Part shown: positions 1-64,000 of the stretch, in pieces
Layout of the letters: each line of letters begins with the position of its first letter
Numbering within the stretch: the stretch's first letter is position 1
Source of the DNA: a virus
Taxonomy: Duplodnaviria; Heunggongvirae; Uroviricota; Caudoviricetes
Virus record (IMG/VR): IMGVR_UViG_3300050190_000017
DNA length: 64,000 nucleotides
Strand: one strand, 5' to 3'
The notes under the pieces: model-generated
What the model was told of the DNA's origin: nothing
What the model saw: the letters and a program-made list of their open reading frames with translations, nothing else
The model's database searches: none
Made by a program: the position numbers and the translations under genes

Positions 1-2
1 GG

Positions 3-590
3 TTCATCAATCTCCCGGATGAGGATCTGGCGTACCTTCCCGAAGACAGCGAAGACTTCAACGCATACATGGAAGCTGTAGGGTGGGCACAAGACTACGC
101 CTTGTTGAATCGCAAGGTAATGATGTTGAGTGTTATATCTGCATTACAGCGGCACATACCAATCGAGTTCTCTGTAACCCAGGAAGCCATTAACACCCAC
201 CACAATTACGTCACGAAGGAGAACCACTTCGGGAAGAATCTGTGGATCACTCGTAAGGGCGCTATCTCCGCGAAGGAAGGTGAGCTAGGGATCATTCCTG
301 GATCGATGGGCCAGAAATCTTACATCGTTAAGGGTAAGGGAAACAAGCTGAGTTACTGCTCATGCTCGCATGGCGCGGGACGTTCGATGTCCAGGACGGA
401 AGCTCGTAGGCGTTTCACCGTTGCTGATCTGGTGAGGCAAACTGAGGGCGTGGAATGCTTGAAGGATGATTCTGTCCTCGATGAGATTCCAGCAGCCTAC
501 AAGAACATTGATACCGTGATCGAGAATTCAAAGGATCTGATAGACGTGGTACATGTGTTGAAGCAGGTAATGTGCGTCAAGGGTGCGTAG
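3..590 (+). CDS. rtcB: RNA-splicing ligase RtcB, C-terminal portion (gene begins upstream of window)
   Basis: Frame open from the window edge. The translation carries RtcB signature motifs HHNY, IPGSMG and CSCSHGAGR. Confidence 0.8.
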   Translation, partial: FINLPDEDLAYLPEDSEDFNAYMEAVGWAQDYALLNRKVMMLSVISALQRHIPIEFSVTQEAINTHHNYVTKENHFGKNLWITRKGAISAKEGELGIIPGSMGQKSYIVKGKGNKLSYCSCSHGAGRSMSRTEARRRFTVADLVRQTEGVECLKDDSVLDEIPAAYKNIDTVIENSKDLIDVVHVLKQVMCVKGA

Positions 591-659
591 GTAGTTTGCA
601 CAAAAAAATTTAGGCAAACCCAGGTGTCGTGAAAATACAACAAAATAATTGAAAATAAT

Positions 660-688
660 TTGCACAGACTGGGAAAACGTGTTACAAT
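660..688 (+). promoter_or_regulatory. sigma70-like promoter (TTGCAC-N17-TACAAT with TGn) inside conserved box CGTGTTACAATAGGGTGTAG
   Basis: -35 at 660-665 and -10 at 683-688, read directly. The box plus a downstream leader recur at 15210-15286. Confidence 0.5.
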
Positions 689-697
689 AGGGTGTAG

Positions 698-961
698 GTG
701 AAGGATAGAAAATCCCAACGAAAAGGAAATCAAATGAAAGTAAGCACTTCCCATCTCAAGAAAGTCACTGTTGACTATCGCTTCCCGGAATTCACGGTGG
801 GAACCCAGGTGGCATTGAAATCGAAACCTGAAAAGCGCATCGGGGTTGTAGGCCGAGTGCTGACCGATGACTATATGGTTTTGCTTTCACTCGATATGGA
901 CTTTGGCCCTGAGCATAGATGTGCCCTCGCCGAATTCCTCGTACCCTTCGTAACCCAGTAA
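698..961 (+). CDS. hypothetical protein (87 aa)
   Basis: ORF track. It follows the promoter and an A-rich leader; GGAAA upstream of the ATG. Confidence 0.55.
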   Translation: MKDRKSQRKGNQMKVSTSHLKKVTVDYRFPEFTVGTQVALKSKPEKRIGVVGRVLTDDYMVLLSLDMDFGPEHRCALAEFLVPFVTQ

Positions 962-1010
962 TTCTGATACGGGGCTTCGGCCCCTAACCTAACGAAAAAG
1001 GAAACAGAAC

Positions 1011-1391
1011 ATGCAGAAATTCAAACAGGCAATCCCACTACGGGAGCAGACACCCGGTTTTGAGACTGACGTAGTAGGCCGTGCCTTTATGTTCGCACGG
1101 GACGCAGGTTTAAATCCGGTCACCGCCTGGCTTCAGTTTGAGTCGAATGCAGCGCGGACGATGGTCTCTGTTGTCGTAGATTGCAGTCAGAAGAAAGCTA
1201 TAAAGCGCCTCTTAAAAATCCCTAAGCAGAAAGCGACCGAGAAGCTGTGGAGTAAGGCACTACCCTTCGTACAATCCGATATTGAAGACATTGGTGTAAC
1301 TATTACGTTCGGTCTCACGCACTCAGCGCTCGTCATTAAACGCAACCCTAAAGAATCAGTAGTTATCTTCCGGACATTCTGTCACGCGTAA
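1011..1391 (+). CDS. hypothetical protein (126 aa)
   Basis: ORF track. Co-directional, with an AAAGGAAAC SD-like sequence upstream. Confidence 0.55.
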   Translation: MQKFKQAIPLREQTPGFETDVVGRAFMFARDAGLNPVTAWLQFESNAARTMVSVVVDCSQKKAIKRLLKIPKQKATEKLWSKALPFVQSDIEDIGVTITFGLTHSALVIKRNPKESVVIFRTFCHA

Positions 1392-1458
1392 CTTGTCTCA
1401 CAGGGCTTTAGCGGGGCTCCCTTGCCAAACGTCCCGCGCACTTCTAGGAATTATCATC

Positions 1459-2535
1459 ATGGCATCGAAGAAAGCACAAGCAGCAACAAAGAACACGCAA
1501 GCGAAGATCGCAAAGAACCAAGAGCAAGTGAAGGCCTTTGCATTCCCGACCACCAAGTCTATCAATCAGAAGATTGCCAACAGTGTCAAAACGAGCTGGG
1601 AAGATCCTGCAACCCGTGCAGCCCGCACCAAACGTGATGGCGTGCGAGTCACGGTTAACGGATGCACCACGGAACACACGTCACTTCGCAAGGCATTCAC
1701 CTCCCACAAGTTGCCGGATCGGCAGCACCAAGACTTTCGACGCTCGTTGAAGAAAGCAGGGAACGCAAACTTCTACCATGAGGGTTGGGCCTACACGTTT
1801 GAGATTATCGATCTCAACAAGGTCGAGGCTCCCACAGAAGTGAAAGTAGTTGAGCCCAAATTCAAAGTCGGTGACGCAGTGCGCTTGGTTATAAACCGCA
1901 AGTTTCTGGGTACGATATTTTTTATCGACGATATGAGTAACACTGCGGCGGTAGCAGTTGATCCAGAGGCAGACGATGGCGAGGAGTGGGATCTTGATGA
2001 GCTCGAGCTGGTCCCGGCACAGATCGAAGCCGAGAAGCCAGTCTTCGATAAGATCGAACCCGCCCCTGTGTTCTCGATCGGTACGAACGTCGCACACGTT
2101 GATGTTCCTGACACACTGCTCGGTAATGTGGTAAGGATTCAGAAGCACCCTGATGGAGATGATCTTGCGACTGTCTCGCTGGTCGCAGTAGGTGGTATGG
2201 CAGTCTTTAATGCTTCTAACCTGGTAGAGTTCACGGAGGTCGTCGAGACTAAGCGTGAGCCAGTTCGTTTCGACTCACTCCCTTTGCTGTGTGGCTTCTA
2301 CATGGAAGAGGCCAAGTTGAATCGTGCGACTCTTGAATATCCTCGTCCGGTGAGTTACGTAAAAGTCGGCAACACTTCGGCCATCGCAGTTCCGGTAGCC
2401 TTTGACGACTACCCACAGCGCGAAATTCGCGACCCGTTTATATATCTAGCACACGCAACAACTATAGACCTAAGTGTCAAATGTCGTTTCAAGAAGTCCA
2501 CGAAGGTATTCCCGATTTACCCGATTACCAAGTAA
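1459..2535 (+). CDS. hypothetical protein (about 358 aa, Lys-rich N-terminus)
   Basis: ORF track frame 1393-2535. First ATG is at 1459; 1393 is TTG. Start uncertain. Confidence 0.5.
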   Translation: MASKKAQAATKNTQAKIAKNQEQVKAFAFPTTKSINQKIANSVKTSWEDPATRAARTKRDGVRVTVNGCTTEHTSLRKAFTSHKLPDRQHQDFRRSLKKAGNANFYHEGWAYTFEIIDLNKVEAPTEVKVVEPKFKVGDAVRLVINRKFLGTIFFIDDMSNTAAVAVDPEADDGEEWDLDELELVPAQIEAEKPVFDKIEPAPVFSIGTNVAHVDVPDTLLGNVVRIQKHPDGDDLATVSLVAVGGMAVFNASNLVEFTEVVETKREPVRFDSLPLLCGFYMEEAKLNRATLEYPRPVSYVKVGNTSAIAVPVAFDDYPQREIRDPFIYLAHATTIDLSVKCRFKKSTKVFPIYPITK

Positions 2536-2607
2536 TTCCCTGGTTGGGAGTTTTAACCAACTCCCAATTTAACTATTCAAAATGTAGTAAAGTTTTTCGC
2601 AAACTGT

Positions 2608-2615
2608 TGTAAATA
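2608..2615 (+). promoter_or_regulatory. TGTAAATA box (copy 1 of 16)
   Basis: Intergenic, upstream of gene 2713. Confidence 0.4.
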
Positions 2616-2712
2616 TACAATGTAGTAATTTGTATTTCACAAACATAAAAAGTGTGATACAATTAACCTGTAGTCTTAACCCTCCCAAACTGAAACAAAG
2701 GAAACACATAAA

Positions 2713-3189
2713 ATGGCAACCGCACAAATCTCCCAAGCCAAACAAATCGCAACCGCATTGAAGGCCGCAGCAAAGATGATCGCAACTGGCGACCGCACGA
2801 TTGCACGATTGACGACGCAACTGGAGCGCGCACAAGCTCGCATTGAAGCCGCAAAGGAAGCGAAGGCAGCAGGGAAGGTCGCTAAGGCACCTCGCACGCA
2901 GAAAGCAAAGGCCGGCGCTACCGCCAAGGCAGTGAAGGCAACGAAGGGTCCGAAAGCGAAGGCCGCAGCAGCCGACGAAGCACCGGCCAAAACGAAGAAG
3001 GTTGTAGGCAAGGTCGCAAAGGCTGGTAAGGTTGTGGCGAAAGCAGCCAAGGCTGGCAAGGCACCGGTCAAGGCAGCAACCGCCAAAGGCCCGAAAGCAA
3101 AACCGGCTGCTAAGGCAGGTAAAGCGAAGGTTGCAGCAAAGCCGGTGAAGAAGGCAAAGGCTGGCAATGACGACTTCCTGATTCCGTAA
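2713..3189 (+). CDS. histone H1-like Lys/Ala-rich DNA-binding protein
   Basis: Translation is dominated by AKAK/KAAK repeats, as in bacterial H1-like/AlgP-type proteins. N-terminal helical segment. Confidence 0.5.
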   Translation: MATAQISQAKQIATALKAAAKMIATGDRTIARLTTQLERAQARIEAAKEAKAAGKVAKAPRTQKAKAGATAKAVKATKGPKAKAAAADEAPAKTKKVVGKVAKAGKVVAKAAKAGKAPVKAATAKGPKAKPAAKAGKAKVAAKPVKKAKAGNDDFLIP

Positions 3190-3225
3190 TCCAGAAGTAA
3201 CAGTCAAATCGTAGTTTAGTTAAAA

Positions 3226-3278
3226 GGGAACAGCGTATTCTAGTCTCACTAGTTTGCTCTGTTCCCTTTTGTCGTTTT
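3226..3278 (+). terminator. rho-independent terminator
   Basis: GGGAACAG...CTGTTCCC stem followed by TTTTGTCGTTTT. Confidence 0.5.
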
Positions 3279-3357
3279 GCGCTCTAGAAGTTAGAAGTTA
3301 GAGGCTTGTTCTCGGATAATCCTCTACCTTTTATCAAGTTACCAAGTAGGAGCAGTC

Positions 3358-4380
3358 ATGAAGAACCCCATGCGTATCGTAGACTCAAACTTTGACCGGC
3401 TTCAAGCACGCAAGGGCACGGCCACCAAGAACAACTCACAGATGGAAAAGATTACGGCCATGTTGCAGATCGGGAGTAAGGCTGGCCCGGACGACGCACA
3501 GATTCTGCTCAAGGCCGAGAATCGTGTTACTGCATTGAAGGAGTTACGCATATCGTTAGCTAAGGCGACCACTGCAGTCTCCCGTCTGTATGTTGTGGAG
3601 AAGCCACAGCAATTGAAGAAGCTGACCGCTGCATTGAAAACGATTCAGACTATTGCACAAAGCAAGCCACCCGTCGGAGTGTCGAAGCATCTGAAGGCAG
3701 CAATGAATGAACTCACGAGTTTGCGTGAGGGTGTGTACGTAGGAGCCGCAACATCGCAGAAGGCGCTGTCCATCGTCAGTTGCACGGATGCCCTGACGCA
3801 CGTAGATGAATTGATTGTGAAGGCCACCGCAAGCTATGAAGCGAAGAAGGTAACGGCAGGGCCAGACGATGCACTGTGGACTGAGGAAATCACAAAGGTT
3901 ATCCAGCAGACTGCAGAGGAGTCAAAGAAGCTCGCGTCACTGAAAGACAAAGACTTCGTGGTGTCACGTATGCCTGTTATCCCTCTCGCCAAAGCATCGA
4001 ACAAAGCAGCAACCGGATTCCTCTCTGTGCAAGCGCTGCAACGTGCGGGATTGAAAGCAGAGTCCTTGGGTGGTTATCCCGTGTTGCACAATCAATTGGT
4101 GATCGGTATTAACCCCAAGGCAGTTGGGCTAACCGAAAAGCAGAAGGCTGAGGGCAAATCGATCCCGCGTGAGAAGTGGTTGGAAGTCGCAGACTCGATT
4201 CGCAAACTTGTGCAAAAGCAAACCAAGCAGAAGTATCAATTCGTGGATGAGCGCGCATACGGCGCAGCCGGTGGTGCATGGTTCTGGTTGATGCCTGAAC
4301 GTGAACTCGATCTATTTGCCTCGGCGTTCCCGGGCAAGGCAGTGACATTACTTAACTGGGGATTTGCGAGTGGCGGTTAA
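3358..4380 (+). CDS. hypothetical protein (340 aa)
   Basis: ORF track; AGGAG SD upstream. Confidence 0.6.
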   Translation: MKNPMRIVDSNFDRLQARKGTATKNNSQMEKITAMLQIGSKAGPDDAQILLKAENRVTALKELRISLAKATTAVSRLYVVEKPQQLKKLTAALKTIQTIAQSKPPVGVSKHLKAAMNELTSLREGVYVGAATSQKALSIVSCTDALTHVDELIVKATASYEAKKVTAGPDDALWTEEITKVIQQTAEESKKLASLKDKDFVVSRMPVIPLAKASNKAATGFLSVQALQRAGLKAESLGGYPVLHNQLVIGINPKAVGLTEKQKAEGKSIPREKWLEVADSIRKLVQKQTKQKYQFVDERAYGAAGGAWFWLMPERELDLFASAFPGKAVTLLNWGFASGG

Positions 4381-4381
4381 C

Positions 4382-4687
4382 ATGGAATTTACTAAGAAAG
4401 AACCCACGCCAGAAGAGGCATTATCCCGGTATCTCCAGCAGTATGGATACCCGTACACCTGTCGTATCTTCGGTAGGTGCAAGAATGAATTCAGGGCAGG
4501 CTTTCTAGCAGGGTATAGCTGTGCGTCTAAGCTTAGTTCCTCGGGTCTAGTAGAGCTGTACGCAGAATACGCAGACTCGCTTACAAAGAAACTAGAAGCA
4601 CCATTCGCTAACAGACAAGGATTTGAATCAGGTATCTTGTACGGTGCAATTCGCCACTACAAACTTACTATGGTTAGTAGACTCTAG
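4382..4687 (+). CDS. hypothetical protein (101 aa)
   Basis: ORF track frame 4364-4687. The ATG at 4382 directly follows the upstream stop. Confidence 0.5.
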   Translation: MEFTKKEPTPEEALSRYLQQYGYPYTCRIFGRCKNEFRAGFLAGYSCASKLSSSGLVELYAEYADSLTKKLEAPFANRQGFESGILYGAIRHYKLTMVSRL

Positions 4688-4695
4688 GAGTAGTA

Positions 4696-5196
4696 ATGCT
4701 AGTTAATCAATTGCTTGTGTTGCCGGATGAAGGGACACTGAATTACCTCCGGCAGATATTCAGCGCGTGTCCCTTCGAGCTTGATCTTAGTCAGGCGTAC
4801 GTGGAAGTCAACAGTTCGCTAGGTAACATGCAGGCCGAAGCTTCAAACGTGTACATTGCAGAAGCTGGTTCGATGAACATCTGGTATGACTCGTCTACCC
4901 AGTCATCGTCCCTACTACTTCCCTTAGTTAGTTCGGAATTGAGTAAGCGGTGTCAGGTGGTACGGGAGAATGCCCCGTCACTGTTCTACGGTGATTACTA
5001 CCACCCCTTCTTAGTATTGAAGCGATACATGCCACCGAAGGCTAAACACTTCCGAGGCTTTCTTAACAGTGTGTCGGATGTGTTGTACGCCAATCGAATG
5101 CCTCTAGTGTTCGACGCTGAGTTCGTAATGTCTCAGAATTTTGAATACGTACCCGACACTGATTTCTACGTGTCCCAAATGGCAACCCTTGTTTAA
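4696..5196 (+). CDS. hypothetical protein (166 aa)
   Basis: ORF track; GGAG upstream. Confidence 0.55.
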   Translation: MLVNQLLVLPDEGTLNYLRQIFSACPFELDLSQAYVEVNSSLGNMQAEASNVYIAEAGSMNIWYDSSTQSSSLLLPLVSSELSKRCQVVRENAPSLFYGDYYHPFLVLKRYMPPKAKHFRGFLNSVSDVLYANRMPLVFDAEFVMSQNFEYVPDTDFYVSQMATLV

Positions 5197-5204
5197 GTTA
5201 AGGA

Positions 5205-5474
5205 ATGAACATGAATAAAGAGTGGGCAACCCCTTGGGGTTCGGGTAAGGTCGAACAGCATGAAGCCAAGAAGGACGCCAAGCCTATCGTGTATCTGTTC
5301 GTAAACGGTGCAGCTATCGGCGTCAGCGCGTACCCTAGCGATCACGAAGATGCAGATAAGTACACGATGGAGGTTCAAGAATTCTTGGGTGGTCGCAAAA
5401 CCACCGCTGACATCTCAATCACGGTTCTCCGCAACATCTTGGCGCAAGCCGGTGTGCATGTAGTAATGGAATGA
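5205..5474 (+). CDS. hypothetical protein (89 aa)
   Basis: ORF track; AAGGA SD. Confidence 0.55.
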   Translation: MNMNKEWATPWGSGKVEQHEAKKDAKPIVYLFVNGAAIGVSAYPSDHEDADKYTMEVQEFLGGRKTTADISITVLRNILAQAGVHVVME

Positions 5475-5517
5475 TACACAGCGGCACTGAAACCGTTTTC
5501 TAGCTGGACAATTCCAA

Positions 5518-5973
5518 ATGGAAAGTATCACATTGCCGTATTGCTGGGTCTGCGAGAGACGCTTCGTAGATTCAGTTCCTCCTGGCCCCTGCCTCCGAGA
5601 GGAACACCACATAATCCCGAGGAAGGCGGGTGGTACAGATGGGCCGTTAGTGAGCCTGTGCGACTCCCATCATGCGAAGCTGCATAAGATTGCAAATCGG
5701 CTTTCTTCAAAGAAGCCGTACTTTGATTTACTAGCAGGAGAGTCTAGTGAGCACACTAAGAAGTTGCTCTGGTTAGCGACCCGCGTGTTCAATGCCTTCG
5801 AGTTAGTAAAGGGAGATCCGAATAAGACTACCTCGGTGCTCCTAACACTAGACCGAGAACTACAAAGCAAGCTGGATTACCTGAAAAAGATCTACCCACA
5901 ACTTAAGAGCAGAGAAGCGATTGTGAGCTTCGCTATCGATACCCTCTACAACAAACACTGTTCCCAGGAGTAA
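5518..5973 (+). CDS. HNH homing endonuclease
   Basis: CWVCERRF...EEHHIIPRKAGG...LCDSHHAKLH matches the Cys/His HNH motif. Confidence 0.7.
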   Translation: MESITLPYCWVCERRFVDSVPPGPCLREEHHIIPRKAGGTDGPLVSLCDSHHAKLHKIANRLSSKKPYFDLLAGESSEHTKKLLWLATRVFNAFELVKGDPNKTTSVLLTLDRELQSKLDYLKKIYPQLKSREAIVSFAIDTLYNKHCSQE

Positions 5974-5977
5974 CACA

Positions 5978-6304
5978 ATGACTGAAATCAATAACACCCA
6001 CCAGCCGAAACTCAACGACGTAGTTGCCATTCACCTTACTAATGGTAGTACCGTACTGGGGCGCCTAGTAGTAAACGATATGCTGTATGCAACCCTCAAG
6101 AAGCCAATGTCATTGATTGTTCAAGGCACGGGTCAACAAGGTCAACTGTCAATCTCGATGATGCCTTACCTAACGCTCGGTGTATTCCCTGCACTAGACG
6201 AGATCGACTTTGACACGGAGATGTACATTCTCATGCGTCCGGTACCCAAGCAGCTGGAAGACATCTACCTCGAGAACACCTCAGGCATTGCAATCGTTCG
6301 CTAA
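5978..6304 (+). CDS. hypothetical protein (108 aa)
   Basis: ORF track. Confidence 0.55.
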   Translation: MTEINNTHQPKLNDVVAIHLTNGSTVLGRLVVNDMLYATLKKPMSLIVQGTGQQGQLSISMMPYLTLGVFPALDEIDFDTEMYILMRPVPKQLEDIYLENTSGIAIVR

Positions 6305-6319
6305 CCACTAGGGGCCTGA

Positions 6320-6601
6320 ATGACGATCATTGATACGACCGAACCCAAGAGTAGTTGGAATTATCGCGTAGTGGAGAGCACTGCCTTAGTTGGGGGCGAG
6401 AAAGAGACTTGGAGAGCAGTACACGAAGTCTCTTACTATAATGATGTTCCACAGTCGTACAGTACGCGCCCGGCCACTATTGTGTGGGACGTAGATGCAG
6501 GGGATGACGGTGCTAAAAGAGTTCTGCATAGAATGCTCGAAGCACTAGACAAGCCGATCCTGCTCGCAAAGGATTTTACAGATACCAGGGAGGTCTTATG
6601 A
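6320..6601 (+). CDS. hypothetical protein (93 aa)
   Basis: ORF track. Confidence 0.55.
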   Translation: MTIIDTTEPKSSWNYRVVESTALVGGEKETWRAVHEVSYYNDVPQSYSTRPATIVWDVDAGDDGAKRVLHRMLEALDKPILLAKDFTDTREVL

Positions 6602-6762
6602 TTATCAGTACTGAAGAAGAGTACAGGCAGGCCACAGCTAAGGGCAACGCTATTGTGGACACGGACGAGGATCCCTGGGTGAATCCTGAGTTCATCGAGA
6701 TCACTGATGCTATGATGGCCTGGGAAGCTATTCACTACCCAGAAGGCGAGATCACTGAATAA
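6598..6762 (+). CDS. hypothetical small protein (54 aa)
   Basis: The ATG overlaps the upstream stop (ATGA). Open to the TAA at 6760-6762. Below the track length cutoff. Confidence 0.4.
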   Translation: MIISTEEEYRQATAKGNAIVDTDEDPWVNPEFIEITDAMMAWEAIHYPEGEITE

Positions 6763-6792
6763 TTCTGTGCAATACCCCGAAAAGTGGGGGTA

Positions 6793-6822
6793 TTGACATG
6801 ACCCCCATTTTCATGCGATAAT
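6793..6822 (+). promoter_or_regulatory. sigma70-like promoter TTGACA-N18-GATAAT
   Basis: Read directly. Preceded by a CCCC/GGGG hairpin and followed by AAGGTGT as in the other early box. Confidence 0.5.
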
Positions 6823-6923
6823 AAGGTGTCGGCACAACGGAGAACCTAGCGTGAACGGACTCACGCTACTGACGGAATAACGAAATTTCCATCAACTAGA
6901 ATTATAGAAAACCCTATCCCAAT

Positions 6924-7601
6924 ATGTTGAAAAAGAACGTGCTCGGCACAGCTAGTGCTAAATCTTTGGATGAGGCGTTTCGCTGTGGCGAGTGCCTCCA
7001 TTTCCGTCATCATGCTCATTCAACCCGAGAGGCAGTTTGTTCAGCGGAAGGAGTACGAGCAGTTGGTTTAGCACCAAAGTGCTTCACACCTGACATCACG
7101 GCATTGGCAACGAACACCGATCAGTTTGTTCAAATCGCAGCACTGTTCCAAAGCACGACGCACAAGCAGCGTCGAATTCTCTTAGGCATGTTTCGTGGTC
7201 AGAAGAAAAAGAAGTTTCCGATTGGCACCAAGTTGTTCTTCCGTGTTGGTCGCGATTACATCTCGAATTACTTGGCAGCGTATTCAGCAGGGTATACCAG
7301 CAGTGGTGAGCTGATGTTGATTGGTTCACCCAGTATGAAAACCAGGGGATCACGGTTCACATCGTTTCTCACTTCCAGTGAAGACCTTATGGTGTTCTCG
7401 GAGTGGAAGAAAAAGAAAGCAGAGCTGACTGAGGCTGGATTGATATTCGATCCACAGAACAAGATTATCAAGAAGGCATCGGTCGTCGATAACTATGAAC
7501 CACCGAGCATCGACTCAGTCCCCTCTGACTGGTACAACAAAGAAGAAAAGAAGACGCGGCGCAAGACTGATCCGCTTGAGTTCACTATCAAGGGGAGGTA
7601 A
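6924..7601 (+). CDS. hypothetical protein (225 aa; Cys/His-rich N-terminus, Lys-rich C-terminus)
   Basis: ORF track. Confidence 0.6.
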   Translation: MLKKNVLGTASAKSLDEAFRCGECLHFRHHAHSTREAVCSAEGVRAVGLAPKCFTPDITALATNTDQFVQIAALFQSTTHKQRRILLGMFRGQKKKKFPIGTKLFFRVGRDYISNYLAAYSAGYTSSGELMLIGSPSMKTRGSRFTSFLTSSEDLMVFSEWKKKKAELTEAGLIFDPQNKIIKKASVVDNYEPPSIDSVPSDWYNKEEKKTRRKTDPLEFTIKGR

Positions 7602-7604
7602 GCC

Positions 7605-8564
7605 ATGACTTCACTGTCGAAACTTTGGAACCTAGATCAGAAGACTGTGCTCAAGGTAGGCGGTGCAGTATTCGCCTACCTGTTTCACCGTATCACTCAG
7701 ATCCAACTCGTTCACTTCATCGACGACCGTGAGATTTCAGATAAGGTGTTGCACTCCATTCGCAAGGATGGTTACGTTCTCAAGAACTGCAAGACGTATG
7801 CGTGGGCTGTGCATAAAGCACGGCACTACAACACAGAGGCACCGAAGTATAAAGCGTATGGCATCGCCTCCTCCGATTATCGTTTGCTATCGAAGCTGAA
7901 CCTGAAGCACCTGAGTATCAAGTTTGACGCGTGGACCCCTGACGACCTGGACGCAATCGTTGGTGACACGTTGAACTGCCAGGCAATGTCTCAGTACATT
8001 GGTAAATACATTTCAAAGTGTTTGCTGTTCCTGATTCGGTCCTATGGCATTGAACGGTCGCTTCTGGAAACAGAGATGACCACGTGGGCGATGCGAGCCA
8101 TCTATGTAACGTATCCTCGTTTTGAATCGCTGCTTCACGTAACCAACGTAGCGAAGTCTGCGATTCACAACTGCGGGCAGAATCAGATTCAGTATTACAC
8201 GGCACCGTCTCGCAATAGATTGCAAAAGACGGCAGAGGGATTGTTTGAAGCTCGCCATGTTGCATACGACACACTGGCACACGTAGCGGTTGACGATGAA
8301 CCGCAGCGTGACCTCAAAGACAAGTTGGAGACCTTGGTATCCCTGGCAGAGAAGAAGGGTATGCGTGAGGACGTTCAACGATTTTTAATGTGTTGTGCAG
8401 GGCACCACGACGAAGGGTTTTCGGATTACTTAGAGGTCGATAACTCAAGTTTGATAGAGGAGATTTCCTATCCACGATACTTACGCAAGGCTTCAAAATA
8501 CTTTAGCTTTACTGAGACGCAAGTTCAAAACCTGTTCGAGAAGCTCCGCACAGAGTTAGTATAA
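7605..8564 (+). CDS. hypothetical protein (319 aa)
   Basis: ORF track; GGGAGG SD. Confidence 0.6.
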   Translation: MTSLSKLWNLDQKTVLKVGGAVFAYLFHRITQIQLVHFIDDREISDKVLHSIRKDGYVLKNCKTYAWAVHKARHYNTEAPKYKAYGIASSDYRLLSKLNLKHLSIKFDAWTPDDLDAIVGDTLNCQAMSQYIGKYISKCLLFLIRSYGIERSLLETEMTTWAMRAIYVTYPRFESLLHVTNVAKSAIHNCGQNQIQYYTAPSRNRLQKTAEGLFEARHVAYDTLAHVAVDDEPQRDLKDKLETLVSLAEKKGMREDVQRFLMCCAGHHDEGFSDYLEVDNSSLIEEISYPRYLRKASKYFSFTETQVQNLFEKLRTELV

Positions 8565-8622
8565 AAAAACAGAACTGTAGGTCATCGGTACAAGCCCTTC
8601 CCAGTAACACAGGAGGATCGCT

Positions 8623-8940
8623 ATGTATGCCGCTATTGAGGGTGTTGATATTGTTAGTGTATTGAGAGAACGACAAGCACTGTTCGCTGCCCAGGTTGAT
8701 CTCACACTTGAGCAGTACCTTAAGATTGTACGTGCTTGTAATACCGATGAAGCAATAACAGTTCTGGAACTCTTGCGGGTTTCAACATTCAAGTCTCAAA
8801 GTAGAGCGCACTGTGCGCGTAAGGTTAGGGAGTGGGTGGGCAACGAGAGCGCTATAGGAAAGCCGTTAAACATCTGGGAGTTTGAAAGATGTAGGCCGAC
8901 CTGGAAGATCCGCTATTCACTCCCTACTGTTCATTACTGA
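8623..8940 (+). CDS. hypothetical protein (105 aa)
   Basis: ORF track; AGGAGG SD. Confidence 0.55.
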   Translation: MYAAIEGVDIVSVLRERQALFAAQVDLTLEQYLKIVRACNTDEAITVLELLRVSTFKSQSRAHCARKVREWVGNESAIGKPLNIWEFERCRPTWKIRYSLPTVHY

Positions 8941-8975
8941 GGAGCTTCGGCTCTTCGGATTCTGAGGAGTCGAAA

Positions 8976-9287
8976 ATGGAGCAGCATGTATACTATGTGG
9001 TGATGGTAACGCCAGTACGCACCCAGCACTTCACGTTGAGGTTTGACTCGAACCCAACGGTGAAGGAAGTGCTGTATGAATTATCTACTCAACCGCACAC
9101 CCCTGAGACACTTGCACTCACTGTAAATAGTATGCGGATGCTTCATGCAAGTGGGCAGGAGCACGAGTTATTCAACGAGAGTTCAACCTTCGAGTATAAG
9201 ATTGAGAAGTCGTGGCTGCGTATTGTGTGCCCTCTCCACGTATGTCCAATCACCGCAAACTATGAACAAACCAAAGTATCGAATTAA
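8976..9287 (+). CDS. hypothetical protein (103 aa)
   Basis: ORF track; GAGGAG SD. Confidence 0.55.
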   Translation: MEQHVYYVVMVTPVRTQHFTLRFDSNPTVKEVLYELSTQPHTPETLALTVNSMRMLHASGQEHELFNESSTFEYKIEKSWLRIVCPLHVCPITANYEQTKVSN

Positions 9288-9483
9288 GCGTAGAGCAGAC
9301 GGGTATCATGTAGTACAGCGACGCGAGTTCTTCTTCTGGTGTACCTGCAGTAAACCGTTCTTCTATAGGGGTGACGCTGAAGATCACGTCAAACACCAAG
9401 TAGCTAGGGATCAGCAAGCAAAGATAAAGTGGGATACCCGCGGCATAGTCGCCACCTACGATGAAAACGGAAACCTACTGTAA
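9262..9483 (+). CDS. hypothetical protein (73 aa)
   Basis: Internal ATG of track ORF 9145-9483. The stop lies inside a CTGTAAATAA box. Confidence 0.45.
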   Translation: MNKPKYRIKRRADGYHVVQRREFFFWCTCSKPFFYRGDAEDHVKHQVARDQQAKIKWDTRGIVATYDENGNLL

Positions 9484-9486
9484 ATA
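9479..9486 (+). promoter_or_regulatory. TGTAAATA box
   Basis: Overlaps the stop codon of gene 9262. Confidence 0.4.
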
Positions 9487-9518
9487 ACCTGTATGCGTAT
9501 TACCAACAAGGACGTAAG

Positions 9519-9809
9519 ATGAGCAATGTTGTCGAGTTCCCGAAGGCTTGTGTATCGTGTGATGCAGAGAGTGCCGACAGTGTATGTAAAGAAGCCGACG
9601 GTTGTCCTACTGAACGTGCCGTGCTGCAGCGATTCTGGCGTGCGCATCAAGCTCTGTTAGCCGGATGGAAGTTGGTACCTCTGGAGCCTACAGACAAGAT
9701 GGTTATCGCAGGTGTTCACTGTGAACAGGCGGAACATACTGGACGATACAGTAGTATGGAAGCTGCTTACCGTGCCATACTTGCAGCTGCACCTGATTAC
9801 CCCCTGTAA
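9519..9809 (+). CDS. hypothetical protein (96 aa, Cys-rich)
   Basis: ORF track. Confidence 0.55.
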   Translation: MSNVVEFPKACVSCDAESADSVCKEADGCPTERAVLQRFWRAHQALLAGWKLVPLEPTDKMVIAGVHCEQAEHTGRYSSMEAAYRAILAAAPDYPL

Positions 9810-9812
9810 ATA
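9805..9812 (+). promoter_or_regulatory. TGTAAATA box (CTGTAAATAAAGA)
   Basis: Overlaps the stop of gene 9519. Confidence 0.4.
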
Positions 9813-9818
9813 AAGAAC

Positions 9819-10220
9819 ATGACGTACACTGAAAAGACACTCACGCAAGGCGAGCACGTTGTCTACACCGCATCACTTAGTTTGTGGAATTCCTTCTGGA
9901 TGATCGTCCTCGGCATCATCCTTATTCCAGTGTTTGGTATCGGCTTGATCTTGCTATTGCTGGTGTTCTGCAACTTTGCCACAACTGAGTTGGTGATTAC
10001 AAACAAGCGGTTGGTGTCGAAGAAAGGTTTTATCAGTCGTAGAGTGATCGAGATCCCGTTGTCAAAAGTTGAAACGATTCGCGTGGATCAAACCTTCATG
10101 GGTCGCATCTTGAATTACGGTTCGGTGGTTGTGGCAGGTGCTGGTAATCCCCAAGAGCCGTTCCTGGGTATCTCGAAGCCCCTGGAGTTCCGTAAAAAGT
10201 TTTCTGAGGCTCAACTGTAA
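9819..10220 (+). CDS. membrane protein with bacterial PH-like (YdbT/DUF304-like) domain
   Basis: Two adjacent TM helices, then LVITNKRLV...IEIPLSKVETIRVDQ, typical of bPH_2 proteins. Confidence 0.45.
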   Translation: MTYTEKTLTQGEHVVYTASLSLWNSFWMIVLGIILIPVFGIGLILLLLVFCNFATTELVITNKRLVSKKGFISRRVIEIPLSKVETIRVDQTFMGRILNYGSVVVAGAGNPQEPFLGISKPLEFRKKFSEAQL

Positions 10221-10223
10221 ATA
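10216..10223 (+). promoter_or_regulatory. TGTAAATA box (CTGTAAATAAAGAGTA)
   Basis: Overlaps the stop of gene 9819. Confidence 0.4.
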
Positions 10224-10269
10224 AAGAGTAGATTCCTACTTTTGCTAGACCTTCAAATAAGGAATAAGG

Positions 10270-10371
10270 ATGCGTGATTCTGATGGTGGTAGCTGGCTAG
10301 AGGCTATTCTATTCGTAGCAATGGTTGGCATAGTGCTGTTCGACATAGTATCGGGTATACACTGTAACTAA
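10270..10371 (+). CDS. hypothetical small membrane peptide (33 aa)
   Basis: AGGA SD before the ATG. One hydrophobic helix. The stop lies inside the CTGTAACTAAAGAG box variant. Confidence 0.3.
   Translation: MRDSDGGSWLEAILFVAMVGIVLFDIVSGIHCN
10363..10370 (+). promoter_or_regulatory. TGTAACTA variant box
   Basis: Same flanks (CTGTAA.TAAAGAG) as neighbouring copies. Confidence 0.3.
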
Positions 10372-10424
10372 AGAGTGCAAGGTTTATCAATGAGCAGAGA
10401 TGCTCAATTACTAGGAGTAGGAAA

Positions 10425-10685
10425 ATGCTTACATTGAAGTTAATGTCAGAACAAGATATGCCTGACGACGATCCAGCCAAGGATTTCACCCTCGTCCAGA
10501 TCACCGATGACGAAGTATTGCAGTTCCTTCGTACAGGTGAGTCTGAAACATATCGTGAGTACACCTGCAAGGTAGTGGCACTTATCAAACGCCGTGATGG
10601 TTCCGAGATGCCCTATCCACTAGTAGGTAACGCCTACGTTATGAACGAGAATGGCAAGACCATTGCTAGTCGCTGTTCGTACTAG
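10425..10685 (+). CDS. hypothetical protein (86 aa)
   Basis: ORF track; GGAG SD. Confidence 0.55.
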   Translation: MLTLKLMSEQDMPDDDPAKDFTLVQITDDEVLQFLRTGESETYREYTCKVVALIKRRDGSEMPYPLVGNAYVMNENGKTIASRCSY

Positions 10686-10693
10686 TGTAAATA
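10686..10693 (+). promoter_or_regulatory. TGTAAATA box (GTGTAAATAAAGAGTA)
   Basis: Lies between the stop of gene 10425 and the tRNA. Confidence 0.4.
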
Positions 10694-10706
10694 AAGAGTA
10701 TGAAGT

Positions 10707-10781
10707 AGGGGAGTAGCCAAGTGGTACGGCACTAGTCTTTGACACTAGCACGCGAAGGTTCGATCCCTTCCTCCCCTGCCA
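10707..10781 (+). tRNA. tRNA-Gln: tRNA-Gln (anticodon UUG)
   Basis: Cloverleaf folded by hand. Acceptor AGGGGAG/CTCCCCT, anticodon stem CTAGT/ACTAG with loop CTTTGAC, T arm GAAGG-TTCGATC-CCTTC, discriminator G and encoded CCA. Confidence 0.75.
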
Positions 10782-10795
10782 AAGTTTTTCACTGC

Positions 10796-10803
10796 TGTAA
10801 ATA
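10796..10803 (+). promoter_or_regulatory. TGTAAATA box
   Basis: Immediately 3' of the tRNA. Confidence 0.4.
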
Positions 10804-10953
10804 ACAAGTAACGAATTCCAACAAATAGAAAAGTAATGATTAAGATCTTTTGACTCTATAGCTTCACTGATTAGCAGCACCCGTAGTATAGATCGCAGTA
10901 AGCTGTAGAGAAAACAAACCTTCATTCAAAATCCAATTTGGAATATCACACAC

Positions 10954-11697
10954 ATGAACAAGATCATTATCGCCGCAGCTATTTCCGCAATGTTCGCAGC
11001 TTCGGCTTTTGCAGGTAGCCCTTCGACTATTCCTGCTGGTGTCTCGGCCAGTACTGGTGGTGGCGCAGGAGTTGCTAACACGATTAGCGGTAGCTTTAGT
11101 TCTTTCAATGGTGGATCGAGCGAGTCTCAAGCTTTCAATAGCGAAAGTTCTGCAGTTACCTCGACGGCAGGTATCAGCAAGAGCGGCGTAGCAACCACCT
11201 CCGGTACTATTGCTAATAGCGGTAGCGCATACGGCTGGAACCTCAGCTCGGGCGCAGGCACGGGTAGCGCAGTCTCGACTGGTTCGGCTGACGCCAACAC
11301 CAGTGAGAATACCACAGTAAACGGCGGTAGCAGCTCCGGTAATATTACGCTGGTCAGTGGCAATAACATTGTTGCTGGTAGAAACCAAGGTGGGGCTGTT
11401 GGTTCAGCTGAGGGTGGTAGCTACACCACGAGCCTCTCGTCCACGAATAGCTCTAGCGTAAACAAGACCACCGGTTCGACGTCCACCACGGATATTACGT
11501 CGACGCTGACGGGCGACGCCTGGGGCGCAACGGCTACCACCCAAGGTTCGGGATTGACGGTTGGTAGTACAGCTCTTAGCGATCCGAGCACCATCACTGT
11601 TAACACGAATGGTGGTTTCAACTTCGGCGGTGCTATCACGACGGGTGAAGGCGCAGGCGCAACGCTTATCAACAACCCAGTCAGCAACAACCCGTAA
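10954..11697 (+). CDS. secreted Ser/Gly/Thr-rich protein with signal peptide
   Basis: MNKIIIAAAISAMFAASAFA signal-like N-terminus, then low-complexity S/G/T-rich sequence. The minus-strand ORF 10864-11388 is judged a shadow. Confidence 0.55.
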   Translation: MNKIIIAAAISAMFAASAFAGSPSTIPAGVSASTGGGAGVANTISGSFSSFNGGSSESQAFNSESSAVTSTAGISKSGVATTSGTIANSGSAYGWNLSSGAGTGSAVSTGSADANTSENTTVNGGSSSGNITLVSGNNIVAGRNQGGAVGSAEGGSYTTSLSSTNSSSVNKTTGSTSTTDITSTLTGDAWGATATTQGSGLTVGSTALSDPSTITVNTNGGFNFGGAITTGEGAGATLINNPVSNNP

Positions 11698-11734
11698 TCA
11701 ACAAAGCTTCACACGTAACATCTAGCTAGACTGA

Positions 11735-11771
11735 GGTGGATAGGGATTAAGTTCCCTATCCACCTCTTTTC
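11735..11771 (+). terminator. rho-independent terminator
   Basis: 12-bp stem GGTGGATAGGGA/TCCCTATCCACC, loop TTAAGT, then TCTTTT. Confidence 0.7.
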
Positions 11772-11788
11772 ACATTTGCCCTCCTTAA

Positions 11789-12499
11789 TTGGACGAAAAC
11801 ATGAATAAGAAGCTCCTAGTAGCAACTGTACTTTCTCTATCGTCAGCTGTAGCCTTTGCACAGACTGCAAGCACGGCATCGAATGCAAGTACGCAGAGTG
11901 CAGCACAAGGTGGTTCCCTGTTGTTCGCCCCTGTTTCTGATAGTACCGTTCGCTACGCAACCTCCTCGGCATTCGCTCCCTCGCTCACCTCTTCAAATGA
12001 TACGTGTATGGGTAGTTCGTCGATGGGTGCGACCGGTATGTCGTTCGGTGTAGCCCTTGGTTCGACCTGGACAGATTCCAATTGCACGATGTTGAAGAAC
12101 GCGCGTGAAGAATGGAACATGGGCGAGCACTCCGCAGCAATGGCCCTTCTCTGTACCAATGACGACATTCGCTATTCGATCTCTGTGTCGGGTGGTGTTA
12201 TTGATCGTCGCAAAGATGGGGCCACCATTCGCCGTGGTTGCCCAATGACGAAGGCCGAGTGGGTTGCAGCCGGTCGTCCTCTAATTGATCCTGATACCGG
12301 CCAAGCAGTTGCTCCTGGCTCGGTCGTTACTCCGGCACCCGTAGCAGCAGCCGTTGTTCAACGCCCTCTCGCTTTGTTGGACTCGAAGGGTGTGCTGATG
12401 ACGGTAACGCCGCAGATGAAGACCGCCGAAGAAATTCAAGCACACGCCGCTATCATCAAAGCCAATGCGGAAATGCGTGCGCAGTCTGTTACCAAGTAA
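11789..12499 (+). CDS. secreted protein with signal peptide (236 aa)
   Basis: MNKKLLVATVLSLSSAVAFAQT signal peptide; several Cys. Confidence 0.6.
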   Translation: MDENMNKKLLVATVLSLSSAVAFAQTASTASNASTQSAAQGGSLLFAPVSDSTVRYATSSAFAPSLTSSNDTCMGSSSMGATGMSFGVALGSTWTDSNCTMLKNAREEWNMGEHSAAMALLCTNDDIRYSISVSGGVIDRRKDGATIRRGCPMTKAEWVAAGRPLIDPDTGQAVAPGSVVTPAPVAAAVVQRPLALLDSKGVLMTVTPQMKTAEEIQAHAAIIKANAEMRAQSVTK

Positions 12500-12528
12500 T
12501 TTTGAATAAACTCATAAAGGAACTAATC

Positions 12529-12702
12529 ATGTCTGAAAATAATAGTAATGAAGACCCGAGCGGAGGTAATGAAGACGCAAAGTGGCTGGACCGGGCTGAT
12601 GAAGCGCGTGCAGAAGGTCACGCAACGCAGGATCAGGTTGATGCACTGGTTGCCAAGCTTAGTGTAGAGGCCGATGCATCTAAGGACTCAACTACGGAGT
12701 AG
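12529..12702 (+). CDS. hypothetical acidic protein (57 aa)
   Basis: ATG with AAAGG SD. The track ORF begins at an upstream TTG at 12502. Confidence 0.45.
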   Translation: MSENNSNEDPSGGNEDAKWLDRADEARAEGHATQDQVDALVAKLSVEADASKDSTTE

Positions 12703-12711
12703 GGAGCAACG

Positions 12712-13119
12712 ATGAAGCAACTCTTACTAGTAGCACTGCTTGGTGTAGCCTTCAGTGCGCAAGCACAAGAACTCACCAATGGTGGAATGCCTCCAGGCGA
12801 TCCACCATCCATCCTGGTAGCTAACGTGCCGATGGGTTCTGGTGTGCCGAGCCTTGGACAGACTATCGGTTACTCCTCAGCAACTCCTGTTGCCGATGGC
12901 CTGTATCACGTCCCTGGTTATCTTCCACTGCAATCTAGTGCAGGCACGATCTGGCCTCGTGTTGTAGACGTTAGCTGCGATCCGATTAGAGGCGTGTGGT
13001 ACTGCAATGGTTATCACGTCGATGGTGTGCTTGAACGTGGTGAGGACATTTATGTGCGTCCAGTCTTCCGTCAATCAATTACATTAACACTTCCGCTGAC
13101 CACTCCTATTCAGCACTAA
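12712..13119 (+). CDS. secreted protein with signal peptide (135 aa)
   Basis: MKQLLLVALLGVAFSAQAQ signal peptide. Confidence 0.6.
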   Translation: MKQLLLVALLGVAFSAQAQELTNGGMPPGDPPSILVANVPMGSGVPSLGQTIGYSSATPVADGLYHVPGYLPLQSSAGTIWPRVVDVSCDPIRGVWYCNGYHVDGVLERGEDIYVRPVFRQSITLTLPLTTPIQH

Positions 13120-13127
13120 TGTAAATA
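13120..13127 (+). promoter_or_regulatory. TGTAAATA box
   Basis: Overlaps or abuts the stop of gene 12712 and precedes a hairpin. Confidence 0.4.
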
Positions 13128-13129
13128 GA

Positions 13130-13160
13130 GGGTAGTCAATCCTGACTATCCCTTTCCTCT
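13130..13160 (+). terminator. putative terminator hairpin
   Basis: GGGTAGTCA/TGACTA(T)CCC stem with one bulge, then a T-rich tract. Confidence 0.4.
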
Positions 13161-13176
13161 TCTAGGACTAGCAACT

Positions 13177-13440
13177 ATGACCGATTACACCTACAAAGCA
13201 ACCAACGCAATCGAAGAATCCCTTCTCCTGTCCACAGCACCGCCCACCAACGAAGAGATTGCAGACCTCCAAATCAAAGATTGGGCAGACTCTCTTACAC
13301 AAATCACTGCAGCTGTTCGCACTCTGGAACACGCACTGCCTCTCGCAAGTTCTCAGGGTATCGAACAGTCCTTCAAGCGGTTGTCGTCAAACATGCATAG
13401 CCTTCGTCTGTTCTTGTTGGTACGGGGATTCAATGTCTAA
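13177..13440 (+). CDS. hypothetical protein (87 aa)
   Basis: ORF track. Confidence 0.5.
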   Translation: MTDYTYKATNAIEESLLLSTAPPTNEEIADLQIKDWADSLTQITAAVRTLEHALPLASSQGIEQSFKRLSSNMHSLRLFLLVRGFNV

Positions 13441-13639
13441 GGCGGTCCACAAAGAATTGAAGGTTAAGCGGTACTCTGTAGTCCACGCAGAAGACACAGG
13501 GCAAGTCGATCTAGTGGTAGCTGACTCAGGTGACTTCGTTAAAGTTACTGACGTTAAAGCAGCACTTCGCGCCATGCTGAGAGCACACAGGCTAACCCCT
13601 GAAACTGCAACACGCATTATCACAAACTTGGCTTTGTAA
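13433..13639 (+). CDS. hypothetical protein (68 aa)
   Basis: Internal ATG of track ORF 13259-13639, overlapping the upstream stop (ATGTCTAA). Confidence 0.45.
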   Translation: MSKAVHKELKVKRYSVVHAEDTGQVDLVVADSGDFVKVTDVKAALRAMLRAHRLTPETATRIITNLAL

Positions 13640-13679
13640 TCCAGCCACCCGGCTGAGTAATAACTTCTGGAGAATCCTA

Positions 13680-14195
13680 GTGTACAACTCAGCCGGTAAA
13701 CGATACCCAGATGAGCAGTCAGATCTCCGAGAGATATTCGCCCGTATCAAAGATAGCAACCAGGAGTCGGGCGTTCTATACTACGAGGTTGTGAATGCTC
13801 CCCATCTCCAGCCCCTAATTAACGCACTTACCCACGTGGGCTTAACAGCAGCCCCTGTGCAAGATACCCGCACACTAATCCTTGTGCATAACGATATGGG
13901 TTCCACACTGTTTCCGGTCTTGCGTATTGAGTGGCATCCGGAGCAAGTTAGGCACTGGTGGCCGAATCAAAAGTTCGAGGGCGTACCCGAGTCTGTTCTT
14001 CCGTTACTAACAAAATTTCGTATAGGTGTGGTATTCGCATTCTTCACCTGTATATTTGCATCACTGCTGTGTGCCCTAGTTATGAACAGGCATTCAGTAG
14101 CGTCACACGATTTAGCAATAGGCGCCATTGGCTCCCTCTTCCTTCTGTGTCTCTTAGGACTTCTTGAGCATGAATCAGCAAACCAATCAAATTAG
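13680..14195 (+). CDS. membrane protein (171 aa; C-terminal TM helices)
   Basis: ORF track; GTG start; GGAG SD. Confidence 0.5.
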   Translation: MYNSAGKRYPDEQSDLREIFARIKDSNQESGVLYYEVVNAPHLQPLINALTHVGLTAAPVQDTRTLILVHNDMGSTLFPVLRIEWHPEQVRHWWPNQKFEGVPESVLPLLTKFRIGVVFAFFTCIFASLLCALVMNRHSVASHDLAIGAIGSLFLLCLLGLLEHESANQSN

Positions 14196-14472
14196 TACCT
14201 TCAACTGTGTAGTGAAGAAGGGCGCAGAAGAATTACCCGCAGAAGGGGTTGTGCTTAAGCAGGAGGATACCTTCGACGTTCAGGTGTTCCTCAACTCTCA
14301 GTTCTACACGTTCAGCATTATCAGGCAGCAAGACCACCAGTACATGCTTCGCCTAGTTCGTATACATGATCGTACCGGAACACTCATATCACTAAAGACG
14401 CTGCTCCTGACAGACCCCAAAGTGGAGATGTTGTTTGAGCGCGTTCTCACCACGTTAGTAAATCAGGAATAA
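14170..14472 (+). CDS. hypothetical protein (100 aa)
   Basis: ORF track 14164-14472; first ATG at 14170. Confidence 0.5.
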   Translation: MNQQTNQISTFNCVVKKGAEELPAEGVVLKQEDTFDVQVFLNSQFYTFSIIRQQDHQYMLRLVRIHDRTGTLISLKTLLLTDPKVEMLFERVLTTLVNQE

Positions 14473-14492
14473 TTTTTAAGTAAGGAAACAGT

Positions 14493-14840
14493 ATGGAAGT
14501 TCGGAATTTTAGTTCTAGGGTGGGCGATGTTACGCTAACCGGTACAGTCAGGGGGAAATACAAAGAGATCAGCGACTACTATGTAAAGGTAGAAGTTGTT
14601 AACTCTGGATATAAGTATCACTTTGAGTTCGAGATGATTATGGTGGCTATCCCTGCCATGTACATCGTGAATCGAATAATGCTTACCGCTCTGGTTGACG
14701 GGCCTATGCCTATGCCGTTTCAGACCACTCAGCGTATGCAAGCAGCACAATGTTTTGAGCATGCCTTGCTACGTATCGTCGAGCTGTTCAAGGAGATTGT
14801 AAGCAAGGAGGCAGCTACACCCGAAGCGGTTATCACATGA
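14493..14840 (+). CDS. hypothetical protein (115 aa)
   Basis: ORF track; AAGGAAAC SD. Confidence 0.55.
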   Translation: MEVRNFSSRVGDVTLTGTVRGKYKEISDYYVKVEVVNSGYKYHFEFEMIMVAIPAMYIVNRIMLTALVDGPMPMPFQTTQRMQAAQCFEHALLRIVELFKEIVSKEAATPEAVIT

Positions 14841-14983
14841 CGTACATAGACCTGGAGATCCACGTAATGATCTCACTGATGCTGACAGGGCTGCTCCTCT
14901 ACGTGTTATTCCCTATAAACTCGCCGAGGCTGTGGTTCCTCGTGTTCTTATTCTTTTTCCTGGTCACACTTGCCCTCTACTAA
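14837..14983 (+). CDS. small hydrophobic protein (48 aa)
   Basis: ATGA overlap with the upstream stop. Two hydrophobic segments. Below the track cutoff. Confidence 0.35.
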   Translation: MTYIDLEIHVMISLMLTGLLLYVLFPINSPRLWFLVFLFFFLVTLALY

Positions 14984-15034
14984 AAGCCCTGCCCCTGGTC
15001 CCTAAAAAGATTGGCGGCAGGGCTTTTTCGTTTT
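14983..15034 (+). terminator. rho-independent terminator
   Basis: AAAGCCCTGCC...GGCAGGGCTTTTT then CGTTTT. Confidence 0.6.
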
Positions 15035-15209
15035 GGGCCAAAATTCCCGGTTTATCAGACTAGGTAAACCTTCCATTGCAGGTAGGCTACAGCGTCGTAG
15101 GCACCCTCTGACGGGCTGAAAATAGGGGTTTTGACCATTTACCCGTGATCCCTAGATTTTGCCTATTTTTTGTGCAAATTTGCGTAAAAACAACACCTAA
15201 ACAAAATTG

Positions 15210-15238
15210 TTGTTTCCCATGTAAATACGTGTTACAAT
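15210..15238 (+). promoter_or_regulatory. sigma70-like promoter (TTGTTT-N17-TACAAT) in conserved box GTGTTACAATAAGGTGTAG
   Basis: Second copy of the 660-700 box and leader. A TGTAAATA at 15220-15227 sits in the spacer. Confidence 0.45.
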
Positions 15239-15286
15239 AAGGTGTAGAGGCACCCGATAGAAAACCAAAGGAAAAGGAAGAACAAA

Positions 15287-15574
15287 ATGGCAAAAGCAAA
15301 AGTGTTGAACGTAGAGGGTAAGGTTCGCAAGGCAACGATCAAGTTTGCACAGGCATTGCTTGACGTCGGCGTGAATGTCAAAAGAGTTTACTCTGAGGTC
15401 ATCGAGATTAAAGGTAAAGGCCGTTTCAGTCTTTACGTTGATCTCGCGTATGACTGTGGATACCTCGCGGTTAGTGTGCTAACGCGAAAGGGCCATGTCC
15501 AGACTCAAGCCGAGTGTGCAACCTACACCGAGTTCAAAGCATTGTTGACCACCTGGAACATAGCAGCGTACTAA
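15287..15574 (+). CDS. hypothetical protein (95 aa)
   Basis: ORF track; follows the promoter and A-rich leader. Confidence 0.6.
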   Translation: MAKAKVLNVEGKVRKATIKFAQALLDVGVNVKRVYSEVIEIKGKGRFSLYVDLAYDCGYLAVSVLTRKGHVQTQAECATYTEFKALLTTWNIAAY

Positions 15575-15582
15575 GGAGCATC

Positions 15583-15708
15583 ATGTTATCCCTAATTCGT
15601 TTCGAGCTGTGGTCATTGTCCCAGCTCTACAAGTTCGCTCGTATGTCAGGATTCGGTCGTATTCAATCAGCCAGCATTGCTCTAACTCTTGTTATAACCA
15701 TTCGCTAA
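15583..15708 (+). CDS. small protein (41 aa)
   Basis: CTAAGGAGCATCATG; internal ATG of track ORF 15514-15708. Confidence 0.4.
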   Translation: MLSLIRFELWSLSQLYKFARMSGFGRIQSASIALTLVITIR

Positions 15709-15722
15709 CTCGGAGAATCAAA

Positions 15723-15854
15723 ATGAACTTCATCATCGACGCAATCAAAAGCAACAAGGAAGTGTTCTACGGCATCATCGGCGGCTTCATCGTGTTCACG
15801 TGCCCGGTTCTGATTGATATGTATGTTCGCCCGCTGTTGCACACGCTGTACTAA
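15723..15854 (+). CDS. small membrane protein (43 aa)
   Basis: GGAGAATCAAAATG; one TM helix; internal ATG of track ORF 15609-15854. Confidence 0.4.
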   Translation: MNFIIDAIKSNKEVFYGIIGGFIVFTCPVLIDMYVRPLLHTLY

Positions 15855-15864
15855 GGAGTAGCCC

Positions 15865-16308
15865 ATGAAAGTTACAGCAATGGCATTCACTAGAAGTGAG
15901 GCCGAAAATCGTATCACTGGCGTTTCTCTTGTTCTGGGCAAACACATCTTGAAGTTATTCCTGTATCCAACATCGCAGTATGTCAAAGGTTGGGAGAAGG
16001 AAGTTCGGGCGTGGTACACCGCTTGCAAGGATGTGGGCAACCACCTTAAGAAGGGCGGTAAAGTCAAGCCTTTGGACTACTTCGAGTGGTTGTATGAAAC
16101 TCCATTCCACAACGGTATTAATGAATACTACGAGCAGGTGGTGGAGCAGAATGATAAATTGGTTCCCAAGTTCGGTACACATGAAGTTCCCGATTTGGAA
16201 ACTTTGGTAAAAGCTTTGTACGTAAAGATGGCAAACTCGATGGCGAAAGACAAAGAGTGGTCCCAGTTCATCTCAGACTTGCAAGAGTACGTCGGCACGG
16301 ATAACTAA
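15865..16308 (+). CDS. hypothetical protein (147 aa)
   Basis: ORF track; TAAGGAGTAG SD. Confidence 0.6.
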   Translation: MKVTAMAFTRSEAENRITGVSLVLGKHILKLFLYPTSQYVKGWEKEVRAWYTACKDVGNHLKKGGKVKPLDYFEWLYETPFHNGINEYYEQVVEQNDKLVPKFGTHEVPDLETLVKALYVKMANSMAKDKEWSQFISDLQEYVGTDN

Positions 16309-16319
16309 GGAGTAAGAAA

Positions 16320-16526
16320 ATGATTGTCACCTACGTGTGTACCGTTATTGATCGACGCACTGATAAGGAGTTGGCGAGCTACGAGATTGAGATTGACCCA
16401 AAGTACGAGCATGAAGATCACGCTCGACGCTATGCTGCAGCTATGTTTAGAAAAGAAGCACTTAACTTCAAGCAGGAAGCGGATTGGTTTATCCGTTCAA
16501 CAAGGAGTAGCAATGCCCAATCCTGA
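16320..16526 (+). CDS. hypothetical protein (68 aa; paralog of 19340)
   Basis: ORF track; TAAGGAGTAAG SD; DKELASYEIEID is shared with 19340. Confidence 0.55.
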   Translation: MIVTYVCTVIDRRTDKELASYEIEIDPKYEHEDHARRYAAAMFRKEALNFKQEADWFIRSTRSSNAQS

Positions 16527-16707
16527 CTACAGAGAGCCATTCGTCTTACCCTTCCCTAAAGGTATGAGCCGCGAGGAAATATTTGCTAACCAATGGAGGA
16601 ACTTTCGTGAGTGCCCTAAGTGCGGGGCAGAGAAGGGTGACTGTTGCAGGAGCCCCTTCTGTGTTCAACTGAAATACGCAGTACCTAACTGTCGGCCTAA
16701 GGAATAA
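16513..16707 (+). CDS. Cys-rich small protein (64 aa; zinc-ribbon-like CPKCG...CC)
   Basis: CAAGGAGTAGCAATG; internal ATG of track ORF 16324-16707. Confidence 0.5.
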   Translation: MPNPDYREPFVLPFPKGMSREEIFANQWRNFRECPKCGAEKGDCCRSPFCVQLKYAVPNCRPKE

Positions 16708-16711
16708 GAAA

Positions 16712-17518
16712 ATGAAGAATGAAAATCTGTATCGCGATCTCAACAACTTCGACGTGGTGGCTAAGGTAGAAGAGCTACACGGCCAGCGCATCGACGATAG
16801 TACTCCGAAGGAAATTGTACTCGAGCTGTTAACCTTGCAGGGCGCTAAGAATGTGCTCAAGGAGCAACTGTTGCTAGATGCAAATGATACGACGTTTGGC
16901 ATGGATGCTCTTCCGTACCTGCAGATCGTTAAGGACTTGGGTTTCATCGAGGTGTACACTGATACATTCCCCCACGTCTGGGAGGGGGAAGAAGCCCGGG
17001 ATTATACGGAAACGCATTACGTTCTGGCTAACCCGGAGATTGGTGCAGTCTTGAACTTTGACACGTACAGCTATCAGGATAGCTCAGGTAAGCTGGCTGT
17101 GCATCGCAACGGCGCGACTCTTCAATACTGTTGGCAGCCCAAAGACTTAGCCGCATATCCTAATGGTGTACTGAGTTCTGGTGGGTGGGAGTCAAAGACT
17201 GATCCAGAGTGGAGGAATCAGAATCTGCGCTTTGAATGTACTCCTGATCTGTTCTGGTTCGGCTCGCATGACGCACGCGAAGGCTTACGGTTCATCATCA
17301 AGAATCTTATGGATGCGGGTACGATGCTTCCTGTGTGGCCGTCGATGACCCGCTCCTACTGGTTGCCATTCATCAACTGGTCGGATTGGAAAGTCTGCGA
17401 TTACAAAACAACGGGGAGTAAGGCATCCTCAGACGCCATCCATGCACTCAACAATTACCGATACAGGACAACCCCGGAATGGTTCAAAGCAATGACCGGT
17501 CATAACGTTAGCGTGTAA
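16712..17518 (+). CDS. hypothetical protein (268 aa)
   Basis: ORF track; TAAGGAATAAG SD. Confidence 0.6.
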   Translation: MKNENLYRDLNNFDVVAKVEELHGQRIDDSTPKEIVLELLTLQGAKNVLKEQLLLDANDTTFGMDALPYLQIVKDLGFIEVYTDTFPHVWEGEEARDYTETHYVLANPEIGAVLNFDTYSYQDSSGKLAVHRNGATLQYCWQPKDLAAYPNGVLSSGGWESKTDPEWRNQNLRFECTPDLFWFGSHDAREGLRFIIKNLMDAGTMLPVWPSMTRSYWLPFINWSDWKVCDYKTTGSKASSDAIHALNNYRYRTTPEWFKAMTGHNVSV

Positions 17519-17528
17519 GGAGTAGGTA

Positions 17529-17783
17529 ATGCTCGCACATCAAATCTCAAACTACATAGGGTTCTCAGAACACACAGTCCATGCGGTCCTGCTGTTCGCT
17601 ATCCTCGCAGTTATCCTGGGGTCGATACTGGTCACGTTCTGGCATGTAATTATTGTCGGGTCGTTCACAGTCTTGTGCCTTGCGTTTTTCTTAGGAGACA
17701 AACCGGAGGTTCACAACCCTCCGGTGTACGTAGTCGGCCACCTGGTTCCAAACAATCCTTACGACAACGGGAGTAGGCAATGA
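17529..17783 (+). CDS. membrane protein (84 aa)
   Basis: ORF track; TAAGGAGTAGG SD. Confidence 0.55.
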   Translation: MLAHQISNYIGFSEHTVHAVLLFAILAVILGSILVTFWHVIIVGSFTVLCLAFFLGDKPEVHNPPVYVVGHLVPNNPYDNGSRQ

Positions 17784-18250
17784 GCGTCCTAGCAGGAGTT
17801 GTACACAGCTATGTCCTGTCAAACCCTGGCGTTACGTCGGCGATGTGTCGAGCATACCTCGCACCCTACTGTACAGCCAATAAGTACAAGGCCAGCAGTA
17901 TCAACACTTACCTCTCGGCAATGACTAGAGCCGGTATACTACGTTCAGAGAAGGTCGGAGGTAAGGAGGTGCATTACTATGTAGCATCTCCTTTCTCCAC
18001 TGAGAGGTTGAGAGCCACGATCTACAAGAGTAAGAAAGGGCAAGCCTTACCACGGGTTAAGGAGACTCAACCATTCACTCCAGTCCACTCCCTACTCCGA
18101 CCTATACTGAGAAAGCACAAACCAGAAGTCGTGCTAGAGGCTCTCAAGTATGAGCTGCTCGCAGTGTACGGAACACACTTGACCTCTGCAATTACTGACA
18201 AGTTCGATGCAGCGTTCGACACCATTACTTCTATATTGAGTAAATCATGA
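17780..18250 (+). CDS. hypothetical protein (156 aa)
   Basis: ORF track; GGGAGTAGG SD. Confidence 0.55.
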   Translation: MSVLAGVVHSYVLSNPGVTSAMCRAYLAPYCTANKYKASSINTYLSAMTRAGILRSEKVGGKEVHYYVASPFSTERLRATIYKSKKGQALPRVKETQPFTPVHSLLRPILRKHKPEVVLEALKYELLAVYGTHLTSAITDKFDAAFDTITSILSKS

Positions 18251-18660
18251 ACTACCCCTTTATCTTAACCAAAGATAGCACCGGCTTCCTCGTTACCTTC
18301 CCGGATATTCCTGAAGCTGCAACAGCGGGAGAAACAGAAGAGGAGGCAATGGAGATGGCGAGTGACTGTTTGCTCTCTGCATTAGATACTTACTTTGAAA
18401 GCCGTAAGCCAATCCCCTGGCCCGTGCTCAAGCACGCCAACTATGTAGTAGAGTTAGCACCAAGCATGGCGTTAAAGGTGAAGCTTATAAATGAGATGCA
18501 CGGGCAGGGTGTCAACCGCACTGAGCTGGCTAACCGTTTAAACATGAAACCTCAGCAGGTTTCCCGCATGTTGGGATCGGGCCATCTCATAACAAACATC
18601 GACGTTATCGCTCAGTGCTTCCGTGTGCTAGGCCGTGAACTTGAAATCCATATTTCGTAA
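18247..18660 (+). CDS. hicB: HicB-family antitoxin-like protein (no adjacent HicA)
   Basis: N-terminal segment FLVTFPDIPEAATAGETEEEAMEMASDCL matches the HicB RNase-H-like fold. The C-terminus is helix-turn-helix-like (NRTELANRLNMKPQQVSRM). Confidence 0.55.
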   Translation: MNYPFILTKDSTGFLVTFPDIPEAATAGETEEEAMEMASDCLLSALDTYFESRKPIPWPVLKHANYVVELAPSMALKVKLINEMHGQGVNRTELANRLNMKPQQVSRMLGSGHLITNIDVIAQCFRVLGRELEIHIS

Positions 18661-18670
18661 GGAGTAGACA

Positions 18671-18976
18671 ATGGCACAGAAAACTATTTGGGTAGCAACT
18701 GACAAAGAGATAGGGCTTGGTGATCTCGATTACCTTACTATCGCGGATGTAGTGAAACTCCTTAACGAGTTTGAAAAGCAGTACCCAGGTGCCCGTTTCA
18801 ACAGGCAACCTGGTAGGTATGCAGACTCAGCTGAATATCTCTCAGTAGAGTTCCCCCATAAGGAAACTGTAGATGAGATGAGGATTCGGGAGACACGAGA
18901 AGTAGAAGAGAAAGAGCAAGCCTTGGTGCGTAAGCGCGCACAGCTTGAACGGCTTAAGAAAGAACTTGGAGAGTGA
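18671..18976 (+). CDS. hypothetical protein (101 aa)
   Basis: ORF track; TAAGGAGTAG SD. Confidence 0.55.
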   Translation: MAQKTIWVATDKEIGLGDLDYLTIADVVKLLNEFEKQYPGARFNRQPGRYADSAEYLSVEFPHKETVDEMRIRETREVEEKEQALVRKRAQLERLKKELGE

Positions 18977-19114
18977 CCAATGAGAGAAATTCGTAGAAGC
19001 CTACGGCCACGGCCGAATTTTGTAGTAAAAAGAACATCTTCTCACTTGGTCCGAGGCATACTGAAAATTTGGATGCGTCGTCGCCGTGTTACTAACCTCG
19101 GGTAGGAGTACATA

Positions 19115-19330
19115 ATGAAGTTGAAGTTCGCCAGGATCAAGCCCTACCGAGCATCTCACGTTAGTAGGTTACACTGGTTCCACAGGTGGTCGAAGTGGGA
19201 GATCGTGAATGACTCTAACCTAGTCAACGACAAAGGTGGGGTCGTAGGTCGTGTCGTTACACAGCAGCGCAAGTGTGTAGTCTGTGACCTACTAGAACTC
19301 AAGCAGCAGAGAATATCATTACACGACTAG
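19115..19330 (+). CDS. hypothetical protein (71 aa)
   Basis: ORF track; TAGGAGTACATAATG. Confidence 0.5.
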   Translation: MKLKFARIKPYRASHVSRLHWFHRWSKWEIVNDSNLVNDKGGVVGRVVTQQRKCVVCDLLELKQQRISLHD

Positions 19331-19339
19331 GAGTAGGTA

Positions 19340-19549
19340 ATGAATGGGCATCCTGTTACACACCTGTGTGTAATCCTCGATAAGGATACGGGAAAAGAAA
19401 TCACTAGCTATGAGATTGTAGTTGATGGTCGTTTCCAAGATTGGTATAACGCTCGACACATAGCACGTGCTCGCTTTGAAGAGGAGCAGAAGTATAAACC
19501 GAATATGAGAAGGTACACCAACTGGGCTGTAGACTCAGTAGAACTTTAG
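19340..19549 (+). CDS. hypothetical protein (69 aa; paralog of 16320)
   Basis: ORF track; TAGGAGTAGG SD. Confidence 0.55.
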   Translation: MNGHPVTHLCVILDKDTGKEITSYEIVVDGRFQDWYNARHIARARFEEEQKYKPNMRRYTNWAVDSVEL

Positions 19550-19560
19550 GAACATAGAGA

Positions 19561-19749
19561 ATGCCTCGTATCATAAAAGAAAAGAAAGCAGTAGTACGAT
19601 TCAACTTGGAAAAGGAAGTACAAGCGGAACTCGAGCAGTACGCAGAGTGGTCAGAACTCACCCAATCGCAGATAGTAGCTGATGCGTTAAACAAACTGTT
19701 CGCTTCCGATAAGTTCTACCTCATCCATAAACTAAACAAAGTTGTGTAA
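19561..19749 (+). CDS. putative ribbon-helix-helix DNA-binding protein (62 aa)
   Basis: The translation resembles the Arc/CopG-type RHH pattern. Weak. Confidence 0.35.
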   Translation: MPRIIKEKKAVVRFNLEKEVQAELEQYAEWSELTQSQIVADALNKLFASDKFYLIHKLNKVV

Positions 19750-19752
19750 ATA
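19745..19752 (+). promoter_or_regulatory. TGTAAATA box
   Basis: Overlaps the stop of 19561, upstream of 19786. Confidence 0.4.
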
Positions 19753-19785
19753 TGTGATATAATAAGTTATACCAGGAGCAACAGC

Positions 19786-20388
19786 ATGTACGAGGTACTA
19801 GCTATCCAACTTACAAAGAAAGCCTTTGCATTTGAGCAATTTTCGCTGTCTGATATTATGAATGCCAGGGTGACCTCTGAATGGTTAGGGGATGCCAAGG
19901 AAGTTAGTGATCTTGGTCAAGCTACACTCTTTAGACGTTTCACAGTAGAAGACGGACAACCTGTCGAATACTTCTTTGCAGTTGACGGTGAAGGTTTAAC
20001 CCGTTACTGCGTAAAGGTAGCAGACATTAAAGCCCCTCCCTTACGAGCAGGATGTCAAGTAGGTGTTTGGAGTGACCCTGAGTTCGCAACCCCAGTGCGA
20101 TTCGCTCCTAAAGTCTTCTGGGAAGTTTTGTTTGAGCGTCACGACATTATCAGCGACCAGATTCAAACCGACTTTGGCCGACGCTTTTGGATTAACCGTA
20201 TTGGTGAGGCCTACGGTAAGAACCTATGCGTCTATCTTTTGGAGTTGAGAGGTTCCAAAATTATCAAGAGTCCCCGAATCCGCACCGTCGATGACTTCAA
20301 TAAGATGATTACCAAAATCTGGGGATCAGAGTTGAAGATGCGCAACATTCGATTGGCAATTACAAAGAACCCACTTCGGTTTGAATAA
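19786..20388 (+). CDS. hypothetical protein (200 aa)
   Basis: ORF track; AGGAG SD. Confidence 0.6.
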   Translation: MYEVLAIQLTKKAFAFEQFSLSDIMNARVTSEWLGDAKEVSDLGQATLFRRFTVEDGQPVEYFFAVDGEGLTRYCVKVADIKAPPLRAGCQVGVWSDPEFATPVRFAPKVFWEVLFERHDIISDQIQTDFGRRFWINRIGEAYGKNLCVYLLELRGSKIIKSPRIRTVDDFNKMITKIWGSELKMRNIRLAITKNPLRFE

Positions 20389-20415
20389 GCTTAAACTGAT
20401 AAACTCAAAAGGAAA

Positions 20416-22356
20416 TTGAAAAAAATGGCACCGACTCCAATGACACTTTCTGAAATGAAGAAGCTGTACGTGAAAGCGCAGACTGCGTACTACAACGGCA
20501 ACGAGCCGATTATGAGTGATAAGGCTTTTGATAAGCTGGAAGATACGATTCGTAAAGTTTCTCCTGAGTGGGATCGCTTGAAGAAGACCGGCGTGAAGGT
20601 CGCAGATAAGAAAACCGACACACTGCTGTGGAGACCAATGCCCTCGTTGAATAAAATGTACGACGAGGCAGTTCCCAAGTTCTACGCAAAGCACAAAGCA
20701 GTTAAGAAATGGGTCTGGTCTGATAAGCTAGACGGTACATCGCTTCAACTTATTTATGAGAACGGCAAAGCATCCCGATTGATTACGCGTGGCGATGGTA
20801 TCACCGGCGGTGACATTTCATTCTTCATCCCGCACTTGACTAAGCTCAAGTTGATCCCGGCGACAATCTCTACTAAGGAACAAACAGTGTTTCGTCTCGA
20901 AGGGTTGATGAAGAAGAAAGTGTTTGAGAAGAACTGGAGTCGTGAGGCAAAGGGTGATGCAGGTGCAGACAACGGCCGTAACCTCGTGAATGGATTGTTC
21001 AATCGCAAGGATATGCACCCGGCCTTAATTGATGTTGATCTGGTGGTCCTGGGTGTCTACGGTTCTACCCTTCCTGAGGGCTTGAAGTTGGCAAGGAAGT
21101 GGGGATTCAAAGTAGTTACGCATTACCTAGTTGCTTCCTCAGAATTACCGGACATCAATCACGCGAACGAACTCGCTGAAATACGCGACGACTCGGAGTA
21201 TGAGATGGATGGGCTGGTGATTGCCCCTGCTGATTGGGTGATGCATTACGAGGACGCGGAGAAGCCGAAGCAGTTAATCGCATATAAGTTCAACGATGAA
21301 GCAAACGCAGCAGAATGCAAAGTTAAGCGCGTGATTTATCAGACGTCAGGCTTTGGCCGAGTAGTGCCTAAGATTGAGATTGAGCCGACGAAGATGGATG
21401 GCGTACTCGTTAAGTTCTGCACGGTACACAATGCGAAGTGGATGCTTGATAGGGGTATAGGACCTGGTGCTATCTTGAAAATCGTTCGCAGCGGAGGAGT
21501 GATACCGAAGGTCGTGGGTGTCGTGAAGAAGGGCAAGATTCAGTTGCCGGAAGTACCTCACAAGTTAGTCGGCGTAAACTTCATGGCGATTGAGAGCTCA
21601 CCAGAACAAAGGGTTCGGATCATTGATCGTTTCCTAACGACACTAGGAATTGAATTCATCGCACGCAAGACGATTGGGAAGTTACATGATGTAAAAGGAG
21701 GTCTTAAGCACCCGCACGATTACATTAAGCTTGTGCAGGGCAAGGACGCTACTGCTATAGCAGTATTAGAAAATGCAGGACTCGGGCCAAACCAATCAGA
21801 AAAGGTTCTCACTGAGTTGACGCGAGTGCTGTGTAATGAAATCTCATTGAAGCAGTTGATGGTTGCTTCCTCGTGTTTCGATGTTGGTGTAGGCGAGCGT
21901 CGTCTTTCCGCAGTCGAAGCCGTAGGCATTTCGATGAATGAGTTGTGCGGTTACAGTTCCGAGTTATCATTCAAGGAGATAAAAACCAAGCTCCTTGCAA
22001 CTAAAGGATTTGCCGATAATACAGTGAATCTTATCCTAGAGGGGGTCGAGAACTTTAAGAGTTGGTTCGCCGACGTTACGAAGTATCTTACAGTCAACGG
22101 TGACTTGCCCAAGCCAAAGAAAGCCAAGAAGGTACTCAATAGTAAGTTGGCTGGTGTCGTTGCTACGTTCACTGGCTATCGAGATCAAGCACAGTTATCT
22201 ATGATTGAAGCACTAGGCGGAACTGTTGCGGACTTCTCCACAAAGACCACGGTGCTTCTATACCGTGAGGGAGGTCGTAAATCATCGAAGATTGAGAAGG
22301 CAGGTGACAAGGCGATGACGTTCACCGAATTTTGTAAGAAGTATGGAGTGAAATGA
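20416..22356 (+). CDS. ligA: NAD+-dependent DNA ligase (LigA-type, with C-terminal BRCT)
   Basis: N-terminal Ia-like segment (YYNGNEPIMSDKAFDKLE), adenylation KxDG (SDKLDGTS) and a C-terminal BRCT-like region. Confidence 0.8.
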   Translation: MKKMAPTPMTLSEMKKLYVKAQTAYYNGNEPIMSDKAFDKLEDTIRKVSPEWDRLKKTGVKVADKKTDTLLWRPMPSLNKMYDEAVPKFYAKHKAVKKWVWSDKLDGTSLQLIYENGKASRLITRGDGITGGDISFFIPHLTKLKLIPATISTKEQTVFRLEGLMKKKVFEKNWSREAKGDAGADNGRNLVNGLFNRKDMHPALIDVDLVVLGVYGSTLPEGLKLARKWGFKVVTHYLVASSELPDINHANELAEIRDDSEYEMDGLVIAPADWVMHYEDAEKPKQLIAYKFNDEANAAECKVKRVIYQTSGFGRVVPKIEIEPTKMDGVLVKFCTVHNAKWMLDRGIGPGAILKIVRSGGVIPKVVGVVKKGKIQLPEVPHKLVGVNFMAIESSPEQRVRIIDRFLTTLGIEFIARKTIGKLHDVKGGLKHPHDYIKLVQGKDATAIAVLENAGLGPNQSEKVLTELTRVLCNEISLKQLMVASSCFDVGVGERRLSAVEAVGISMNELCGYSSELSFKEIKTKLLATKGFADNTVNLILEGVENFKSWFADVTKYLTVNGDLPKPKKAKKVLNSKLAGVVATFTGYRDQAQLSMIEALGGTVADFSTKTTVLLYREGGRKSSKIEKAGDKAMTFTEFCKKYGVK

Positions 22357-22556
22357 TGACACTATTTTATTTTCGGCGAGGTAGTCTTGGCTCCAAGCGC
22401 GTGGCCTTAAAACGAGAACGGCTGAAAGGGCCCTCCCGGCGTAGGCGAGTTAATAGCGTAGCACGGGTGGCTATGAACGACGTACATACACCGACCTACA
22501 AACACATCTTCTGGCGGCGCGTTGCCAATTTCGCGGCAAAGTACGGAGTGAAATGA
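22353..22556 (+). CDS. doubtful ORF (67 aa, very basic) inside a ~180-nt GC-rich insert flanked by duplicated ligase 3' end
   Basis: ORF track. Ends with KYGVK like the ligase. See finding. Confidence 0.25.
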   Translation: MMTLFYFRRGSLGSKRVALKRERLKGPSRRRRVNSVARVAMNDVHTPTYKHIFWRRVANFAAKYGVK

Positions 22557-23959
22557 GTATGTCTAAAGGGTACAAAGTAAAAGACCTGAATCAGTTACCG
22601 AGTTTATTCTCGGTAGCCAAACCAGAGGGATCGTTTGGTTCGCAGTTAGCAGCAGACTTAAACAAGCCGGACCCTATGGAGGACATTCGTGATTGTGTGA
22701 CTGACCTAATGTCGAATTACCGAGGTTGGACAATCAACGATGTTCTACAGAGACTTAGTAAGCATCCTGACGCCAAGATGGTTGCAGTAGTGATGAACAA
22801 GTATGCGGCTGATGGCCACTTCACTGTTGTTAGAGCAGCAAGTGGCATTCTTACCTACACCATGAAGAAGAAAATAATGGACACTACTATCACGACTAGG
22901 AATGCAAAGTGGGTTCAGCGAGAACCTAATGAGCGAGCCACCCCAGATCCTAAAGGAGTGATTCGTCCTGAGGAGGGCCTGGACGTCGGCATCTGGAAAG
23001 TTATGTCAGACGGTAGGCCCCGCACCCCTTACGAGATTCGCAAGATACTAGCTGAGTACAAGTTCGATAGCCGTATCACAGACAAACGATTAGACACACT
23101 GATTAGAACGAATCGCTGGTTTGATCGTCGGAACCACAAAGGTTCCGGTGTAGCATACTCTCTACGTAAGGACTTCCCTATGCCGTCGCTGTTGACTTCC
23201 ACCGAAAGCATCGCAAGCCAGAGCCCTCAACCCAAAGCTGAGTTCAAGGAGGAACCACCCTTCTCTATTGTTCCTGCCGTGGTGAAGGCTGCAGAAACGC
23301 AACCCGTCTTTGTAGATCACTCGGCCAGCATGAGTAAGGATGACACGATCCTCGTGTTGATTTGGAAGGCAATGTCGGATCGCAAATCGTACAAGTCGTC
23401 AGAGGTAGCGGCGTTGGTTCAGGCTATACGTCCTGAGCAGCCTACGCTCCGTATACAGAACTTAATGTCCACCATGAAGGGTAAAGGATGGTTCGATACA
23501 ACCCATGGACTTAACAAGGGAGGGCTATCCGTCAACGTGTGGACACTGCGACCTGAGATAATTGACCCTACGGCATACTCCACAAGTCCTGCTAAGCCTA
23601 GCGCAACCACAGTTACGCCGACAGTTACCCAAGCAGCTCCCGCTGTTAAACCAGTAACCACTGTAGAGGAAATCGCAATGACCACTTCTCTTGTTCAAGT
23701 CAAAGCTATCAAAGCACCTGAGGCAGCACCTTTGCTTGACCTGACGGTGCGCGTTAAAGGTCAATCATTCACTCTTACTGAGTGCCGGCAGCTTGTTCAC
23801 GAATTGCGGAACCTGGGCTATGGCAAGACTGTACCTCCCGCACAGAGCAGCCTGGTGAGTCGCTCCATCACAATCAAGGACGTTGAGTTCAGCGAGTCAG
23901 AACTGGAGACCCTTGTTAAAGCATTGGCCGCGGAAGGTTTGGTACTGGCAAACAAATAG
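22553..23959 (+). CDS. hypothetical protein (468 aa)
   Basis: ORF track; GGAGTG SD. Confidence 0.6.
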   Translation: MSMSKGYKVKDLNQLPSLFSVAKPEGSFGSQLAADLNKPDPMEDIRDCVTDLMSNYRGWTINDVLQRLSKHPDAKMVAVVMNKYAADGHFTVVRAASGILTYTMKKKIMDTTITTRNAKWVQREPNERATPDPKGVIRPEEGLDVGIWKVMSDGRPRTPYEIRKILAEYKFDSRITDKRLDTLIRTNRWFDRRNHKGSGVAYSLRKDFPMPSLLTSTESIASQSPQPKAEFKEEPPFSIVPAVVKAAETQPVFVDHSASMSKDDTILVLIWKAMSDRKSYKSSEVAALVQAIRPEQPTLRIQNLMSTMKGKGWFDTTHGLNKGGLSVNVWTLRPEIIDPTAYSTSPAKPSATTVTPTVTQAAPAVKPVTTVEEIAMTTSLVQVKAIKAPEAAPLLDLTVRVKGQSFTLTECRQLVHELRNLGYGKTVPPAQSSLVSRSITIKDVEFSESELETLVKALAAEGLVLANK

Positions 23960-23968
23960 AGTGAAGTG

Positions 23969-24139
23969 ATGAATGTTAAGTTGTTAGGGAAGCCCGATGG
24001 GTACACGAGTCGTTACTACAAGTTCACTGTAGGAAAGACATACAAGGTGCGCGGTACGTATGGCTCGTGTTATATCATACTAGACGACGCGGGCGACACT
24101 GCTTACGTAGCGTGTTCCCGCTTTGAGGTTCAGGAGTAA
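23969..24139 (+). CDS. hypothetical small protein (56 aa)
   Basis: Open frame ATG 23969 to TAA 24137-24139. Below the track cutoff. Confidence 0.35.
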   Translation: MNVKLLGKPDGYTSRYYKFTVGKTYKVRGTYGSCYIILDDAGDTAYVACSRFEVQE

Positions 24140-24178
24140 CGAAGAGCCCAACCGAAGAAGTTTACTATATGAGGACCT

Positions 24179-24367
24179 ATGGAAAGCAAATTCCAAGAAG
24201 TGATGCTTGAGATTATGGTGAAGCACCACCAACTCAATCAGCAGCTCGAACTCTTGCGATCAGTCATAGACGTGCTCACTAGGGCACTCGATGACAAGAA
24301 CGCAGGAAGGATTAGCGAGGCCGAACTCGATGCCTTGGCCGAACGTCAACTAACTATTCTGAGGTGA
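24179..24367 (+). CDS. hypothetical protein (62 aa)
   Basis: ORF track; GAGGA SD. Confidence 0.5.
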   Translation: MESKFQEVMLEIMVKHHQLNQQLELLRSVIDVLTRALDDKNAGRISEAELDALAERQLTILR

Positions 24368-24370
24368 TGG

Positions 24371-24655
24371 ATGAAATCAAAGTATGTAGTCGGGCAGGTT
24401 CGCGGTGAAGTCAACGGTAAAGAAATGCTGTGCCTAGTAGCTATAGTTTTCCCTGAGTGTGTTGTTCATGCGGATATGGGCAGGCGTATGTTCTACGAAG
24501 TGTTATCTGCGGGGTTCGTCGATGTGTACGCAGATAAGAATTCACAGTTTGGAATTGGTGTACGGTGCCACGGCCGGAGTGATTCACTCAACAAAGAATC
24601 GAAGCCTGAGCGTGACGAGAAGTTAGTTCGCAAGGCTCTTGGCCTGGAGTATTAA
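24371..24655 (+). CDS. hypothetical protein (94 aa)
   Basis: ORF track. Confidence 0.5.
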   Translation: MKSKYVVGQVRGEVNGKEMLCLVAIVFPECVVHADMGRRMFYEVLSAGFVDVYADKNSQFGIGVRCHGRSDSLNKESKPERDEKLVRKALGLEY

Positions 24656-24658
24656 GCA

Positions 24659-25015
24659 ATGGAAAAGTTGATATACCTAGCAGCACCTTACTCGGATAGC
24701 GACCCATTGGTCCTTGAAGATCGCATCCACACACTCTGTCGATGTGATGCACGGTTGATGGAGAAGGGCATCTACACAGTATCGCCACTGTTGAAGCACT
24801 TCATACTTAACTACGGTGAGCTGCCTAGTGATTGGGCGTATTGGAAAACATACTCGGAGACGTTACTCAAGCAATGCGGCAGTATGATTGTTTTAACAAT
24901 GTTCGGGTGGGAGACTTCGACGGGAGTTCAAGCAGAGATTAAACTCTGTAGGGAACATGGTAAGCCTGTTGAGTTCATCGACCCCGTTACTCTGTTGCTT
25001 AACTTTGATGTTTGA
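24659..25015 (+). CDS. nucleoside 2-deoxyribosyltransferase-like protein (DUF1937/DUF4406-type)
   Basis: IYLAAPYSD N-terminus and GWETSTGVQAEIKLCREHGKPV, as in the NDT/Rcl fold family. Confidence 0.5.
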   Translation: MEKLIYLAAPYSDSDPLVLEDRIHTLCRCDARLMEKGIYTVSPLLKHFILNYGELPSDWAYWKTYSETLLKQCGSMIVLTMFGWETSTGVQAEIKLCREHGKPVEFIDPVTLLLNFDV

Positions 25016-25016
25016 C

Positions 25017-25024
25017 TGTAAATA
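25017..25024 (+). promoter_or_regulatory. TGTAAATA box
   Basis: Overlaps the stop of 24659; a TATAAAT follows at about 25050. Confidence 0.4.
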
Positions 25025-25070
25025 GTAAATGAGGGCAGAGAGCCCTCTAGTATAAATCCGCAAAGGAGAT

Positions 25071-26177
25071 TTGCAAATGCAATACGAATATGATTTGTTG
25101 GTATTCATCGGTCGCTTCCGCCCGTTACACAGGGGGCATGAGTTTGTAATCCGCGAGGCATTGAAGCGTGCTCGTCACGTTCTGGTTCTAGTGGGTTCAG
25201 CCAATCGTCCTCGCACGGTAAAGAATCCATGGACGGCTGATGAGGTTGCGCTGATGCTACTTAAAACCTTTAGGCAGGAACTTACTGACGATTCGCTGTT
25301 AGTAGATAGCCTGAACGATTACATGCACGACAACGATTTTCACTGGTGCATGGAAGCTCAGCGTAAGGTTGCCAAGGGTGTAAACGCTGTAGAAGCTCTG
25401 AGTGGGGTTAGGGAGGCTGAGGTTAAGGTCGGCCTTGTTGGTTTCTCTAAGGATCATACCTCGTACTACTTGAAGAAGTTTCCGCAGTGGGGTTCGGTGG
25501 ACGTGGGTGCCTACAAGGAGGATGGCGTTATCCTTAGCGCCACGGACATTCGCAATAATATGCTGGACGGACATAAGGGATGGAAGATGCAAGTACCCGC
25601 TCCTGTTGTTCCGTACCTTGAGAGCTGGCTTGAGAACAACGCAGACATTGTGAATGGGTTAGTTGAATCGCGGGACTTCGCAGCACAGTATAAGCTAGAG
25701 CACAAGTACGTTGGCAAAGACGGCAGGGGCAAGCCGTACAATGCGACGCACACGACTACCGATTCCGTGTTCATTCAATCGAATCACGTACTGCTTATCA
25801 AGCGAGGGATGAATCCAGGTAAAGGGCTGTGGGCGCTCCCTGGTGGATTCACTAACGAGTTCGAGAAGCTGGCTGATAGTTCAGCTCGTGAAGCACGAGA
25901 GGAGACGAAGATTGGATTGTCACGGGAGATCATTGATCTGTCTTTCAGATTCAAGCATGTGTTCTCTGATCCGAATCGTTCAGACGAACGAGGGCGCATT
26001 ATCACTCATGCGTATCTGTATCTGTTAAATGATCGCCCAACATTGCCAGAAGTAGAAGCAGGGGATGACGCAGCGGAAGCTCGTTGGTTCCCTCTGGGGT
26101 TGCTGAACCCGCAGGAGCTCTATAGTGACCATTACTGGATTATCCACAAAATGATTAATATGCTACCCGTGGACTAA
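25071..26177 (+). CDS. natV: bifunctional NMN adenylyltransferase (NadM-type) / Nudix hydrolase (NatV-like)
   Basis: GRFRPLHRGH nucleotidyltransferase motif at the N-terminus. C-terminal Nudix box GLWALPGGFTNEFEKLADSSAREAREETKIGL. Confidence 0.8.
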   Translation: MQMQYEYDLLVFIGRFRPLHRGHEFVIREALKRARHVLVLVGSANRPRTVKNPWTADEVALMLLKTFRQELTDDSLLVDSLNDYMHDNDFHWCMEAQRKVAKGVNAVEALSGVREAEVKVGLVGFSKDHTSYYLKKFPQWGSVDVGAYKEDGVILSATDIRNNMLDGHKGWKMQVPAPVVPYLESWLENNADIVNGLVESRDFAAQYKLEHKYVGKDGRGKPYNATHTTTDSVFIQSNHVLLIKRGMNPGKGLWALPGGFTNEFEKLADSSAREAREETKIGLSREIIDLSFRFKHVFSDPNRSDERGRIITHAYLYLLNDRPTLPEVEAGDDAAEARWFPLGLLNPQELYSDHYWIIHKMINMLPVD

Positions 26178-26248
26178 CAATATATCCTGTAGCACCAAAC
26201 CTCGGGCAGTGAGTCCGAGGAATCCATTTAAAGCAAAGGAGATTTGCC

Positions 26249-27649
26249 ATGACCTATAATTTCGCACTCGATACCGATTCATATAAATACTCCCACTACC
26301 TGCAGCTCCCTAAGTCCTTGCGTAACGTTAGCAGCTACGCAGAAGCACGGTCGGATGAAGTCTTCAAGAAGAGCATGGTGTTTGGGCTTCAAGCATGGCT
26401 GCGGAAGATTCGAAGTAACCCGTTGACCAGGGAGCAAGTTAAGTACGCCCAGGCTACTGCACTTCGCCACAGTGGGTACTTCCCCTACGCTGAGTTCATG
26501 CGAATTGTCGAAATCCACAAAGGGCTGCCTCCTATTAGCCTGCAAGCTCTGCCCGAAGGCTTGGTCGTCCCGAACCGTGTCCCCCTGTATCAGGTAATGT
26601 CCACCGATCCTTCGATTCCTTGGATTGGGCAATTCGTTGAAACCTCCTTGCTGCGTGCGCTCTGGTATCCATCGACTGTGGCAACCCTGAGCTGGCACAT
26701 CAAGCAAGATCTTCGCAAATGGCTAGAGAAGACCTGCGATAGTCCAAAGGCAGAGTTGGGGTTCCGCTTGCATGACTTTGGTGCTCGCGGTGCATCGTCA
26801 GAAGAGACAGCAAGCCTAGGGGCAATGGCACACTTGGTTAACTTCATGGGCAGCGATACGATGGGCGGTATCGAAGCCGCAGCTCAATTCTACGAGGAAC
26901 CATTAGCAGGTTATTCAATCCCTGCGATGGAGCACTTCACTGTTTGCTCCTGGGGTCAAGAGTTCGAGGCTGATGCCTACGCCAATATGATTGAAAACTT
27001 TGGTGGTGAGGGCAAGATTTATGCGTGCGTATCAGATGCTTACGACCTGCATAACGCAGTAGACAACATCTGGGGCAAGCAGCTGAAAGACCGAGTGTTG
27101 GAGAAAGGTGGCCGTGTTGTGATTCGTCCGGACTCTGGTGATCCCGTATCGGAAGTTATGTACACTGTTCGCTCCCTGGCAAATTCGTATGGTTACACGA
27201 CCAACAGTAAAGGTTATTCAGTGTTGCACCCAGCAGTGCGGGTGATTCAAGGCGATGGTGTGAATCGTACATCTATCAATGCAATTTGCACGGCATTGGA
27301 ACTCAACAAGTTCTCGATCGAGAACGTCGCATTCGGCATGGGCGGCGCCCTCCTTCAAGGTATCAATCGTGATACGCTCGGGTATGCACACAAGGCATCT
27401 GCAGTAACCAATGGATTGTCTGGTTGGACTGGCATTGCTAAGAATCCAGCTACCTCTAGGGCCAAGGCTTCAAAGAAGGGTAGGCAGATGGTGTACGCAA
27501 ACGACATGGGTATCATGACTTCTGCAGTCGAGGCTAGTGTGGTAGCCTATCACAACTATCTGGAACCTGTGTATAAGAATACCTTAGGTAGCGATCAGAT
27601 GTTCCGTGACATGACGTTCGCACAAGTACGTTCAAACAGCAACCTGTAA
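26249..27649 (+). CDS. nadV: nicotinamide phosphoribosyltransferase (NadV/NAMPT)
   Basis: TDSYKYSHY, KLHDFGARGASSEETASLGAMAHLVNFMGSDT, IRPDSGDP, VIQGDGV and ENVAFGMGG are characteristic NAMPT segments. Confidence 0.9.
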   Translation: MTYNFALDTDSYKYSHYLQLPKSLRNVSSYAEARSDEVFKKSMVFGLQAWLRKIRSNPLTREQVKYAQATALRHSGYFPYAEFMRIVEIHKGLPPISLQALPEGLVVPNRVPLYQVMSTDPSIPWIGQFVETSLLRALWYPSTVATLSWHIKQDLRKWLEKTCDSPKAELGFRLHDFGARGASSEETASLGAMAHLVNFMGSDTMGGIEAAAQFYEEPLAGYSIPAMEHFTVCSWGQEFEADAYANMIENFGGEGKIYACVSDAYDLHNAVDNIWGKQLKDRVLEKGGRVVIRPDSGDPVSEVMYTVRSLANSYGYTTNSKGYSVLHPAVRVIQGDGVNRTSINAICTALELNKFSIENVAFGMGGALLQGINRDTLGYAHKASAVTNGLSGWTGIAKNPATSRAKASKKGRQMVYANDMGIMTSAVEASVVAYHNYLEPVYKNTLGSDQMFRDMTFAQVRSNSNL

Positions 27650-27657
27650 GTAGTATA

Positions 27658-27697
27658 GAGGATTCAGACTAACAATCTGAATCCTCTTTTGCATTTT
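27658..27697 (+). terminator. rho-independent terminator
   Basis: 12-bp stem AGAGGATTCAGA/TCTGAATCCTCT, then TTTTGCATTTT. Confidence 0.75.
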
Positions 27698-27701
27698 AGG
27701 C

Positions 27702-27709
27702 GTGTAAAT
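27702..27709 (+). promoter_or_regulatory. TGTAAATA box
   Basis: Just after the terminator, upstream of 27741. Confidence 0.4.
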
Positions 27710-27740
27710 AGTATTTAGGAATGTCAGTTAAGGATAAACT

Positions 27741-28154
27741 GTGAAGTCGCAGAAAGCAAAAGCAGCAGTCGCCCGTGACAAAGAACGGGCACGTAAGTTA
27801 CAAGAAGAGCAGCAAGTGGGAGCGCGTTTCCAAGCATTGAAGAGCATGACGTCTGGGTTCGCTAAGACGACTAGGAGCACAAAGGTTGAACGTGAATTCA
27901 TTCAGTCAAAGATGCCGGTGTACAGAACGTCAGGAATTGTGAACACCCGCAGTGCAGCCGAACGATTCCCGGTAACGGTGATGAAGGCGCAGCCTCGACT
28001 AACTGGCGAAATGGCAGAGCGTGAAGAAGCAGCCAAAGAGCGTTATCGTGAGATTCAGAATAGGATCGCACCTCCGGGGAATAAAATGGGCGATCAATTA
28101 CTATCCGAATCAGAGTACGCAGCTATGAAGCGCGGTGAACTAAGGAGAAGATAA
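27741..28154 (+). CDS. hypothetical basic protein (137 aa)
   Basis: ORF track; GTG start; AAGGATAAAC upstream. Confidence 0.5.
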   Translation: MKSQKAKAAVARDKERARKLQEEQQVGARFQALKSMTSGFAKTTRSTKVEREFIQSKMPVYRTSGIVNTRSAAERFPVTVMKAQPRLTGEMAEREEAAKERYREIQNRIAPPGNKMGDQLLSESEYAAMKRGELRRR

Positions 28155-28393
28155 TGGACCATTCGTGTGCAAGAGCTTTCGCTAAGTTCATCACCCTACG
28201 GTACAAGGATGCGGGAGCCCTGAAACATCTTCGGTTAGGCCAGCACTTCTGCAACCTGTTCATCAAGAGCCCCTGGCCTGAACTATATAATGAAGAGGAT
28301 CTTGCAAGGTCAACTTCGCTTATCACCCAGTGGCTAGAGGACAACCAGTACTACGATGAACTGCCACCTATTCTAAACGGAGATTCAAAATGA
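28154..28393 (+). CDS. hypothetical protein (79 aa)
   Basis: ORF track; AGGAGAAG SD. Confidence 0.5.
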   Translation: MDHSCARAFAKFITLRYKDAGALKHLRLGQHFCNLFIKSPWPELYNEEDLARSTSLITQWLEDNQYYDELPPILNGDSK

Positions 28394-28671
28394 AGACAGT
28401 AATTATCTGGGACATGTGCAGGCAAGAACCTTTGAGTTTCTTCATAGTGGCTGGAGATCAGTCTCACCTAGACAAGATCTTCATCAACAATGCGGATCAG
28501 GACATGAGCTTGCAGGACGAGCTTAATGATCTCATATATAATGAGGCAGGTCAGTATAAGCTCAAGCAGTATAAGCTCAAGCAGTATAAGCTCAAGCAGT
28601 ATAAGAAGCTACCGCGGAAGGCAATCGCCAATCCTACCAACAAAGTAATCATCTCCGGGTTCTTCCCATGA
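28390..28671 (+). CDS. hypothetical protein with QYKLK x3.6 tandem repeat (93 aa)
   Basis: ORF track. Confidence 0.5.
   Translation: MKTVIIWDMCRQEPLSFFIVAGDQSHLDKIFINNADQDMSLQDELNDLIYNEAGQYKLKQYKLKQYKLKQYKKLPRKAIANPTNKVIISGFFP
28552..28605 (+). repeat. 15-bp tandem repeat CAGTATAAGCTCAAG x3.6 (in-frame, coding)
   Basis: Read directly. Confidence 0.8.
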
Positions 28672-28985
28672 AAGAACTAGCTGAGTATCTACGTAGACGT
28701 GCAGCTGAGGAAGCTGAATGTCCATACTTTACGGTCCAGCAACATGCCAACAAATTACGGCGCTGGGCAGACGAGGTAGAGAAGCTGATTGAGAAGCAAG
28801 CCTGTGTGCAAGTCGAGTTCCCTAAGATGCAGAGTGCCACAGAGTTAGCCTACCAGGATGGTTGCAAATCTAGGGCTAACGGGAAAACACTTGAAAGTAA
28901 CCCGTACCAAACGCCTGCCTTACGCCAAGAGTGGGCTCAAGGCTGGCATTGGGGCCAGGAAGACCTCTATAGTAAAGGGAGCTAA
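28668..28985 (+). CDS. hypothetical protein (105 aa)
   Basis: ORF track. Confidence 0.5.
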   Translation: MKELAEYLRRRAAEEAECPYFTVQQHANKLRRWADEVEKLIEKQACVQVEFPKMQSATELAYQDGCKSRANGKTLESNPYQTPALRQEWAQGWHWGQEDLYSKGS

Positions 28986-28986
28986 C

Positions 28987-29211
28987 ATGACTAACGAGCA
29001 AATCGAGAAACTGTTTGAAAATCCGCACTTCCAGCATTGTATGTTCAACTTCATACAGGCGAAACTTCAGATTAGGGTCAGTGTAGAGGCAGGTGAGAGT
29101 AGAACAGGTGAGAGTAGAGTAAACGTCAGTGTAAATTTGGAAGGCCAACGTATCGACAGTCATAGCTATGACTACTTGCTTGGTGATTCTGATTCGAGTT
29201 CTATACAATGA
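28987..29211 (+). CDS. hypothetical protein (74 aa)
   Basis: GGGAGCTAACATG; internal ATG of track ORF 28858-29211. Confidence 0.45.
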   Translation: MTNEQIEKLFENPHFQHCMFNFIQAKLQIRVSVEAGESRTGESRVNVSVNLEGQRIDSHSYDYLLGDSDSSSIQ

Positions 29212-29603
29212 GCAAGCACACTGTAAAGTATAAAGACGTAACAGTTGCCTCTGGTACAAAGCTGTGGGATGCGCTCGAAGCTAAGGACGCAAAGCTTTCC
29301 GAGAAGCTCTACAAAGAGATGATGCAGGAGTTTCGTAAGTACAACCCGAAAAAAGTGTACACGATTGCAGATCGAGAGTCTCTCCAGCAGGAACACCAGA
29401 TTCTACTTAGTCGGTGGGCTAATGGAACAAGCGTCCGCCATGAACGGGATCGTCTAGTTGTAGTACGGAATGCTCTAGATGAAATCAACTCGTTAGAACT
29501 AAAAGTAGTAAAGGACTTCACACCTACACACGTCTCTATGGTACTTCTGCCTAACGGCGAAGTTGAATACGGTACGGGCGGCTACACTAAGGAACTGAAA
29601 TGA
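29208..29603 (+). CDS. hypothetical protein (131 aa)
   Basis: ORF track. Confidence 0.55.
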   Translation: MSKHTVKYKDVTVASGTKLWDALEAKDAKLSEKLYKEMMQEFRKYNPKKVYTIADRESLQQEHQILLSRWANGTSVRHERDRLVVVRNALDEINSLELKVVKDFTPTHVSMVLLPNGEVEYGTGGYTKELK

Positions 29604-29896
29604 AAATTCAATATGTGGCAGATGACGGCACCCCGTTTAATACCGAAGCAGAGTGCAAGGAATACGAGGGGGCAGCTAACCGTGGAGCACATCCTCGCTT
29701 CGTTATGGCCGTAGACTCGGCGTTGAGTTCTATAACAGACCTAGATGGTAGTGCTACCCGCATACTCTTCTTCGAGAATGACGTCCATAAGACAAAGGTC
29801 GCTATCGCTATTGCACGAAACTTAGACAAGCTTGTTGCCGTATACGAAGGTATAAGCACTGAGCGTAAGACGTTTAACAAGAAGGCTAAGAAGTGA
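29600..29896 (+). CDS. hypothetical protein (98 aa)
   Basis: ORF track; AAGGAACTGAAATG. Confidence 0.55.
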   Translation: MKIQYVADDGTPFNTEAECKEYEGAANRGAHPRFVMAVDSALSSITDLDGSATRILFFENDVHKTKVAIAIARNLDKLVAVYEGISTERKTFNKKAKK

Positions 29897-30282
29897 TAGG
29901 CTCGGCCTTACTCTGCCTAGCCCTCAACGTATTCTACGAAGCACGTGGTACAACAGTAATTGATAGAGAAGCAGTAGCTGCGGTAGCCCTTAATAGGGCG
30001 GAGAAGGAGCACCGCAGTGTATGTAACGTCATAGAAGAACCTCGCCAGTTCAGCTGGACTGCACACCATCGGCTAACAGCACCCAGGGTCAAGAATCCTG
30101 TTGAAAGGAAAGCGTGGTCTACCGCTATCACAACAGCAAGACGTGTTATGTACTCAAGGAGGACGCGCAGAGTATTCGCCCACGTAATGTACTACCACAC
30201 CCACTATGTACATCCTAGGTGGGGTAGCCATTACCGAGTTGCATTTGCCACTAATGCCCACATTTATTATTTGAGTTCCTGA
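29893..30282 (+). CDS. SleB/CwlJ-family cell-wall hydrolase (candidate endolysin)
   Basis: ALNVFYEARGTTVIDREAVAAVALNRAE...VIEEPRQFSW matches the Hydrolase_2 (SleB) signature. Confidence 0.7.
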   Translation: MIGSALLCLALNVFYEARGTTVIDREAVAAVALNRAEKEHRSVCNVIEEPRQFSWTAHHRLTAPRVKNPVERKAWSTAITTARRVMYSRRTRRVFAHVMYYHTHYVHPRWGSHYRVAFATNAHIYYLSS

Positions 30283-30527
30283 TGACCCCTGAAAACTTCG
30301 AGAAGCTAGAGCATCTCAGTGCCAGCCCTATTACCAAGGAAGTCACTCTTACCCTCAGTATTCAAGAGCATGCAGATGGTTCAACTACAATCAATGGACA
30401 GGCTATAGCCAAAGAGTATACGGTAACCGCACAGCGCGTTTGCCGTATACCACCACGGTGGGTACACGCCTCTGGTAGGGCGTTGAAGGATCTTATAGAA
30501 GATTACAATGAGATGATTAAGGAATAA
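30282..30527 (+). CDS. hypothetical protein (81 aa)
   Basis: ORF track. Confidence 0.5.
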   Translation: MTPENFEKLEHLSASPITKEVTLTLSIQEHADGSTTINGQAIAKEYTVTAQRVCRIPPRWVHASGRALKDLIEDYNEMIKE

Positions 30528-30529
30528 TC

Positions 30530-30880
30530 ATGGGCATTAGTATGGGAAGCAAATGCAGCAGTTCACCCTACGCAGCACCGAACAGCAACCCGGATCCCCT
30601 GAACTTCAAGGTGGTAAATCACTCTATAGTGAGGTGCAAAGCTAACGTCTGTTTGGTAGTAAAAGTTCACTACCCAGATGCTAAGAACTTCGAGGGCATG
30701 AAAGTCATGGTATACAGTGGGATCTACACTGTAAACGACCTACTGTCCCGTGTCTTAAACAAGCTCGATCCTCATTTTAGTGAAGTGGATATTAGTCCAG
30801 ACGCCCGCTTCCCGCCAACAGATGAAGGTTGGGGCAATGCCTTAGCCTTCGCTAAATTTCTAGTAGCGAAAAGATCATGA
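30530..30880 (+). CDS. hypothetical protein (116 aa)
   Basis: ORF track; AAGGAATAATCATG. Confidence 0.55.
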   Translation: MGISMGSKCSSSPYAAPNSNPDPLNFKVVNHSIVRCKANVCLVVKVHYPDAKNFEGMKVMVYSGIYTVNDLLSRVLNKLDPHFSEVDISPDARFPPTDEGWGNALAFAKFLVAKRS

Positions 30881-31008
30881 AAGCATACACTGATTACCCA
30901 TTCACAGAACTTGGCGACATCTCAGGCGAGAAAGCACCAATCAGAGAAGTCCGTGTCATCTCCAACAGCCTAATCCCGAAGCTTCGCGACTATCGCAAAA
31001 GGAAATAA
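30877..31008 (+). CDS. hypothetical small protein (43 aa)
   Basis: ATGA overlap; fills the gap before 31010. Below the track cutoff. Confidence 0.35.
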   Translation: MKAYTDYPFTELGDISGEKAPIREVRVISNSLIPKLRDYRKRK

Positions 31009-31009
31009 C

Positions 31010-31345
31010 ATGCTATATCTTGTGACAGATGACTTCGGCAAATCGGCATTCCTTAACTTGCCTTTCCTAGATCACAGTGATCGACTCTGGCTTTCCGCAG
31101 ACGGAATAATGGAAGCACAGACGGGTAAGGTGTTACGTGCGCCTAGTGGGAAGTACACATTCAATTCTAATGTGCCTCACGCAGAACCTATCTACGGTCG
31201 GACTAAACTTGGAAACGCCTTAGTAGGTGTGACTAAGACTTCCTGGCATCTAGGTTACTACGCGGATAACGGCTTCTGTATTCCTGGCCGAAAGGTCCTC
31301 GCTAACTATCACCTAATTGTGAAGCCACTTGTAAATAAGATTTAG
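31010..31345 (+). CDS. hypothetical protein (111 aa)
   Basis: ORF track; AAAGGAAATAACATG. Confidence 0.55.
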   Translation: MLYLVTDDFGKSAFLNLPFLDHSDRLWLSADGIMEAQTGKVLRAPSGKYTFNSNVPHAEPIYGRTKLGNALVGVTKTSWHLGYYADNGFCIPGRKVLANYHLIVKPLVNKI

Positions 31346-31359
31346 TAAGGGAGGAACTA

Positions 31360-31587
31360 ATGAAGCGTTATCTCAAAACCAAACTCGCAATCTTGCTGTT
31401 AGCAACCCTCGTAACAGTGTACGCAATGTTTGCAGGTATCAGTATCGCTTCCATGCTCACCCAAAGTGGTGACGCCTACGTTCTGTTACCCGCATTCGTC
31501 ATGCTCTACGCAGCGGCTATGTTCATACTGTGGTACATAGTGGCTCGTAGTTTTCGCAAACTCAACAAAATTAAGGATTCAGAATGA
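31360..31587 (+). CDS. membrane protein (75 aa, 2 TM)
   Basis: ORF track; GGGAGGAAC SD. Confidence 0.55.
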   Translation: MKRYLKTKLAILLLATLVTVYAMFAGISIASMLTQSGDAYVLLPAFVMLYAAAMFILWYIVARSFRKLNKIKDSE

Positions 31588-32429
31588 ACAAGAAGATCAC
31601 CCTTTCCCTGCTCTCCCTCGCGTTCCTCGCAGCCTGTACCAAAGTTCCTGTTGGGTACGTTGGCGTAAAGGTCAACAAGTATGGTTCAGGTTCGGGCGTG
31701 CAGAACCAAGTGTTGCAGCCGGGTAACACGTTCCAAGGTTGGAACACGCAAGTCTACTTGTTCCCTACGTTCACTCAGAACTATACGTGGACGGCATCCC
31801 TCGATGAAGGCAAGGCCAAGAACGAGTCGATCGACTTCCAATCGCAAGAAGGGACTAACGTTAATGCTGACTTCGGTATCACCTACCACATTGCAGAAGC
31901 CAACGTCCCCACGATTTTCCAGAAGTACCGGCAGGGCATGGACGAGATCACTGACGTGTACCTGCGTAACATGGTACGTGATTCTTTAGTAGAAGTTGCG
32001 GGCTCTATGACGCTGGATCAGATCAGTAGCGACCGTGCAAAGTTCATGACTCAGGTTAATCAGAAGCTAATTGCAAAGGCTTCCACGGTGGGCATTACTG
32101 TAGAACAGCTATCCTCCATTGGTAGCTTCCGTTACCCGCCGCAGATTGTTGCTGCTATGAACTCCAAGATGGCAGCGATTCAGAAGGGGATCCAAATTGA
32201 GAATGAAGTAGCGCAGACCAAGGCAGAAGCAGCGAAGCGTGTTGTGAACTCACTTGCTGACGTTACGGTTGCTCAGAATGAGGCACAGGCAACGGAATTG
32301 CGAGGTGCAGCTTTGGCAAAGAATCCAGAAGTGCTGACCCAGATGTGGATTGAGCGTTGGAATGGTGTGCAACCTCAGTACGTAGGGAGCGGGAACTCCC
32401 CGATCCCAACATTCCAGGTGAACAGGTAA
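31584..32429 (+). CDS. SPFH/band-7 domain lipoprotein
   Basis: Lipoprotein signal with lipobox LAAC. GYVGVKVNKYG...QPGNTF matches the SPFH fold, followed by a long coiled region. Confidence 0.55.
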   Translation: MNKKITLSLLSLAFLAACTKVPVGYVGVKVNKYGSGSGVQNQVLQPGNTFQGWNTQVYLFPTFTQNYTWTASLDEGKAKNESIDFQSQEGTNVNADFGITYHIAEANVPTIFQKYRQGMDEITDVYLRNMVRDSLVEVAGSMTLDQISSDRAKFMTQVNQKLIAKASTVGITVEQLSSIGSFRYPPQIVAAMNSKMAAIQKGIQIENEVAQTKAEAAKRVVNSLADVTVAQNEAQATELRGAALAKNPEVLTQMWIERWNGVQPQYVGSGNSPIPTFQVNR

Positions 32430-32545
32430 TGACAGAAGAACGAAAAGAAGCAGACCAAGCACTCTTTAAATGCGTTGACTACGATCTTACGATTAATCAG
32501 CTGCGGGAAATTGGTATGGCCCGACGCTCGGAACATAAGGAGTAG
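32429..32545 (+). CDS. hypothetical small protein (38 aa)
   Basis: ATG overlapping the TAA of 31584 (TAATG). Low confidence. Confidence 0.3.
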   Translation: MTEERKEADQALFKCVDYDLTINQLREIGMARRSEHKE

Positions 32546-32547
32546 CA

Positions 32548-32856
32548 ATGGGTGATCACGACGAGTGTAGTGGGCAGCTAGTGTTCAAAGTGTTGTTGCC
32601 CGCTTCTGAAATCCCAGTCAATAGTACCGTAACAAAGAGGACTGGTGAACACGAGTACACCTTGCTGGATCAGATAAAAGTCTACGCCGTAGACAAACAA
32701 CAGCAGGTTATCAACTCGGTGGGAGTACGCTATCTAGTAGGGGATCGCGGGAATATAAATGCTATAGCTGATACTACTGTTCTTTGTTGGCACGTAGAAG
32801 AGGAGGACTTATGCCAATTCCTCAATGACCGTGAGGCTACGAGGTTTTCCCAGTGA
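32548..32856 (+). CDS. hypothetical protein (102 aa)
   Basis: ORF track; TAAGGAGTAGCAATG. Confidence 0.55.
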   Translation: MGDHDECSGQLVFKVLLPASEIPVNSTVTKRTGEHEYTLLDQIKVYAVDKQQQVINSVGVRYLVGDRGNINAIADTTVLCWHVEEEDLCQFLNDREATRFSQ

Positions 32857-33047
32857 AAGCAAATCTAGATCATCTAACTATAACTAACATTATAGTAGTA
32901 ACGCTAACATTTCTAATCTTCTTATTCCTTCTAGGCTGGAGCGTAACCTGGAAGATTATGCTCACTATACTAGTGGTTAGCGTAGTGTTTGCAGTGGCAG
33001 CTGCTCGTTCTTCTGCTCCGGCTGATACAGGTTTCGGTGGGTACTAA
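32853..33047 (+). CDS. small membrane protein (64 aa)
   Basis: ORF track; GTG start. Confidence 0.5.
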   Translation: MKANLDHLTITNIIVVTLTFLIFLFLLGWSVTWKIMLTILVVSVVFAVAAARSSAPADTGFGGY

Positions 33048-33059
33048 CTAAGGAATAAT

Positions 33060-33302
33060 ATGGCAAAACTTCTAAAGCTGTCCGATGCTAAAGCGATCAG
33101 AATGAGTGGAGTGATCCTCAACGGGGAGCGCTTCGTGTCCCTTCGCCAAATGTACCAGACCAAGAAGAATCCAACTTGGCAGCACGGTCGGCAAGGCCTC
33201 AACATCCCGATTGACCAGGCAGATAAGATTGCGAAGTACATCAAACAGATTGCAGAGGGCGATGACTTTAAAGAAATTGAACTTGGTAAGGACAAAGAAT
33301 GA
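33060..33302 (+). CDS. hypothetical protein (80 aa)
   Basis: ORF track; AAGGAATAATATG. Confidence 0.55.
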   Translation: MAKLLKLSDAKAIRMSGVILNGERFVSLRQMYQTKKNPTWQHGRQGLNIPIDQADKIAKYIKQIAEGDDFKEIELGKDKE

Positions 33303-33529
33303 GTAAAGTACAGATCCTCACTAACGGAGCTTGGCTGGACTTAGCAGGGTTACAAGATGTGCGAGCTGGCGATAAGTTTCGTGTTCAGGAACGTTTAGAA
33401 GTTCTTGGTACCTGGGGGAAGACTAGAGAAGCTAAAGGTGATGCACAGCGTAAACCGCACCCAATGAGTCCTACTAATTTTGTATGGTGTGTGGACTCTC
33501 TGTATGAACCAATCCCTAAAAATTCTTAA
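33299..33529 (+). CDS. hypothetical protein (76 aa)
   Basis: ORF track. Confidence 0.5.
   Translation: MSKVQILTNGAWLDLAGLQDVRAGDKFRVQERLEVLGTWGKTREAKGDAQRKPHPMSPTNFVWCVDSLYEPIPKNS
33521..33528 (+). promoter_or_regulatory. TGTAAATA box
   Basis: Overlaps the stop of 33299, upstream of 33569. Confidence 0.4.
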
Positions 33530-33568
33530 CTGTAAATAACATAAGTAACCCCAACCAAGGAATTAAAG

Positions 33569-34369
33569 ATGAGCATGTCGTTAGAGCAGTACACCAACAT
33601 TGTCAACTCCAGTGCAGAAGAGTTCGCGGCAACTGGCTTGCCTATTGAACAGCTGTTTATGTTTCAAGTGTACAAGCAAAACAAGATGTACGATCTGCCG
33701 ATCAATAGTACACCCTCGCTGGACAACCTCGGGGAATCGCCTGTTCAGCGTATGACCGGGTTCATGAAGACCCTCCAGAAGGAGATGGACGAAGGTAAGG
33801 AGATCCTGGCCTTACTGGAGATGCGGGAAGCTCACATCCCCGCAGAGGGAAATAGTATTGTTGACTTCTTGGCAACGAGGGGTATCACTGGTATGCGGGG
33901 TACTAATCTCGCCCAAACTGTTATCCTCGCTAATCACAATGGTGACCTGGACAATCAAATCCTGGTTATGATCGCTGATTGGCTCGGTGATATGAACGTG
34001 TACAACCGTAGCGAAGCTCTGAAATACGGTATTCCGCTTGAGTCGGTTCTGGCTTGTATAATGGGTTCTAACTTCACCAAGCTCGGTGCAGACGGAATGC
34101 CTATCAAGGATGAAAACGGTAAGGTTCAGAAGGGTCCGAACTTCCAACCACCAGAAGCAGCTATCTACGCTACTATGTTCGATGATGGTTCGTTGATTGC
34201 AGAAGCTTGCGATATTGTGGAAGTAGCATCGTTGATTGAAGCAGTGACGTTGCCTATTCTGAAAGATCCTATGCTCGACGTTCTCATGGCTGCAGAAGCC
34301 TTGGAAGATGAAGACCTGGACATGGAAGACTATGATTCGGATGAGGACGAGGGACATGACAATGGCTAA
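33569..34369 (+). CDS. hypothetical protein with acidic C-terminal tail (266 aa)
   Basis: ORF track; AAGGAATTAAAGATG. Confidence 0.6.
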   Translation: MSMSLEQYTNIVNSSAEEFAATGLPIEQLFMFQVYKQNKMYDLPINSTPSLDNLGESPVQRMTGFMKTLQKEMDEGKEILALLEMREAHIPAEGNSIVDFLATRGITGMRGTNLAQTVILANHNGDLDNQILVMIADWLGDMNVYNRSEALKYGIPLESVLACIMGSNFTKLGADGMPIKDENGKVQKGPNFQPPEAAIYATMFDDGSLIAEACDIVEVASLIEAVTLPILKDPMLDVLMAAEALEDEDLDMEDYDSDEDEGHDNG

Positions 34370-34544
34370 TACTGTTGACGAACGTTTGAATGAGATTCTT
34401 TCCCTGATCTCTGAGTTGGCTAGGGATCATGATATTGATCTCGATGATCGCATGGCTGCAATGGAGCAAATCGAAGACCACACAAATGAGAAGCATGTGT
34501 GGTTAGAAGAACAGGTAGGTGAAGACGAGGAAAACGAAGGTTAG
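34362..34544 (+). CDS. hypothetical protein (about 61 aa)
   Basis: Track ORF 34308-34544. ATG at 34356 or 34362 after GAGGACGAGGG. Confidence 0.45.
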   Translation: MANTVDERLNEILSLISELARDHDIDLDDRMAAMEQIEDHTNEKHVWLEEQVGEDEENEG

Positions 34545-34568
34545 TAGTGTGGTAGAGAAGTGAAATCG

Positions 34569-34610
34569 AGGGCACGTATTCTTAGCGGAATACGTGCCCT
34601 CTTTTGCGTT
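34569..34610 (+). terminator. rho-independent terminator
   Basis: 13-bp stem AGGGCACGTATTC/GAATACGTGCCCT, loop TTAGCG, then CTTTTGCGTT. Confidence 0.75.
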
Positions 34611-34656
34611 ACGCCCGCAATTTCATTCTAAACATCGCTTCTTTAGGAACAATAGA

Positions 34657-36318
34657 ATGGACCAAACATTAATCACAGCCTCAGAGCTTCTGAACCTCCT
34701 CCAACCTCTTTTTGTTTTAATTGTTGACTACGTTAGCAACGGGCCGGAGAGCAAACCGGACAAGGAAACTGCCCAAGAACTAAAAAGCATTCCTAAAGCA
34801 ATCATCGCTAAGTGGGGAAAGCAACTTCCTTCCCTCCTTCCGTCCATCCAGGCAGCCCTTGCCGGCACGGGTAAAGCAGAACAGTTGGTACTCCTTGGTA
34901 CTGAGATCAAGGAGATGTTCGAGACGTATCGTGCGGAGAAGTCATTCACCTCTCAGGAGATCGACGTACTGAAAGCCCTCGGCCTGTACCTCCGTACCGA
35001 TAGTGAAGCCGCGCTCTCCAAGATTCAGAAGATGGCAGGTATAGTTCATAGTCCTTTCGTTAGCTCTCGGTTTGCTCCCAAACAAGGTCAACAGAAGAGT
35101 GACACGCTCCGCAAGCTAGTGTTCGAGATGGTCGGCCGTGACGACACCGCACTTACTATAGATGAAGCCAAACAGGTTAAGGAAACTCACCCAGAAGAGT
35201 ACGCACAGTACCAAGCATACCGCAAGGAGCACAACCAGGTGTGGAAGGATGCCGTAGTATCCTATGTGCGTAAATCCGGACATGACACAGTTCCCTACGA
35301 GGAGCTCTTGGCCTACCTACACGCCAATGGTATTGAGCACATGCTTCCTGTTGGATTCACAGGCGAGGTTGACGACCTGGGTAGGCTATACACCAACACT
35401 GGTAAGATGATCGACGGTGTCCCCTCGGCTATTATGTTCCCTACCATGATAATGAACAAGCAGTTCGGGAAAGAGGGTGGTAAGGATTTTGTGTTTCAGG
35501 CTATACGTAGCGATGGCGGCCCTGGTCCCTACTTCTACACTTCGGAGTACAAGAAGGAAGCAGCTAAGGCAAAGTTCCAGCACGTCGCTGACCTCGCACC
35601 CAAGATCTTGTCGATGCAGAAAGCCTGGTTCTCCAAGGTTAAACAATTCAAGATTACTGATGCTGAATGTGTAGCCGCCACCATCTTAGAGATCCTGTAT
35701 GAGTTTGCAGCCCGTGTTGGTACTCCAGGTGAAGCGACGTTCGGTGTATCCACCCTGCTGGTAAAACATATGGCTGTAGACCATGCTTCAGGTAACATCA
35801 CTATTCGCTACCTTGGTAAGGACTCCATCAAGACCGTGCATAAGTTGGTAGCGTCTGATCCTACACAGAAGTTTGTTATCAAAGCCTTACTCCAACTGTT
35901 AGCGGGCAAGCAGCCTAAGGACCGAGTGTTCACCGTGGACAAAAGCGCTCGTAAAGTCCCGGTTAATGCCAAGGACGCTAACGCTTACTTCAAAGAGCTA
36001 GGTGCCCCTGCAGGAACAACTGTGCACAAGCTTCGGACCCTGCGAGGTACTCATCTGTTCTCTGAGCTTATGGAGAAGGCTATGGAGAAGCCTCCCAAGG
36101 ACGAGCGTGCTGCACTCGCTATGCTAACGAAGATGGGCGAGCAGGTCGGTAAGTTGCTAAACCATATTAGAACAATGGCTAGCGGTGGAACTAAAGTCAC
36201 GGGCACAACAGCACTAGCCAACTACGTGGACCCAAGCATACAGATCATGTTCTTCCGGCAGTTAGGCTTTCGCATTCCTCGCTTCCTTGAAAAACACGAC
36301 ACAGAGGTGAAGGATTAA
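34657..36318 (+). CDS. type IB DNA topoisomerase-like protein with N-terminal extension
   Basis: ITIRYLGKDSIKTVHKL follows the F.F.GK....H pattern. KLRTLRGTH and ALANYVDPSI resemble the active-site tyrosine motif SKxNYLDPRI of TopIB. The ATG at 34657 has an AGGAAC SD; the track's upstream GTG lies in the terminator stem. Confidence 0.5.
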   Translation: MDQTLITASELLNLLQPLFVLIVDYVSNGPESKPDKETAQELKSIPKAIIAKWGKQLPSLLPSIQAALAGTGKAEQLVLLGTEIKEMFETYRAEKSFTSQEIDVLKALGLYLRTDSEAALSKIQKMAGIVHSPFVSSRFAPKQGQQKSDTLRKLVFEMVGRDDTALTIDEAKQVKETHPEEYAQYQAYRKEHNQVWKDAVVSYVRKSGHDTVPYEELLAYLHANGIEHMLPVGFTGEVDDLGRLYTNTGKMIDGVPSAIMFPTMIMNKQFGKEGGKDFVFQAIRSDGGPGPYFYTSEYKKEAAKAKFQHVADLAPKILSMQKAWFSKVKQFKITDAECVAATILEILYEFAARVGTPGEATFGVSTLLVKHMAVDHASGNITIRYLGKDSIKTVHKLVASDPTQKFVIKALLQLLAGKQPKDRVFTVDKSARKVPVNAKDANAYFKELGAPAGTTVHKLRTLRGTHLFSELMEKAMEKPPKDERAALAMLTKMGEQVGKLLNHIRTMASGGTKVTGTTALANYVDPSIQIMFFRQLGFRIPRFLEKHDTEVKD

Positions 36319-36320
36319 AC

Positions 36321-37352
36321 ATGAAACAATTCAAACTAAACGCAGCAGCACGATTGGTAGCATCCACTATTACTCAGGCAAAGGCTCCAGCAGCCAGTGA
36401 GTGGTGGCAACATCTAGAGCCCGACCAGAAGAAGGAGTACATAGAGGAACACCCCCACTCGAAGTACGCAGAGGACGCTATTCGAGAGGGCTCTAACGAG
36501 GAATCGAAATCCAAGAAGGATGAAGAGGAGTTGGGTACAGAGCCTGCGGCTAAGTCGCAGATTAATCCAGAGCACCGTAAGAAGATTGCAGGTGGCATTC
36601 GTAAACATGCCCCTAAGATTGCCAGCTTCCTTAAGAAGACATTTCCGCTAATCCATGAAGCTACCTCAGCCCTAAAGCATTTAGCCACCGGTAAGGCCCT
36701 AGAGGAAAACCACAAGGAAGCACTATACGACCTCGGTGGTGTAGCCCTCAAAGCTACTCTTAGCTCTGTTGTTGGTGTTCATGGTGCTCAGGTACTCGGC
36801 CGTATTGGTATTACCGCAGTTAACCACGCAGTGGAACACTTCAAAGAGAAGAAGGAACAGTCCGAGGGTAAGGATGACGTTGAGGTCTTCGTCGAGGCTT
36901 TAGCCGATGGTGTAGAGCAAGCTAAGGAAGCCCCGGTTCCTAAAGAGCATGCTGCACCTAAGAGTAGCTACCGTTCTGCTATCGGTCGGCACATCAGGAG
37001 TAAAGCACACCACATTACACAGGTGCTGGATAAGTCCTTCCAGCATATCAAGCCTGCTACCCAAGGTTTGGTTGCCCTAAGCGAAGGACAGAAGCTTTCG
37101 GATGAACAGAAAACCGCAATGAAGAGCCTGGGTAAGATTACTTTGGGCTTAAGTATCGCCGCACTACCTGGTGGACTGGCTGCCCACTTAGCAGCAGGGG
37201 TTGGCTCAGTAGCAATCACCCACGCATTCAAACTAATACAGAGTGGTAAGTTCAAAGATGGACACATCATCCACCACTTCGTAGAGTCGATTGGCGAAGG
37301 CTTGGAAGATGCCTTGCTTGAGCACACTGCTGGTGGTGAGGGGGAAGGATGA
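36321..37352 (+). CDS. KLNAAxRLLA-tagged protein, two internal repeats with Gly/Ala-rich segment (paralog of 37349)
   Basis: N-terminus MKQFKLNAAARLVAST. Repeated module ...KHLATGK...ALPGGLAAHLAAGVGS. Confidence 0.6.
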   Translation: MKQFKLNAAARLVASTITQAKAPAASEWWQHLEPDQKKEYIEEHPHSKYAEDAIREGSNEESKSKKDEEELGTEPAAKSQINPEHRKKIAGGIRKHAPKIASFLKKTFPLIHEATSALKHLATGKALEENHKEALYDLGGVALKATLSSVVGVHGAQVLGRIGITAVNHAVEHFKEKKEQSEGKDDVEVFVEALADGVEQAKEAPVPKEHAAPKSSYRSAIGRHIRSKAHHITQVLDKSFQHIKPATQGLVALSEGQKLSDEQKTAMKSLGKITLGLSIAALPGGLAAHLAAGVGSVAITHAFKLIQSGKFKDGHIIHHFVESIGEGLEDALLEHTAGGEGEG

Positions 37353-38284
37353 AACTAAACGCGGCGCATCGACTGTTAGCTTCGGAGGATTGGTGGGAAG
37401 CTCTTGATGCCGACCAGAAGAAGCAATACATCAAGGATCATCCAGGCTCCAAGTATGCTAAGGATTCCATAAAGGAAGACTCGAAAGAACCCGAGGCTAA
37501 GGATACACCTGAGCCCCGTAAGGCGTCTGCAGGTGTCCTAAGAACCCACGGCCCTAAGATAGCGAGGCTACTCCGAGATTCATTCCCACTGTTATCCGGA
37601 GCTACCGCAGCCCTAAAGCATCTTGCCACAGGGAAGAAGCTAACTGAGGACCATCGGGATGTTCTCATGGAGCTCGGGGATACAGTCCTGAAATCAGCAT
37701 TGAAGTTCGCAGTAGGTAAGGAACAGGCACACCTTATTCATACTGCTGGTCACGTAGGTGTTCACGCAGTGAAATACGCTACGGAACACTTCAAAAAGAA
37801 CAAAGAGAATTCCAATGGTAAGGACGACCTCGAAGTGTTCGTGGACTCCGTGGCCGAGGGTATAGAGAAAGCCGATGTACCTGATGAAGAGGTATCGACA
37901 CCACCTAAGAAGGGTGCCATTGCTCAGCACATTAAGTCTAAGGCCTCACACATAGCTAAGGTACTAGACCGGTCCTTCCCTAGGGTAAAGCAGGCCACCA
38001 CAGGACTTGTAGCACTGAGTGAGGGTACAGAGTTGAGTGCTGAGCAGAAGAAAGCAATCAAGGGCCTAGGGAAGATGGCATTAGGCATGAGTATAGCGGC
38101 ACTACCTGGTGGGTTTGCCGCACACCTTGTTGCTGGTGCTGGCAGCCTAGCTTTAACTAGCGCGCTCAACGCCATTCGTAAAAGGAAAGTTCCGGAGGGC
38201 AGCGTTCTCCGCCACTTTGTAGAATCCATAGGGCAAGGATTAGAGGATGCTGTAGTGAGCAAAGCTCTAAAGGAAGAAGTATGA
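37349..38284 (+). CDS. KLNAAxRLLA-tagged protein, tandem paralog of 36321
   Basis: MKLNAAHRLLASE N-terminus; long stretches align with 36321. Confidence 0.6.
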   Translation: MKLNAAHRLLASEDWWEALDADQKKQYIKDHPGSKYAKDSIKEDSKEPEAKDTPEPRKASAGVLRTHGPKIARLLRDSFPLLSGATAALKHLATGKKLTEDHRDVLMELGDTVLKSALKFAVGKEQAHLIHTAGHVGVHAVKYATEHFKKNKENSNGKDDLEVFVDSVAEGIEKADVPDEEVSTPPKKGAIAQHIKSKASHIAKVLDRSFPRVKQATTGLVALSEGTELSAEQKKAIKGLGKMALGMSIAALPGGFAAHLVAGAGSLALTSALNAIRKRKVPEGSVLRHFVESIGQGLEDAVVSKALKEEV

Positions 38285-38784
38285 TGAAACTAAACGCAGC
38301 ACACAGGCTACTAGCTAGTCAAATCTTCTACCGAGGCCTAACTCAAACCTGGTCGGATGAACACGCAAAGAACCAGCACATCATCTTCATTACTCCTGAT
38401 CGAGACTACGCCTTAGAGTATGCAAAGGATGAACAGCACGTACTAGAATTTCATGCTGACATAGGGCATAGCTTCGACTTTGGTTTCCGAACGCTACAAA
38501 CGGAAGTTCAGCTGAAGGATGTAACCGATCGGGTGAAGCGTGGCATACTCTCGCAATTCCAGGAGGGTCACATCACTAGAGAAAAGGGTATGGAGCTCAT
38601 GGACGAACTAGCAGAGGTAAAGGGTTCCGGTTATAAGCATGTGTGGGAGTGGTACATGCAACTACCTGAGCTAGTTAGGATCCTCAAGGCTGCTGGGTTT
38701 AACTCTGTAGAAGGCAAGGAAGGAGTGAACGACGATATTCCTACCTACGGAGTATTCAGTGTTCACCAACTTAAACGTGTATAA
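38281..38784 (+). CDS. KLNAAxRLLA-tagged hypothetical protein (167 aa)
   Basis: MMKLNAAHRLLASQ; a YRG follows the tag, but no complete ART triad was seen. Confidence 0.55.
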   Translation: MMKLNAAHRLLASQIFYRGLTQTWSDEHAKNQHIIFITPDRDYALEYAKDEQHVLEFHADIGHSFDFGFRTLQTEVQLKDVTDRVKRGILSQFQEGHITREKGMELMDELAEVKGSGYKHVWEWYMQLPELVRILKAAGFNSVEGKEGVNDDIPTYGVFSVHQLKRV

Positions 38785-38821
38785 CTAGCAGTATTGATTT
38801 TCAGCTACTAGGAGAATCAAA

Positions 38822-39034
38822 GTGCCTAACGCATTAATCAATAAAGATGTCCGTGAAGGGCGTGGTACTAAGAAGAAATTGGAGAAGGACTGGGAGAAGT
38901 CTAAGAAGGACGCTGAGAAATCGCATCCTGATAACAAGTGGGCTTTGACTAACTACATTTACCAAAACCGGAGGGACGCCTCTGTCTTGGATGACGTAGA
39001 GGTTAGCGCGGCCCGTCGCTTACTGGGTAAGTAG
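38822..39034 (+). CDS. hypothetical basic protein (70 aa)
   Basis: ORF track; GTG start after GGAGAATCAAA. Confidence 0.45.
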   Translation: MPNALINKDVREGRGTKKKLEKDWEKSKKDAEKSHPDNKWALTNYIYQNRRDASVLDDVEVSAARRLLGK

Positions 39035-39097
39035 TAGCACTGACTAGCTGTATTGAATCCGGTGCTAACCCCACCTAACTTCAAATGTGAGGCAGTC

Positions 39098-39250
39098 ATG
39101 ACTAAGGTTAATGTAAGTCAAAACGTGAGTCAGAGTACGACTCAAGAGCAGAACCAGCAACAGCAACAAGGTCCAGGTGAACCTGAGGAGAATGGTCAGG
39201 AGCAGGAACAGGAGCAACCTGGACAAGAGCAGGAACAAGGCGACGAGTAA
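39098..39250 (+). CDS. Gln/Glu-rich low-complexity protein (50 aa)
   Basis: ATG with GAGG SD. The track ORF starts at an upstream TTG. Confidence 0.35.
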   Translation: MTKVNVSQNVSQSTTQEQNQQQQQGPGEPEENGQEQEQEQPGQEQEQGDE

Positions 39251-39336
39251 TCTAGCCTGAACGTGGGCCGTACACCGGGTAGAAGTACAGCCCACCTAGC
39301 CTCATTGATTCTACCATTTTCAATGAGAGCTACGAG

Positions 39337-40752
39337 ATGAAGATTAACGCAGCCTCCAGACTACTAGCTAGTCAAAAGTTAGCAACACACGATGGTCGCC
39401 TCTTACTCTTGGGCTTTGGTGCTGTAGGGCAGACGATGTTACCAATGCTCCTCCGCCACATAGATCTGAATCCCTCCAAGATAACTGTTTTGGATAAGGT
39501 AGAGCGCCCTGAATTCGCTCCCTACACAGGCATTCACTACGTAGTGCGTGAGATAGTAGAAGACAACATGGGCTCTACTCTTGAGTCCTTACTAGCTGAA
39601 GGTGATTACCTCGTCAACCTAAGCTTGAACATCGATGGAATAGCTATTGTAGAGTGGTGCCTATCCCATAACGTTATGTACATCGACACGTCCATTGAGC
39701 GTTGGGCTACCTCACCCGACGAGACAATACCCGATCTAGCAGAACGTACTTTGTACACAGAGCATCAAGAGATTAGGGAGATGGCTTCCAAGTACCCAGG
39801 TCATGCTACCTGTGTAGTAACGCACGGGGCTAACCCTGGGCTAGTATCGCATTTCACAAAAGCTGCATTACTCAAGATTGCTAAGGATACCGGATTATCT
39901 ACTGAGGTTCCACAGAACCAAATGGGTTGGGCAGCTCTAGCCGAGGCCACTGATACTAAGGTGATTCAAATAGCAGAACGCGATACACAGATACTGAAGG
40001 TTCCTAAGCGCGTACATGAATTCGTTAACACCTGGAGCTGCGAAGGCTTCTGGGCTGAGGGTAGAGCACCTGCTGAACTAGGTTGGGGGTCGCACGAACC
40101 GCAAGAGGTTGGTGGCTTAACTGTGCAGGGGAATTCAGCGTATCTCGACACTCCCGGAGTAGCCACCCTCGTGAAGTCCTGGGTGCCTCTTGGTGGTACG
40201 TATAACGGATTCCTAATCCAGCACTCAGAGGCAGTAACGATCAGTGAGTATCTATCCACTGATTCCTATAGACCTACAGTGTACTATGCGTATCAGCCGA
40301 CAGATGCAGCATTGGCCTCAATCCATGAGATGCGTGGACAAGAATTGTGGATGCACCGTAATACTAGGATTGCTAAGAACTCCATACTAAGTGGTATCGA
40401 TGAACTAGGGGTGTTGCTCCTAGGTCATGGTAAGAATGCGCTGTGGTATGGCTCTCAATTAGATATAGAGGAAGCTCGATCGTTAGTTCCTGGTCAGAAT
40501 GCAACTACTGTGCAGGTATGTGCCTCACTGCTAGGGGCTATAGTATGGACGTTAGAGAATCCGAGAATGGGTTATTGTGAGCCAGAAGACTTACCCTTCG
40601 ACTTTGTGCTGTCAATAGCTAAACCCTACCTTGGTCCTATGGTGGCTTACTATTCAGATTGGAGTCCCTTGGATAACAGAGGGCACCTGTACAAGAAGGA
40701 TTTCGATGAAGATAACGAATGGGCTTTCACAAACTTTTTAGTAGGGAAATAG
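39337..40752 (+). CDS. KLNAAxRLLA-tagged homospermidine synthase-like / saccharopine dehydrogenase-family NAD(P)-binding enzyme
   Basis: Tag MKINAASRLLASQ, then the Rossmann motif LLLLGFGAVGQ. Length of 471 aa and overall pattern fit bacterial HSS. Confidence 0.55.
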   Translation: MKINAASRLLASQKLATHDGRLLLLGFGAVGQTMLPMLLRHIDLNPSKITVLDKVERPEFAPYTGIHYVVREIVEDNMGSTLESLLAEGDYLVNLSLNIDGIAIVEWCLSHNVMYIDTSIERWATSPDETIPDLAERTLYTEHQEIREMASKYPGHATCVVTHGANPGLVSHFTKAALLKIAKDTGLSTEVPQNQMGWAALAEATDTKVIQIAERDTQILKVPKRVHEFVNTWSCEGFWAEGRAPAELGWGSHEPQEVGGLTVQGNSAYLDTPGVATLVKSWVPLGGTYNGFLIQHSEAVTISEYLSTDSYRPTVYYAYQPTDAALASIHEMRGQELWMHRNTRIAKNSILSGIDELGVLLLGHGKNALWYGSQLDIEEARSLVPGQNATTVQVCASLLGAIVWTLENPRMGYCEPEDLPFDFVLSIAKPYLGPMVAYYSDWSPLDNRGHLYKKDFDEDNEWAFTNFLVGK

Positions 40753-40755
40753 AAA

Positions 40756-41379
40756 ATGAAGTTAAACGCAGCTACTAGGTTAATCGCAGTCACCTTGACA
40801 GAGTATCTGAAGGACTTGAAGTCACAAGGTATAGAGCCTGTAGCAAAGGGCTCTCACGCCTTTGTCTTTCAGCATCTAACAGATCCGACGACGATGGTGA
40901 AGGTGTTCACTCACGACCCTGCGTTCGAATCGTATACGAAGTTCTGTCAGGCTAATCCCCACAATCCGTATCTATTGAAGATCAAGGGCGAGCACCACGA
41001 CGAACACGGTCTGGATCCTGATCCGAAGTACAAAGGCCACATTTGGAACTCAGATAAGACAGGACTTCACGTGGTCTTCATGGAGAAACTGACTCCTATG
41101 TCAGAAGCCCAGTTCAAGAAGTTCATCTATGGACTGGAGACTATATGCTTTGTACCGCACCAGAAAAACCTCTCGGTATACCAGTCTAAGGTTAGTCCGC
41201 TGTGGACCCGCCTATGTGAGATAAAGACTTCGCGTGGCGCACCCTTAGATCCGAATCTAAAACAATTCGCCGAGTGGCTTGTAGCTGAGTACAACACTGG
41301 TGATGGCTACCCGGACATCCACAAGGACAACTTCATGATGCGCGGAAGGCAGGTTGTCATAGTGGACCCGACTTCTTAG
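40756..41379 (+). CDS. KLNAAxRLLA-tagged protein-kinase-like fold protein
   Basis: Tag, then a G-loop-like GSHAFVF, a Lys in MVKVF and catalytic-loop-like DIHKDNFMM. Confidence 0.45.
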   Translation: MKLNAATRLIAVTLTEYLKDLKSQGIEPVAKGSHAFVFQHLTDPTTMVKVFTHDPAFESYTKFCQANPHNPYLLKIKGEHHDEHGLDPDPKYKGHIWNSDKTGLHVVFMEKLTPMSEAQFKKFIYGLETICFVPHQKNLSVYQSKVSPLWTRLCEIKTSRGAPLDPNLKQFAEWLVAEYNTGDGYPDIHKDNFMMRGRQVVIVDPTS

Positions 41380-41388
41380 GACCTGACA

Positions 41389-41958
41389 ATGAAACTAAAT
41401 GCAGCTACACGACTACTAGCACACAAAGATGGTGAAGAATGGGTCCCTGGGGTGAGGGGGTACCACTACGCGGTTGGTTGCCTACTCCTAGCTGCAGACA
41501 CACTGAACTTCAGTTTCCAACTCCGTAGCACTACTTCGGATACGCCAAACACGTACGGTTGTTGGGGAGGTTCTATCGACGGTAACGAGGAAACGTTCAC
41601 CGCACTCAAACGGGAACTTAGAGAGGAAACAGGATACACAGGTGAGATGAAGATATTCCCTCTCATGACGTACTATGATGCAGACCGCGGATTTCAGTAC
41701 GCTAACAATCTCGTAGTCATTCCTAAGCAATTCGAGATTAATTCTCCACCTGAATTCGCTGAGGAAACCGCAGGTAACGTATGGGTGCCGTATAATGAGT
41801 GGCCTGATCCCCTACACCCTGGGCTAGAATCATTGCTAGCTGATCCACAGTCGATGCGCTCAGTTGAGATGGAAATCTCCAGAATAGAAAACGCGAAGAA
41901 GAATGGCGTCGACCCTCTGAAGATGAGCGCGGCGTACAGACTTACCCACTTTGATTAG
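41389..41958 (+). CDS. KLNAAxRLLA-tagged Nudix hydrolase
   Basis: Tag, then the Nudix box GGSIDGNEETFTALKRELREETGY. Confidence 0.75.
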   Translation: MKLNAATRLLAHKDGEEWVPGVRGYHYAVGCLLLAADTLNFSFQLRSTTSDTPNTYGCWGGSIDGNEETFTALKRELREETGYTGEMKIFPLMTYYDADRGFQYANNLVVIPKQFEINSPPEFAEETAGNVWVPYNEWPDPLHPGLESLLADPQSMRSVEMEISRIENAKKNGVDPLKMSAAYRLTHFD

Positions 41959-41960
41959 AC

Positions 41961-41968
41961 TGTAAATA
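41961..41968 (+). promoter_or_regulatory. TGTAAATA box
   Basis: After the stop of 41389, upstream of 42010. Confidence 0.4.
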
Positions 41969-42009
41969 GTGGTTGAAACATAACAACTTTTAGCCTTACG
42001 GAGATTTAG

Positions 42010-42354
42010 ATGCTTGTATCTGGTACTATGCAGGACTGCGCTCTCGGTAAATGGGATCGCCACGTAACAACGTTTATGAAAGATATGTTCTGGAACTCAC
42101 TCAAAGAACGGTTGATCACCCTTGACAAAGCACCTGGAGTAGAGTTTGTTTACTACGATGCTTCCCTCACTGCACAGAACAGGAAACGAACTAAGTTTGT
42201 GAAGATCGCTACTTCCGGTGAGGTGCAAGTAGATGTGAGACTTCGTAACGGTGAGTTCAAGTCCCAATACTTTAGCCTCAATACCGTGTGCGCTACCATA
42301 GAGTGCTTTGCACAGCAAGTCCAGAAGCAATTCCCCGCTCTAGCCGTAAACTAA
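42010..42354 (+). CDS. hypothetical protein (114 aa, untagged)
   Basis: ORF track; ACGGAGATTTAGATG. Confidence 0.5.
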   Translation: MLVSGTMQDCALGKWDRHVTTFMKDMFWNSLKERLITLDKAPGVEFVYYDASLTAQNRKRTKFVKIATSGEVQVDVRLRNGEFKSQYFSLNTVCATIECFAQQVQKQFPALAVN

Positions 42355-42418
42355 GTCCCTCCTTCAACTCCAGGTCAATTTTATAATAATTAAAATAGTT
42401 GATCTGGAGGCACCCAAA

Positions 42419-43648
42419 TTGCCGTACAAGAATAGTACGAATAATCGTCTTCTACCTCCCAATGCTCGTGGTGCCGATGTAGCTGAGAAGGCTATCACCG
42501 AGGTGATGGCTATCCAGCAGAACAAGACGTACAATGCCTTCAGAGCCCAGGGAATTTCCTGCTGCCACTACAACCGTTTGCTCCAAGGTCGTAAGTGTAG
42601 CTGCCAAGCATCTGGTAAACAGATCAACGGTATCCTCGGCAAAGATGGTAAGGCATCCCAAGGTGATATTAACTCGATGTTGACTGGCGCTATGGAGTTT
42701 ACGATCACTCCGTACGAGCAGCCTAATCGACAATTCCCAAATAACATCACTGAGACTTCGCCGTTCTCTACCGACCCAAACCAAGGGCAATTCTCACTTG
42801 GTAGCACTGGAGAAGGCGGTGACTTCCCCTTCGAGGTCATCACAGAAGGTATCGACTTCGAGGATAACGGCCCTCTTAACTCGACCACCATAGATGATCT
42901 AGTAGGTGACTTCGATGCATCTGTTCTCGGCTTCTCGGATGTAGCGTGTCCCATTTGTTTTGGCACTGGATTCATTGGTGGGTTTGCCCCATTCCACGCG
43001 CACCGTACAGTCCTCACCGTTACGGACGTTAAGTTATCCCAAGAAGGCGAGATCAACGTAACGAGGAAGCCACTTACCGCTAAGGCGCAAAACTTCTCGG
43101 TCATTGTGAAGTTTCCTCGTGGTGCTATAGGGATAGATGTATTCAAGGTGTGGAATATGGCGAAGGCGGTTCCTGCTACCTTTAGCATCGATGGAACTCC
43201 CATTACGAATCCTACACAGGTACTAGCCTTGTGTGACGGAGGTCCTCACTTACTAACTGCCAATGTTAATGGGGAGTTCTCCCACCTAGAGATTCAATTC
43301 GCACTCACTACTGAGTCGGTGTATTTTGAATTCCCGAAACGTAACATAGGAACCGATATATCGTTGCTGGAACAGATGGAACCCTTCCAGATTGTATTGA
43401 GTCCTAATGTACCTACTATTAACTCCCAGGATATTATCGTGGAGTCACAGCTTGGTAAAGTCCTGGTCGTACAATCAGTCAATACGTGGAAGTCTCGGCA
43501 ACGTTCAATCCTAGGTTGGGAAGTTCAGGTGCGAGTAATACAGCCGCAGGAGCTATATAGAATACTGCCTCCTCGTGGTCGTATCATGTCTAAGGACAGG
43601 ACTACACTGAACTCGAGGGATAACGTTACCGGCAAGTACAGAACGTAG
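42419..43648 (+). CDS. hypothetical protein (409 aa, untagged)
   Basis: ORF track; TTG start 9 nt after GGAGG. The minus-strand ORF 42568-43203 is judged a shadow. Confidence 0.5.
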   Translation: MPYKNSTNNRLLPPNARGADVAEKAITEVMAIQQNKTYNAFRAQGISCCHYNRLLQGRKCSCQASGKQINGILGKDGKASQGDINSMLTGAMEFTITPYEQPNRQFPNNITETSPFSTDPNQGQFSLGSTGEGGDFPFEVITEGIDFEDNGPLNSTTIDDLVGDFDASVLGFSDVACPICFGTGFIGGFAPFHAHRTVLTVTDVKLSQEGEINVTRKPLTAKAQNFSVIVKFPRGAIGIDVFKVWNMAKAVPATFSIDGTPITNPTQVLALCDGGPHLLTANVNGEFSHLEIQFALTTESVYFEFPKRNIGTDISLLEQMEPFQIVLSPNVPTINSQDIIVESQLGKVLVVQSVNTWKSRQRSILGWEVQVRVIQPQELYRILPPRGRIMSKDRTTLNSRDNVTGKYRT

Positions 43649-43709
43649 TACCGAACATACTAGAATACAATTTAATCTTATTCAGATCTCGAATTCGTAA
43701 GGAATAATA

Positions 43710-45107
43710 ATGGTCAAGACTAATGCAGCCGCTCGCCTCCGCGCTTCCTCGGGTATTACTGCCACGAAGAAGTCAGCAACAGCTAAGAACAAAACAGTAG
43801 CCCGAACTCGTGTCCACGCGATCGAACTACCGAAGTTTCGTTACATCGATGACGTCACTCGCTTCCTAGATACTATGAAGGAAGAGATCGACGAGAACGA
43901 GAAGGTTATTAAGGTACACCAAACTCAGTTGGCCTTCCTAAAGAAGCCAAAGGAGTGGGTTGGTGCTACTCTAGTTAAGGCTGCTGAGATGGAACTCACC
44001 ATCAAAGAAGGTGAAGGTGGGTCAAATAAATCACGACTCAAGCGTAAGATTGATCCAGAACTTACTAAGGTGGTGGTCCCTAACGTTAAGAAGCTGGAAG
44101 AGCAGTACTCTCTCTCTGAGGACCTATACGAGAAACATCGTACCCTAGAAGCAGTGGAAGCTCAACTCTCTATGCAGTTCCCGGATCGTCGTGGTGAAGC
44201 GTATACAGCTACTATAGCTGCACTCCATGAGTTGAAAGGTAAGGTTGCTAAGCAGTTGAAAACGGTCTTAGGCTTCCTAAATGAAGTGGCAGCCAAGCAT
44301 GTGCCGAAGACCTTCGAGAAGTACATCGACGTTATTCGTCAGGAAGTGCAAGAGCACGTTATGTTTGAGGACTCCAATCTGTTCCTCTACGTATCGACTT
44401 CTGCTGAAGGCCAGATCGTTTTCACCTACTACCTGATGCTGATTAACGCTACTAACGATGAAGGTAAGGTAACGCCTAGCCTGTACATCTCAGTGCAATG
44501 GGTTGTTGGTGAGTCTACTACGATTCAGATTAACCCAGAGTACGAACTCCCGGGTCAACTGCTGAAAGAGGGAGGTGAATCGGTTGGCTCAGCAGGCGAG
44601 GCAGTTAAAGCTATCTCTGATCTCTTAGCTCTAGAAGACTTCAGCTCCTCGCTCGGTACTGTGCCGTTGTCCACGCAACTGCGGAAACCCCTGAACGAGT
44701 TGAAGCCAGAGATGTTTAGCTACAAGGATTTCATTCAGAAGCTGGATGTAGATGAAGATAAGCTAGTGTTCAAGCTGCGTAAAGGTGTTGAGCCTGAGCA
44801 AGCCAAGGAAGTTGCGTATGCCCTGTACCAGGAAGTAAAGGGGTTGTTTAAGAGCTCACGCACTGCTAAGATTCGAATGAAGCCCTCTAGCACGCAAATT
44901 GAATTCACAGTGACCAACGTAGCGAAGGGTAGAGAGGTCTCAGTGCACGATGCTGAATTCCTAGGCCAGAAGTTTGGATTAAATAACGCCCAACTCCGAA
45001 AAGTTCTTTTGATTCTGAACAGTGGCATCGGAGAAGAAAGTAAGCCTTCCGAAGCTCCTGAAACCAAAGCTGAGCAGCCGACAGGTAAAGAGAAGCTGTG
45101 GCTCTAG
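43710..45107 (+). CDS. KLNAAxRLLA-tagged hypothetical protein (465 aa)
   Basis: MVKTNAAARLRASS; AAGGAATAATAATG. Confidence 0.6.
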   Translation: MVKTNAAARLRASSGITATKKSATAKNKTVARTRVHAIELPKFRYIDDVTRFLDTMKEEIDENEKVIKVHQTQLAFLKKPKEWVGATLVKAAEMELTIKEGEGGSNKSRLKRKIDPELTKVVVPNVKKLEEQYSLSEDLYEKHRTLEAVEAQLSMQFPDRRGEAYTATIAALHELKGKVAKQLKTVLGFLNEVAAKHVPKTFEKYIDVIRQEVQEHVMFEDSNLFLYVSTSAEGQIVFTYYLMLINATNDEGKVTPSLYISVQWVVGESTTIQINPEYELPGQLLKEGGESVGSAGEAVKAISDLLALEDFSSSLGTVPLSTQLRKPLNELKPEMFSYKDFIQKLDVDEDKLVFKLRKGVEPEQAKEVAYALYQEVKGLFKSSRTAKIRMKPSSTQIEFTVTNVAKGREVSVHDAEFLGQKFGLNNAQLRKVLLILNSGIGEESKPSEAPETKAEQPTGKEKLWL

Positions 45108-45148
45108 CATGATACTTAGCAGCATTGAAAACTTACTAAGGATTCCCT

Positions 45149-45418
45149 ATGTTTAAACTCAATGCTGCTTCTCGATTACTTTCTATGTACGAGGTCCACG
45201 CTGACCCTTTTGAAGGCTGGATCAACAGCCTCCAGTTCACCTACGATCGCCCAGAGGGTGCTAACTATGTCACGGTAGACGCCACACTCTCTGAGGTAGT
45301 CTCCAAGTTGAAAAGCGATGGGTGGACGTCAACAGGCTCCGGTGAGTTTAGTAAAGGTGAGCACAAGTGCCACGTAGCCAAAGAGGGTAACAAGGCTCGC
45401 ATAACCGACCGAGGCTAA
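45149..45418 (+). CDS. KLNAAxRLLA-tagged hypothetical protein (89 aa)
   Basis: MFKLNAASRLLSMY. Confidence 0.55.
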   Translation: MFKLNAASRLLSMYEVHADPFEGWINSLQFTYDRPEGANYVTVDATLSEVVSKLKSDGWTSTGSGEFSKGEHKCHVAKEGNKARITDRG

Positions 45419-45424
45419 CGCATA

Positions 45425-45763
45425 GTGGCTAACACTAGAGAGATTAATATGAAAGCTGCACACCGACTAGTAGCGTCCCTTATAGAGGAGCAAGCCATGT
45501 TGAGTACCCACCTGATTGAACTACTAGCGAACTATGGTATCGAAGCGGAGTCACCAGATGACGCAAATAATTCCCTGCTAGTGTACGAGGAAAGCCCCCG
45601 TATCGTCATGGCCTTGGCGTTAGCTCGATGGATCTCAGATGAACCTCGGCAGGTCAACGGTGGTATGTACTGTGCGGGCACTACAGTTCAATTGAAACAG
45701 AAGGGACAGACTATCCGCCTACTGACGACAGCGCCAGGAAGGTCTGTACTATGGCTAATATGA
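45425..45763 (+). CDS. partially tagged hypothetical protein (112 aa; MKAAHRLVASL starts at the second Met, 45449)
   Basis: ORF track; true start at 45425 or 45449. Confidence 0.5.
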   Translation: MANTREINMKAAHRLVASLIEEQAMLSTHLIELLANYGIEAESPDDANNSLLVYEESPRIVMALALARWISDEPRQVNGGMYCAGTTVQLKQKGQTIRLLTTAPGRSVLWLI

Positions 45764-46473
45764 AAGAGACAAAAGCAATGCACGCACCTAGGCACAGAAC
45801 AGGTGAGACTGCCCCAATAGCAGATGGGGAACTATCAATTGGCGATCCTGACATCTGGGGTAACGGCATTAACAACACGTTAGTTCAGCCATCTATAGGA
45901 GTATCAGGCGTCAAGCTGAACGCCGCACACAGGCTGTTAGCTGCAGCTGAACCCCTCCCTGAATGGGTTTCACATACTATACAGCAGTGGATAAGTGGCG
46001 GTTCTGGTAGATTCACCTCCGCGCAAATGCAGGATGCCCTAAAAGCTTTCCACGTCGTTAGAGAAAGCTACCGTAGTACACTACCGAAGGTAGTGTATCG
46101 AGGGTTGCTTATCCCTGAGACCGCGCTGACAAAGATCCTAAACGGCAAGCCGTTGAAAGTAGAGCCCGCTGTTCTTTCATCCTGGACCTCAGATCCTAAA
46201 GTTGCATTGAAGTACGCCAACGTCACCTGGGATACACCTTTAGAACAGATCGGAATTATATTAGCTATTCATACGCCACCGTCAGCTCTGTTCTATATAG
46301 ATAAAAAGTTCATACGTACTGTCCTGGATGATCCATTTTCCCACGATCAGAAAGAGGTAGTGGTTCAGGGGCCAGGTGTGTCCCACGTTAGCAGAGACAA
46401 CATACTAGCCGTAGTCTCAGAGACTAATACCCCTCTTAAGGTTTCAGAGTACCTGAAGGGAATTGAAAAATGA
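45751..46473 (+). CDS. Alt/C3-like mono-ADP-ribosyltransferase (R-S-E class) with internal KLNAAHRLLA tag
   Basis: VVYRGLL (Arg), LSSWTSD (STS-like) and DQKEVVVQGPG (QxE plus hydrophobic strand) in canonical order and spacing. The tag begins at about residue 56. Confidence 0.65.
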   Translation: MANMKETKAMHAPRHRTGETAPIADGELSIGDPDIWGNGINNTLVQPSIGVSGVKLNAAHRLLAAAEPLPEWVSHTIQQWISGGSGRFTSAQMQDALKAFHVVRESYRSTLPKVVYRGLLIPETALTKILNGKPLKVEPAVLSSWTSDPKVALKYANVTWDTPLEQIGIILAIHTPPSALFYIDKKFIRTVLDDPFSHDQKEVVVQGPGVSHVSRDNILAVVSETNTPLKVSEYLKGIEK

Positions 46474-46574
46474 ACAACACATTTGTCTACTTCGCACAGC
46501 CAACAGAAAACACATTAGTAGCTCCGAACCTAACGCCTATGCTTGCTCCAGGTGAAACGACATGCAATTAAATG
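46473..46574 (+). pseudogene. truncated duplicate of the 5' end of gene 47092 (33 codons), running into the start of 46562
   Basis: Nucleotides 46473-46560 are about 85% identical to 47092-47180. Both encode MNNTFVYFAQPTENTLVAPNLT(S/P)MLAPGET. Confidence 0.6.
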
Positions 46575-47095
46575 CAGCCTCTAGGCTCGTAGAGTCTATG
46601 CCTATTAGGATGCGAGAGAACTACACTCAACTAGAATTTGATCGAGACGTAGAGTTTCTTGAAAAACGATTGAAAACTAAGCCTGCTGTACCACTTGGCA
46701 CAAAAGAAGGTTTGTCCTTATACTACCTGAAGTTGACTTATTCTCGTGACTTTTTCTTAAAAGATAGAGATAGAATAATTGGAATATTGTCTACGACGGC
46801 CAAAGGCAACATGGTTATCAGTGTTTTTATCGAAGAAGAATACAGGGGACGACATTTAGGTCTTGTACTATATCTAGCAGCTATTCATGTTCTAGGTGAA
46901 CTTCAAAGTTCAAGCATTATAGGTATAATGGCAGTTAGAACCTGGAGATCCGTATCTAAGTACTATTCAGTGGAACTACTAGATCATCTTCAGGTACCTG
47001 TGGATTTCTCTTGGGGTACCGATACAATACCTATTGTAAAAGGTAAACCTATAAATAAACTTAGAGGGAATTTTTACTTTAAGGTGAAAGCATGA
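46562..47095 (+). CDS. KLNAAxRLLA-tagged GNAT-family acetyltransferase
   Basis: MQLNAASRLVES, then the GNAT motif-A-like VFIEEEYRGRHLGLVLYLAAIHVL. Confidence 0.55.
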   Translation: MQLNAASRLVESMPIRMRENYTQLEFDRDVEFLEKRLKTKPAVPLGTKEGLSLYYLKLTYSRDFFLKDRDRIIGILSTTAKGNMVISVFIEEEYRGRHLGLVLYLAAIHVLGELQSSSIIGIMAVRTWRSVSKYYSVELLDHLQVPVDFSWGTDTIPIVKGKPINKLRGNFYFKVKA

Positions 47096-48618
47096 ACAAT
47101 ACATTCGTCTATTTTGCACAGCCCACAGAGAATACATTAGTCGCACCAAACCTAACGTCTATGCTTGCTCCAGGTGAAACGATCACCAGCATAGTATTGA
47201 CTGCGGTAACACCGACTACTGCTCCACCGCTCACAGCAGTCTTGCAGTCAGGTGCTAATCCTGTAACGCAGATCCTGTTATCCGGTGGTATTGCTGGTAC
47301 TGCTTACGGCTTCCAGATTCTGGCTACTACTAATGCTCGGGTGCTCACAGCTCAGGTAGCAGTCACAGTTCAGGATGAATTATTTGTACCGTACGCCACA
47401 CAGAATCCGCAGGCGTTCACCGACCTGGTTGATGAAATCCAAGCAGGCATGGCAGCAATTGGTACTGCTATCTTTAGCTTCCCTGCTACTATTGACCCAC
47501 GTGGAGGCTTTGTAACCTGGGAACTCTTAGCCTCAGACGGCACAGTGTACGCAGCAGGTAACGCCTACAACTATTTGGTACAGTCGAACGGTTTGGCTAA
47601 CACAGTCCTAGCTAACGCAGTTATCACAGTGCCCTCTACAGTACCACCTAGCTTAGATAACCAACGGTATCAACTTCGATATACGTTAGAACTCCCGCAG
47701 GTACAGAACCTGCAAAATGATCCACTGCAAGGTCAGGTATCGCAGAATGCTTTCTTCTCCTACGAGAACATCCGTGTAGTAGGGTTGAATACGGTACCTT
47801 TGGGCACGCAGTCTACAGTTGAACTGCAAGGCAGCCCTGCTAACCTATCGATTGTACTAGATCAGCTGTACGATAACGTCACCGTCGAATTGTGGGCTGG
47901 CGGTGTACAGGTAGCAGCCCCGTCCCTTATTGGTAACTCAGAACGTACTGCTAATGGTTGGTACTACGCAGGGGTCATCGACACCCAGCAGTTGATGGTA
48001 TCCCTTGTCCCCTACACTGTGATCTGGAAGTATTGGTATTCGTCACAAGCCTCGCTCGTCTACCAGGAATCAGCAGACCTGTTCGTTATCAATGCATCTA
48101 TGATGACAGCTATTACTGATGTACGGTCGAAGATCAACAAGGCGAACACTACGCTGTATGGTACTCCTGACATGCTGTACCCTAACCAAACGATCATGAC
48201 TTGGTTGCGTCGGGGTGCGGATGCTTTCAACGGTGCGTACGGGGTATTCACCAACTTCAGCTTCACCAATGCCTTAGGGGTCATCCGTGAATACTGGTTG
48301 ATGCACGCTGAGATGTTTGCTCTGGAATCGCAGGTAACGGCAGAAGCAGAGAAGGCATTCCAGTTCCAGGGTGCTGCTATTACCTTGGACATTGATCGTA
48401 CAGCAGGGTTCGATGCTGCTATCTCTAAGATTCAGTCGAGGTTGGACAATGAGCTGAAGGCGTTGAAGCAGAACTTGGTAATGCGTGGGGTGATGGGGGG
48501 CGATGGCTCCACCGATCCGACTATGCTACAGCACGGCGCTATCGGTGCAGTGGGTATTACGATCTCTCCTGTTACCATGTGGGGTAGATACGGCAGAGGC
48601 TACGGTCAGCTATTCTGA
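47092..48618 (+). CDS. hypothetical protein (508 aa), possibly virion-associated
   Basis: ORF track. Its 5' end is duplicated upstream of the inserted GNAT gene. Confidence 0.6.
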   Translation: MNNTFVYFAQPTENTLVAPNLTSMLAPGETITSIVLTAVTPTTAPPLTAVLQSGANPVTQILLSGGIAGTAYGFQILATTNARVLTAQVAVTVQDELFVPYATQNPQAFTDLVDEIQAGMAAIGTAIFSFPATIDPRGGFVTWELLASDGTVYAAGNAYNYLVQSNGLANTVLANAVITVPSTVPPSLDNQRYQLRYTLELPQVQNLQNDPLQGQVSQNAFFSYENIRVVGLNTVPLGTQSTVELQGSPANLSIVLDQLYDNVTVELWAGGVQVAAPSLIGNSERTANGWYYAGVIDTQQLMVSLVPYTVIWKYWYSSQASLVYQESADLFVINASMMTAITDVRSKINKANTTLYGTPDMLYPNQTIMTWLRRGADAFNGAYGVFTNFSFTNALGVIREYWLMHAEMFALESQVTAEAEKAFQFQGAAITLDIDRTAGFDAAISKIQSRLDNELKALKQNLVMRGVMGGDGSTDPTMLQHGAIGAVGITISPVTMWGRYGRGYGQLF

Positions 48619-48622
48619 TTAT

Positions 48623-48630
48623 TGTAAATA
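48623..48630 (+). promoter_or_regulatory. TGTAAATA box
   Basis: Upstream of the holin-like gene. Confidence 0.4.
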
Positions 48631-48673
48631 TAGCATATAGCCCCATTGAGATTCAAAAAGAAAGGAGGCTGTC

Positions 48674-49072
48674 ATGGCCGATCTCGCAACGGCACTACAA
48701 CAACTATTAGCCGCGCTGGTAAACAATACTCTGGCCACCTTACTCCTGGTAATTATAGCAGCAGGTGTAGGCGTGCTGATCTACGCGCAGTACAAGAAAG
48801 ACAACTTCGACCTTCGGGCACTGATAGTTGACCCGGTAACTAAACAACCATCTATCCATCAGCTAGGGCAATTCACCGCTCTGGTAATCTCCTCGTGGGG
48901 ACTAATCGTGTTGGTGCTGCACGATAAACTAACCGAAGCCTACTTCAGCATCTACATGGCAGTATGGGCAGGTGCTAACACACTGGACCGATTCCTAACC
49001 ATTCGGGACGAGAACGGTAAGCATAATGACGGCGGCGGAGATCGAGATGGAGGTGATGATACTCCGCACTAA
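48674..49072 (+). CDS. holin-like small membrane protein (2-3 TM, charged C-terminus)
   Basis: AAGGAGGCTGTCATG SD. TM segments LATLLLVIIAAGVGVLIY and FTALVISSWGLIVLVL, then a charged Gly/Asp tail. Confidence 0.45.
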   Translation: MADLATALQQLLAALVNNTLATLLLVIIAAGVGVLIYAQYKKDNFDLRALIVDPVTKQPSIHQLGQFTALVISSWGLIVLVLHDKLTEAYFSIYMAVWAGANTLDRFLTIRDENGKHNDGGGDRDGGDDTPH

Positions 49073-49171
49073 GTCTACAATTTCATTTCAATGAATAGCA
49101 AGATTGAGTGGTAGTCCAGCTCCGAGAGTCCCTAAGCTGGTTAGCTTCATTGATAGCTGTTCTGAGCGGTA

Positions 49172-49222
49172 CCCTAGCCTTACTGAGAAACAAACACCTA
49201 GCCTCACTGAGTAACAAACATA
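49172..49222 (+). repeat. about 25-bp direct tandem repeat CTAGCCT(T/C)ACTGAG(A/T)AACAAACA x2
   Basis: Read directly; upstream of gene 49303. Confidence 0.6.
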
Positions 49223-49302
49223 GCCGCCCTAAAGAGGTGCTAGTATTCTTGATAGTATTTCTGAAGGGTGAAAAAAGTAATCGAGATAGTGAGACCCATA
49301 GA

Positions 49303-49683
49303 ATGTTTGATTTGCGCGCCGCATACCGGCTTAGGGATTCAGAACTTCGTTCAAGCACGAATGTACAAACCCCGGCAGTTGCCAATGTACCATTAGAGGC
49401 AGCCTTCGACCAAACACGCGACCCTGATTTACAGAAGATTGAGCAGCAACTTCGTAAGGTAAACGTGTTCTTCACGCTGTCCAAGAACCACTTGTATCAT
49501 AAGAGCAATCGAGGAGACGTGGTTGAGGAGGCCGAGCTCTGTTCAGAGATCCTTAACGATCTTGGGTATCAGTTGCACATTCAACCCGGCATCTTTGAAC
49601 GTTCAAGCTTTGCGCTCAAGGGTACGAAGGGTTTGGTCCTCCAGAAGCTCAACAACGATCTTCGTATTTTCTTTTCAGTTTAA
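49303..49683 (+). CDS. hypothetical protein with divergent tag-like N-terminus MFDLRAAYRLRDS (126 aa)
   Basis: In-frame ATG of track ORF 49108-49683. The minus-strand ORF 49083-49484 is judged a shadow. Confidence 0.45.
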   Translation: MFDLRAAYRLRDSELRSSTNVQTPAVANVPLEAAFDQTRDPDLQKIEQQLRKVNVFFTLSKNHLYHKSNRGDVVEEAELCSEILNDLGYQLHIQPGIFERSSFALKGTKGLVLQKLNNDLRIFFSV

Positions 49684-49725
49684 ACCTTGGGTGGGTCTAG
49701 GCTCACCCGTTTAGGAGCTATACGC

Positions 49726-50223
49726 ATGGCCCAAGTACCTGTCTCATACACTAATGCCAAAACCGCTATGGCTAAGGTTGGTCTTCCTGTTTCTGCAGGT
49801 GATAACTGGACCAACGTAGACGTAGCCTCCTGGTCAACTTTCCTTATTAGCGACTCGTTCGCTACTGGCGGCTACACTGCCAATAAGTACAAGGCCGGCT
49901 ACGGGTTTGCCTTCCCTGGCGAGATGCCTCAACAGATTACTAATGCAGTGGGTGCCGAGAACTACATGGCTACCCTGGCTGCAACCCCTCTAACTGGTAC
50001 AGGCCCTACGCTGGTGACGTTTACTCTCACCGAGACGAACGATAACGGTCAGTCGTTCGTTTGGAACTTCGGTGATGGTTCTGCACTAGTTACTACGATG
50101 ACCCCGACTACTACGTACACCTACGAGACGGCCGGTACTTACACGGCTACTGTTGTTCCTATGGTGCACGGACTGATCGAGCATGAAGTCACTGTCACTG
50201 CACCTGTCGTTATCACTGCTTAA
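49726..50223 (+). CDS. hypothetical protein (paralog of 57281)
   Basis: TTAGGAGCTATACGCATG; AMAKVGLPVSAGDNWT is shared with 57281. Confidence 0.55.
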   Translation: MAQVPVSYTNAKTAMAKVGLPVSAGDNWTNVDVASWSTFLISDSFATGGYTANKYKAGYGFAFPGEMPQQITNAVGAENYMATLAATPLTGTGPTLVTFTLTETNDNGQSFVWNFGDGSALVTTMTPTTTYTYETAGTYTATVVPMVHGLIEHEVTVTAPVVITA

Positions 50224-50236
50224 TTAGGAGTTTGAA

Positions 50237-50554
50237 ATGTGGGCACGTCGGACAAGACCAGCTAAGAGAAACGCGTTCGGCGTGGCTACTATTAGGCGAG
50301 ACTCGTACAATACCCAGAGCGGTATGTCGGTAAAAGCGGGCTGGTGGGAAATTAGTGCTGCAGTCCGTAAGCGATCTGGAGGAAAGTGCGAGGCGCGTAT
50401 TAATGGTGTGCGGTGTAACGCTCCCGCTAAGGACTGCCACCACATAGTACCGCTCTCAAAGGGTGGTGCGAACCTAATAAGTAACCTCCTACACATTTGT
50501 GAGGACTGCCATAATCGACGCCATACTCACCTAATGCGAGCCCGAGGTAAATAA
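50237..50554 (+). CDS. HNH endonuclease
   Basis: CEARINGVRCNAPAKDCHHIVPLSKGGANLISNLLHICEDCHNRRH. Confidence 0.7.
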   Translation: MWARRTRPAKRNAFGVATIRRDSYNTQSGMSVKAGWWEISAAVRKRSGGKCEARINGVRCNAPAKDCHHIVPLSKGGANLISNLLHICEDCHNRRHTHLMRARGK

Positions 50555-50808
50555 TGCAGATACAACTTAATGCGGCCTCTCGACTACTAGCTGCTACAAA
50601 GGTACAGCCTGGAATGAAAGTAGCAGAAGCCCGAAACCCCGACGAGTATATTGGAACTGTACTCGATATTAAAGTAGCGCGTAAAGAAGAAGTCGCTATG
50701 GTAGACGTAGGCGGAGGTGTGCGATCTATGTACCGCTTACCAGAACTTGTAGAGTACAAGGGAAAGAAGACACGGCCTGCTGGTATTACGTTCCCTGGCC
50801 TAACGTAA
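50554..50808 (+). CDS. KLNAAxRLLA-tagged small protein (84 aa)
   Basis: MQIQLNAASRLLAATK. Confidence 0.55.
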   Translation: MQIQLNAASRLLAATKVQPGMKVAEARNPDEYIGTVLDIKVARKEEVAMVDVGGGVRSMYRLPELVEYKGKKTRPAGITFPGLT

Positions 50809-50824
50809 TAAATAAGGATTCACA

Positions 50825-51295
50825 ATGGAAAATGAACAGCAACTCCAAGAGCTTATAGCTCTGTTTCTTAAAGTTAATCCCGATCCATCTGATGATCAAT
50901 TCCATGCACTAGCGGGCGCCTGCGGAGTAGATCATGCTACGCTCGAAGCAATCAGCTACTCCATGCTTGCTGAGTCAGAAGAAGTGCTGGCCGATGCAGA
51001 AGTAGACGTAGAAAGTATCGGTGGCGGGCAAGGTGATGTAGGTCTCAGCGATGCCCAACAAGTACTGGACGGTGACTATGATCCTAACGTTACTCAAACT
51101 GATGACCTGCTGCTTAATGACGGAGCTCCTGCTTCTGATACATCAACTCAACGTCTGCAGGACACGACGTTGAACGACGGAGTGAGTGTCGGTGATACAG
51201 GTTCGGGTATTGCTAGTCAGGAGATGCTGTATAGCGATGGATTAGCTCCTCTGAAGTTGGGTGCATCAGCTCGTTTGCTTGCCACTGCTAAGTAA
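50825..51295 (+). CDS. acidic protein ending in a C-terminal tag-like LKLGASARLLATAK
   Basis: ORF track; tag-like motif at the C-terminus. Confidence 0.55.
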   Translation: MENEQQLQELIALFLKVNPDPSDDQFHALAGACGVDHATLEAISYSMLAESEEVLADAEVDVESIGGGQGDVGLSDAQQVLDGDYDPNVTQTDDLLLNDGAPASDTSTQRLQDTTLNDGVSVGDTGSGIASQEMLYSDGLAPLKLGASARLLATAK

Positions 51296-51297
51296 TC

Positions 51298-52020
51298 ATG
51301 GCTACTACCGATACGCCCTTCCTCAGCAACTTGGGCGTCCCTCCTCTTGTACAGGCGAGGAACCCCACTCCTGAAACATTTCCATCTGCGCTTAACCTGA
51401 ATAACAAGAGTGTATGGGGCACCGCTGTTGCAGAAACTCCACCGACTGCTAGTGTGCCTGAGACGTGGGCATTGTGCTTGAAGCGTTACGTTGAGTTGTG
51501 CGAAATCCAAGACCTCTTTCCCTTCCAGACACTCCACCAGTCTCGTAACGATCAGATCTCGGACTTCTTGAAGGAAGCTCGAATGATGGTTGTGAAGTAC
51601 ATCAATCGATCTGGTCTGTTCGATGAAGTGAAGTTGACCAAGAGCCACCGCTCAGTGCATGTAACGCACGATGGATTCAATATCGTAGTGTACGCCAAGG
51701 CTACGATCACTGATCCCTCGTTCGAGCAGTGGTTGCAGAAAATGCCGTATCCCCACTTCAACAGCGTTCGTCGCCCAGACGGTAAGTGGGTTAAGCCCCT
51801 CGGCAACGGCGTCACTATGTTTGTTATCAACGGTGAGCACGGCGGCTACTCACCTACACGCTGGCACATCGGATATGAGATCGAATGCTCAATGTTCCCT
51901 GATGTTCCGACGTCCGGTACACCCTCACAAGCAGAGTTGGAGAAGTTTGTTTTGGACGTACTTTGGATGCCAGTACTTCGCACCCACCGCCCTTTGAAAG
52001 TATTACATCGTTTGATTTAA
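51298..52020 (+). CDS. hypothetical protein (240 aa)
   Basis: ORF track. Confidence 0.55.
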   Translation: MATTDTPFLSNLGVPPLVQARNPTPETFPSALNLNNKSVWGTAVAETPPTASVPETWALCLKRYVELCEIQDLFPFQTLHQSRNDQISDFLKEARMMVVKYINRSGLFDEVKLTKSHRSVHVTHDGFNIVVYAKATITDPSFEQWLQKMPYPHFNSVRRPDGKWVKPLGNGVTMFVINGEHGGYSPTRWHIGYEIECSMFPDVPTSGTPSQAELEKFVLDVLWMPVLRTHRPLKVLHRLI

Positions 52021-52069
52021 CACTCAGTAGCAACCTAGGCTCATCGAGCTTCAACTTAGGAGAATCACT

Positions 52070-52471
52070 ATGTTTAGTTTCCTCCCCTCCATTACTTCCG
52101 CTCTGTCGGCAATCCCAGTATTCGTTGTTGGTGCGGTTGCCGGTATACTTATCTACCGCTTTGTCTTGGTTAAGAACCCCAGCCTACTCAACACGTTGGT
52201 CACTAAGGCAAAGACGGACATCTCGTCCGTCGAAGCTTTGATTGTTCGGAAAAAGGCAATCCTGCCTGTTGCCGTGGTTCCGGTTGTTGTAGCTGTGAAA
52301 GTTGCTCCTGTAGCAGTTGAACCTGTAGCTGTTGCTCAACCGGTAGCCGCACCCGTAGCTGTTGCTCCAGTTGTAGTTGCTCCAGTAGCACCTGTCGTTG
52401 CCCCTGTAGCTGTTGCTCCGGCCGTTGTTGCACCGGTAGCTACTCAACCTGTGGCAGCTCCTGCTGCCTGA
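52070..52471 (+). CDS. membrane-anchored protein with (P)VAVAPV repeat tail
   Basis: N-terminal TM helix, then VAP-rich tandem repeats. AGGAGAATCACTATG. Confidence 0.55.
   Translation: MFSFLPSITSALSAIPVFVVGAVAGILIYRFVLVKNPSLLNTLVTKAKTDISSVEALIVRKKAILPVAVVPVVVAVKVAPVAVEPVAVAQPVAAPVAVAPVVVAPVAPVVAPVAVAPAVVAPVATQPVAAPAA
52264..52470 (+). repeat. imperfect tandem 9/12-nt repeats encoding (P)VAVAPV units
   Basis: Read directly. Confidence 0.6.
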
Positions 52472-52480
52472 TTCTACTCC

Positions 52481-52488
52481 TGTAAATA
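52481..52488 (+). promoter_or_regulatory. TGTAAATA box
   Basis: After the stop of 52070, before a terminator. Confidence 0.4.
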
Positions 52489-52520
52489 GGGGGTATGCAT
52501 CTCGTACCTGATAGCACCCA

Positions 52521-52560
52521 GCCCTTTCCGACCTAAGAAGTTGGAAAGGGCTTTTGTCGT
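52521..52560 (+). terminator. rho-independent terminator
   Basis: GCCCTTTCC/GGAAAGGGC stem, then TTTTGTCGTTTC. Confidence 0.7.
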
Positions 52561-52635
52561 TTCTTCACAGTACCAGATACCCAATTTCATGGTTGAACAG
52601 CTACATTTTATTCATCCATTCACGGAGTAGTTATA

Positions 52636-55600
52636 ATGGCCGAGTTGAGACCAACTACCAACCTAGTTGTCCCTGAGAGTTTGCAGCTGGATAAGCAGGC
52701 GCTACAGAGCAACTTCTTCTACATCTACCGCGCACTATACAGTGGCCCGGAAATCCTGTTCATGACCAAGTTGTGGGCATGCTCACTGCTCCCTTCTATT
52801 GGCAATGATAAGCGCCTCGGTAGTGTACGACAGGGTATTCGTAAGGCAACCAAGTTCGTAATGGACACCACGCCTGCTGGGTACCTGACCATCAAGAAGG
52901 TGATGGGTGCTGATCCGTACTTTCGAGTATCCGTTCCACTGTTCGCTTTCAATAAGAATAGCCAAGGACCCCTGAGTCAGTTGCTTGAACAAAATTTATT
53001 GGGCTATGCGTTTGCCAAGGAGATTCCTGAGTCAACTCCTGAGCATCATCAGAACATGACGGAGTTGCAGCAACGCTTGAAGGATGAAGGTGATCCTACT
53101 ATTCCAATGAGCGTAGAGATCCCTGCTTCCCGAGTTATTTCGAGCATTAGTGGTTTAGACGCTAGGGCTAAGGTTGCATTGCAAGCCTGTCTTCTAGGAA
53201 TTCGTGTTAAGGTTAAAGGTGGGTTGGCTGTTATTTACGCAGACTTTAAGATTTCCAAGGAAGAAGCACAGCAGCTGACCTCCACGCACTGGATTGAGTT
53301 GCGTGATATTGACCTTTACCCTATGCTGTTGCAGTGGGTAACGACGGGTTTCGGTTCAGAAGGATTGGCCCCCTTTGTAGCATTCCCTATCTCTAAGATC
53401 GCTGCTACTCTGCCTAAGTCTCATACGCAATATGCACGCATTAACAAAGACGGGATTTCTATTACCCCTAAGGGGCGCCCTGTCTATCTTCCTAAGGAAC
53501 TGAATCAAACTCTTCAGTACGAAGACCGCTATACCCAGGCGGGGACGCGCGCTGATGGCAGTTATGCTCTCGTAGATATTAACGAGGGCGCTTCTGCTAT
53601 GGAGGCTGGCTCAGAAGTTAAACAGAAGTTGCCGCCTAACATTCCAGTATTGATCGACTGGGTTAATAACAAGTACAGCTATACTAACACCTCAGGCTTT
53701 CTTGAGGTAGAAGACCTTACTCGGTATCAAGCAGCCGACGTCTCACACATAAGGGCGCTCCTACAAGAACGTATTGTCACGGACAAGAATATAGCACGTA
53801 TCGCTGCACTTGGTGTTCCTGCTAACGTGCATCCTGCATCCTTTAAGGTCCTTGCCTCAGACGTAGAGGGTTTTGCGAATCTACCACAGGCGGGCGTCGA
53901 AGACAACTTAGATCAGTGGTTCGCCTACTGGGCTAGCCGCTTTGAGAAAGATGAAGGCCATCCTGTTACATTTGCGGACATAAGCTCTGATCGTCTTGGA
54001 TATGGTCCTTTCCGCCCTATTGCTCGTTACTTTAAGACTATCAAGGGTGCGGTACTCTCCAACTTAGACGCAGTGTACGCTCGTTACTCGGTGTCCTACG
54101 TTATGGAGAACTTGGCATGGTTAATACTGGTGGTTGAGTACTCCTCTGATTTTGAGGTACTCAAAGCACAGGATAGAACCAATCGTAGAGCGGCTACAGA
54201 TCAGGGTGTAACCAAGGGCTGGGTACCCCCCTCAATTCCCCTGCTGTCACCTGTGGTAGGTATGCTGCCCCACCAGATCAAGGTTCGTAACCTACTCAAG
54301 GACAGCCCTGACTTTGCTATCCTACCAGTCCAGGCGGGCGGTGGCAAATCGGTCATCATCTTGACCGATGTACTGTATGAGATCAAAGCTAACCGTAGTC
54401 AACCTTATTTGATTTTGTGTCCAGGTCACTTAGTTGCCAACTATGTGAAGGAGATCGTGTTCTTCACTGGGGGTAAGTTGAATGTTATAGCTATCAATAG
54501 TTATGCATTCGTTCAGAATGGGTTACCTAGATTGAAGGCTATGCTGGAGAAGGCTCCCCGTAACACAGTAGTGGTTGCTGACTATGATGTGTTGAAGTGG
54601 AGACAACGTGCTCTGTGTTACGGTACTACGCCGACTACCATCTTCCCGGCTATCGATTTCTTGCGCCAGTTTGGATTTGGGTACGTAGCTCTCGACGAGG
54701 CGCACAAGGTTAAGAACGATACTGCACGTACGCGTGCGACTATGTCATTGATTACTGACATTCCAAAGAAGCGACTAGCTTCTGGTACTATGGCTCATGA
54801 CTCTCCGTCAGATCTGGCAATGCAGATTGCTACTATAGATCCAACGTTATTTGGTACTCGAGATGAGTTCAACTTACGATATGGTGCCGAGGTTCAGGGT
54901 AATCGAGTTATCGCTTGGAAACCAGGTGCGCAACAGGAGATCATGCGGAAGATCAAGAGTCGTATAGTAGTAGCGGGTGCTATGCGTAAAGAGTGGGCTG
55001 CACTTCTTCCGAAGAAGACTGAGTGGATTAAGGGTGTCAACCTAACGGACGCTCAGTACTCTGTCTACAATGATATTCTAGACGGTATTATTGACCGTAT
55101 TAAAGAGGATGCAAAGAAGAACAAAGCACTACAGAAGTTTGTGAATCCAGAGGCCGAAGGAACTGACGGAGAAGAAGGAGAGGATGAGGTAAAGGATGAG
55201 GACGCAGGTGAGGATATGGCGAACCTGCTGAAGCCCTATCTAGCCCGGCTTGAGCAGTTCATGATTGCTCCTGCCTCCGATATACTAGGCGATCGAGTAC
55301 TAAAGGGTGCTGATCGAGTTAGCCCGAAAGCTCAACTCATGGTAGACCGAGTTAAGCTGCATATAGACAAGGGCTACCCAGGTAAAGTTTTGGTGTTCAC
55401 TAACTATGTGGAATCTGCCGAGGAACTTTATCGGTTGGCAGGACCTGAACTACAGAAGATGGGTATTCTGTACAAGGCGGGTAACAAGGATGTGGACGGT
55501 GATCGTTTCGAGAAGGATGACCGTATAAAGTGGATGGTAGGTGTTGAGCAATCCATGAACGAAGGCCTTAACTTCCAGTTCGCGTCTCGACTCCTACGCG

Positions 55601-57213
55601 GGGAGAATCCCTGGAACCCCGGTACTCTGGAACAGGGTGACTCGCGTATCAATCGCCCTGAGTTGAAGAAGATTGAAGGCCGTGCAGAAATCTTCTATGA
55701 TTACATTCTGGCAAACCGTTCGATCGACATTACCAAGATGTCGAGATTGATTTCAAAGGTTATTGCTGTTGCCAAGTTTGAGAACACAGATAACCCTGAG
55801 TATGAGAGCATTCCTGACGTTCCGATTATCAAGATGAGTTTGGATAACATTCAGACTATGAATGATTGGGAAGAGAACCTAACAGAATACAACGAGGCAT
55901 TCGGTCAGTATAAGGGAGTCCGCAACGATGAGTATGAGGCATTTAAAGTAGCTTATAGGGCAGCTCATAACGGTGAAGATCCTAAGTTGACGCCACTGAC
56001 AGTAGCAGAGACTCCACCAGACGCCAAGCTTATGTCTAGGGTTCCCTACCCGCCGGGTCTAGACTTGTATGGTACTAAGGAGGCTGGTCTAGTGCGTCTT
56101 GATCAGTATCTGGGCAAGCCAGAGGAAGCTGATACAGGCAGGGACGAGGAGGAGGATGAACCCGAGGTAGAAGAGGGTGAAGAAACTCCCGAGCAGCTGC
56201 GATTGAAAGCCTTGTACCAGAGTATGAAGGGTAAGGCAGTCCACACTGAGTTCGGTGATGGTATTCTGCACAGCGTTGGTACTGGCAAGCGTGTCCCTGT
56301 TGACTTGTTCTCTGGCTTTACTGCTATGGTTCGTAAGAGCTCTGTATTCGTTATTACACGTACCGAGAGTTCTACTAAGGATATTCGTAATGAGCTGCTG
56401 AAGAAGATTGGGGATCTACCTATCGACACGCCCATTGATGTTCCTGCCAACATCTTTAAGCAGAGCAGTCGTGCTCTCAAGCTCGCTCAAGAGCGTAACA
56501 AGAAGGTCGTTATCAAGAAGGAACTGAAGAAGCATAAGGAGCTGGTAGAATCTCTCAATGCTCAACTGCAGTTTACTATCGTAAACGGCTTCCTGGGAAT
56601 TTCCTACTTCGTTAACGGAGAAGGTGACTCGGTGGCTAAGGCATTGCAGGCTATTGGTTTCCGGCCAGACCCGCTGTTCTACTGTGCTAAGATGCCGAAG
56701 GCTCTGCGGCTGAAACGTCAGTTGGATCTGTGGCAAGAGAAGGGTTTCCGTCCTGATCCAGCCATCTTGAAGTCAGGGGCTAGGGAGGGTTTTGCTCAAC
56801 TCTATAACCTACTTAAGGCTGAGAAGATCAAGAGCCATAAGGACGTGTATCAGTTGACTACCTCGGCGAAGTTGCAAAACTTCTACCGCATGGAGCATAA
56901 GCCGTCTAACGATTCGAAGATGTTCAAGCCGTATCCGCTTATCGAAGACGGTATAGCTTACATTGCCTTGCCGATCCAAGGTCAGACGGCTAGTAAAGCC
57001 GCTATCAAAGTGAAAGCACTCAATGTGGTGTGGCAAACCTCTGCACCAACGCTTTCGTTCTTTGGTTCACCTCAGCAGTTGGAGGCGAAGATCGCACAGA
57101 TTACGGAGGCTGGTATAACGGTATCCACTCTCATGGATCTTACCAAGGAGCTGAAGGGGCTGAAGAAGCTTTCCATCCGAGGCTCTGATAAGGATAAGGA
57201 TCTAGAAGTATAG
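52636..57213 (+). CDS. giant (1525 aa) SF2/SNF2-like helicase-domain protein
   Basis: Walker A QAGGGKSV, DEAH box YVALDEAHKVKN and motif-VI-like QGDSRINR in the central region. Long flanking regions lack recognisable motifs. GGAGTAGTTATAATG. Confidence 0.6.
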   Translation: MAELRPTTNLVVPESLQLDKQALQSNFFYIYRALYSGPEILFMTKLWACSLLPSIGNDKRLGSVRQGIRKATKFVMDTTPAGYLTIKKVMGADPYFRVSVPLFAFNKNSQGPLSQLLEQNLLGYAFAKEIPESTPEHHQNMTELQQRLKDEGDPTIPMSVEIPASRVISSISGLDARAKVALQACLLGIRVKVKGGLAVIYADFKISKEEAQQLTSTHWIELRDIDLYPMLLQWVTTGFGSEGLAPFVAFPISKIAATLPKSHTQYARINKDGISITPKGRPVYLPKELNQTLQYEDRYTQAGTRADGSYALVDINEGASAMEAGSEVKQKLPPNIPVLIDWVNNKYSYTNTSGFLEVEDLTRYQAADVSHIRALLQERIVTDKNIARIAALGVPANVHPASFKVLASDVEGFANLPQAGVEDNLDQWFAYWASRFEKDEGHPVTFADISSDRLGYGPFRPIARYFKTIKGAVLSNLDAVYARYSVSYVMENLAWLILVVEYSSDFEVLKAQDRTNRRAATDQGVTKGWVPPSIPLLSPVVGMLPHQIKVRNLLKDSPDFAILPVQAGGGKSVIILTDVLYEIKANRSQPYLILCPGHLVANYVKEIVFFTGGKLNVIAINSYAFVQNGLPRLKAMLEKAPRNTVVVADYDVLKWRQRALCYGTTPTTIFPAIDFLRQFGFGYVALDEAHKVKNDTARTRATMSLITDIPKKRLASGTMAHDSPSDLAMQIATIDPTLFGTRDEFNLRYGAEVQGNRVIAWKPGAQQEIMRKIKSRIVVAGAMRKEWAALLPKKTEWIKGVNLTDAQYSVYNDILDGIIDRIKEDAKKNKALQKFVNPEAEGTDGEEGEDEVKDEDAGEDMANLLKPYLARLEQFMIAPASDILGDRVLKGADRVSPKAQLMVDRVKLHIDKGYPGKVLVFTNYVESAEELYRLAGPELQKMGILYKAGNKDVDGDRFEKDDRIKWMVGVEQSMNEGLNFQFASRLLRGENPWNPGTLEQGDSRINRPELKKIEGRAEIFYDYILANRSIDITKMSRLISKVIAVAKFENTDNPEYESIPDVPIIKMSLDNIQTMNDWEENLTEYNEAFGQYKGVRNDEYEAFKVAYRAAHNGEDPKLTPLTVAETPPDAKLMSRVPYPPGLDLYGTKEAGLVRLDQYLGKPEEADTGRDEEEDEPEVEEGEETPEQLRLKALYQSMKGKAVHTEFGDGILHSVGTGKRVPVDLFSGFTAMVRKSSVFVITRTESSTKDIRNELLKKIGDLPIDTPIDVPANIFKQSSRALKLAQERNKKVVIKKELKKHKELVESLNAQLQFTIVNGFLGISYFVNGEGDSVAKALQAIGFRPDPLFYCAKMPKALRLKRQLDLWQEKGFRPDPAILKSGAREGFAQLYNLLKAEKIKSHKDVYQLTTSAKLQNFYRMEHKPSNDSKMFKPYPLIEDGIAYIALPIQGQTASKAAIKVKALNVVWQTSAPTLSFFGSPQQLEAKIAQITEAGITVSTLMDLTKELKGLKKLSIRGSDKDKDLEV

Positions 57214-57280
57214 TCTGCAATTTGATGGAGTAGCAGGGTTGCTTGTACAGGCCCTGTCTTAACTATACAAAGGAAATACA

Positions 57281-57688
57281 ATGAAATTCAATATCGTTGC
57301 ACTCAAGAATGGGATGGCAAAAGTAGGTTTCGTAGTCAGTGCAGGTGAGGCATGGACTGCCCGCGACATCTCGAATTTCCTGGACTACGCCCATCGGTTC
57401 CATGGGTTGTCTCGTGATCGGGCGTCCTATGGTTTGGCCTACCCATCCACCGTGCCTAAGACCCTCCCCGGTCACCCGGATTTCGATGAAGACACCGCAG
57501 ATGAACTGATGGCTCCAGTAGTGTTCCCGGTTCAGGTTGAGCCTATTCCTACGGATATGGATAACTCACAAACGGATGAACTTCCTAACGTGTACACCCC
57601 GCCAGTGGAAGTCCCTTCGGAGTCTGTAGCTGAACCAGTTGAAGCACCTGTAGAAGACGATGCTACCGAACATACCGACGCTGAATAA
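57281..57688 (+). CDS. hypothetical protein with acidic C-terminus (paralog of 49726)
   Basis: ORF track; AAAGGAAATACAATG. Confidence 0.55.
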   Translation: MKFNIVALKNGMAKVGFVVSAGEAWTARDISNFLDYAHRFHGLSRDRASYGLAYPSTVPKTLPGHPDFDEDTADELMAPVVFPVQVEPIPTDMDNSQTDELPNVYTPPVEVPSESVAEPVEAPVEDDATEHTDAE

Positions 57689-57699
57689 AGAGGTGAATC

Positions 57700-58092
57700 A
57701 TGGTTGCCAAAGTTCATGGTAATACCGGGGCCACTAACTATGGTGGCTCCCGTGGTATAGGTCAAGCTTCAATTCCTGATGGTACTATCGGCTGGGTGGG
57801 AGTAACTGGTAACGCAATCGGTGACGTGGCGTACTTGAAAGCAGCAGACTGTACCTCAATGGATCGGGTTCAGCAGGGCTACTTTTTCCAGTGTACTAGT
57901 TCAGCTACTGTAGACTTTACGTTAGCTCCGGAAGCCCAAGCTACTAATCCTGATCCAGCAGTACAGGCTAACGTGCCCTGGGCTAACACGCTGACTCTAA
58001 CTACTACAGCTATTCAGAAGTCTCTTGTAGCATTCTCTGCTATTCGCGTCACCTTCACCACCCCAGGCGCGGTGTACTGCGTATCTCGCTGA
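57700..58092 (+). CDS. hypothetical protein (130 aa)
   Basis: ORF track; AGAGGTGAATCATG. Confidence 0.55.
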   Translation: MVAKVHGNTGATNYGGSRGIGQASIPDGTIGWVGVTGNAIGDVAYLKAADCTSMDRVQQGYFFQCTSSATVDFTLAPEAQATNPDPAVQANVPWANTLTLTTTAIQKSLVAFSAIRVTFTTPGAVYCVSR

Positions 58093-58105
58093 TAAGGAGT
58101 AGTAA

Positions 58106-58402
58106 ATGAGAATCCAATTGAATGCTGCAGCCCGTCTTGTCGAAGTTAGTGCAGCAGTTCCTAACAAGATAAAGAACGAAGTTATGCGGACGCTAACCTC
58201 GAAGGGATTCACCGTAGACCGCCAAGGGGACGATGCTTTTATAGTGCATGAACCTAAAGAAAAGGTTATTGAAACTCTAGAGGCTGCTGGTTGGGAGTAC
58301 GATAACGCCTACGCAGAGCTAACGCGGGATGAGGGAGAGTGGAGCCTGGCACTGAAGAGCTCTGCTTCAGCTACTAAGCTAGAATTTTTGTGGGAAGGCT
58401 AA
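58106..58402 (+). CDS. KLNAAxRLLA-tagged small protein (98 aa)
   Basis: MRIQLNAAARLVEVS; TAAGGAGTAGTAAATG. Confidence 0.55.
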   Translation: MRIQLNAAARLVEVSAAVPNKIKNEVMRTLTSKGFTVDRQGDDAFIVHEPKEKVIETLEAAGWEYDNAYAELTRDEGEWSLALKSSASATKLEFLWEG

Positions 58403-58405
58403 CCT

Positions 58406-59224
58406 ATGAGGATCCCAAAAGCATACGCGGAGGCATCCGCTAAACGAGAGGACGCAGGTGTCTATAAGAGGTTGAGTGCTAACACTAGTTTAGGTGATGC
58501 TCTCAATACCAAAGTAGTTGATAGCATCGGGCACACTGAGAAGGTGATGGATGCAGAGAAGGATCAGTCGCTCCTTACTCAGCTGGACTATGAGACGTGG
58601 CTACCGTTTGCGGCTAAAGTCTATAAAATAAGCCCGAATATTTCCGATTACATAATCGTCTCTACAGTAGTCTGTCCATCGGAGCTTCCTAATAGGAACG
58701 GTATTGCGTTTCCGACCTCGGAACTAGCGAGGTTCATGCCACCACCTACATCCCGTATGGCTTACAAAGCATGGGCCGGTTGCCCTGTACATCTTGAGCA
58801 CGACAACGAGGATCACGAGAAGGCCTACGGAGTTCTCCTCGATGCTAGCTTCCATAAAGTAAGTGGTTACGGGGATGGTAAGCTATGGAAGGTGATGGGA
58901 CTCTTAGCTATCGACAAGACTAAGTATCCTGACGTAGCACAGAAGGTACTAACCAAAGAGATCAACACCTACTCTATGGGGGCACTAGTCGATTACTTTA
59001 CTTGTGGGTACTGCGGAACAGAGTGTACTTCTAAGTATTGCTGTCAGCACATCTCTAGCATTAAGGATGTGAACTGGAAAACCCACAAGGACTGGAATGG
59101 TGACTCCCATTTAAGCTTTTTAAATGCCCATGGCATCAGCCCGATCGAGGTTTCTATAGTGAAGGACCCGGCCTGGGCGCAGGCTCTATCCGATGAGGTA
59201 CATGAGTTCGCTAGTTCTGAATAG
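58406..59224 (+). CDS. hypothetical protein (272 aa)
   Basis: ORF track. It precedes the head genes. Any role as a prohead protease is speculation only. Confidence 0.5.
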   Translation: MRIPKAYAEASAKREDAGVYKRLSANTSLGDALNTKVVDSIGHTEKVMDAEKDQSLLTQLDYETWLPFAAKVYKISPNISDYIIVSTVVCPSELPNRNGIAFPTSELARFMPPPTSRMAYKAWAGCPVHLEHDNEDHEKAYGVLLDASFHKVSGYGDGKLWKVMGLLAIDKTKYPDVAQKVLTKEINTYSMGALVDYFTCGYCGTECTSKYCCQHISSIKDVNWKTHKDWNGDSHLSFLNAHGISPIEVSIVKDPAWAQALSDEVHEFASSE

Positions 59225-59232
59225 GAGGAAGT

Positions 59233-60861
59233 ATGTCGATGCAATGCGCCTGCTATGTTTGCTCAGGAAGCCTAGGCGCCTCTAAGCGACTACAAGAGGC
59301 ACTAGGTACGGCGAAGAAGATCACGGCGCGTAACTTCGATAGCCCAGAGCAGGCTAATAAGTTTAGTATAGAGCTTAGTAAGCAGTTACGTGCTAGGGGT
59401 ATAGAGATTGACGACTGGAGGAAAGTAGGCAACCGTCATTGGTTTGGCCTGTTCCCGAAGGGCATTAATCTCAAAGCCCCGATCACCTCTGCTCTCTCAA
59501 AGTTAGGGTACGCGCCCTGGTTGTTCAATAAGAAGGTGTACACCCATAATAAGTTTGGGTGGCCTCTTCTGGTAACGGATACTGAGATTGTGCTGCTCGG
59601 TCAATCTGTACCACGCTGGGGTAAGATTCTGGCGGCTGTCAAATCTGCGATCCCTGGTAAACCTCAGTTCACTAGTAAGCAACCTCTAGGGTTTATTGAG
59701 TTTACGTTCACCACGGAGAACTCAGTACCGATCTCTAAGCTGCTCAAGGGATTAGGTTTTGTTAAAGTGGAAGAGGGTCTCCTGTCTTCTAAGGAAGACG
59801 ACCTAGAAGTTACGTACACTAAGACTACAGCACAGGTTAAGGGTAAGTTACAACAACCTGCATCTGAGCTACTCTTAGACGAAAAGAAATTCGACAATGA
59901 GCGTAAGGTACCGCAGCCTCCAGAAGCTCCTAAGGCTCCTCCAGTAGTTGTGGTCAAGCCGGAAGTACCCGTAGTTCGACCTGCGCCAGAAGCTCCTAGG
60001 CAACCGCAGGATATACTAACACAGCCCGATAAGATATTGCTGAAGAAGGACAACACCGAGGTCCCTCATATAGCAATCCCAATTAGGTTGGGTGACTTCT
60101 ATTCTAAGACTGGTGGCGTCGCAGGCTCTCAAGGTGGTTTGCTTTGGATGCGTAACCTGTGGAACTTCCTGAATGAGAATAAGTTCGGAGGCCAGATGAA
60201 GCCGCCTAACATTAGCTACATAAAGAACGTGGCAAGAATGCGTACTCGTGGCTACTGGCGGGCTTCTACTAGGGAGCTTAAGATCGCACCCAAGTTGTTC
60301 AATGCCCCACTTCCGGTATTCGTGGAAATCTTCCTCCATGAGTGTTGCCACCAAGCTGTGTCTGAGATTGATCGTGTAGTTGATAACACGGAGCAGGGAC
60401 ACGGGCATCACTGGAAGAACTGGATGCGTAAAGTTGGGTTGAACCCTGCTAGGTATGACCACAACAACGCAGACATCTATCTCTCAGAGGAAGAGCAGGT
60501 TAAAGTTAAGGAACAACGGGAGAAAGCCGAGGAGACTAAGAAAGAGTTGGCGTTAACTCCGGAGTGGGATCTTGCTCCAGGGCGTGTAGTTCGCATTGCT
60601 TTGGAACGAGGCTCTAAGGTAGTGAATGGGGTCATTGCGTATAAGCAAACATCTAAGTACGCAGTCATCGTTGATCCTAACAGCAATCAATGGTGGAACG
60701 TTCCCCCTCAGCTTATCTACAAAGCTGATCCTAACGCCGACAACTCACAGTACTCTAGTGATGTGTGGCAGAGTGCTATTAGGCAAGTACAGTTTCACTT
60801 CCAGTATAAGAAAGAAGTACGACAGATTAAGAAGAGTCGTCGCTTCACTATTGGTTATTAA
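59233..60861 (+). CDS. SprT-like zinc-metalloprotease domain protein with Pro-rich linker
   Basis: HECCHQAV (HExxH) followed by GHGHHWKNWM, as in SprT/WLM. PPEAPKAPPVVVVKPEVP linker. Confidence 0.55.
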   Translation: MSMQCACYVCSGSLGASKRLQEALGTAKKITARNFDSPEQANKFSIELSKQLRARGIEIDDWRKVGNRHWFGLFPKGINLKAPITSALSKLGYAPWLFNKKVYTHNKFGWPLLVTDTEIVLLGQSVPRWGKILAAVKSAIPGKPQFTSKQPLGFIEFTFTTENSVPISKLLKGLGFVKVEEGLLSSKEDDLEVTYTKTTAQVKGKLQQPASELLLDEKKFDNERKVPQPPEAPKAPPVVVVKPEVPVVRPAPEAPRQPQDILTQPDKILLKKDNTEVPHIAIPIRLGDFYSKTGGVAGSQGGLLWMRNLWNFLNENKFGGQMKPPNISYIKNVARMRTRGYWRASTRELKIAPKLFNAPLPVFVEIFLHECCHQAVSEIDRVVDNTEQGHGHHWKNWMRKVGLNPARYDHNNADIYLSEEEQVKVKEQREKAEETKKELALTPEWDLAPGRVVRIALERGSKVVNGVIAYKQTSKYAVIVDPNSNQWWNVPPQLIYKADPNADNSQYSSDVWQSAIRQVQFHFQYKKEVRQIKKSRRFTIGY

Positions 60862-60865
60862 GAAG

Positions 60866-60898
60866 AGCCCCGCGCCAGCAATGGTCCGGGGCTTTTTT
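60866..60898 (+). terminator. rho-independent terminator
   Basis: AGCCCCG...CGGGGCT, then TTTTTTCTT. Confidence 0.7.
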
Positions 60899-60995
60899 CT
60901 TGTCTACGACTTCTTGTAGTTTCACGCTATCCTCAATTTTAATCTGTGTTAAGGAATTCCATCTCAAACACTTTTTAATCTCTAGAGAGGATGCA

Positions 60996-62567
60996 ATGGC
61001 TATTGTACGTAAGAAAATCACGGCGGCCCAGTTCCCGACCACGCATTTCCCTAACGAGGAAAAGAAGGCTCCGGAATACTCAGGCTTCTCAATTGAGAAC
61101 AATCAGGACTCCATGCTGCTCATCGACCCTGATGAAGCAGAAGGGGGCTCCACCCATTTCTTGAATGAAGAAAAGGACACCAAAGAAACGCGGCGGATGA
61201 ATGCTTCAGCTAAACCCGTGGCTAAGACGCAAGCAGCTAAGCGTATCAAGGCCGACGCTGATGTGGACACCGATTCGTTCTCGGGTACTGATCCGGATAT
61301 GTCGAGCTCTGAAGCTGATCCTGACCTGTTCACGGGTGCTGATCCTGACTCGGGTGTTAAGGCAGGCTCTGCAGAAGGTGATGAGCAGTTCCTCGACAAC
61401 GACGTTGACCCAGCCGAAGGTTATCTGACCGTTGGTGAGTTCGACGAAGAAGAGGAAGATGATGAAGAGGGTATGGAAGAAGTAAACGCTGCTGATGAAC
61501 TTGAGCATGGCTTCACTCCGCAATCGCTTCTCGATACGGACAATGACGACGAAGGTGGTTCGACTCATTTCAAGAATGAGGAGGAAGACACCCCTGAATC
61601 GCGCCGTATGAATGCTGCAGTGGACGAGGAAGAAGAGGGCGATATGGACGACTGGGGTGCTGAGGAAGACGGCAAGGAGTACAGTGCCGCTACCGAAGAT
61701 GACATGCCGGTGGTTGACATTGATGCAATGGACGATAAGGATAGCGAAGATGTTGTGTTTGCTTCGATTGGCCTGCGAGTCCACGCTATCAAGGCTAACC
61801 GTATCATCGCATCACTGGGTAAGAAGCAGGCTATCAAAGCCGGTCATGGTGACCACTATATGTCGGATCAATTCCAAGATGTAGTTGGCGTTGAAATGGC
61901 TAAACATGGTTTGCGTGCTGGTCTGAAGGGCATGGGATTTACGTTAGCTACCGTGAACGTGGGTCGCACCGAAGTATTAAACAAGCGTGTTGAAGCTAAG
62001 GTGAAGAGTGTTACTGCTGCAGTTCGCCGGACTTCTCAAGCTGCTACCTCGGCTCTCGATCAATGCTTGGCTATCGCTGCTGTTGGTATCAATCGTCAGT
62101 ACTTCAAAGACACCAAGAACGAGTTGCGTGCAGCACTCGAAGATGAATTGGCTGCAGCTGGTGTCCGCGGTGCCTCGAAGCTGGTACGTTCGGTGTTTGC
62201 CTCGCACGGTGTTACATATGCTAAGGCCATCGTTACCCTGGCTACCAAGTTGCAAGCAATGCCTGAGTCGACACGTAACACGTTTGCAGAAGCACTGGAC
62301 ATGACTAGCGACGAAGGTATGGACGACGACCAGAACCTGTATGGTGACTCGGCAAGTCCTGACTTCCAAGCCATGTACACCGCTGAAGCAGAAGACGACG
62401 GTGAGTTCGCTGACGAGTTTGAAGACGAGATCGAGAGCCCCAGTACTGTTCACGCAGCACTGAGCCGCCCTCTGCAAAAGACCCGTACTCAGGCTAAGGC
62501 TTCCAGTCATTCGTTGACTGCTAAGGCTATTCTGAATGGCGATGCACCGTTCTTCACGTACCTGTGA
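60996..62567 (+). CDS. acidic, repeat-containing protein (scaffold-like)
   Basis: ATG at 60996 after AGAGAGG. The translation is very acidic and contains two copies of EGGSTHF(L/K)NEE.DT.E.RRMNA. Confidence 0.5.
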   Translation: MAIVRKKITAAQFPTTHFPNEEKKAPEYSGFSIENNQDSMLLIDPDEAEGGSTHFLNEEKDTKETRRMNASAKPVAKTQAAKRIKADADVDTDSFSGTDPDMSSSEADPDLFTGADPDSGVKAGSAEGDEQFLDNDVDPAEGYLTVGEFDEEEEDDEEGMEEVNAADELEHGFTPQSLLDTDNDDEGGSTHFKNEEEDTPESRRMNAAVDEEEEGDMDDWGAEEDGKEYSAATEDDMPVVDIDAMDDKDSEDVVFASIGLRVHAIKANRIIASLGKKQAIKAGHGDHYMSDQFQDVVGVEMAKHGLRAGLKGMGFTLATVNVGRTEVLNKRVEAKVKSVTAAVRRTSQAATSALDQCLAIAAVGINRQYFKDTKNELRAALEDELAAAGVRGASKLVRSVFASHGVTYAKAIVTLATKLQAMPESTRNTFAEALDMTSDEGMDDDQNLYGDSASPDFQAMYTAEAEDDGEFADEFEDEIESPSTVHAALSRPLQKTRTQAKASSHSLTAKAILNGDAPFFTYL

Positions 62568-62636
62568 TTTGCGATACTTGCAATTTTAAAGTGAAGGTCT
62601 GATAAGACTTCAATCTAATTATCTGGAGAAATAAAC

Positions 62637-63314
62637 ATGGCTTTCTATTTGCCTTCTACGCGAATCGTGGACTCGGGCGAGGCTTTCGTTGCACCGGGCG
62701 CAATCATCCTTGCTGAATCGCAGGCACTTGTGGTGTCGAGCGCTGCTCAATCGATGGGTGCAATGCCTTCGACTGGTACTGCTACTGACGTATTCATCGG
62801 CTTTGCCTTCGCTGGTACGTCGGCTCTCCCATTCCCGGAATCGTACACCAACAAGGTTGAGACGTTTACCGTTCCGACCGGTGGCATGATTACCTTGTCG
62901 ATGATGCCTGTTGCTGGTCAAGTGTTTGTTATCGACACGACGACGGGTACGCCGAATACGACGTTCACCATTACCGGTACCAACATCAGCGGCCTGACTC
63001 CAGGTGACACGGTTAGCGTTACTTACAAGTATGCTATGTCGGTGGTCCAGATGCGCGCCCTGTACGGCGACATTCAACCGGGTGGTTACGTTGGTTCGTA
63101 CGTTGGCCAGATCGGTGTTATCAAACGTGGTGACGTGTGGGTAACGGAATTCGACGCATCGAAGAACTGGGCTGCTGCTACTAGCGTTAAGCTGGCTGCT
63201 AATGGTCAGATCACCGACCAGACGGGTACCGGTAACACCATCCCGAATATCATCATCACGGGTGTTCCGAATATGACCATTCCTTACCTGGGTCTGAGCT
63301 TCTCGGCGATGTAA
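62637..63314 (+). CDS. hypothetical structural-module protein (225 aa)
   Basis: ORF track. CTGGAGAAATAAACATG, like the next gene. Biased codon usage. The minus-strand ORF 62619-63329 is judged a shadow. Confidence 0.5.
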   Translation: MAFYLPSTRIVDSGEAFVAPGAIILAESQALVVSSAAQSMGAMPSTGTATDVFIGFAFAGTSALPFPESYTNKVETFTVPTGGMITLSMMPVAGQVFVIDTTTGTPNTTFTITGTNISGLTPGDTVSVTYKYAMSVVQMRALYGDIQPGGYVGSYVGQIGVIKRGDVWVTEFDASKNWAAATSVKLAANGQITDQTGTGNTIPNIIITGVPNMTIPYLGLSFSAM

Positions 63315-63359
63315 GATCACGCCAGACACACTGAATAATCCATTGGAGAATAAACAAAA

Positions 63360-64000
63360 TGCGTGAAAAAATCAAAGTCCGAGCAGCCAAGACGCCTATG
63401 GTTGCAGCTTCCCAATATAAGTTTCCGGGTTCAAACGGTTACGCAGTTGGTGCTGGTGGCGAAATCAATGCTTCGTCTAAACAAGACCTGTTGAACAAGC
63501 AGCGTCAGTTTATCGAAGCTGCTTCGCGTGGCGAGATCGTTAGCGATGCAGTGTTTGCCTCGTCGGAACAAGGCGCTAAGATTGGCCGTGAGCTTATTCA
63601 AGCAAGTTTCAATGATCCGGATGCACACCGCGTTCTGGGCGAACGTATGGCTGAGTCGTTGTACCTTACCGCAAACCGTCAAGGTTTCATGCGTAAGTAT
63701 TTGACGAAGATTCCAGTCGAACAAGGCTCGATTCCTCGTTTCCCGTTGCGGAACAAGAACGTTACGGCTACGTATGCAACTGGCCCGACCAAGGTTTACT
63801 CGCAGATCACGCGCGACCGTTGGTTGACTCCTCCGGAATTGCAGATCGTTACCCGTCCGTATATCCCGACCAACGAGTTGAACCAGTCCGCCGGGGATGT
63901 GCTTCAAGAGAAATACGTTGAAGCGACGGAAGCTATCATGGTCGGCGAAGACCGTCTGTGGTACAACCAAGTTAATGCTATCGTCGGTATTGATAATCCG
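63360..64000 (+). CDS. virion structural protein, candidate major capsid protein (N-terminal 213 codons; runs off window)
   Basis: The frame is open from ATG 63360 to the window end. TTGGAGAATAAACAAAATG. Codon bias typical of a highly expressed gene. It follows the scaffold-like gene. The minus-strand ORF 63431-63970 is rejected. Confidence 0.4.

Follow-up and report, generated by a model that had tools for sequence, protein, structure and literature searches.

Does the ORF at 45751–46473 encode an ADP-ribosyltransferase (ART) that a phage carries in its head into the next host, and why does it hold internally a peptide tag that other proteins of the same phage carry at the N-terminus? The ORF lies in the window, the whole 64,000-nt stretch of DNA analysed here, whose source is a giant soil phage, a phiRSL1-like jumbo myophage. 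Capsid-borne phage ARTs, of which T4 Alt is an example, belong to the earliest enzymes acting on the host; such ARTs are now recognized as common, but few have been characterized. The product of the ORF is a late protein of three modules (Table 1). As judged from sequence comparison and structure prediction, it is a real, hitherto unannotated NAD-using protein-modifying enzyme, an ADP-ribosyltransferase. The reading developed here as a whole, that this three-module protein is packaged in the head, injected and then ADP-ribosylates the host, is given a probability of roughly 0.6.

Table 1. Positions in the window of the ART gene, its modules and motifs, and other genes discussed in the text
Feature	Positions	Strand	Remarks
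NMNAT-NUDIX fusion	25071–26177		NAD+ salvage pair
NAMPT	26249–27649		NAD+ salvage pair
Shine–Dalgarno-like AGGAAGG	45736–45742	+	8 nt 5' of the ATG; read from sequence
Whole ORF (leader, tag, ART domain)	45751–46473	+	Open for 240 codons; 240 aa plus stop
Leader, residues 1–54	45751–45912	+	Conserved block ELSIGDPDIWGNGINNTLVQPSIGVSG
Internal tag KLNAAHRLLA(AAE), residues 55–67	45913–45951	+	KLNAAHRLLA at 45913–45942
ART catalytic domain, residues 68–240	45952–46470	+	
R117, Arg of the YRG motif, first strand of the domain	46099–46101 (cga)	+	Invariant, 27 domains
S143-S144-W145-T146, STS equivalent	46177–46188	+	S144 (46180–46182) invariant
Q200-K201-E202, catalytic Glu at strand start	46348–46356	+	Q200 codon 46348–46350; E202 codon 46354–46356, invariant
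91-nt remnant copy of the connector gene 5' end	46470–46560	+	ATG overlaps the ART stop codon
Tagged cargo gene, GNAT-like	46562–47095	+	177 aa; start MQLNAASRLVES
Head–tail connector/adaptor gene	47092–48618	+	Conserved locus anchor; phrog_17327 (E 7e-83), Pfam Gp77
Head maturation protease	58406–59224	+	Candidate processing enzyme for tagged proteins; phrog_18299 (E 5.9e-90)

A Pfam search with the protein gave no ART match at E ≤ 1 and no domain in residues 1–67 or elsewhere; there were no PHROGs matches at E ≤ 0.1 and, with phmmer, none among PDB sequences at E ≤ 10. Megablast of the ART locus against phage genomes gave no match, and tblastn only weak ones (E about 1e-3), to Pseudomonas putida jumbo phages. 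A related-locus search with an alignment of closer homologues (A5) found no relatives in viral_contigs or metagenome_contigs. An identical protein (P0001), from a JGI metagenome record, is labelled 'hypothetical protein'. The absence of any direct match in Pfam, PHROGs and PDB sequences is what might speak for motifs arisen by chance, or for an ORF that is no gene. This explanation has a negligible probability, and is refuted by 26 homologues, which an exhaustive HMM search found among 1.84 billion representative proteins, by the invariant triad and the confident model matching ARTs only, and by purifying selection on the reading frame, seen in comparison with the related contig L009.

The three motifs of the R-S-E clade claimed in the preliminary description are all present and in order: VVYRGLL (residues 113–119), LSSWTSD (142–148) and DQKEVVVQGPG (199–209). 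In an alignment of 27 domains, 18–55 % identical to the ORF product, R117, S144 and E202 form invariant columns, and G118, W145 and A152 are also conserved. W145 is nearly invariant in this alignment (at least 90 % conserved), the middle residue of the STS equivalent being Trp, not Thr. Q200 is kept in the jumbo-phage subfamily, and in the seven closest homologues; more distant members have E-x-E or other residues. The ART domain defines a rare, unannotated R-S-E subfamily. One homologue, P0016, scores 33 bits with Pfam DRAT (PF07357; cut-off 25), and another, P0042, scores 28 bits with Pfam ART (PF01129; cut-off 22.3); five other, more distant members score 17–22 bits with PF03496, under the gathering threshold of 23.4. 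The ORF product itself is below the gathering thresholds of PF03496 (ADPrib_exo_Tox), PF07357 and PF01129, and since those of DRAT and ART are reached by P0016 and P0042 instead, the link to DRAT and ART is transitive only. P0016 is 1009 aa in length and contains three copies of the ART domain. In a search of PDB sequences with the family profile, the ART of SpvB was the best match (E 0.49, not significant).

Fold prediction had been put forward earlier as the check on the assignment, and the assignment passed it. The AlphaFold model (pLDDT 93.1, pTM 0.86) has the ART-fold core, a split beta-sheet with N-terminal helices; with an alignment of two sequences only, the prediction was unusable (pLDDT 39.8). 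In the model, R117, S144 and E202 are on the strands that bear R, STS and [QE]xE in the canonical topology. R117 is in model strand 61–69 (residues 114–122); in the family-profile search it is aligned with VVYRGL of SpvB. The STS equivalent is in strand 89–93 (residues 142–146), with helix 149–156 following, and strand 149–153 (residues 202–206; strand 5) begins at E202. To judge from the topology match alone, the three side chains are predicted to lie close together around the NAD+ pocket. Foldseek against the PDB placed the Vis toxin first (E 8e-4), and the best structural matches of the model (Vis, Tre1, SpvB, iota-like toxins, HopU1 and C3) are ARTs only. In BFVD the matches include Alt proteins of phages, as well as ART domains in fusion with proteins named 'minor capsid protein' and 'portal'. 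The modular architecture, the predicted ART fold and the intact, invariant triad are thus established by alignment and modelling, and on the same basis an ART fold with a catalytically competent site is very probable.

The description of the enzyme as Alt/C3-like holds for clade and motif order, but not for the nearest solved fold, which is that of Vis, nor for Pfam, where an ART match is lacking. The Vis toxin of Vibrio splendidus (PDB 4XZJ, 4Y1W) has 12–14 % sequence identity to the ART protein; it is a bacterial toxin, deposited as an NAD+–arginine ART, and has no tag, no leader and no phage head-gene context. The C3 exoenzymes (C3bot, C3stau) resemble the ART protein in having a single domain and a size of about 200 aa, in the helices that lie N-terminal to the YRG strand, and in an STS-type motif followed by Q-x-E and a hydrophobic strand. 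There is, however, no significant sequence match to them, the STS motif is S-W-T in the ART protein and, unlike it, they are secreted toxins acting on eukaryotic Rho. T4 Alt shares with the ART protein its origin in a phage, its place in the R-S-E clade and a gene in the virion/late set; comparable to the tag, Alt carries a short terminal peptide tied to prohead incorporation and protease processing (PMC9026906). In contrast to the 240-aa ART protein, which has no match at E ≤ 1, Alt comprises 682 aa and matches PF03496 with 124 bits; hhalign of the ART family profile against T4 Alt gave a probability of 10.9 %. The tag of the ART protein, unlike the peptide of Alt, is internal behind a 54-residue leader, and its packaging is something we infer. 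It also has Q-K-E rather than E-x-E, which makes it doubtful that it shares the arginine specificity of Alt towards RNA polymerase alpha.

Arginine-specific transfer is linked with the first Glu of E-x-E. Among enzymes with Q-x-E, C3 modifies Asn, and pierisin and Scabin modify guanine. Because the motif of the ART protein is Q-x-E and not E-x-E, a non-arginine residue or a nucleic-acid base would be a more likely acceptor than the arginine modified by Alt, and the site of this subfamily may reveal a new host target. The same motif could point further away from Alt, to an active ART fold that is mainly an NAD+ glycohydrolase, or a modifier of DNA, RNA or small molecules, and no Alt-type protein mono-ART. 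This is unlikely, given that the closest structures, Vis to C3 as listed above, are protein-targeting toxins, and that a pure NADase would oppose the phage's own NAD+ salvage genes and NAD+-dependent ligase. The salvage pair invoked in the preliminary description to replenish the substrate of the enzyme is present (NMNAT-NUDIX and NAMPT), but feeding the ART is only one possible reading of it.

The second part of the question concerns the region upstream of the ART domain. The leader was reported to overlap the previous gene, and does so by 13 nt (the preceding gene ends at 45763), but it comprises 54 residues and not 55. The tag is likewise internal as claimed, with KLNAAHRLLA at residues 55–64 and AAE extending to 67, in place of about 56–68. 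Inspection of the sequence from M10 to the tag reveals no ATG, GTG or TTG; the tag is therefore internal in the primary translation product. Comparison with L009 reveals 12 synonymous and 9 non-synonymous codon differences in the leader, with residues 26–53 identical, and the synonymous changes indicate that the leader is translated. It is kept as protein in P0002, P0006, P0008, P0012, P0020, P0021, phiRSL1 ORF117 and BCSR5 QRE00257, and in P0002 (54 % identical) it likewise precedes an internal tag. A true start at the tag, with an untranslated leader, is ruled out by the absent start codons, the purifying selection and the conservation of the leader in homologues. The ART protein is not an orthologue of phiRSL1 ORF117, the match to which is confined to the leader and tag region.

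The origin of the leader is apparent from related loci, which are anchored by the head–tail connector gene. The connector of the window is 52–59 % identical to those of BcepSaruman, BcepSauron, phiRSL1, Motura and BCSR5. In relatives, the leader is a small free-standing protein gene with a C-terminal tag; it is the body of a gene that always lies immediately upstream of the connector gene in this phage clade. L009 and L010 have a complete 74-aa leader-plus-tag gene with the connector gene directly 3'. Homology between the window and L009 stops at 45927, inside the tag codons, and resumes at 47089. The GNAT-like gene lying in this interval, the product of which has a weak match to Acetyltransf_1 (E 0.0065, below cut-off) and to phrog_1249, is absent from L009. 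The 91-nt remnant is 88 % identical to 47092–47182 and 76 % identical to the connector start in L009.

Wherever the sequence of a relative extends far enough, the ART gene is found in tight linkage with the connector gene, on one side of it or the other. In L011, L015 and L017, an N-terminally tagged ART is directly 3' of the connector gene, which was confirmed as such in L011 and L015 and is taken to be so in L017. In L013, a leader-tag-ART gene and a leader-tag-GNAT gene, the latter reaching the Pfam threshold, are both upstream of the connector gene. In L013, L018 and L009, the gene with the leader runs right up to the connector gene, so that its stop codon adjoins the start codon of the latter or overlaps with it. 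On these sequence comparisons the internal tag is probably a fusion joint, at which a gene of leader and C-terminal tag was joined to a gene of N-terminal tag and ART. The internal tag is no peculiarity of the ART enzyme, and marks a connector-linked leader-tag fused to a tag-ART cassette.

That the gene adjoins the connector gene, and that its product is joined to a small protein conserved at the connector locus, could also be taken as a sign that the ART fold is a catalytically dead module, serving as a structural or binding part of the head or neck. This is very improbable. The strict invariance of R117, S144 and E202 at 18–55 % identity, together with the conservation of G118, W145 and A152, is what selection on an active site would be expected to produce. 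In addition, the close relatives L009 and P0009 have no ART domain at all, and the domain is therefore dispensable for virion structure.

The tag (KLNAAHRLLAAAE) is a short peptide, probably helical, of roughly 10 residues, with the consensus [M]-x-[LI]-[NQE]-A-A-x-R-L-[LV]-A. The pattern occurs 13 times in the window, always on the + strand, 12 times N-terminally and once, in the ART protein, internally; 0.17 occurrences are expected from residue-shuffled ORFs and 0.99 from nucleotide shuffles. All 13 are within a 22 kb span (36.3–58.4 kb), and none is found in the preceding 36 kb, which contains replication and nucleotide-metabolism genes. The tag is encoded by differing synonymous codons, yet its amino acids are retained. 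It is therefore conserved at the level of the peptide and not of the DNA, and a repeat in DNA or RNA, for instance a promoter or a recombination box, is rejected as the primary constraint. Tagged enzymes include a homospermidine synthase homologue (39337–40752), a NUDIX hydrolase and a kinase-like protein. The tagged protein encoded at 38281–38784 has IFYRGL right after the tag, but is ruled out as a second ART copy, as hhalign matches the tag only. Motura and BCSR5 have many related tags, and phiRSL1 and BcepSaruman also have some. In relatives, the tag may be N-terminal, internal or C-terminal. The homospermidine synthase of phiRSL1 is untagged. Tagged proteins of phiRSL1 are hypothetical proteins in GenBank/RefSeq, with no virion annotation for the locus, and literature searches brought up neither an account of the tag nor virion proteomics of phiRSL1-like phages.

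A peptide of this kind recalls the capsid-targeting sequence (CTS) of T4, a 10-residue N-terminal peptide which on its own suffices for packaging and which is cleaved off behind a Glu (PMC9026906). CTS-type peptides are about 10 aa in length, are common to unrelated proteins of one phage and are usually found at the extreme N-terminus (PMC9026906). As in such systems, a prohead protease is also encoded by the phage of the window; it is syntenic with phiRSL1 ORF132. The tag differs from the CTS in that its sequence is unrelated, that it is found on at least 13 proteins, enzymes included, in 22 kb, and that it coincides with recombination breakpoints between relatives. In contrast to a classical N-terminal propeptide, it may also be internal or C-terminal, and no uniform Glu cleavage site follows it. 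Prohead proteases of T4 and phiKZ cleave after Glu. About 10 of the 13 tags have a Glu 2–16 residues past RL (AAE67 in the ART protein), whereas the homospermidine synthase homologue and the proteins at 38281 and 43710 have no nearby Glu; a uniform cleavage motif was not found after the 13 tags.

By analogy with the CTS, the tag, alone or with the leader, may steer the ART protein into the prohead, and the head maturation protease could free the enzyme by a cut on the C-terminal side of the tag, perhaps behind AAE67. The ART would then enter the next host together with the DNA and, at the start of infection, mono-ADP-ribosylate a host macromolecule with NAD+ as substrate. The fusion to a protein encoded beside the connector gene, in a phage with a head maturation protease of its own, would fit such loading. 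That the protein is packaged and injected, and that RNA polymerase is its target, is suggested by analogy only, and packaging and injection of the ART protein would be an evenly balanced proposition. Head-packaged phage ARTs encoded next to head genes are a recognized pattern (PMC9503650). Distant homologues of the ART are found in head-morphogenesis modules of other phages, one being a 'minor head protein' of phage PaV-LD. ART fusions to MuF, portal and polyvalent proteins (Iyer et al., 2022; PMC9503650) also have, at the N-terminus, a module that is conserved and head-associated and, at the C-terminus, an effector that varies, but in the ART protein the N-terminal module consists of the leader and tag, and Pfam detects no MuF (PF04233) or portal domain in the polypeptide.

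An active ART may instead work in the producing cell and never be packaged, modifying host or phage proteins or nucleic acids or serving as an anti-defence enzyme. The tag could then be a helix that docks to a chaperone, a protease or an assembly factor, or else an element for oligomerization or localization. ModA and ModB of T4 are likewise ARTs that are not packaged (PMC9503650), and the flexible position of the tag in relatives is consistent with such a role. The presence of the tag on metabolic-type enzymes also favours it: the homospermidine synthase homologue and the NUDIX hydrolase are not obvious injected effectors, which counts against packaging. Against it are the confinement of 13 of 13 tags to a region near the connector and head-protease genes, with none in the preceding 36 kb, the tight ART–connector linkage in relatives and the leader-bearing genes with stop codons at the connector start (L013, L018, L009). 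A purely intracellular ART is accordingly considered improbable, though a less remote prospect than an NADase or a modifier of non-protein targets.

Returning to the packaged and injected enzyme, the tag on 13 proteins, the leader fusion and the break of homology within the tag suggest that phiRSL1-like jumbo phages, among them cultured phages of Ralstonia, Burkholderia and Achromobacter, have a general system for the loading of cargo. The CTS has been proposed in a review to be an evolutionary device that loads varied proteins into heads (PMC9026906). A more tentative extension is that the tag is both a portable peptide for head loading and processing and a recombination joint, at which cargo enzymes are swapped on and off the connector-linked leader. 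More than ten enzymes might then be injected, the ART being an exchangeable cartridge whose Q-x-E site would direct it to a host target unlike that of Alt, and the phage would carry them as a plug-and-play toolkit. The CTS of T4 has already been used to load foreign proteins into heads. If the tag acts in a similar way, it could be used to load them into phage heads for delivery. The cargo of an exchangeable system of this type would comprise the ART, the GNAT-like protein, the NUDIX hydrolase, the kinase-like protein, the homospermidine synthase homologue and others.

The ORF at 45751–46473 (+ strand) has 240 open codons, with a Shine–Dalgarno-like AGGAAGG 8 nt before its ATG. The R, S and E motifs and the KLNAAHRLLA tag that the preliminary description listed are all present in the translation, and the leader it saw running into the previous gene corresponds to a 13 nt overlap with the upstream gene. 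Because no ATG, GTG or TTG codon occurs from Met10 to the tag, the translated protein carries the tag internally. Residues 1–54, the leader, are coding; in comparison with the related metagenomic contig L009 it has 12 synonymous and nine non-synonymous codon differences, residues 26–53 being identical in the two. The sole close homologue, P0002 (54% identity), likewise has a leader before an internal tag.

Positions of genes and tag copies in the window, and motifs of the window protein
Feature	Position	Remarks
NAD+-dependent DNA ligase	20416–22356	NAD+ consumer
NMNAT–NUDIX fusion	25071–26177	salvage pair
NAMPT	26249–27649	salvage pair
Tag core (NAA/KAA), first bases, copies 1–7	36339, 37358, 38293, 39346, 40765, 41398, 43722	+ strand
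Tag core (NAA/KAA), first bases, copies 8–13	45161, 45452, 45919, 46571, 50569, 58121	+ strand
Homospermidine synthase homologue, tagged	39337–40752	saccharopine dehydrogenase N- and C-terminal domains; tag MKINAASRLLASQ...
NUDIX hydrolase, tagged		
Protein weakly matching T7 0.7-type kinase family, tagged		
GNAT-like protein, tagged	46562–47095	
98-aa ORF, tagged	58106–58402	directly upstream of head maturation protease gene
Head maturation protease	58406–59224	phrog_18299, E 6e-90
Gene after head maturation protease	59233–60861	SprT-like metalloprotease domain
KLNAAHRLLA tag	residues 55–64, then AAE	window protein translation
VVYRGLL	contains R117	window protein translation
LSSWTSD	contains S143-S144-W145-T146	window protein translation
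DQKEVVVQGPG	contains Q200-K201-E202	window protein translation

Direct searches of Pfam, PHROGs and PDB sequences gave no match to the window protein, and a word-indexed search of 5.8 billion proteins matched only P0002 and an identical 'hypothetical protein'. Searching 1.84 billion representative proteins exhaustively with an HMM produced 26 matches. In an alignment of 27 domains trimmed from the HMM matches (18–55% identity to the window protein), R117, S144, A152 and E202 are invariant, and conservation is 90% or higher at W80, G118 and W145. As the triad is invariant and relatives can do without the domain, a dead, structural ART-fold domain is very improbable; a chance pattern of R, S and E motifs is refuted.

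The AlphaFold model from this alignment is confident (pLDDT 93.1, pTM 0.86) and comprises N-terminal helices, the YRG strand, a helix, the SWT strand, a helix, two strands, a loop and a strand beginning at E202; the predicted topology is that of a canonical R-S-E ART. Foldseek matched Vis in the PDB (E 8e-4). Amongst viral predicted structures it retrieved Alt proteins of phages, ARTs already annotated in phages, and fusions of an ART domain with proteins that bear the names 'minor capsid protein' and 'portal'. The preliminary description had made the predicted fold one test of its ART claim, and both model topology and fold searches favour an ART. Links to known ART families at the sequence level are transitive yet consistent: the family members P0016 and P0042 reach Pfam DRAT (33 bits, cut-off 25) and Pfam ART PF01129 (28 bits, cut-off 22.3), respectively, and five further members match PF03496 at 17–22 bits. 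The ART assignment is secure, and the R-S-(Q-x-)E domain is intact. The window ART is of a rare subfamily that has no annotation, its recorded homologues being entered as hypothetical proteins. P0016, a 1009-aa protein of the representative library, repeats the window-type ART domain three times in tandem, with 'QHPR.PAG...GGEF'-type linkers between the copies, and is a multi-ART polyvalent protein; it is GC-rich and probably derives from an actinobacterial phage.

The term Alt/C3-like, originally applied to the domain, holds for clade and motif order but not for scored membership of the corresponding Pfam family: T4 Alt reaches 124 bits with PF03496, whereas the window protein has no match. 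When T4 Alt was compared with the family profile (hhalign), the YRG and YRS regions aligned, with a probability of only 10.9%; the nearest solved fold to the window ART is the Vis toxin. Q-x-E is found in all seven closest homologues; in more remote members it gives way to E-x-E or other residues. In the ART family, E-x-E is associated with arginine acceptors; of the Q-x-E enzymes, C3 modifies Asn, while pierisin and Scabin modify guanine. Since Q-x-E enzymes have these acceptors, Alt-like modification of an RNA polymerase arginine would not be the default expectation. It is possible, although unlikely, that the protein is an NADase or an ART aimed at nucleic acids instead of an Alt-type protein modifier, and either would be compatible with packaging.

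The window has 13 copies of the tag, [M]-K/Q-L-N-A-A-x-R-L-[LV]-A, all on the + strand; no copy was found on the − strand or in the first 36 kb. Only 0.17 occurrences are expected from residue-shuffled ORFs and 0.99 from nucleotide shuffles. The tag lies inside the first seven ORF residues in all cases except the ART. The copies differ in synonymous codons (AAC/AAT; GCA/GCG/GCT/GCC; CGA/AGG/AGA/CGC/CGT; six Leu codons), which argues for selection on the peptide, not the DNA. The tagged range (36.3–58.4 kb) starts just past the topoisomerase IB gene and ends immediately ahead of the head maturation protease gene. Motura and BCSR5 have many related tags, M-x-I-[QE]-A-A-x-R-L, and related tags are present in phiRSL1 and BcepSaruman. 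The biochemically characterized homospermidine synthase of phiRSL1 begins MDKVGNIQ... and is untagged, whereas its window homologue is tagged. A tagged 167-aa protein (38281–38784) has the superficially ART-like IFYRGLTQTWSDE straight after the tag; it was rejected as a second copy of this ART, as hhalign against the ART family profile aligned the tag only and Pfam gave no match.

The head–tail connector protein (47092–48618, + strand) is 52–59% identical to those of BcepSaruman, BcepSauron and BCSR5 (Burkholderia), phiRSL1 (Ralstonia) and Motura (Achromobacter). Gene order also matches phiRSL1: NMNAT–NUDIX fusion, NAMPT, topoisomerase IB, NUDIX hydrolase, homospermidine synthase, connector, SNF2-type helicase and head maturation protease. 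This identity and shared order indicate that the window comes from a phiRSL1-like jumbo myophage. A relative at 75–82% identity is present in soil metagenomes.

In contigs L009 and L010, the equivalent gene is a complete 74-aa protein, P0008 (the same leader, a tag and 10 more residues), with the connector gene directly after it. Nucleotide homology between the window and L009 extends to 45927, within the tag codons, and resumes at 47089. The surplus of ~1160 nt in the window comprises the rest of the tag and the ART domain, a connector 5′ remnant and the tagged GNAT-like gene; L009 has neither the ART domain nor that gene. The 91 nt remnant (46470–46560), which encodes MNNTFVYFAQPTENTLVAPNLTPMLAPGE, is 88% identical to the real connector start (47092–47182), and these direct repeats flank the GNAT-like gene. 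This suggests recombination with a related phage as the source of the gene.

Other relatives are arranged differently. In L011, L015 and L017 the ART is tagged at its own N-terminus, and its gene comes straight after the connector gene (in L017, a presumed connector gene); L011 also encodes, upstream of it, a small leader protein with a C-terminal tag. In L013, from a related metagenomic phage, the connector gene is preceded by two leader-plus-tag genes in a row (2629–3351 and 4001–4819), which carry a GNAT, which reaches the Pfam threshold (Acetyltransf_1), and an ART (P0006). P0009 is a leader-plus-tag-only counterpart of the P0002 leader; phiRSL1 ORF117, P0020 and Motura gp165 have other domains behind leader and tag; and BcepSaruman gp094 and BCSR5 QRE00257 end in a tag and carry no cargo. 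Given the L009/L010 layout, the extra ~1160 nt and these arrangements, the internal tag most plausibly marks the point at which a 'leader–tag' and a 'tag–ART' gene were fused, with the slot beside the connector gene holding exchangeable cargo. P0006 has two tag-like segments, and ART and GNAT are paired beside the connector gene in two lineages that differ in fusion state.

H-Y-type motifs occur in further leader- or tag-bearing proteins of relatives, phiRSL1 ORF117 (GYHAT; 11270–11980 of L001) and a 174-aa Motura protein (LYHGT; 5190–5714 of L003), whose best Pfam matches are non-significant (PARP, E 0.2, and rifampin ART Arr-ms, E 0.18). A 236-aa phiRSL1 protein, equal in length to ORF117, has a weak BFVD fold match to the ART model (E 6.8e-3). 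On these motifs and weak matches, ARTs of a different clade may occupy the same slots.

The ART gene is modular and of fusion origin and is linked to the connector gene, and a head maturation protease is encoded. The 10-residue N-terminal capsid-targeting sequence of T4 suffices to bring a protein into the prohead and is cut off after a Glu (PMC9026906). If the tag works similarly, the ART would enter proheads, might be freed by a cut following AAE67, and would travel into the host with the DNA to ADP-ribosylate a target there. Delivery into the host is a testable hypothesis, and packaging fits the published generalization that myophage ARTs are probably packaged when they are fused to head proteins or their genes lie next to head genes (PMC9503650). 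Packaging is weakened, however, by the presence of the tag on metabolic-type enzymes, its flexible position in relatives and the lack of a uniform cleavage motif behind it. That the ART acts solely in the producing cell, the tag having another role, is a minor but real possibility. Phage ARTs near head genes are of a known kind; what is new is that a clade-wide short tag on many proteins is combined with a connector-linked leader and with evidence that cargo is exchanged at the tag, and no description of this was found in the searchable literature.

The NAD+ salvage pair noted at the outset as a source of ART substrate is present and complete. Together with the ligase it is syntenic with phiRSL1 ORF104 and ORF106. 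The salvage genes could supply the ART, but feeding the NAD+-dependent ligase or countering host defences that deplete NAD+ would be just as possible a role. A type IB topoisomerase (34594–36318), an SPFH/Band 7 protein (31584–32429) and a 1525-aa SNF2-type helicase (52636–57213) are encoded among or beside the tagged and structural genes, as in phiRSL1, and are unusual company for head genes.

Follow-up and report, generated by a model that had tools for sequence, protein, structure and literature searches.

Mosaicism of the Hendrix type and the accretion of "moron" genes both arise by illegitimate recombination between related tailed phages (PMC2839356). In T4-type phages, hyperplastic internal-protein loci hold genes for diverse packaged proteins with nothing in common but a capsid targeting sequence (PMC3012670); the shuffling of modules proceeds via short conserved motifs, including PeSL cassettes (PMC2839356, PMC4122927).

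The locus described here is from a jumbo phage of the same kind as RSL1, BcepSaruman, BcepSauron and Motura, and was found in a 64,000-nt stretch of metagenomic DNA, referred to below as the window. In it, a gene for a 240-aa protein (here called X), a truncated second copy of the start of a virion gene, a gene for a GNAT-like acetyltransferase, and the intact virion gene, a head-tail connector by homology, follow one another without a gap. The truncated copy, 91 nt in length, is probably a scar left when two related jumbo phages with different cargo in one slot underwent one unequal, non-homologous crossover. As phage mosaic junctions go, it is of an ordinary kind but unusually well preserved, and it involves no new mechanism. 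Read as such a scar, it would be one of the rare cases in which both parental arrangements of a mosaic joint are still recognisable in relatives, and would be young enough to show how the joint arose and why the recombinant survived, with coding sequence pressed into service as start codon and ribosome-binding site and for translational coupling.

As in Hendrix-type mosaic junctions, the joint in the window is abrupt and novel, has no homology across it, lies at or near gene boundaries, and is accompanied by the remnant of part of a gene; a gene has been added to an otherwise collinear block, and survival needs intact expression signals. It differs from a classical moron in that the added GNAT gene has neither a promoter nor a terminator of its own, in that the joint falls inside two coding regions with the remnant apparently supplying the new gene's ribosome-binding site, and in that each parental arrangement has a recognisable counterpart in relatives. 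The resemblance to the T4 internal-protein loci lies in the clustering of unrelated, fast-turnover genes that share only a short N-terminal peptide, in the variation of gene content between close relatives, and in the position of the breakpoint, which coincides with the shared motif (here, the beginning of the GNAT tag). Unlike the PeSL arrangement, the locus has no promoter/stem-loop cassette, and unlike motif-to-motif shuffling, its junction is non-homologous on the connector side, where it lies inside a structural gene.

Organization of the connector locus

The features of the locus, all on the + strand except for the junction, which has none, are as follows:

45751-46473 (+): gene for leader, tag, and cargo X, 240 aa, from the list of open reading frames
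46470-46571 (+): ORF33, 33 codons, composed of 30 connector codons followed by T-C-N-stop
46470-46560 (+): truncated upstream copy of the connector gene 5' end, its first 91 nt (30 codons plus 1 nt)
46550-46555 (+): Shine-Dalgarno-like hexamer AGGTGA, 6 nt upstream of the GNAT ATG, as read from the sequence
46560/46561 (no strand): putative illegitimate junction, with the last base of the repeat at 46560 followed by C-ATG-CAA-TTA of the GNAT gene
46562-47095 (+): gene for the GNAT-like acetyltransferase, 177 aa, which begins directly with the tag MQLNAASRLVES and is without the leader of its homologues
47092-47182 (+): downstream copy, the true 5' end of the intact connector gene, 88% identical to 46470-46560
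47092-48618 (+): intact 508-aa virion gene, a head-tail connector by homology (PHROG, Pfam, and RefSeq homologues)

The 508-aa protein matches PHROG 17327, "head-tail connector" (E 7e-83), carries the Gp77 fibre-tail adaptor domain (Pfam PF23148) at residues 20-91, and is 52-59% identical to BcepSaruman gp093, RSL1 ORF118, and Motura gp166; its homologues are annotated in RefSeq as "head-tail connector". The assignment of the 177-aa product of 46562-47095 draws on its family. The protein itself matches Pfam Acetyltransf_1 below the cut-off (E 0.0065, 17.2 bits against 20.7), and the same model is matched by 4 of 5 aligned family members, with a best E of 7.6e-7; when a profile of the family was compared with the PDB, acetyltransferases were the top matches, at E values of 0.05-0.1. 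The acetyl-CoA-binding motif A, (Q/R)-x-x-G-x-(G/A), reads R-G-H-G-L-G and R-N-K-G-L-G in homologues and R-G-R-H-L-G in the window protein, where a His replaces the first Gly. The protein thus appears from its sequence to be GNAT-like.

The N-terminal tag, (K/Q)LNAAxRL(L/V)A, is present in at least 13 open reading frames of the window, in most of them at residues 2-12, and the tagged proteins include NUDIX, GNAT, kinase-like, and saccharopine-dehydrogenase-like proteins. By analogy with the capsid targeting sequence of T4, the tag may direct the packaging of proteins. By eye, it bears no resemblance to the T4 targeting sequence, and a literature search for the tag in RSL1-like phages found nothing.

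In the X protein, the tag (KLNAAHRLLAAA, DNA from 45916) is preceded by a leader of approximately residues 1-54 (..NNTLVQPSIGVSG), which aligns with the leaders encoded directly upstream of the 508-aa homologue in three related contigs (L004, L005, and L006) and in RSL1 ORF117. A Pfam search with the X protein gave no match, and a tblastn search against cultured phages gave two weak Pseudomonas phage matches only. A source for X in the gene downstream of the connector gene in L004 or L005, suggested by a similarity noticed by eye, was considered and dropped, the pairwise BLASTP E values being 0.007 and 0.065.

The ATG of ORF33 overlaps the TGA of the X gene (ATGA), the TAA of ORF33 (46569-71) lies 5 nt beyond the ATG codon of the GNAT gene (46562-64), and the TGA of the GNAT gene overlaps the ATG of the connector gene. 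ORF33 is probably translated through coupling to the X gene by way of the ATGA overlap, and is most likely a by-product whose peptide has no function. A single nucleotide separates the GNAT ATG from the end of the repeat; the gene has no intergenic DNA or ribosome-binding site of its own. The hexamer AGGTGA that precedes it is built from the connector codons for Pro-Gly-Glu (CCA-GGT-GAA), and the same hexamer precedes the ATG of the connector gene (AAGGTGAAAGCATG, 47080-47094); from its sequence and spacing, the copy at 46550-46555 would act as the Shine-Dalgarno sequence of the GNAT gene. The repeat and the Leu codon of LNAA are separated by seven nucleotides, CATGCAA, which can be read as the last base of a glycine codon (GG|C) followed by the two spacer codons of a leader, a layout comparable to that of the closest relative, L045 (GGC TTT ACG), and of the X gene (GGC GTC AAG). 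They may be what is left of a former leader, namely the last base of its Gly codon and its two-residue spacer. Promoter-like and terminator-like sites did not exceed the shuffled expectation, and in neither repeat copy was RNA structure stronger than in shuffled controls (z +1.4 and -0.5).

The repeated 5' end of the connector gene

The direct repeat extends over 91 nt (46470-46560 and 47092-47182), is ungapped, and is identical at 80 of its 91 positions (88%); it is the sole substantial repeat in 45000-49000. A blastn search with it in the 64-kb window gave E 2.7e-28, and tblastn within the window aligned 29 of 30 amino acids (E 2e-16). Both copies encode MNNTFVYFAQPTENTLVAPNLT(P/S)MLAPGET, and after 46560 and 47182, respectively, their similarity stops abruptly and the sequences beyond are unrelated. 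The repeat had been noticed in the initial annotation, which placed its start 3 nt late, at 46473, and its identity at about 85%; it is real and otherwise as described, with an identity slightly above the figure given.

The arrangement recurs in independent records. Over 13.5 kb, the window is matched with 100% identity by a Logan contig (SRR35930972_3418) that is reported for 3 samples and in which ORF33 is called as a gene; the identical GNAT and 508-aa proteins are recorded on three contigs in the index. Exact-protein look-ups with the GNAT, 508-aa, X, and ORF33 proteins as queries returned only the same genome (L007, L063, and L064, 100% identical) or a fragment of a 99.8% identical strain (L062, a JGI contig), which spans the X gene and reaches 49 nt into ORF33. 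The identical Logan contig, the identical proteins, and the strain fragment together argue that the arrangement is not an assembly artefact.

There are 11 differences between the copies and no indels; 10 of the differences are synonymous third-position changes and one is a replacement (Nei-Gojobori pS 0.47, pN 0.015), and the probability of at least 10 synonymous changes in 11 under neutrality is 4.8e-6. The lone replacement gives P23 in the truncated copy and S23 in the intact gene; serine is also found at this position in the intact close relatives L045, P0005, and P0007, in which the 30 N-terminal connector residues are well conserved, and proline is confined to the truncated copy. A truncated copy decaying in place should gain mostly non-synonymous changes and indels. 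The preponderance of synonymous differences therefore indicates that the copies diverged under selection on the protein, as intact genes do. As far as sequence can tell, such a pattern is what the starts of two orthologous genes in diverged lineages would show, and not what one duplicated, decaying sequence would; duplication in place with both peptides under selection would yield the same substitution pattern.

The final 24 nt of the repeat are identical in the two copies. Gene conversion was considered as the cause and rejected, as L045 has the same 24 nt, and the identity appears to be a matter of coding constraint on the connector. Over the whole repeat, the downstream copy differs from L045 at 14 positions and the upstream copy at 22. 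The synonymous distance to L045 is 0.74 for the upstream copy, alongside 0.70 and 0.78 for the left-flank genes, and 0.43 for the downstream copy, alongside 0.59 for the rest of the connector gene; that of the leader (0.48) departs from the left-flank pattern. Based on about 21 synonymous sites in the repeat and one close outgroup, these distances agree loosely with a mosaic of left and right parts and are only suggestive of it.

The cargo slot in related phages

Approximately 35 distinct loci with a 508-aa gene homologue were available for comparison. A second copy of the connector 5' end, or of ORF33, was found in none of them, so that ORF33 does not count among the conserved genes. What lies immediately upstream of the connector gene varies from relative to relative. 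In the nearer ones, the gene there encodes a leader of about 55-90 aa (..VVQPSIxVxG), followed by a tag-like motif and then a cargo domain.

In L005 and L004, this position is taken by a leader-fused GNAT homologue (49 and 45% identical, respectively), with the connector gene next to it. L004 also carries a GNAT paralogue in tandem, in which only the last 12 or so leader residues are kept. The three homologues recovered, L5_216 (49%), L4_236 (45%), and L4_196 (42%), each have the 508-aa homologue just downstream, and every GNAT homologue with a readable genomic context directly adjoins the connector gene on its upstream side. Protein searches also returned the fragments P0004, P0005, and P0007. 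P0004, a 68% identical GNAT fragment, starts ..NTCVQGVKLGAAKRLLESMPIK, that is, with the end of a leader, the tag, and GNAT; it covers the leader-GNAT fusion only and not the neighbouring connector gene. Elsewhere in the protein database, the GNAT was found only in the same genome and in one fragment of unknown context, and tblastn against cultured phages gave no match.

Other relatives have different contents in the slot. A different cargo domain lies upstream of the connector gene in L006. In L061 (metagenome SRR29078194), an X homologue, P0002 (54% identity), is directly upstream of the start of the 508-aa homologue: the connector start MAAPFVYFKEPGIDSEQIADITSMLLASETIT comes 1 nt after the P0002 stop and reads MAAPFVYFKEPG..., and the contig ends 97 nt into the connector gene. 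The closest relative, L045 (metagenome Ga0137409; connector 92% identical in amino acids and 82% in nucleotides), is collinear with the window up to 45927 and again from 47089. Between these points it has only the end of a 74-aa open reading frame, composed of leader, tag, and LNAASRLVEALDIKNRD-RS-stop. Over a short alignment, this tail matches the first 17 codons of the window GNAT gene (LNAASRLVESMPIRMRE) at 11 of 17 amino acids and 33 of 51 nt (65%); against X it matches in the tag only (7 of 17 amino acids, 20 of 51 nt). To judge from this alignment, L045 looks like a leader-GNAT gene from which the body has been deleted.

The tagged enzyme cargo in the slot upstream of the connector gene thus turns over: it is gained, duplicated in tandem, or deleted, and the breakpoints lie where leader and tag meet. 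The proposal in the initial annotation that tagged cargo genes are gained and lost is borne out by relatives, in which the slot is filled by one GNAT or two, by a GNAT stub, by X, or by other cargo. Such turnover in RSL1-like jumbo phages forms the background against which the roles of the tagged proteins can be studied.

Origin of the junction

In the crossover that we favour, one parent would have had the order leader-tag-X, connector, and would have been broken 91 nt into the connector gene; the other would have had the order leader-tag-GNAT, connector, and would have been joined at the end of its leader, just before the two-residue spacer and the tag. The product would be leader-tag-X, the first 91 nt of the connector gene, M-Q-tag-GNAT, and the complete connector gene, with both cargo genes in tandem and with 46560/46561 as the one illegitimate joint of two diverged genomes. 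The leader-GNAT gene of the second parent would, on this model, read ..VQPSIGVSG-MQ-LNAASRLVESMPI.. before the event. Its internal Met codon would have become the GNAT start codon, and the connector codons CCA-GGT-GAA would provide the ribosome-binding site 6 nt upstream. ORF33 would carry ribosomes from the X gene to a stop just past the GNAT ATG, resulting in translational coupling, and the GNAT protein would now open directly with the tag, like about a dozen other open reading frames of the window. The viability of the recombinant would then rest on an improvised start codon, ribosome-binding site, and coupling, and on the direct start at the tag.

Both sides of the joint have counterparts among the relatives. 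To the left, the order of X followed by the connector start is collinear with L061, at only 54% identity on X; to the right, GNAT with or without its leader, followed by the connector gene, is as in L004 and L005, with a stub in L045. These point to a two-parent origin and to an earlier leader-GNAT fusion in the lineage of the window. Neither parental genome was found by exact-protein look-ups, protein searches, or an exact search of IMG/VR and GTDB genomes for the conserved 22-mer ATGCTTGCTCCAGGTGAAACGA, which had no match. A parallel exists in the tandem GNAT paralogues of L004, where an unequal exchange in the leader and tag region would likewise have given two cargo genes in tandem; in L004, one gene is present twice with nothing of the connector in between, whereas the window combines two unrelated cargo genes and has a connector fragment at the joint.

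The initial annotation had taken the truncated 5' end of gene 47092 that abuts the start of the tagged GNAT gene for the footprint of a rearrangement, which it is, and had attributed it to the insertion of a cassette. According to that explanation, a self-contained tagged GNAT cassette entered a genome of the order leader-X, connector, 91 nt into gene 47092 or next to it, some 90 bp were duplicated, and the copies then diverged in place. The GNAT gene is indeed exactly bracketed by the two repeat copies, its N-terminal tag resembles that of the stand-alone tagged genes of the window, the order of X and connector exists in L061, and the cultured relatives are without the GNAT. Insertion is nevertheless unlikely. 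The excess of synonymous differences and the lack of indels between the copies (P 4.8e-6) speak against a target duplication that has since diverged, and no mechanism is known to make 91-bp target duplications. Nor does the GNAT gene look like a cassette with signals of its own, having no upstream region and apparently taking its Shine-Dalgarno sequence from connector codons; 46562-47095 holds the GNAT open reading frame only, with no transposase, integrase, or homing endonuclease in the insert, and no mobility gene lies beside it. The GNAT gene is, furthermore, hardly a newcomer, since those of its homologues with a readable genomic context are found only in this same slot, where the leader-fused form is the normal neighbour of the connector gene in L004 and L005 and a 17-codon stub persists in L045. 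The HNH gene at 50237, suggested as a possible agent, has syntenic counterparts in BcepSaruman (gp091) and RSL1 (ORF122), and is therefore a resident gene and not a nearby homing element. In terms of the crossover, the X gene and the connector fragment are equally likely to have been the incoming piece.

A somewhat less probable explanation is that ORF33 is functional and is kept by selection, as a small protein that mimics the connector, as an upstream open reading frame on which GNAT translation depends, or as the first part of a -1 frameshift fusion that would provide GNAT with a connector N-terminus. The signature of purifying selection between the copies would be expected of such a gene, as would intact start and stop overlaps with both neighbours, the identity of the last 24 nt in both copies and in L045, and its presence in two slightly different strains. 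Against this, it is absent from all of the approximately 35 distinct related loci, its 30 connector residues make up less than half of a beta-domain of about 70 residues (Gp77, 20-91) and are unlikely to fold alone, and the RNA structure of the region does not exceed that of shuffled controls. The 24 conserved nt are no less conserved in L045, whose connector orthologue is intact, and so reflect connector coding constraint. The frameshift fusion was rejected, as no slippery heptamer of the form X XXY YYZ occurs in the permissible 13-nt window, 46556-46568. A coupling role of ORF33 may well exist as a side effect of the scar.

It is similarly doubtful that the scar is part of a working shuffling device in which imperfect repeat pairs let recombination resolve or extend the array. 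Two such pairs are in place: the tag of X and that of GNAT flank X and the scar, and the two connector 5' ends, with their perfect 24-nt core, flank GNAT. Homologous exchange between the repeats or between the tags could regenerate either single-cargo arrangement. A device of this kind would be a tag-anchored counterpart, in RSL1-like jumbo phages, of the shuffling through PeSL cassettes and targeting sequences in T4, and would enable a population to switch or stack injected effector enzymes beside the connector gene. In a weaker variant, the 33-aa peptide with the connector N-terminus may have an assembly role of its own.

The least credible explanation by far is a chimeric join, made during assembly, of a co-occurring X strain and GNAT strain; each arrangement is found in nature, and the data come from metagenomes, but the presumed parents share no sequence at 46560/46561, where a graph assembler needs spanning reads, and the Logan contig from 3 samples carries the identical 13.5 kb.

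The tag peptide and its carriers

At least 13 ORFs in the window have in common the peptide (K/Q)LNAAxRL(L/V)A, hereafter the tag, and apart from it the domains of these ORFs are unrelated to one another; for many of them the function is unknown. The positions are as follows.

Tagged ORFs of the window
N-terminal tag: 36321, 37349, 38281, 39337 (saccharopine-dehydrogenase-like), 40756 (T7 gp0.7-kinase-like), 41389 (NUDIX), 45149, 45425, 46562 (GNAT), 49303, 50554 and 58106
Internal tag: 45916
C-terminal tag: 51257

The motif is also present in BcepSaruman, Motura, and metagenomic relatives, and is likely to represent a packaging or processing tag; a literature search for a description of it in RSL1-like phages found none. 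The run of tagged genes begins just downstream of a gene (34594-36318) whose 574-aa product matches the catalytic core of eukaryotic-type topoisomerase IB (Pfam PF01028, E 9e-20).

The cargo slot upstream of the connector gene

In the closest relative, L045 (Ga0137409_10173502), the connector gene lies directly 3′ of a 74-aa ORF (762-986) that consists of the leader (the N-terminal part preceding the tag), the tag, and 17 GNAT-like codons, without a cargo domain, and that is apparently a deletion derivative in which the leader ORF has stayed open. The relative L004 carries two tandem GNAT paralogues (5821-6531 and 6521-7111) 5′ of its connector gene, the second of which retains only the last ~12 residues of the leader (..SLSVQSSIRRL). 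This tandem is another product of unequal exchange at the leader/tag boundary, in this case without a connector fragment.

Sequence at the breakpoint

The intact connector gene of the window contains a small inverted repeat, GGTGA-AACGA-TCACC (47172-47186; 5-bp stem), which includes the position of the breakpoint, where the truncated connector copy joins the GNAT-like gene; the 91-nt direct repeat stops after its AACGA. The inverted repeat may be due to chance, or could have favoured a template switch. In L061 (SRR29078194_124383), a contig with a homologue of cargo domain X, the sequence stops 97 nt into the connector homologue (1141-1237), near the breakpoint position in the window (91 nt). 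This could reflect coincidence or low coverage, or alternatively an assembly-graph branch arising from a similar repeat or from polymorphism in that population.

C-terminal tags and the HNH gene

The 156-aa ORF at 50825-51295 carries the tag at its C-terminal end (..LKLGASARLLATAK-stop), and the next gene (51298-52020) begins 2 nt past it. BcepSaruman gp090 (L001 7045-7497) ends in the same manner (..ISAARRLMGQ-stop) ahead of gp089, and a C-terminal tag directly 5′ of the next gene is thus conserved. Split leader and cargo, readthrough, or a C-terminal tag are each possible explanations of this arrangement. Both BcepSaruman (gp091) and RSL1 (ORF122) carry a counterpart of the HNH endonuclease gene (50237-50554) at the equivalent position, which marks this gene as a conserved resident and not as a mobile homing endonuclease.
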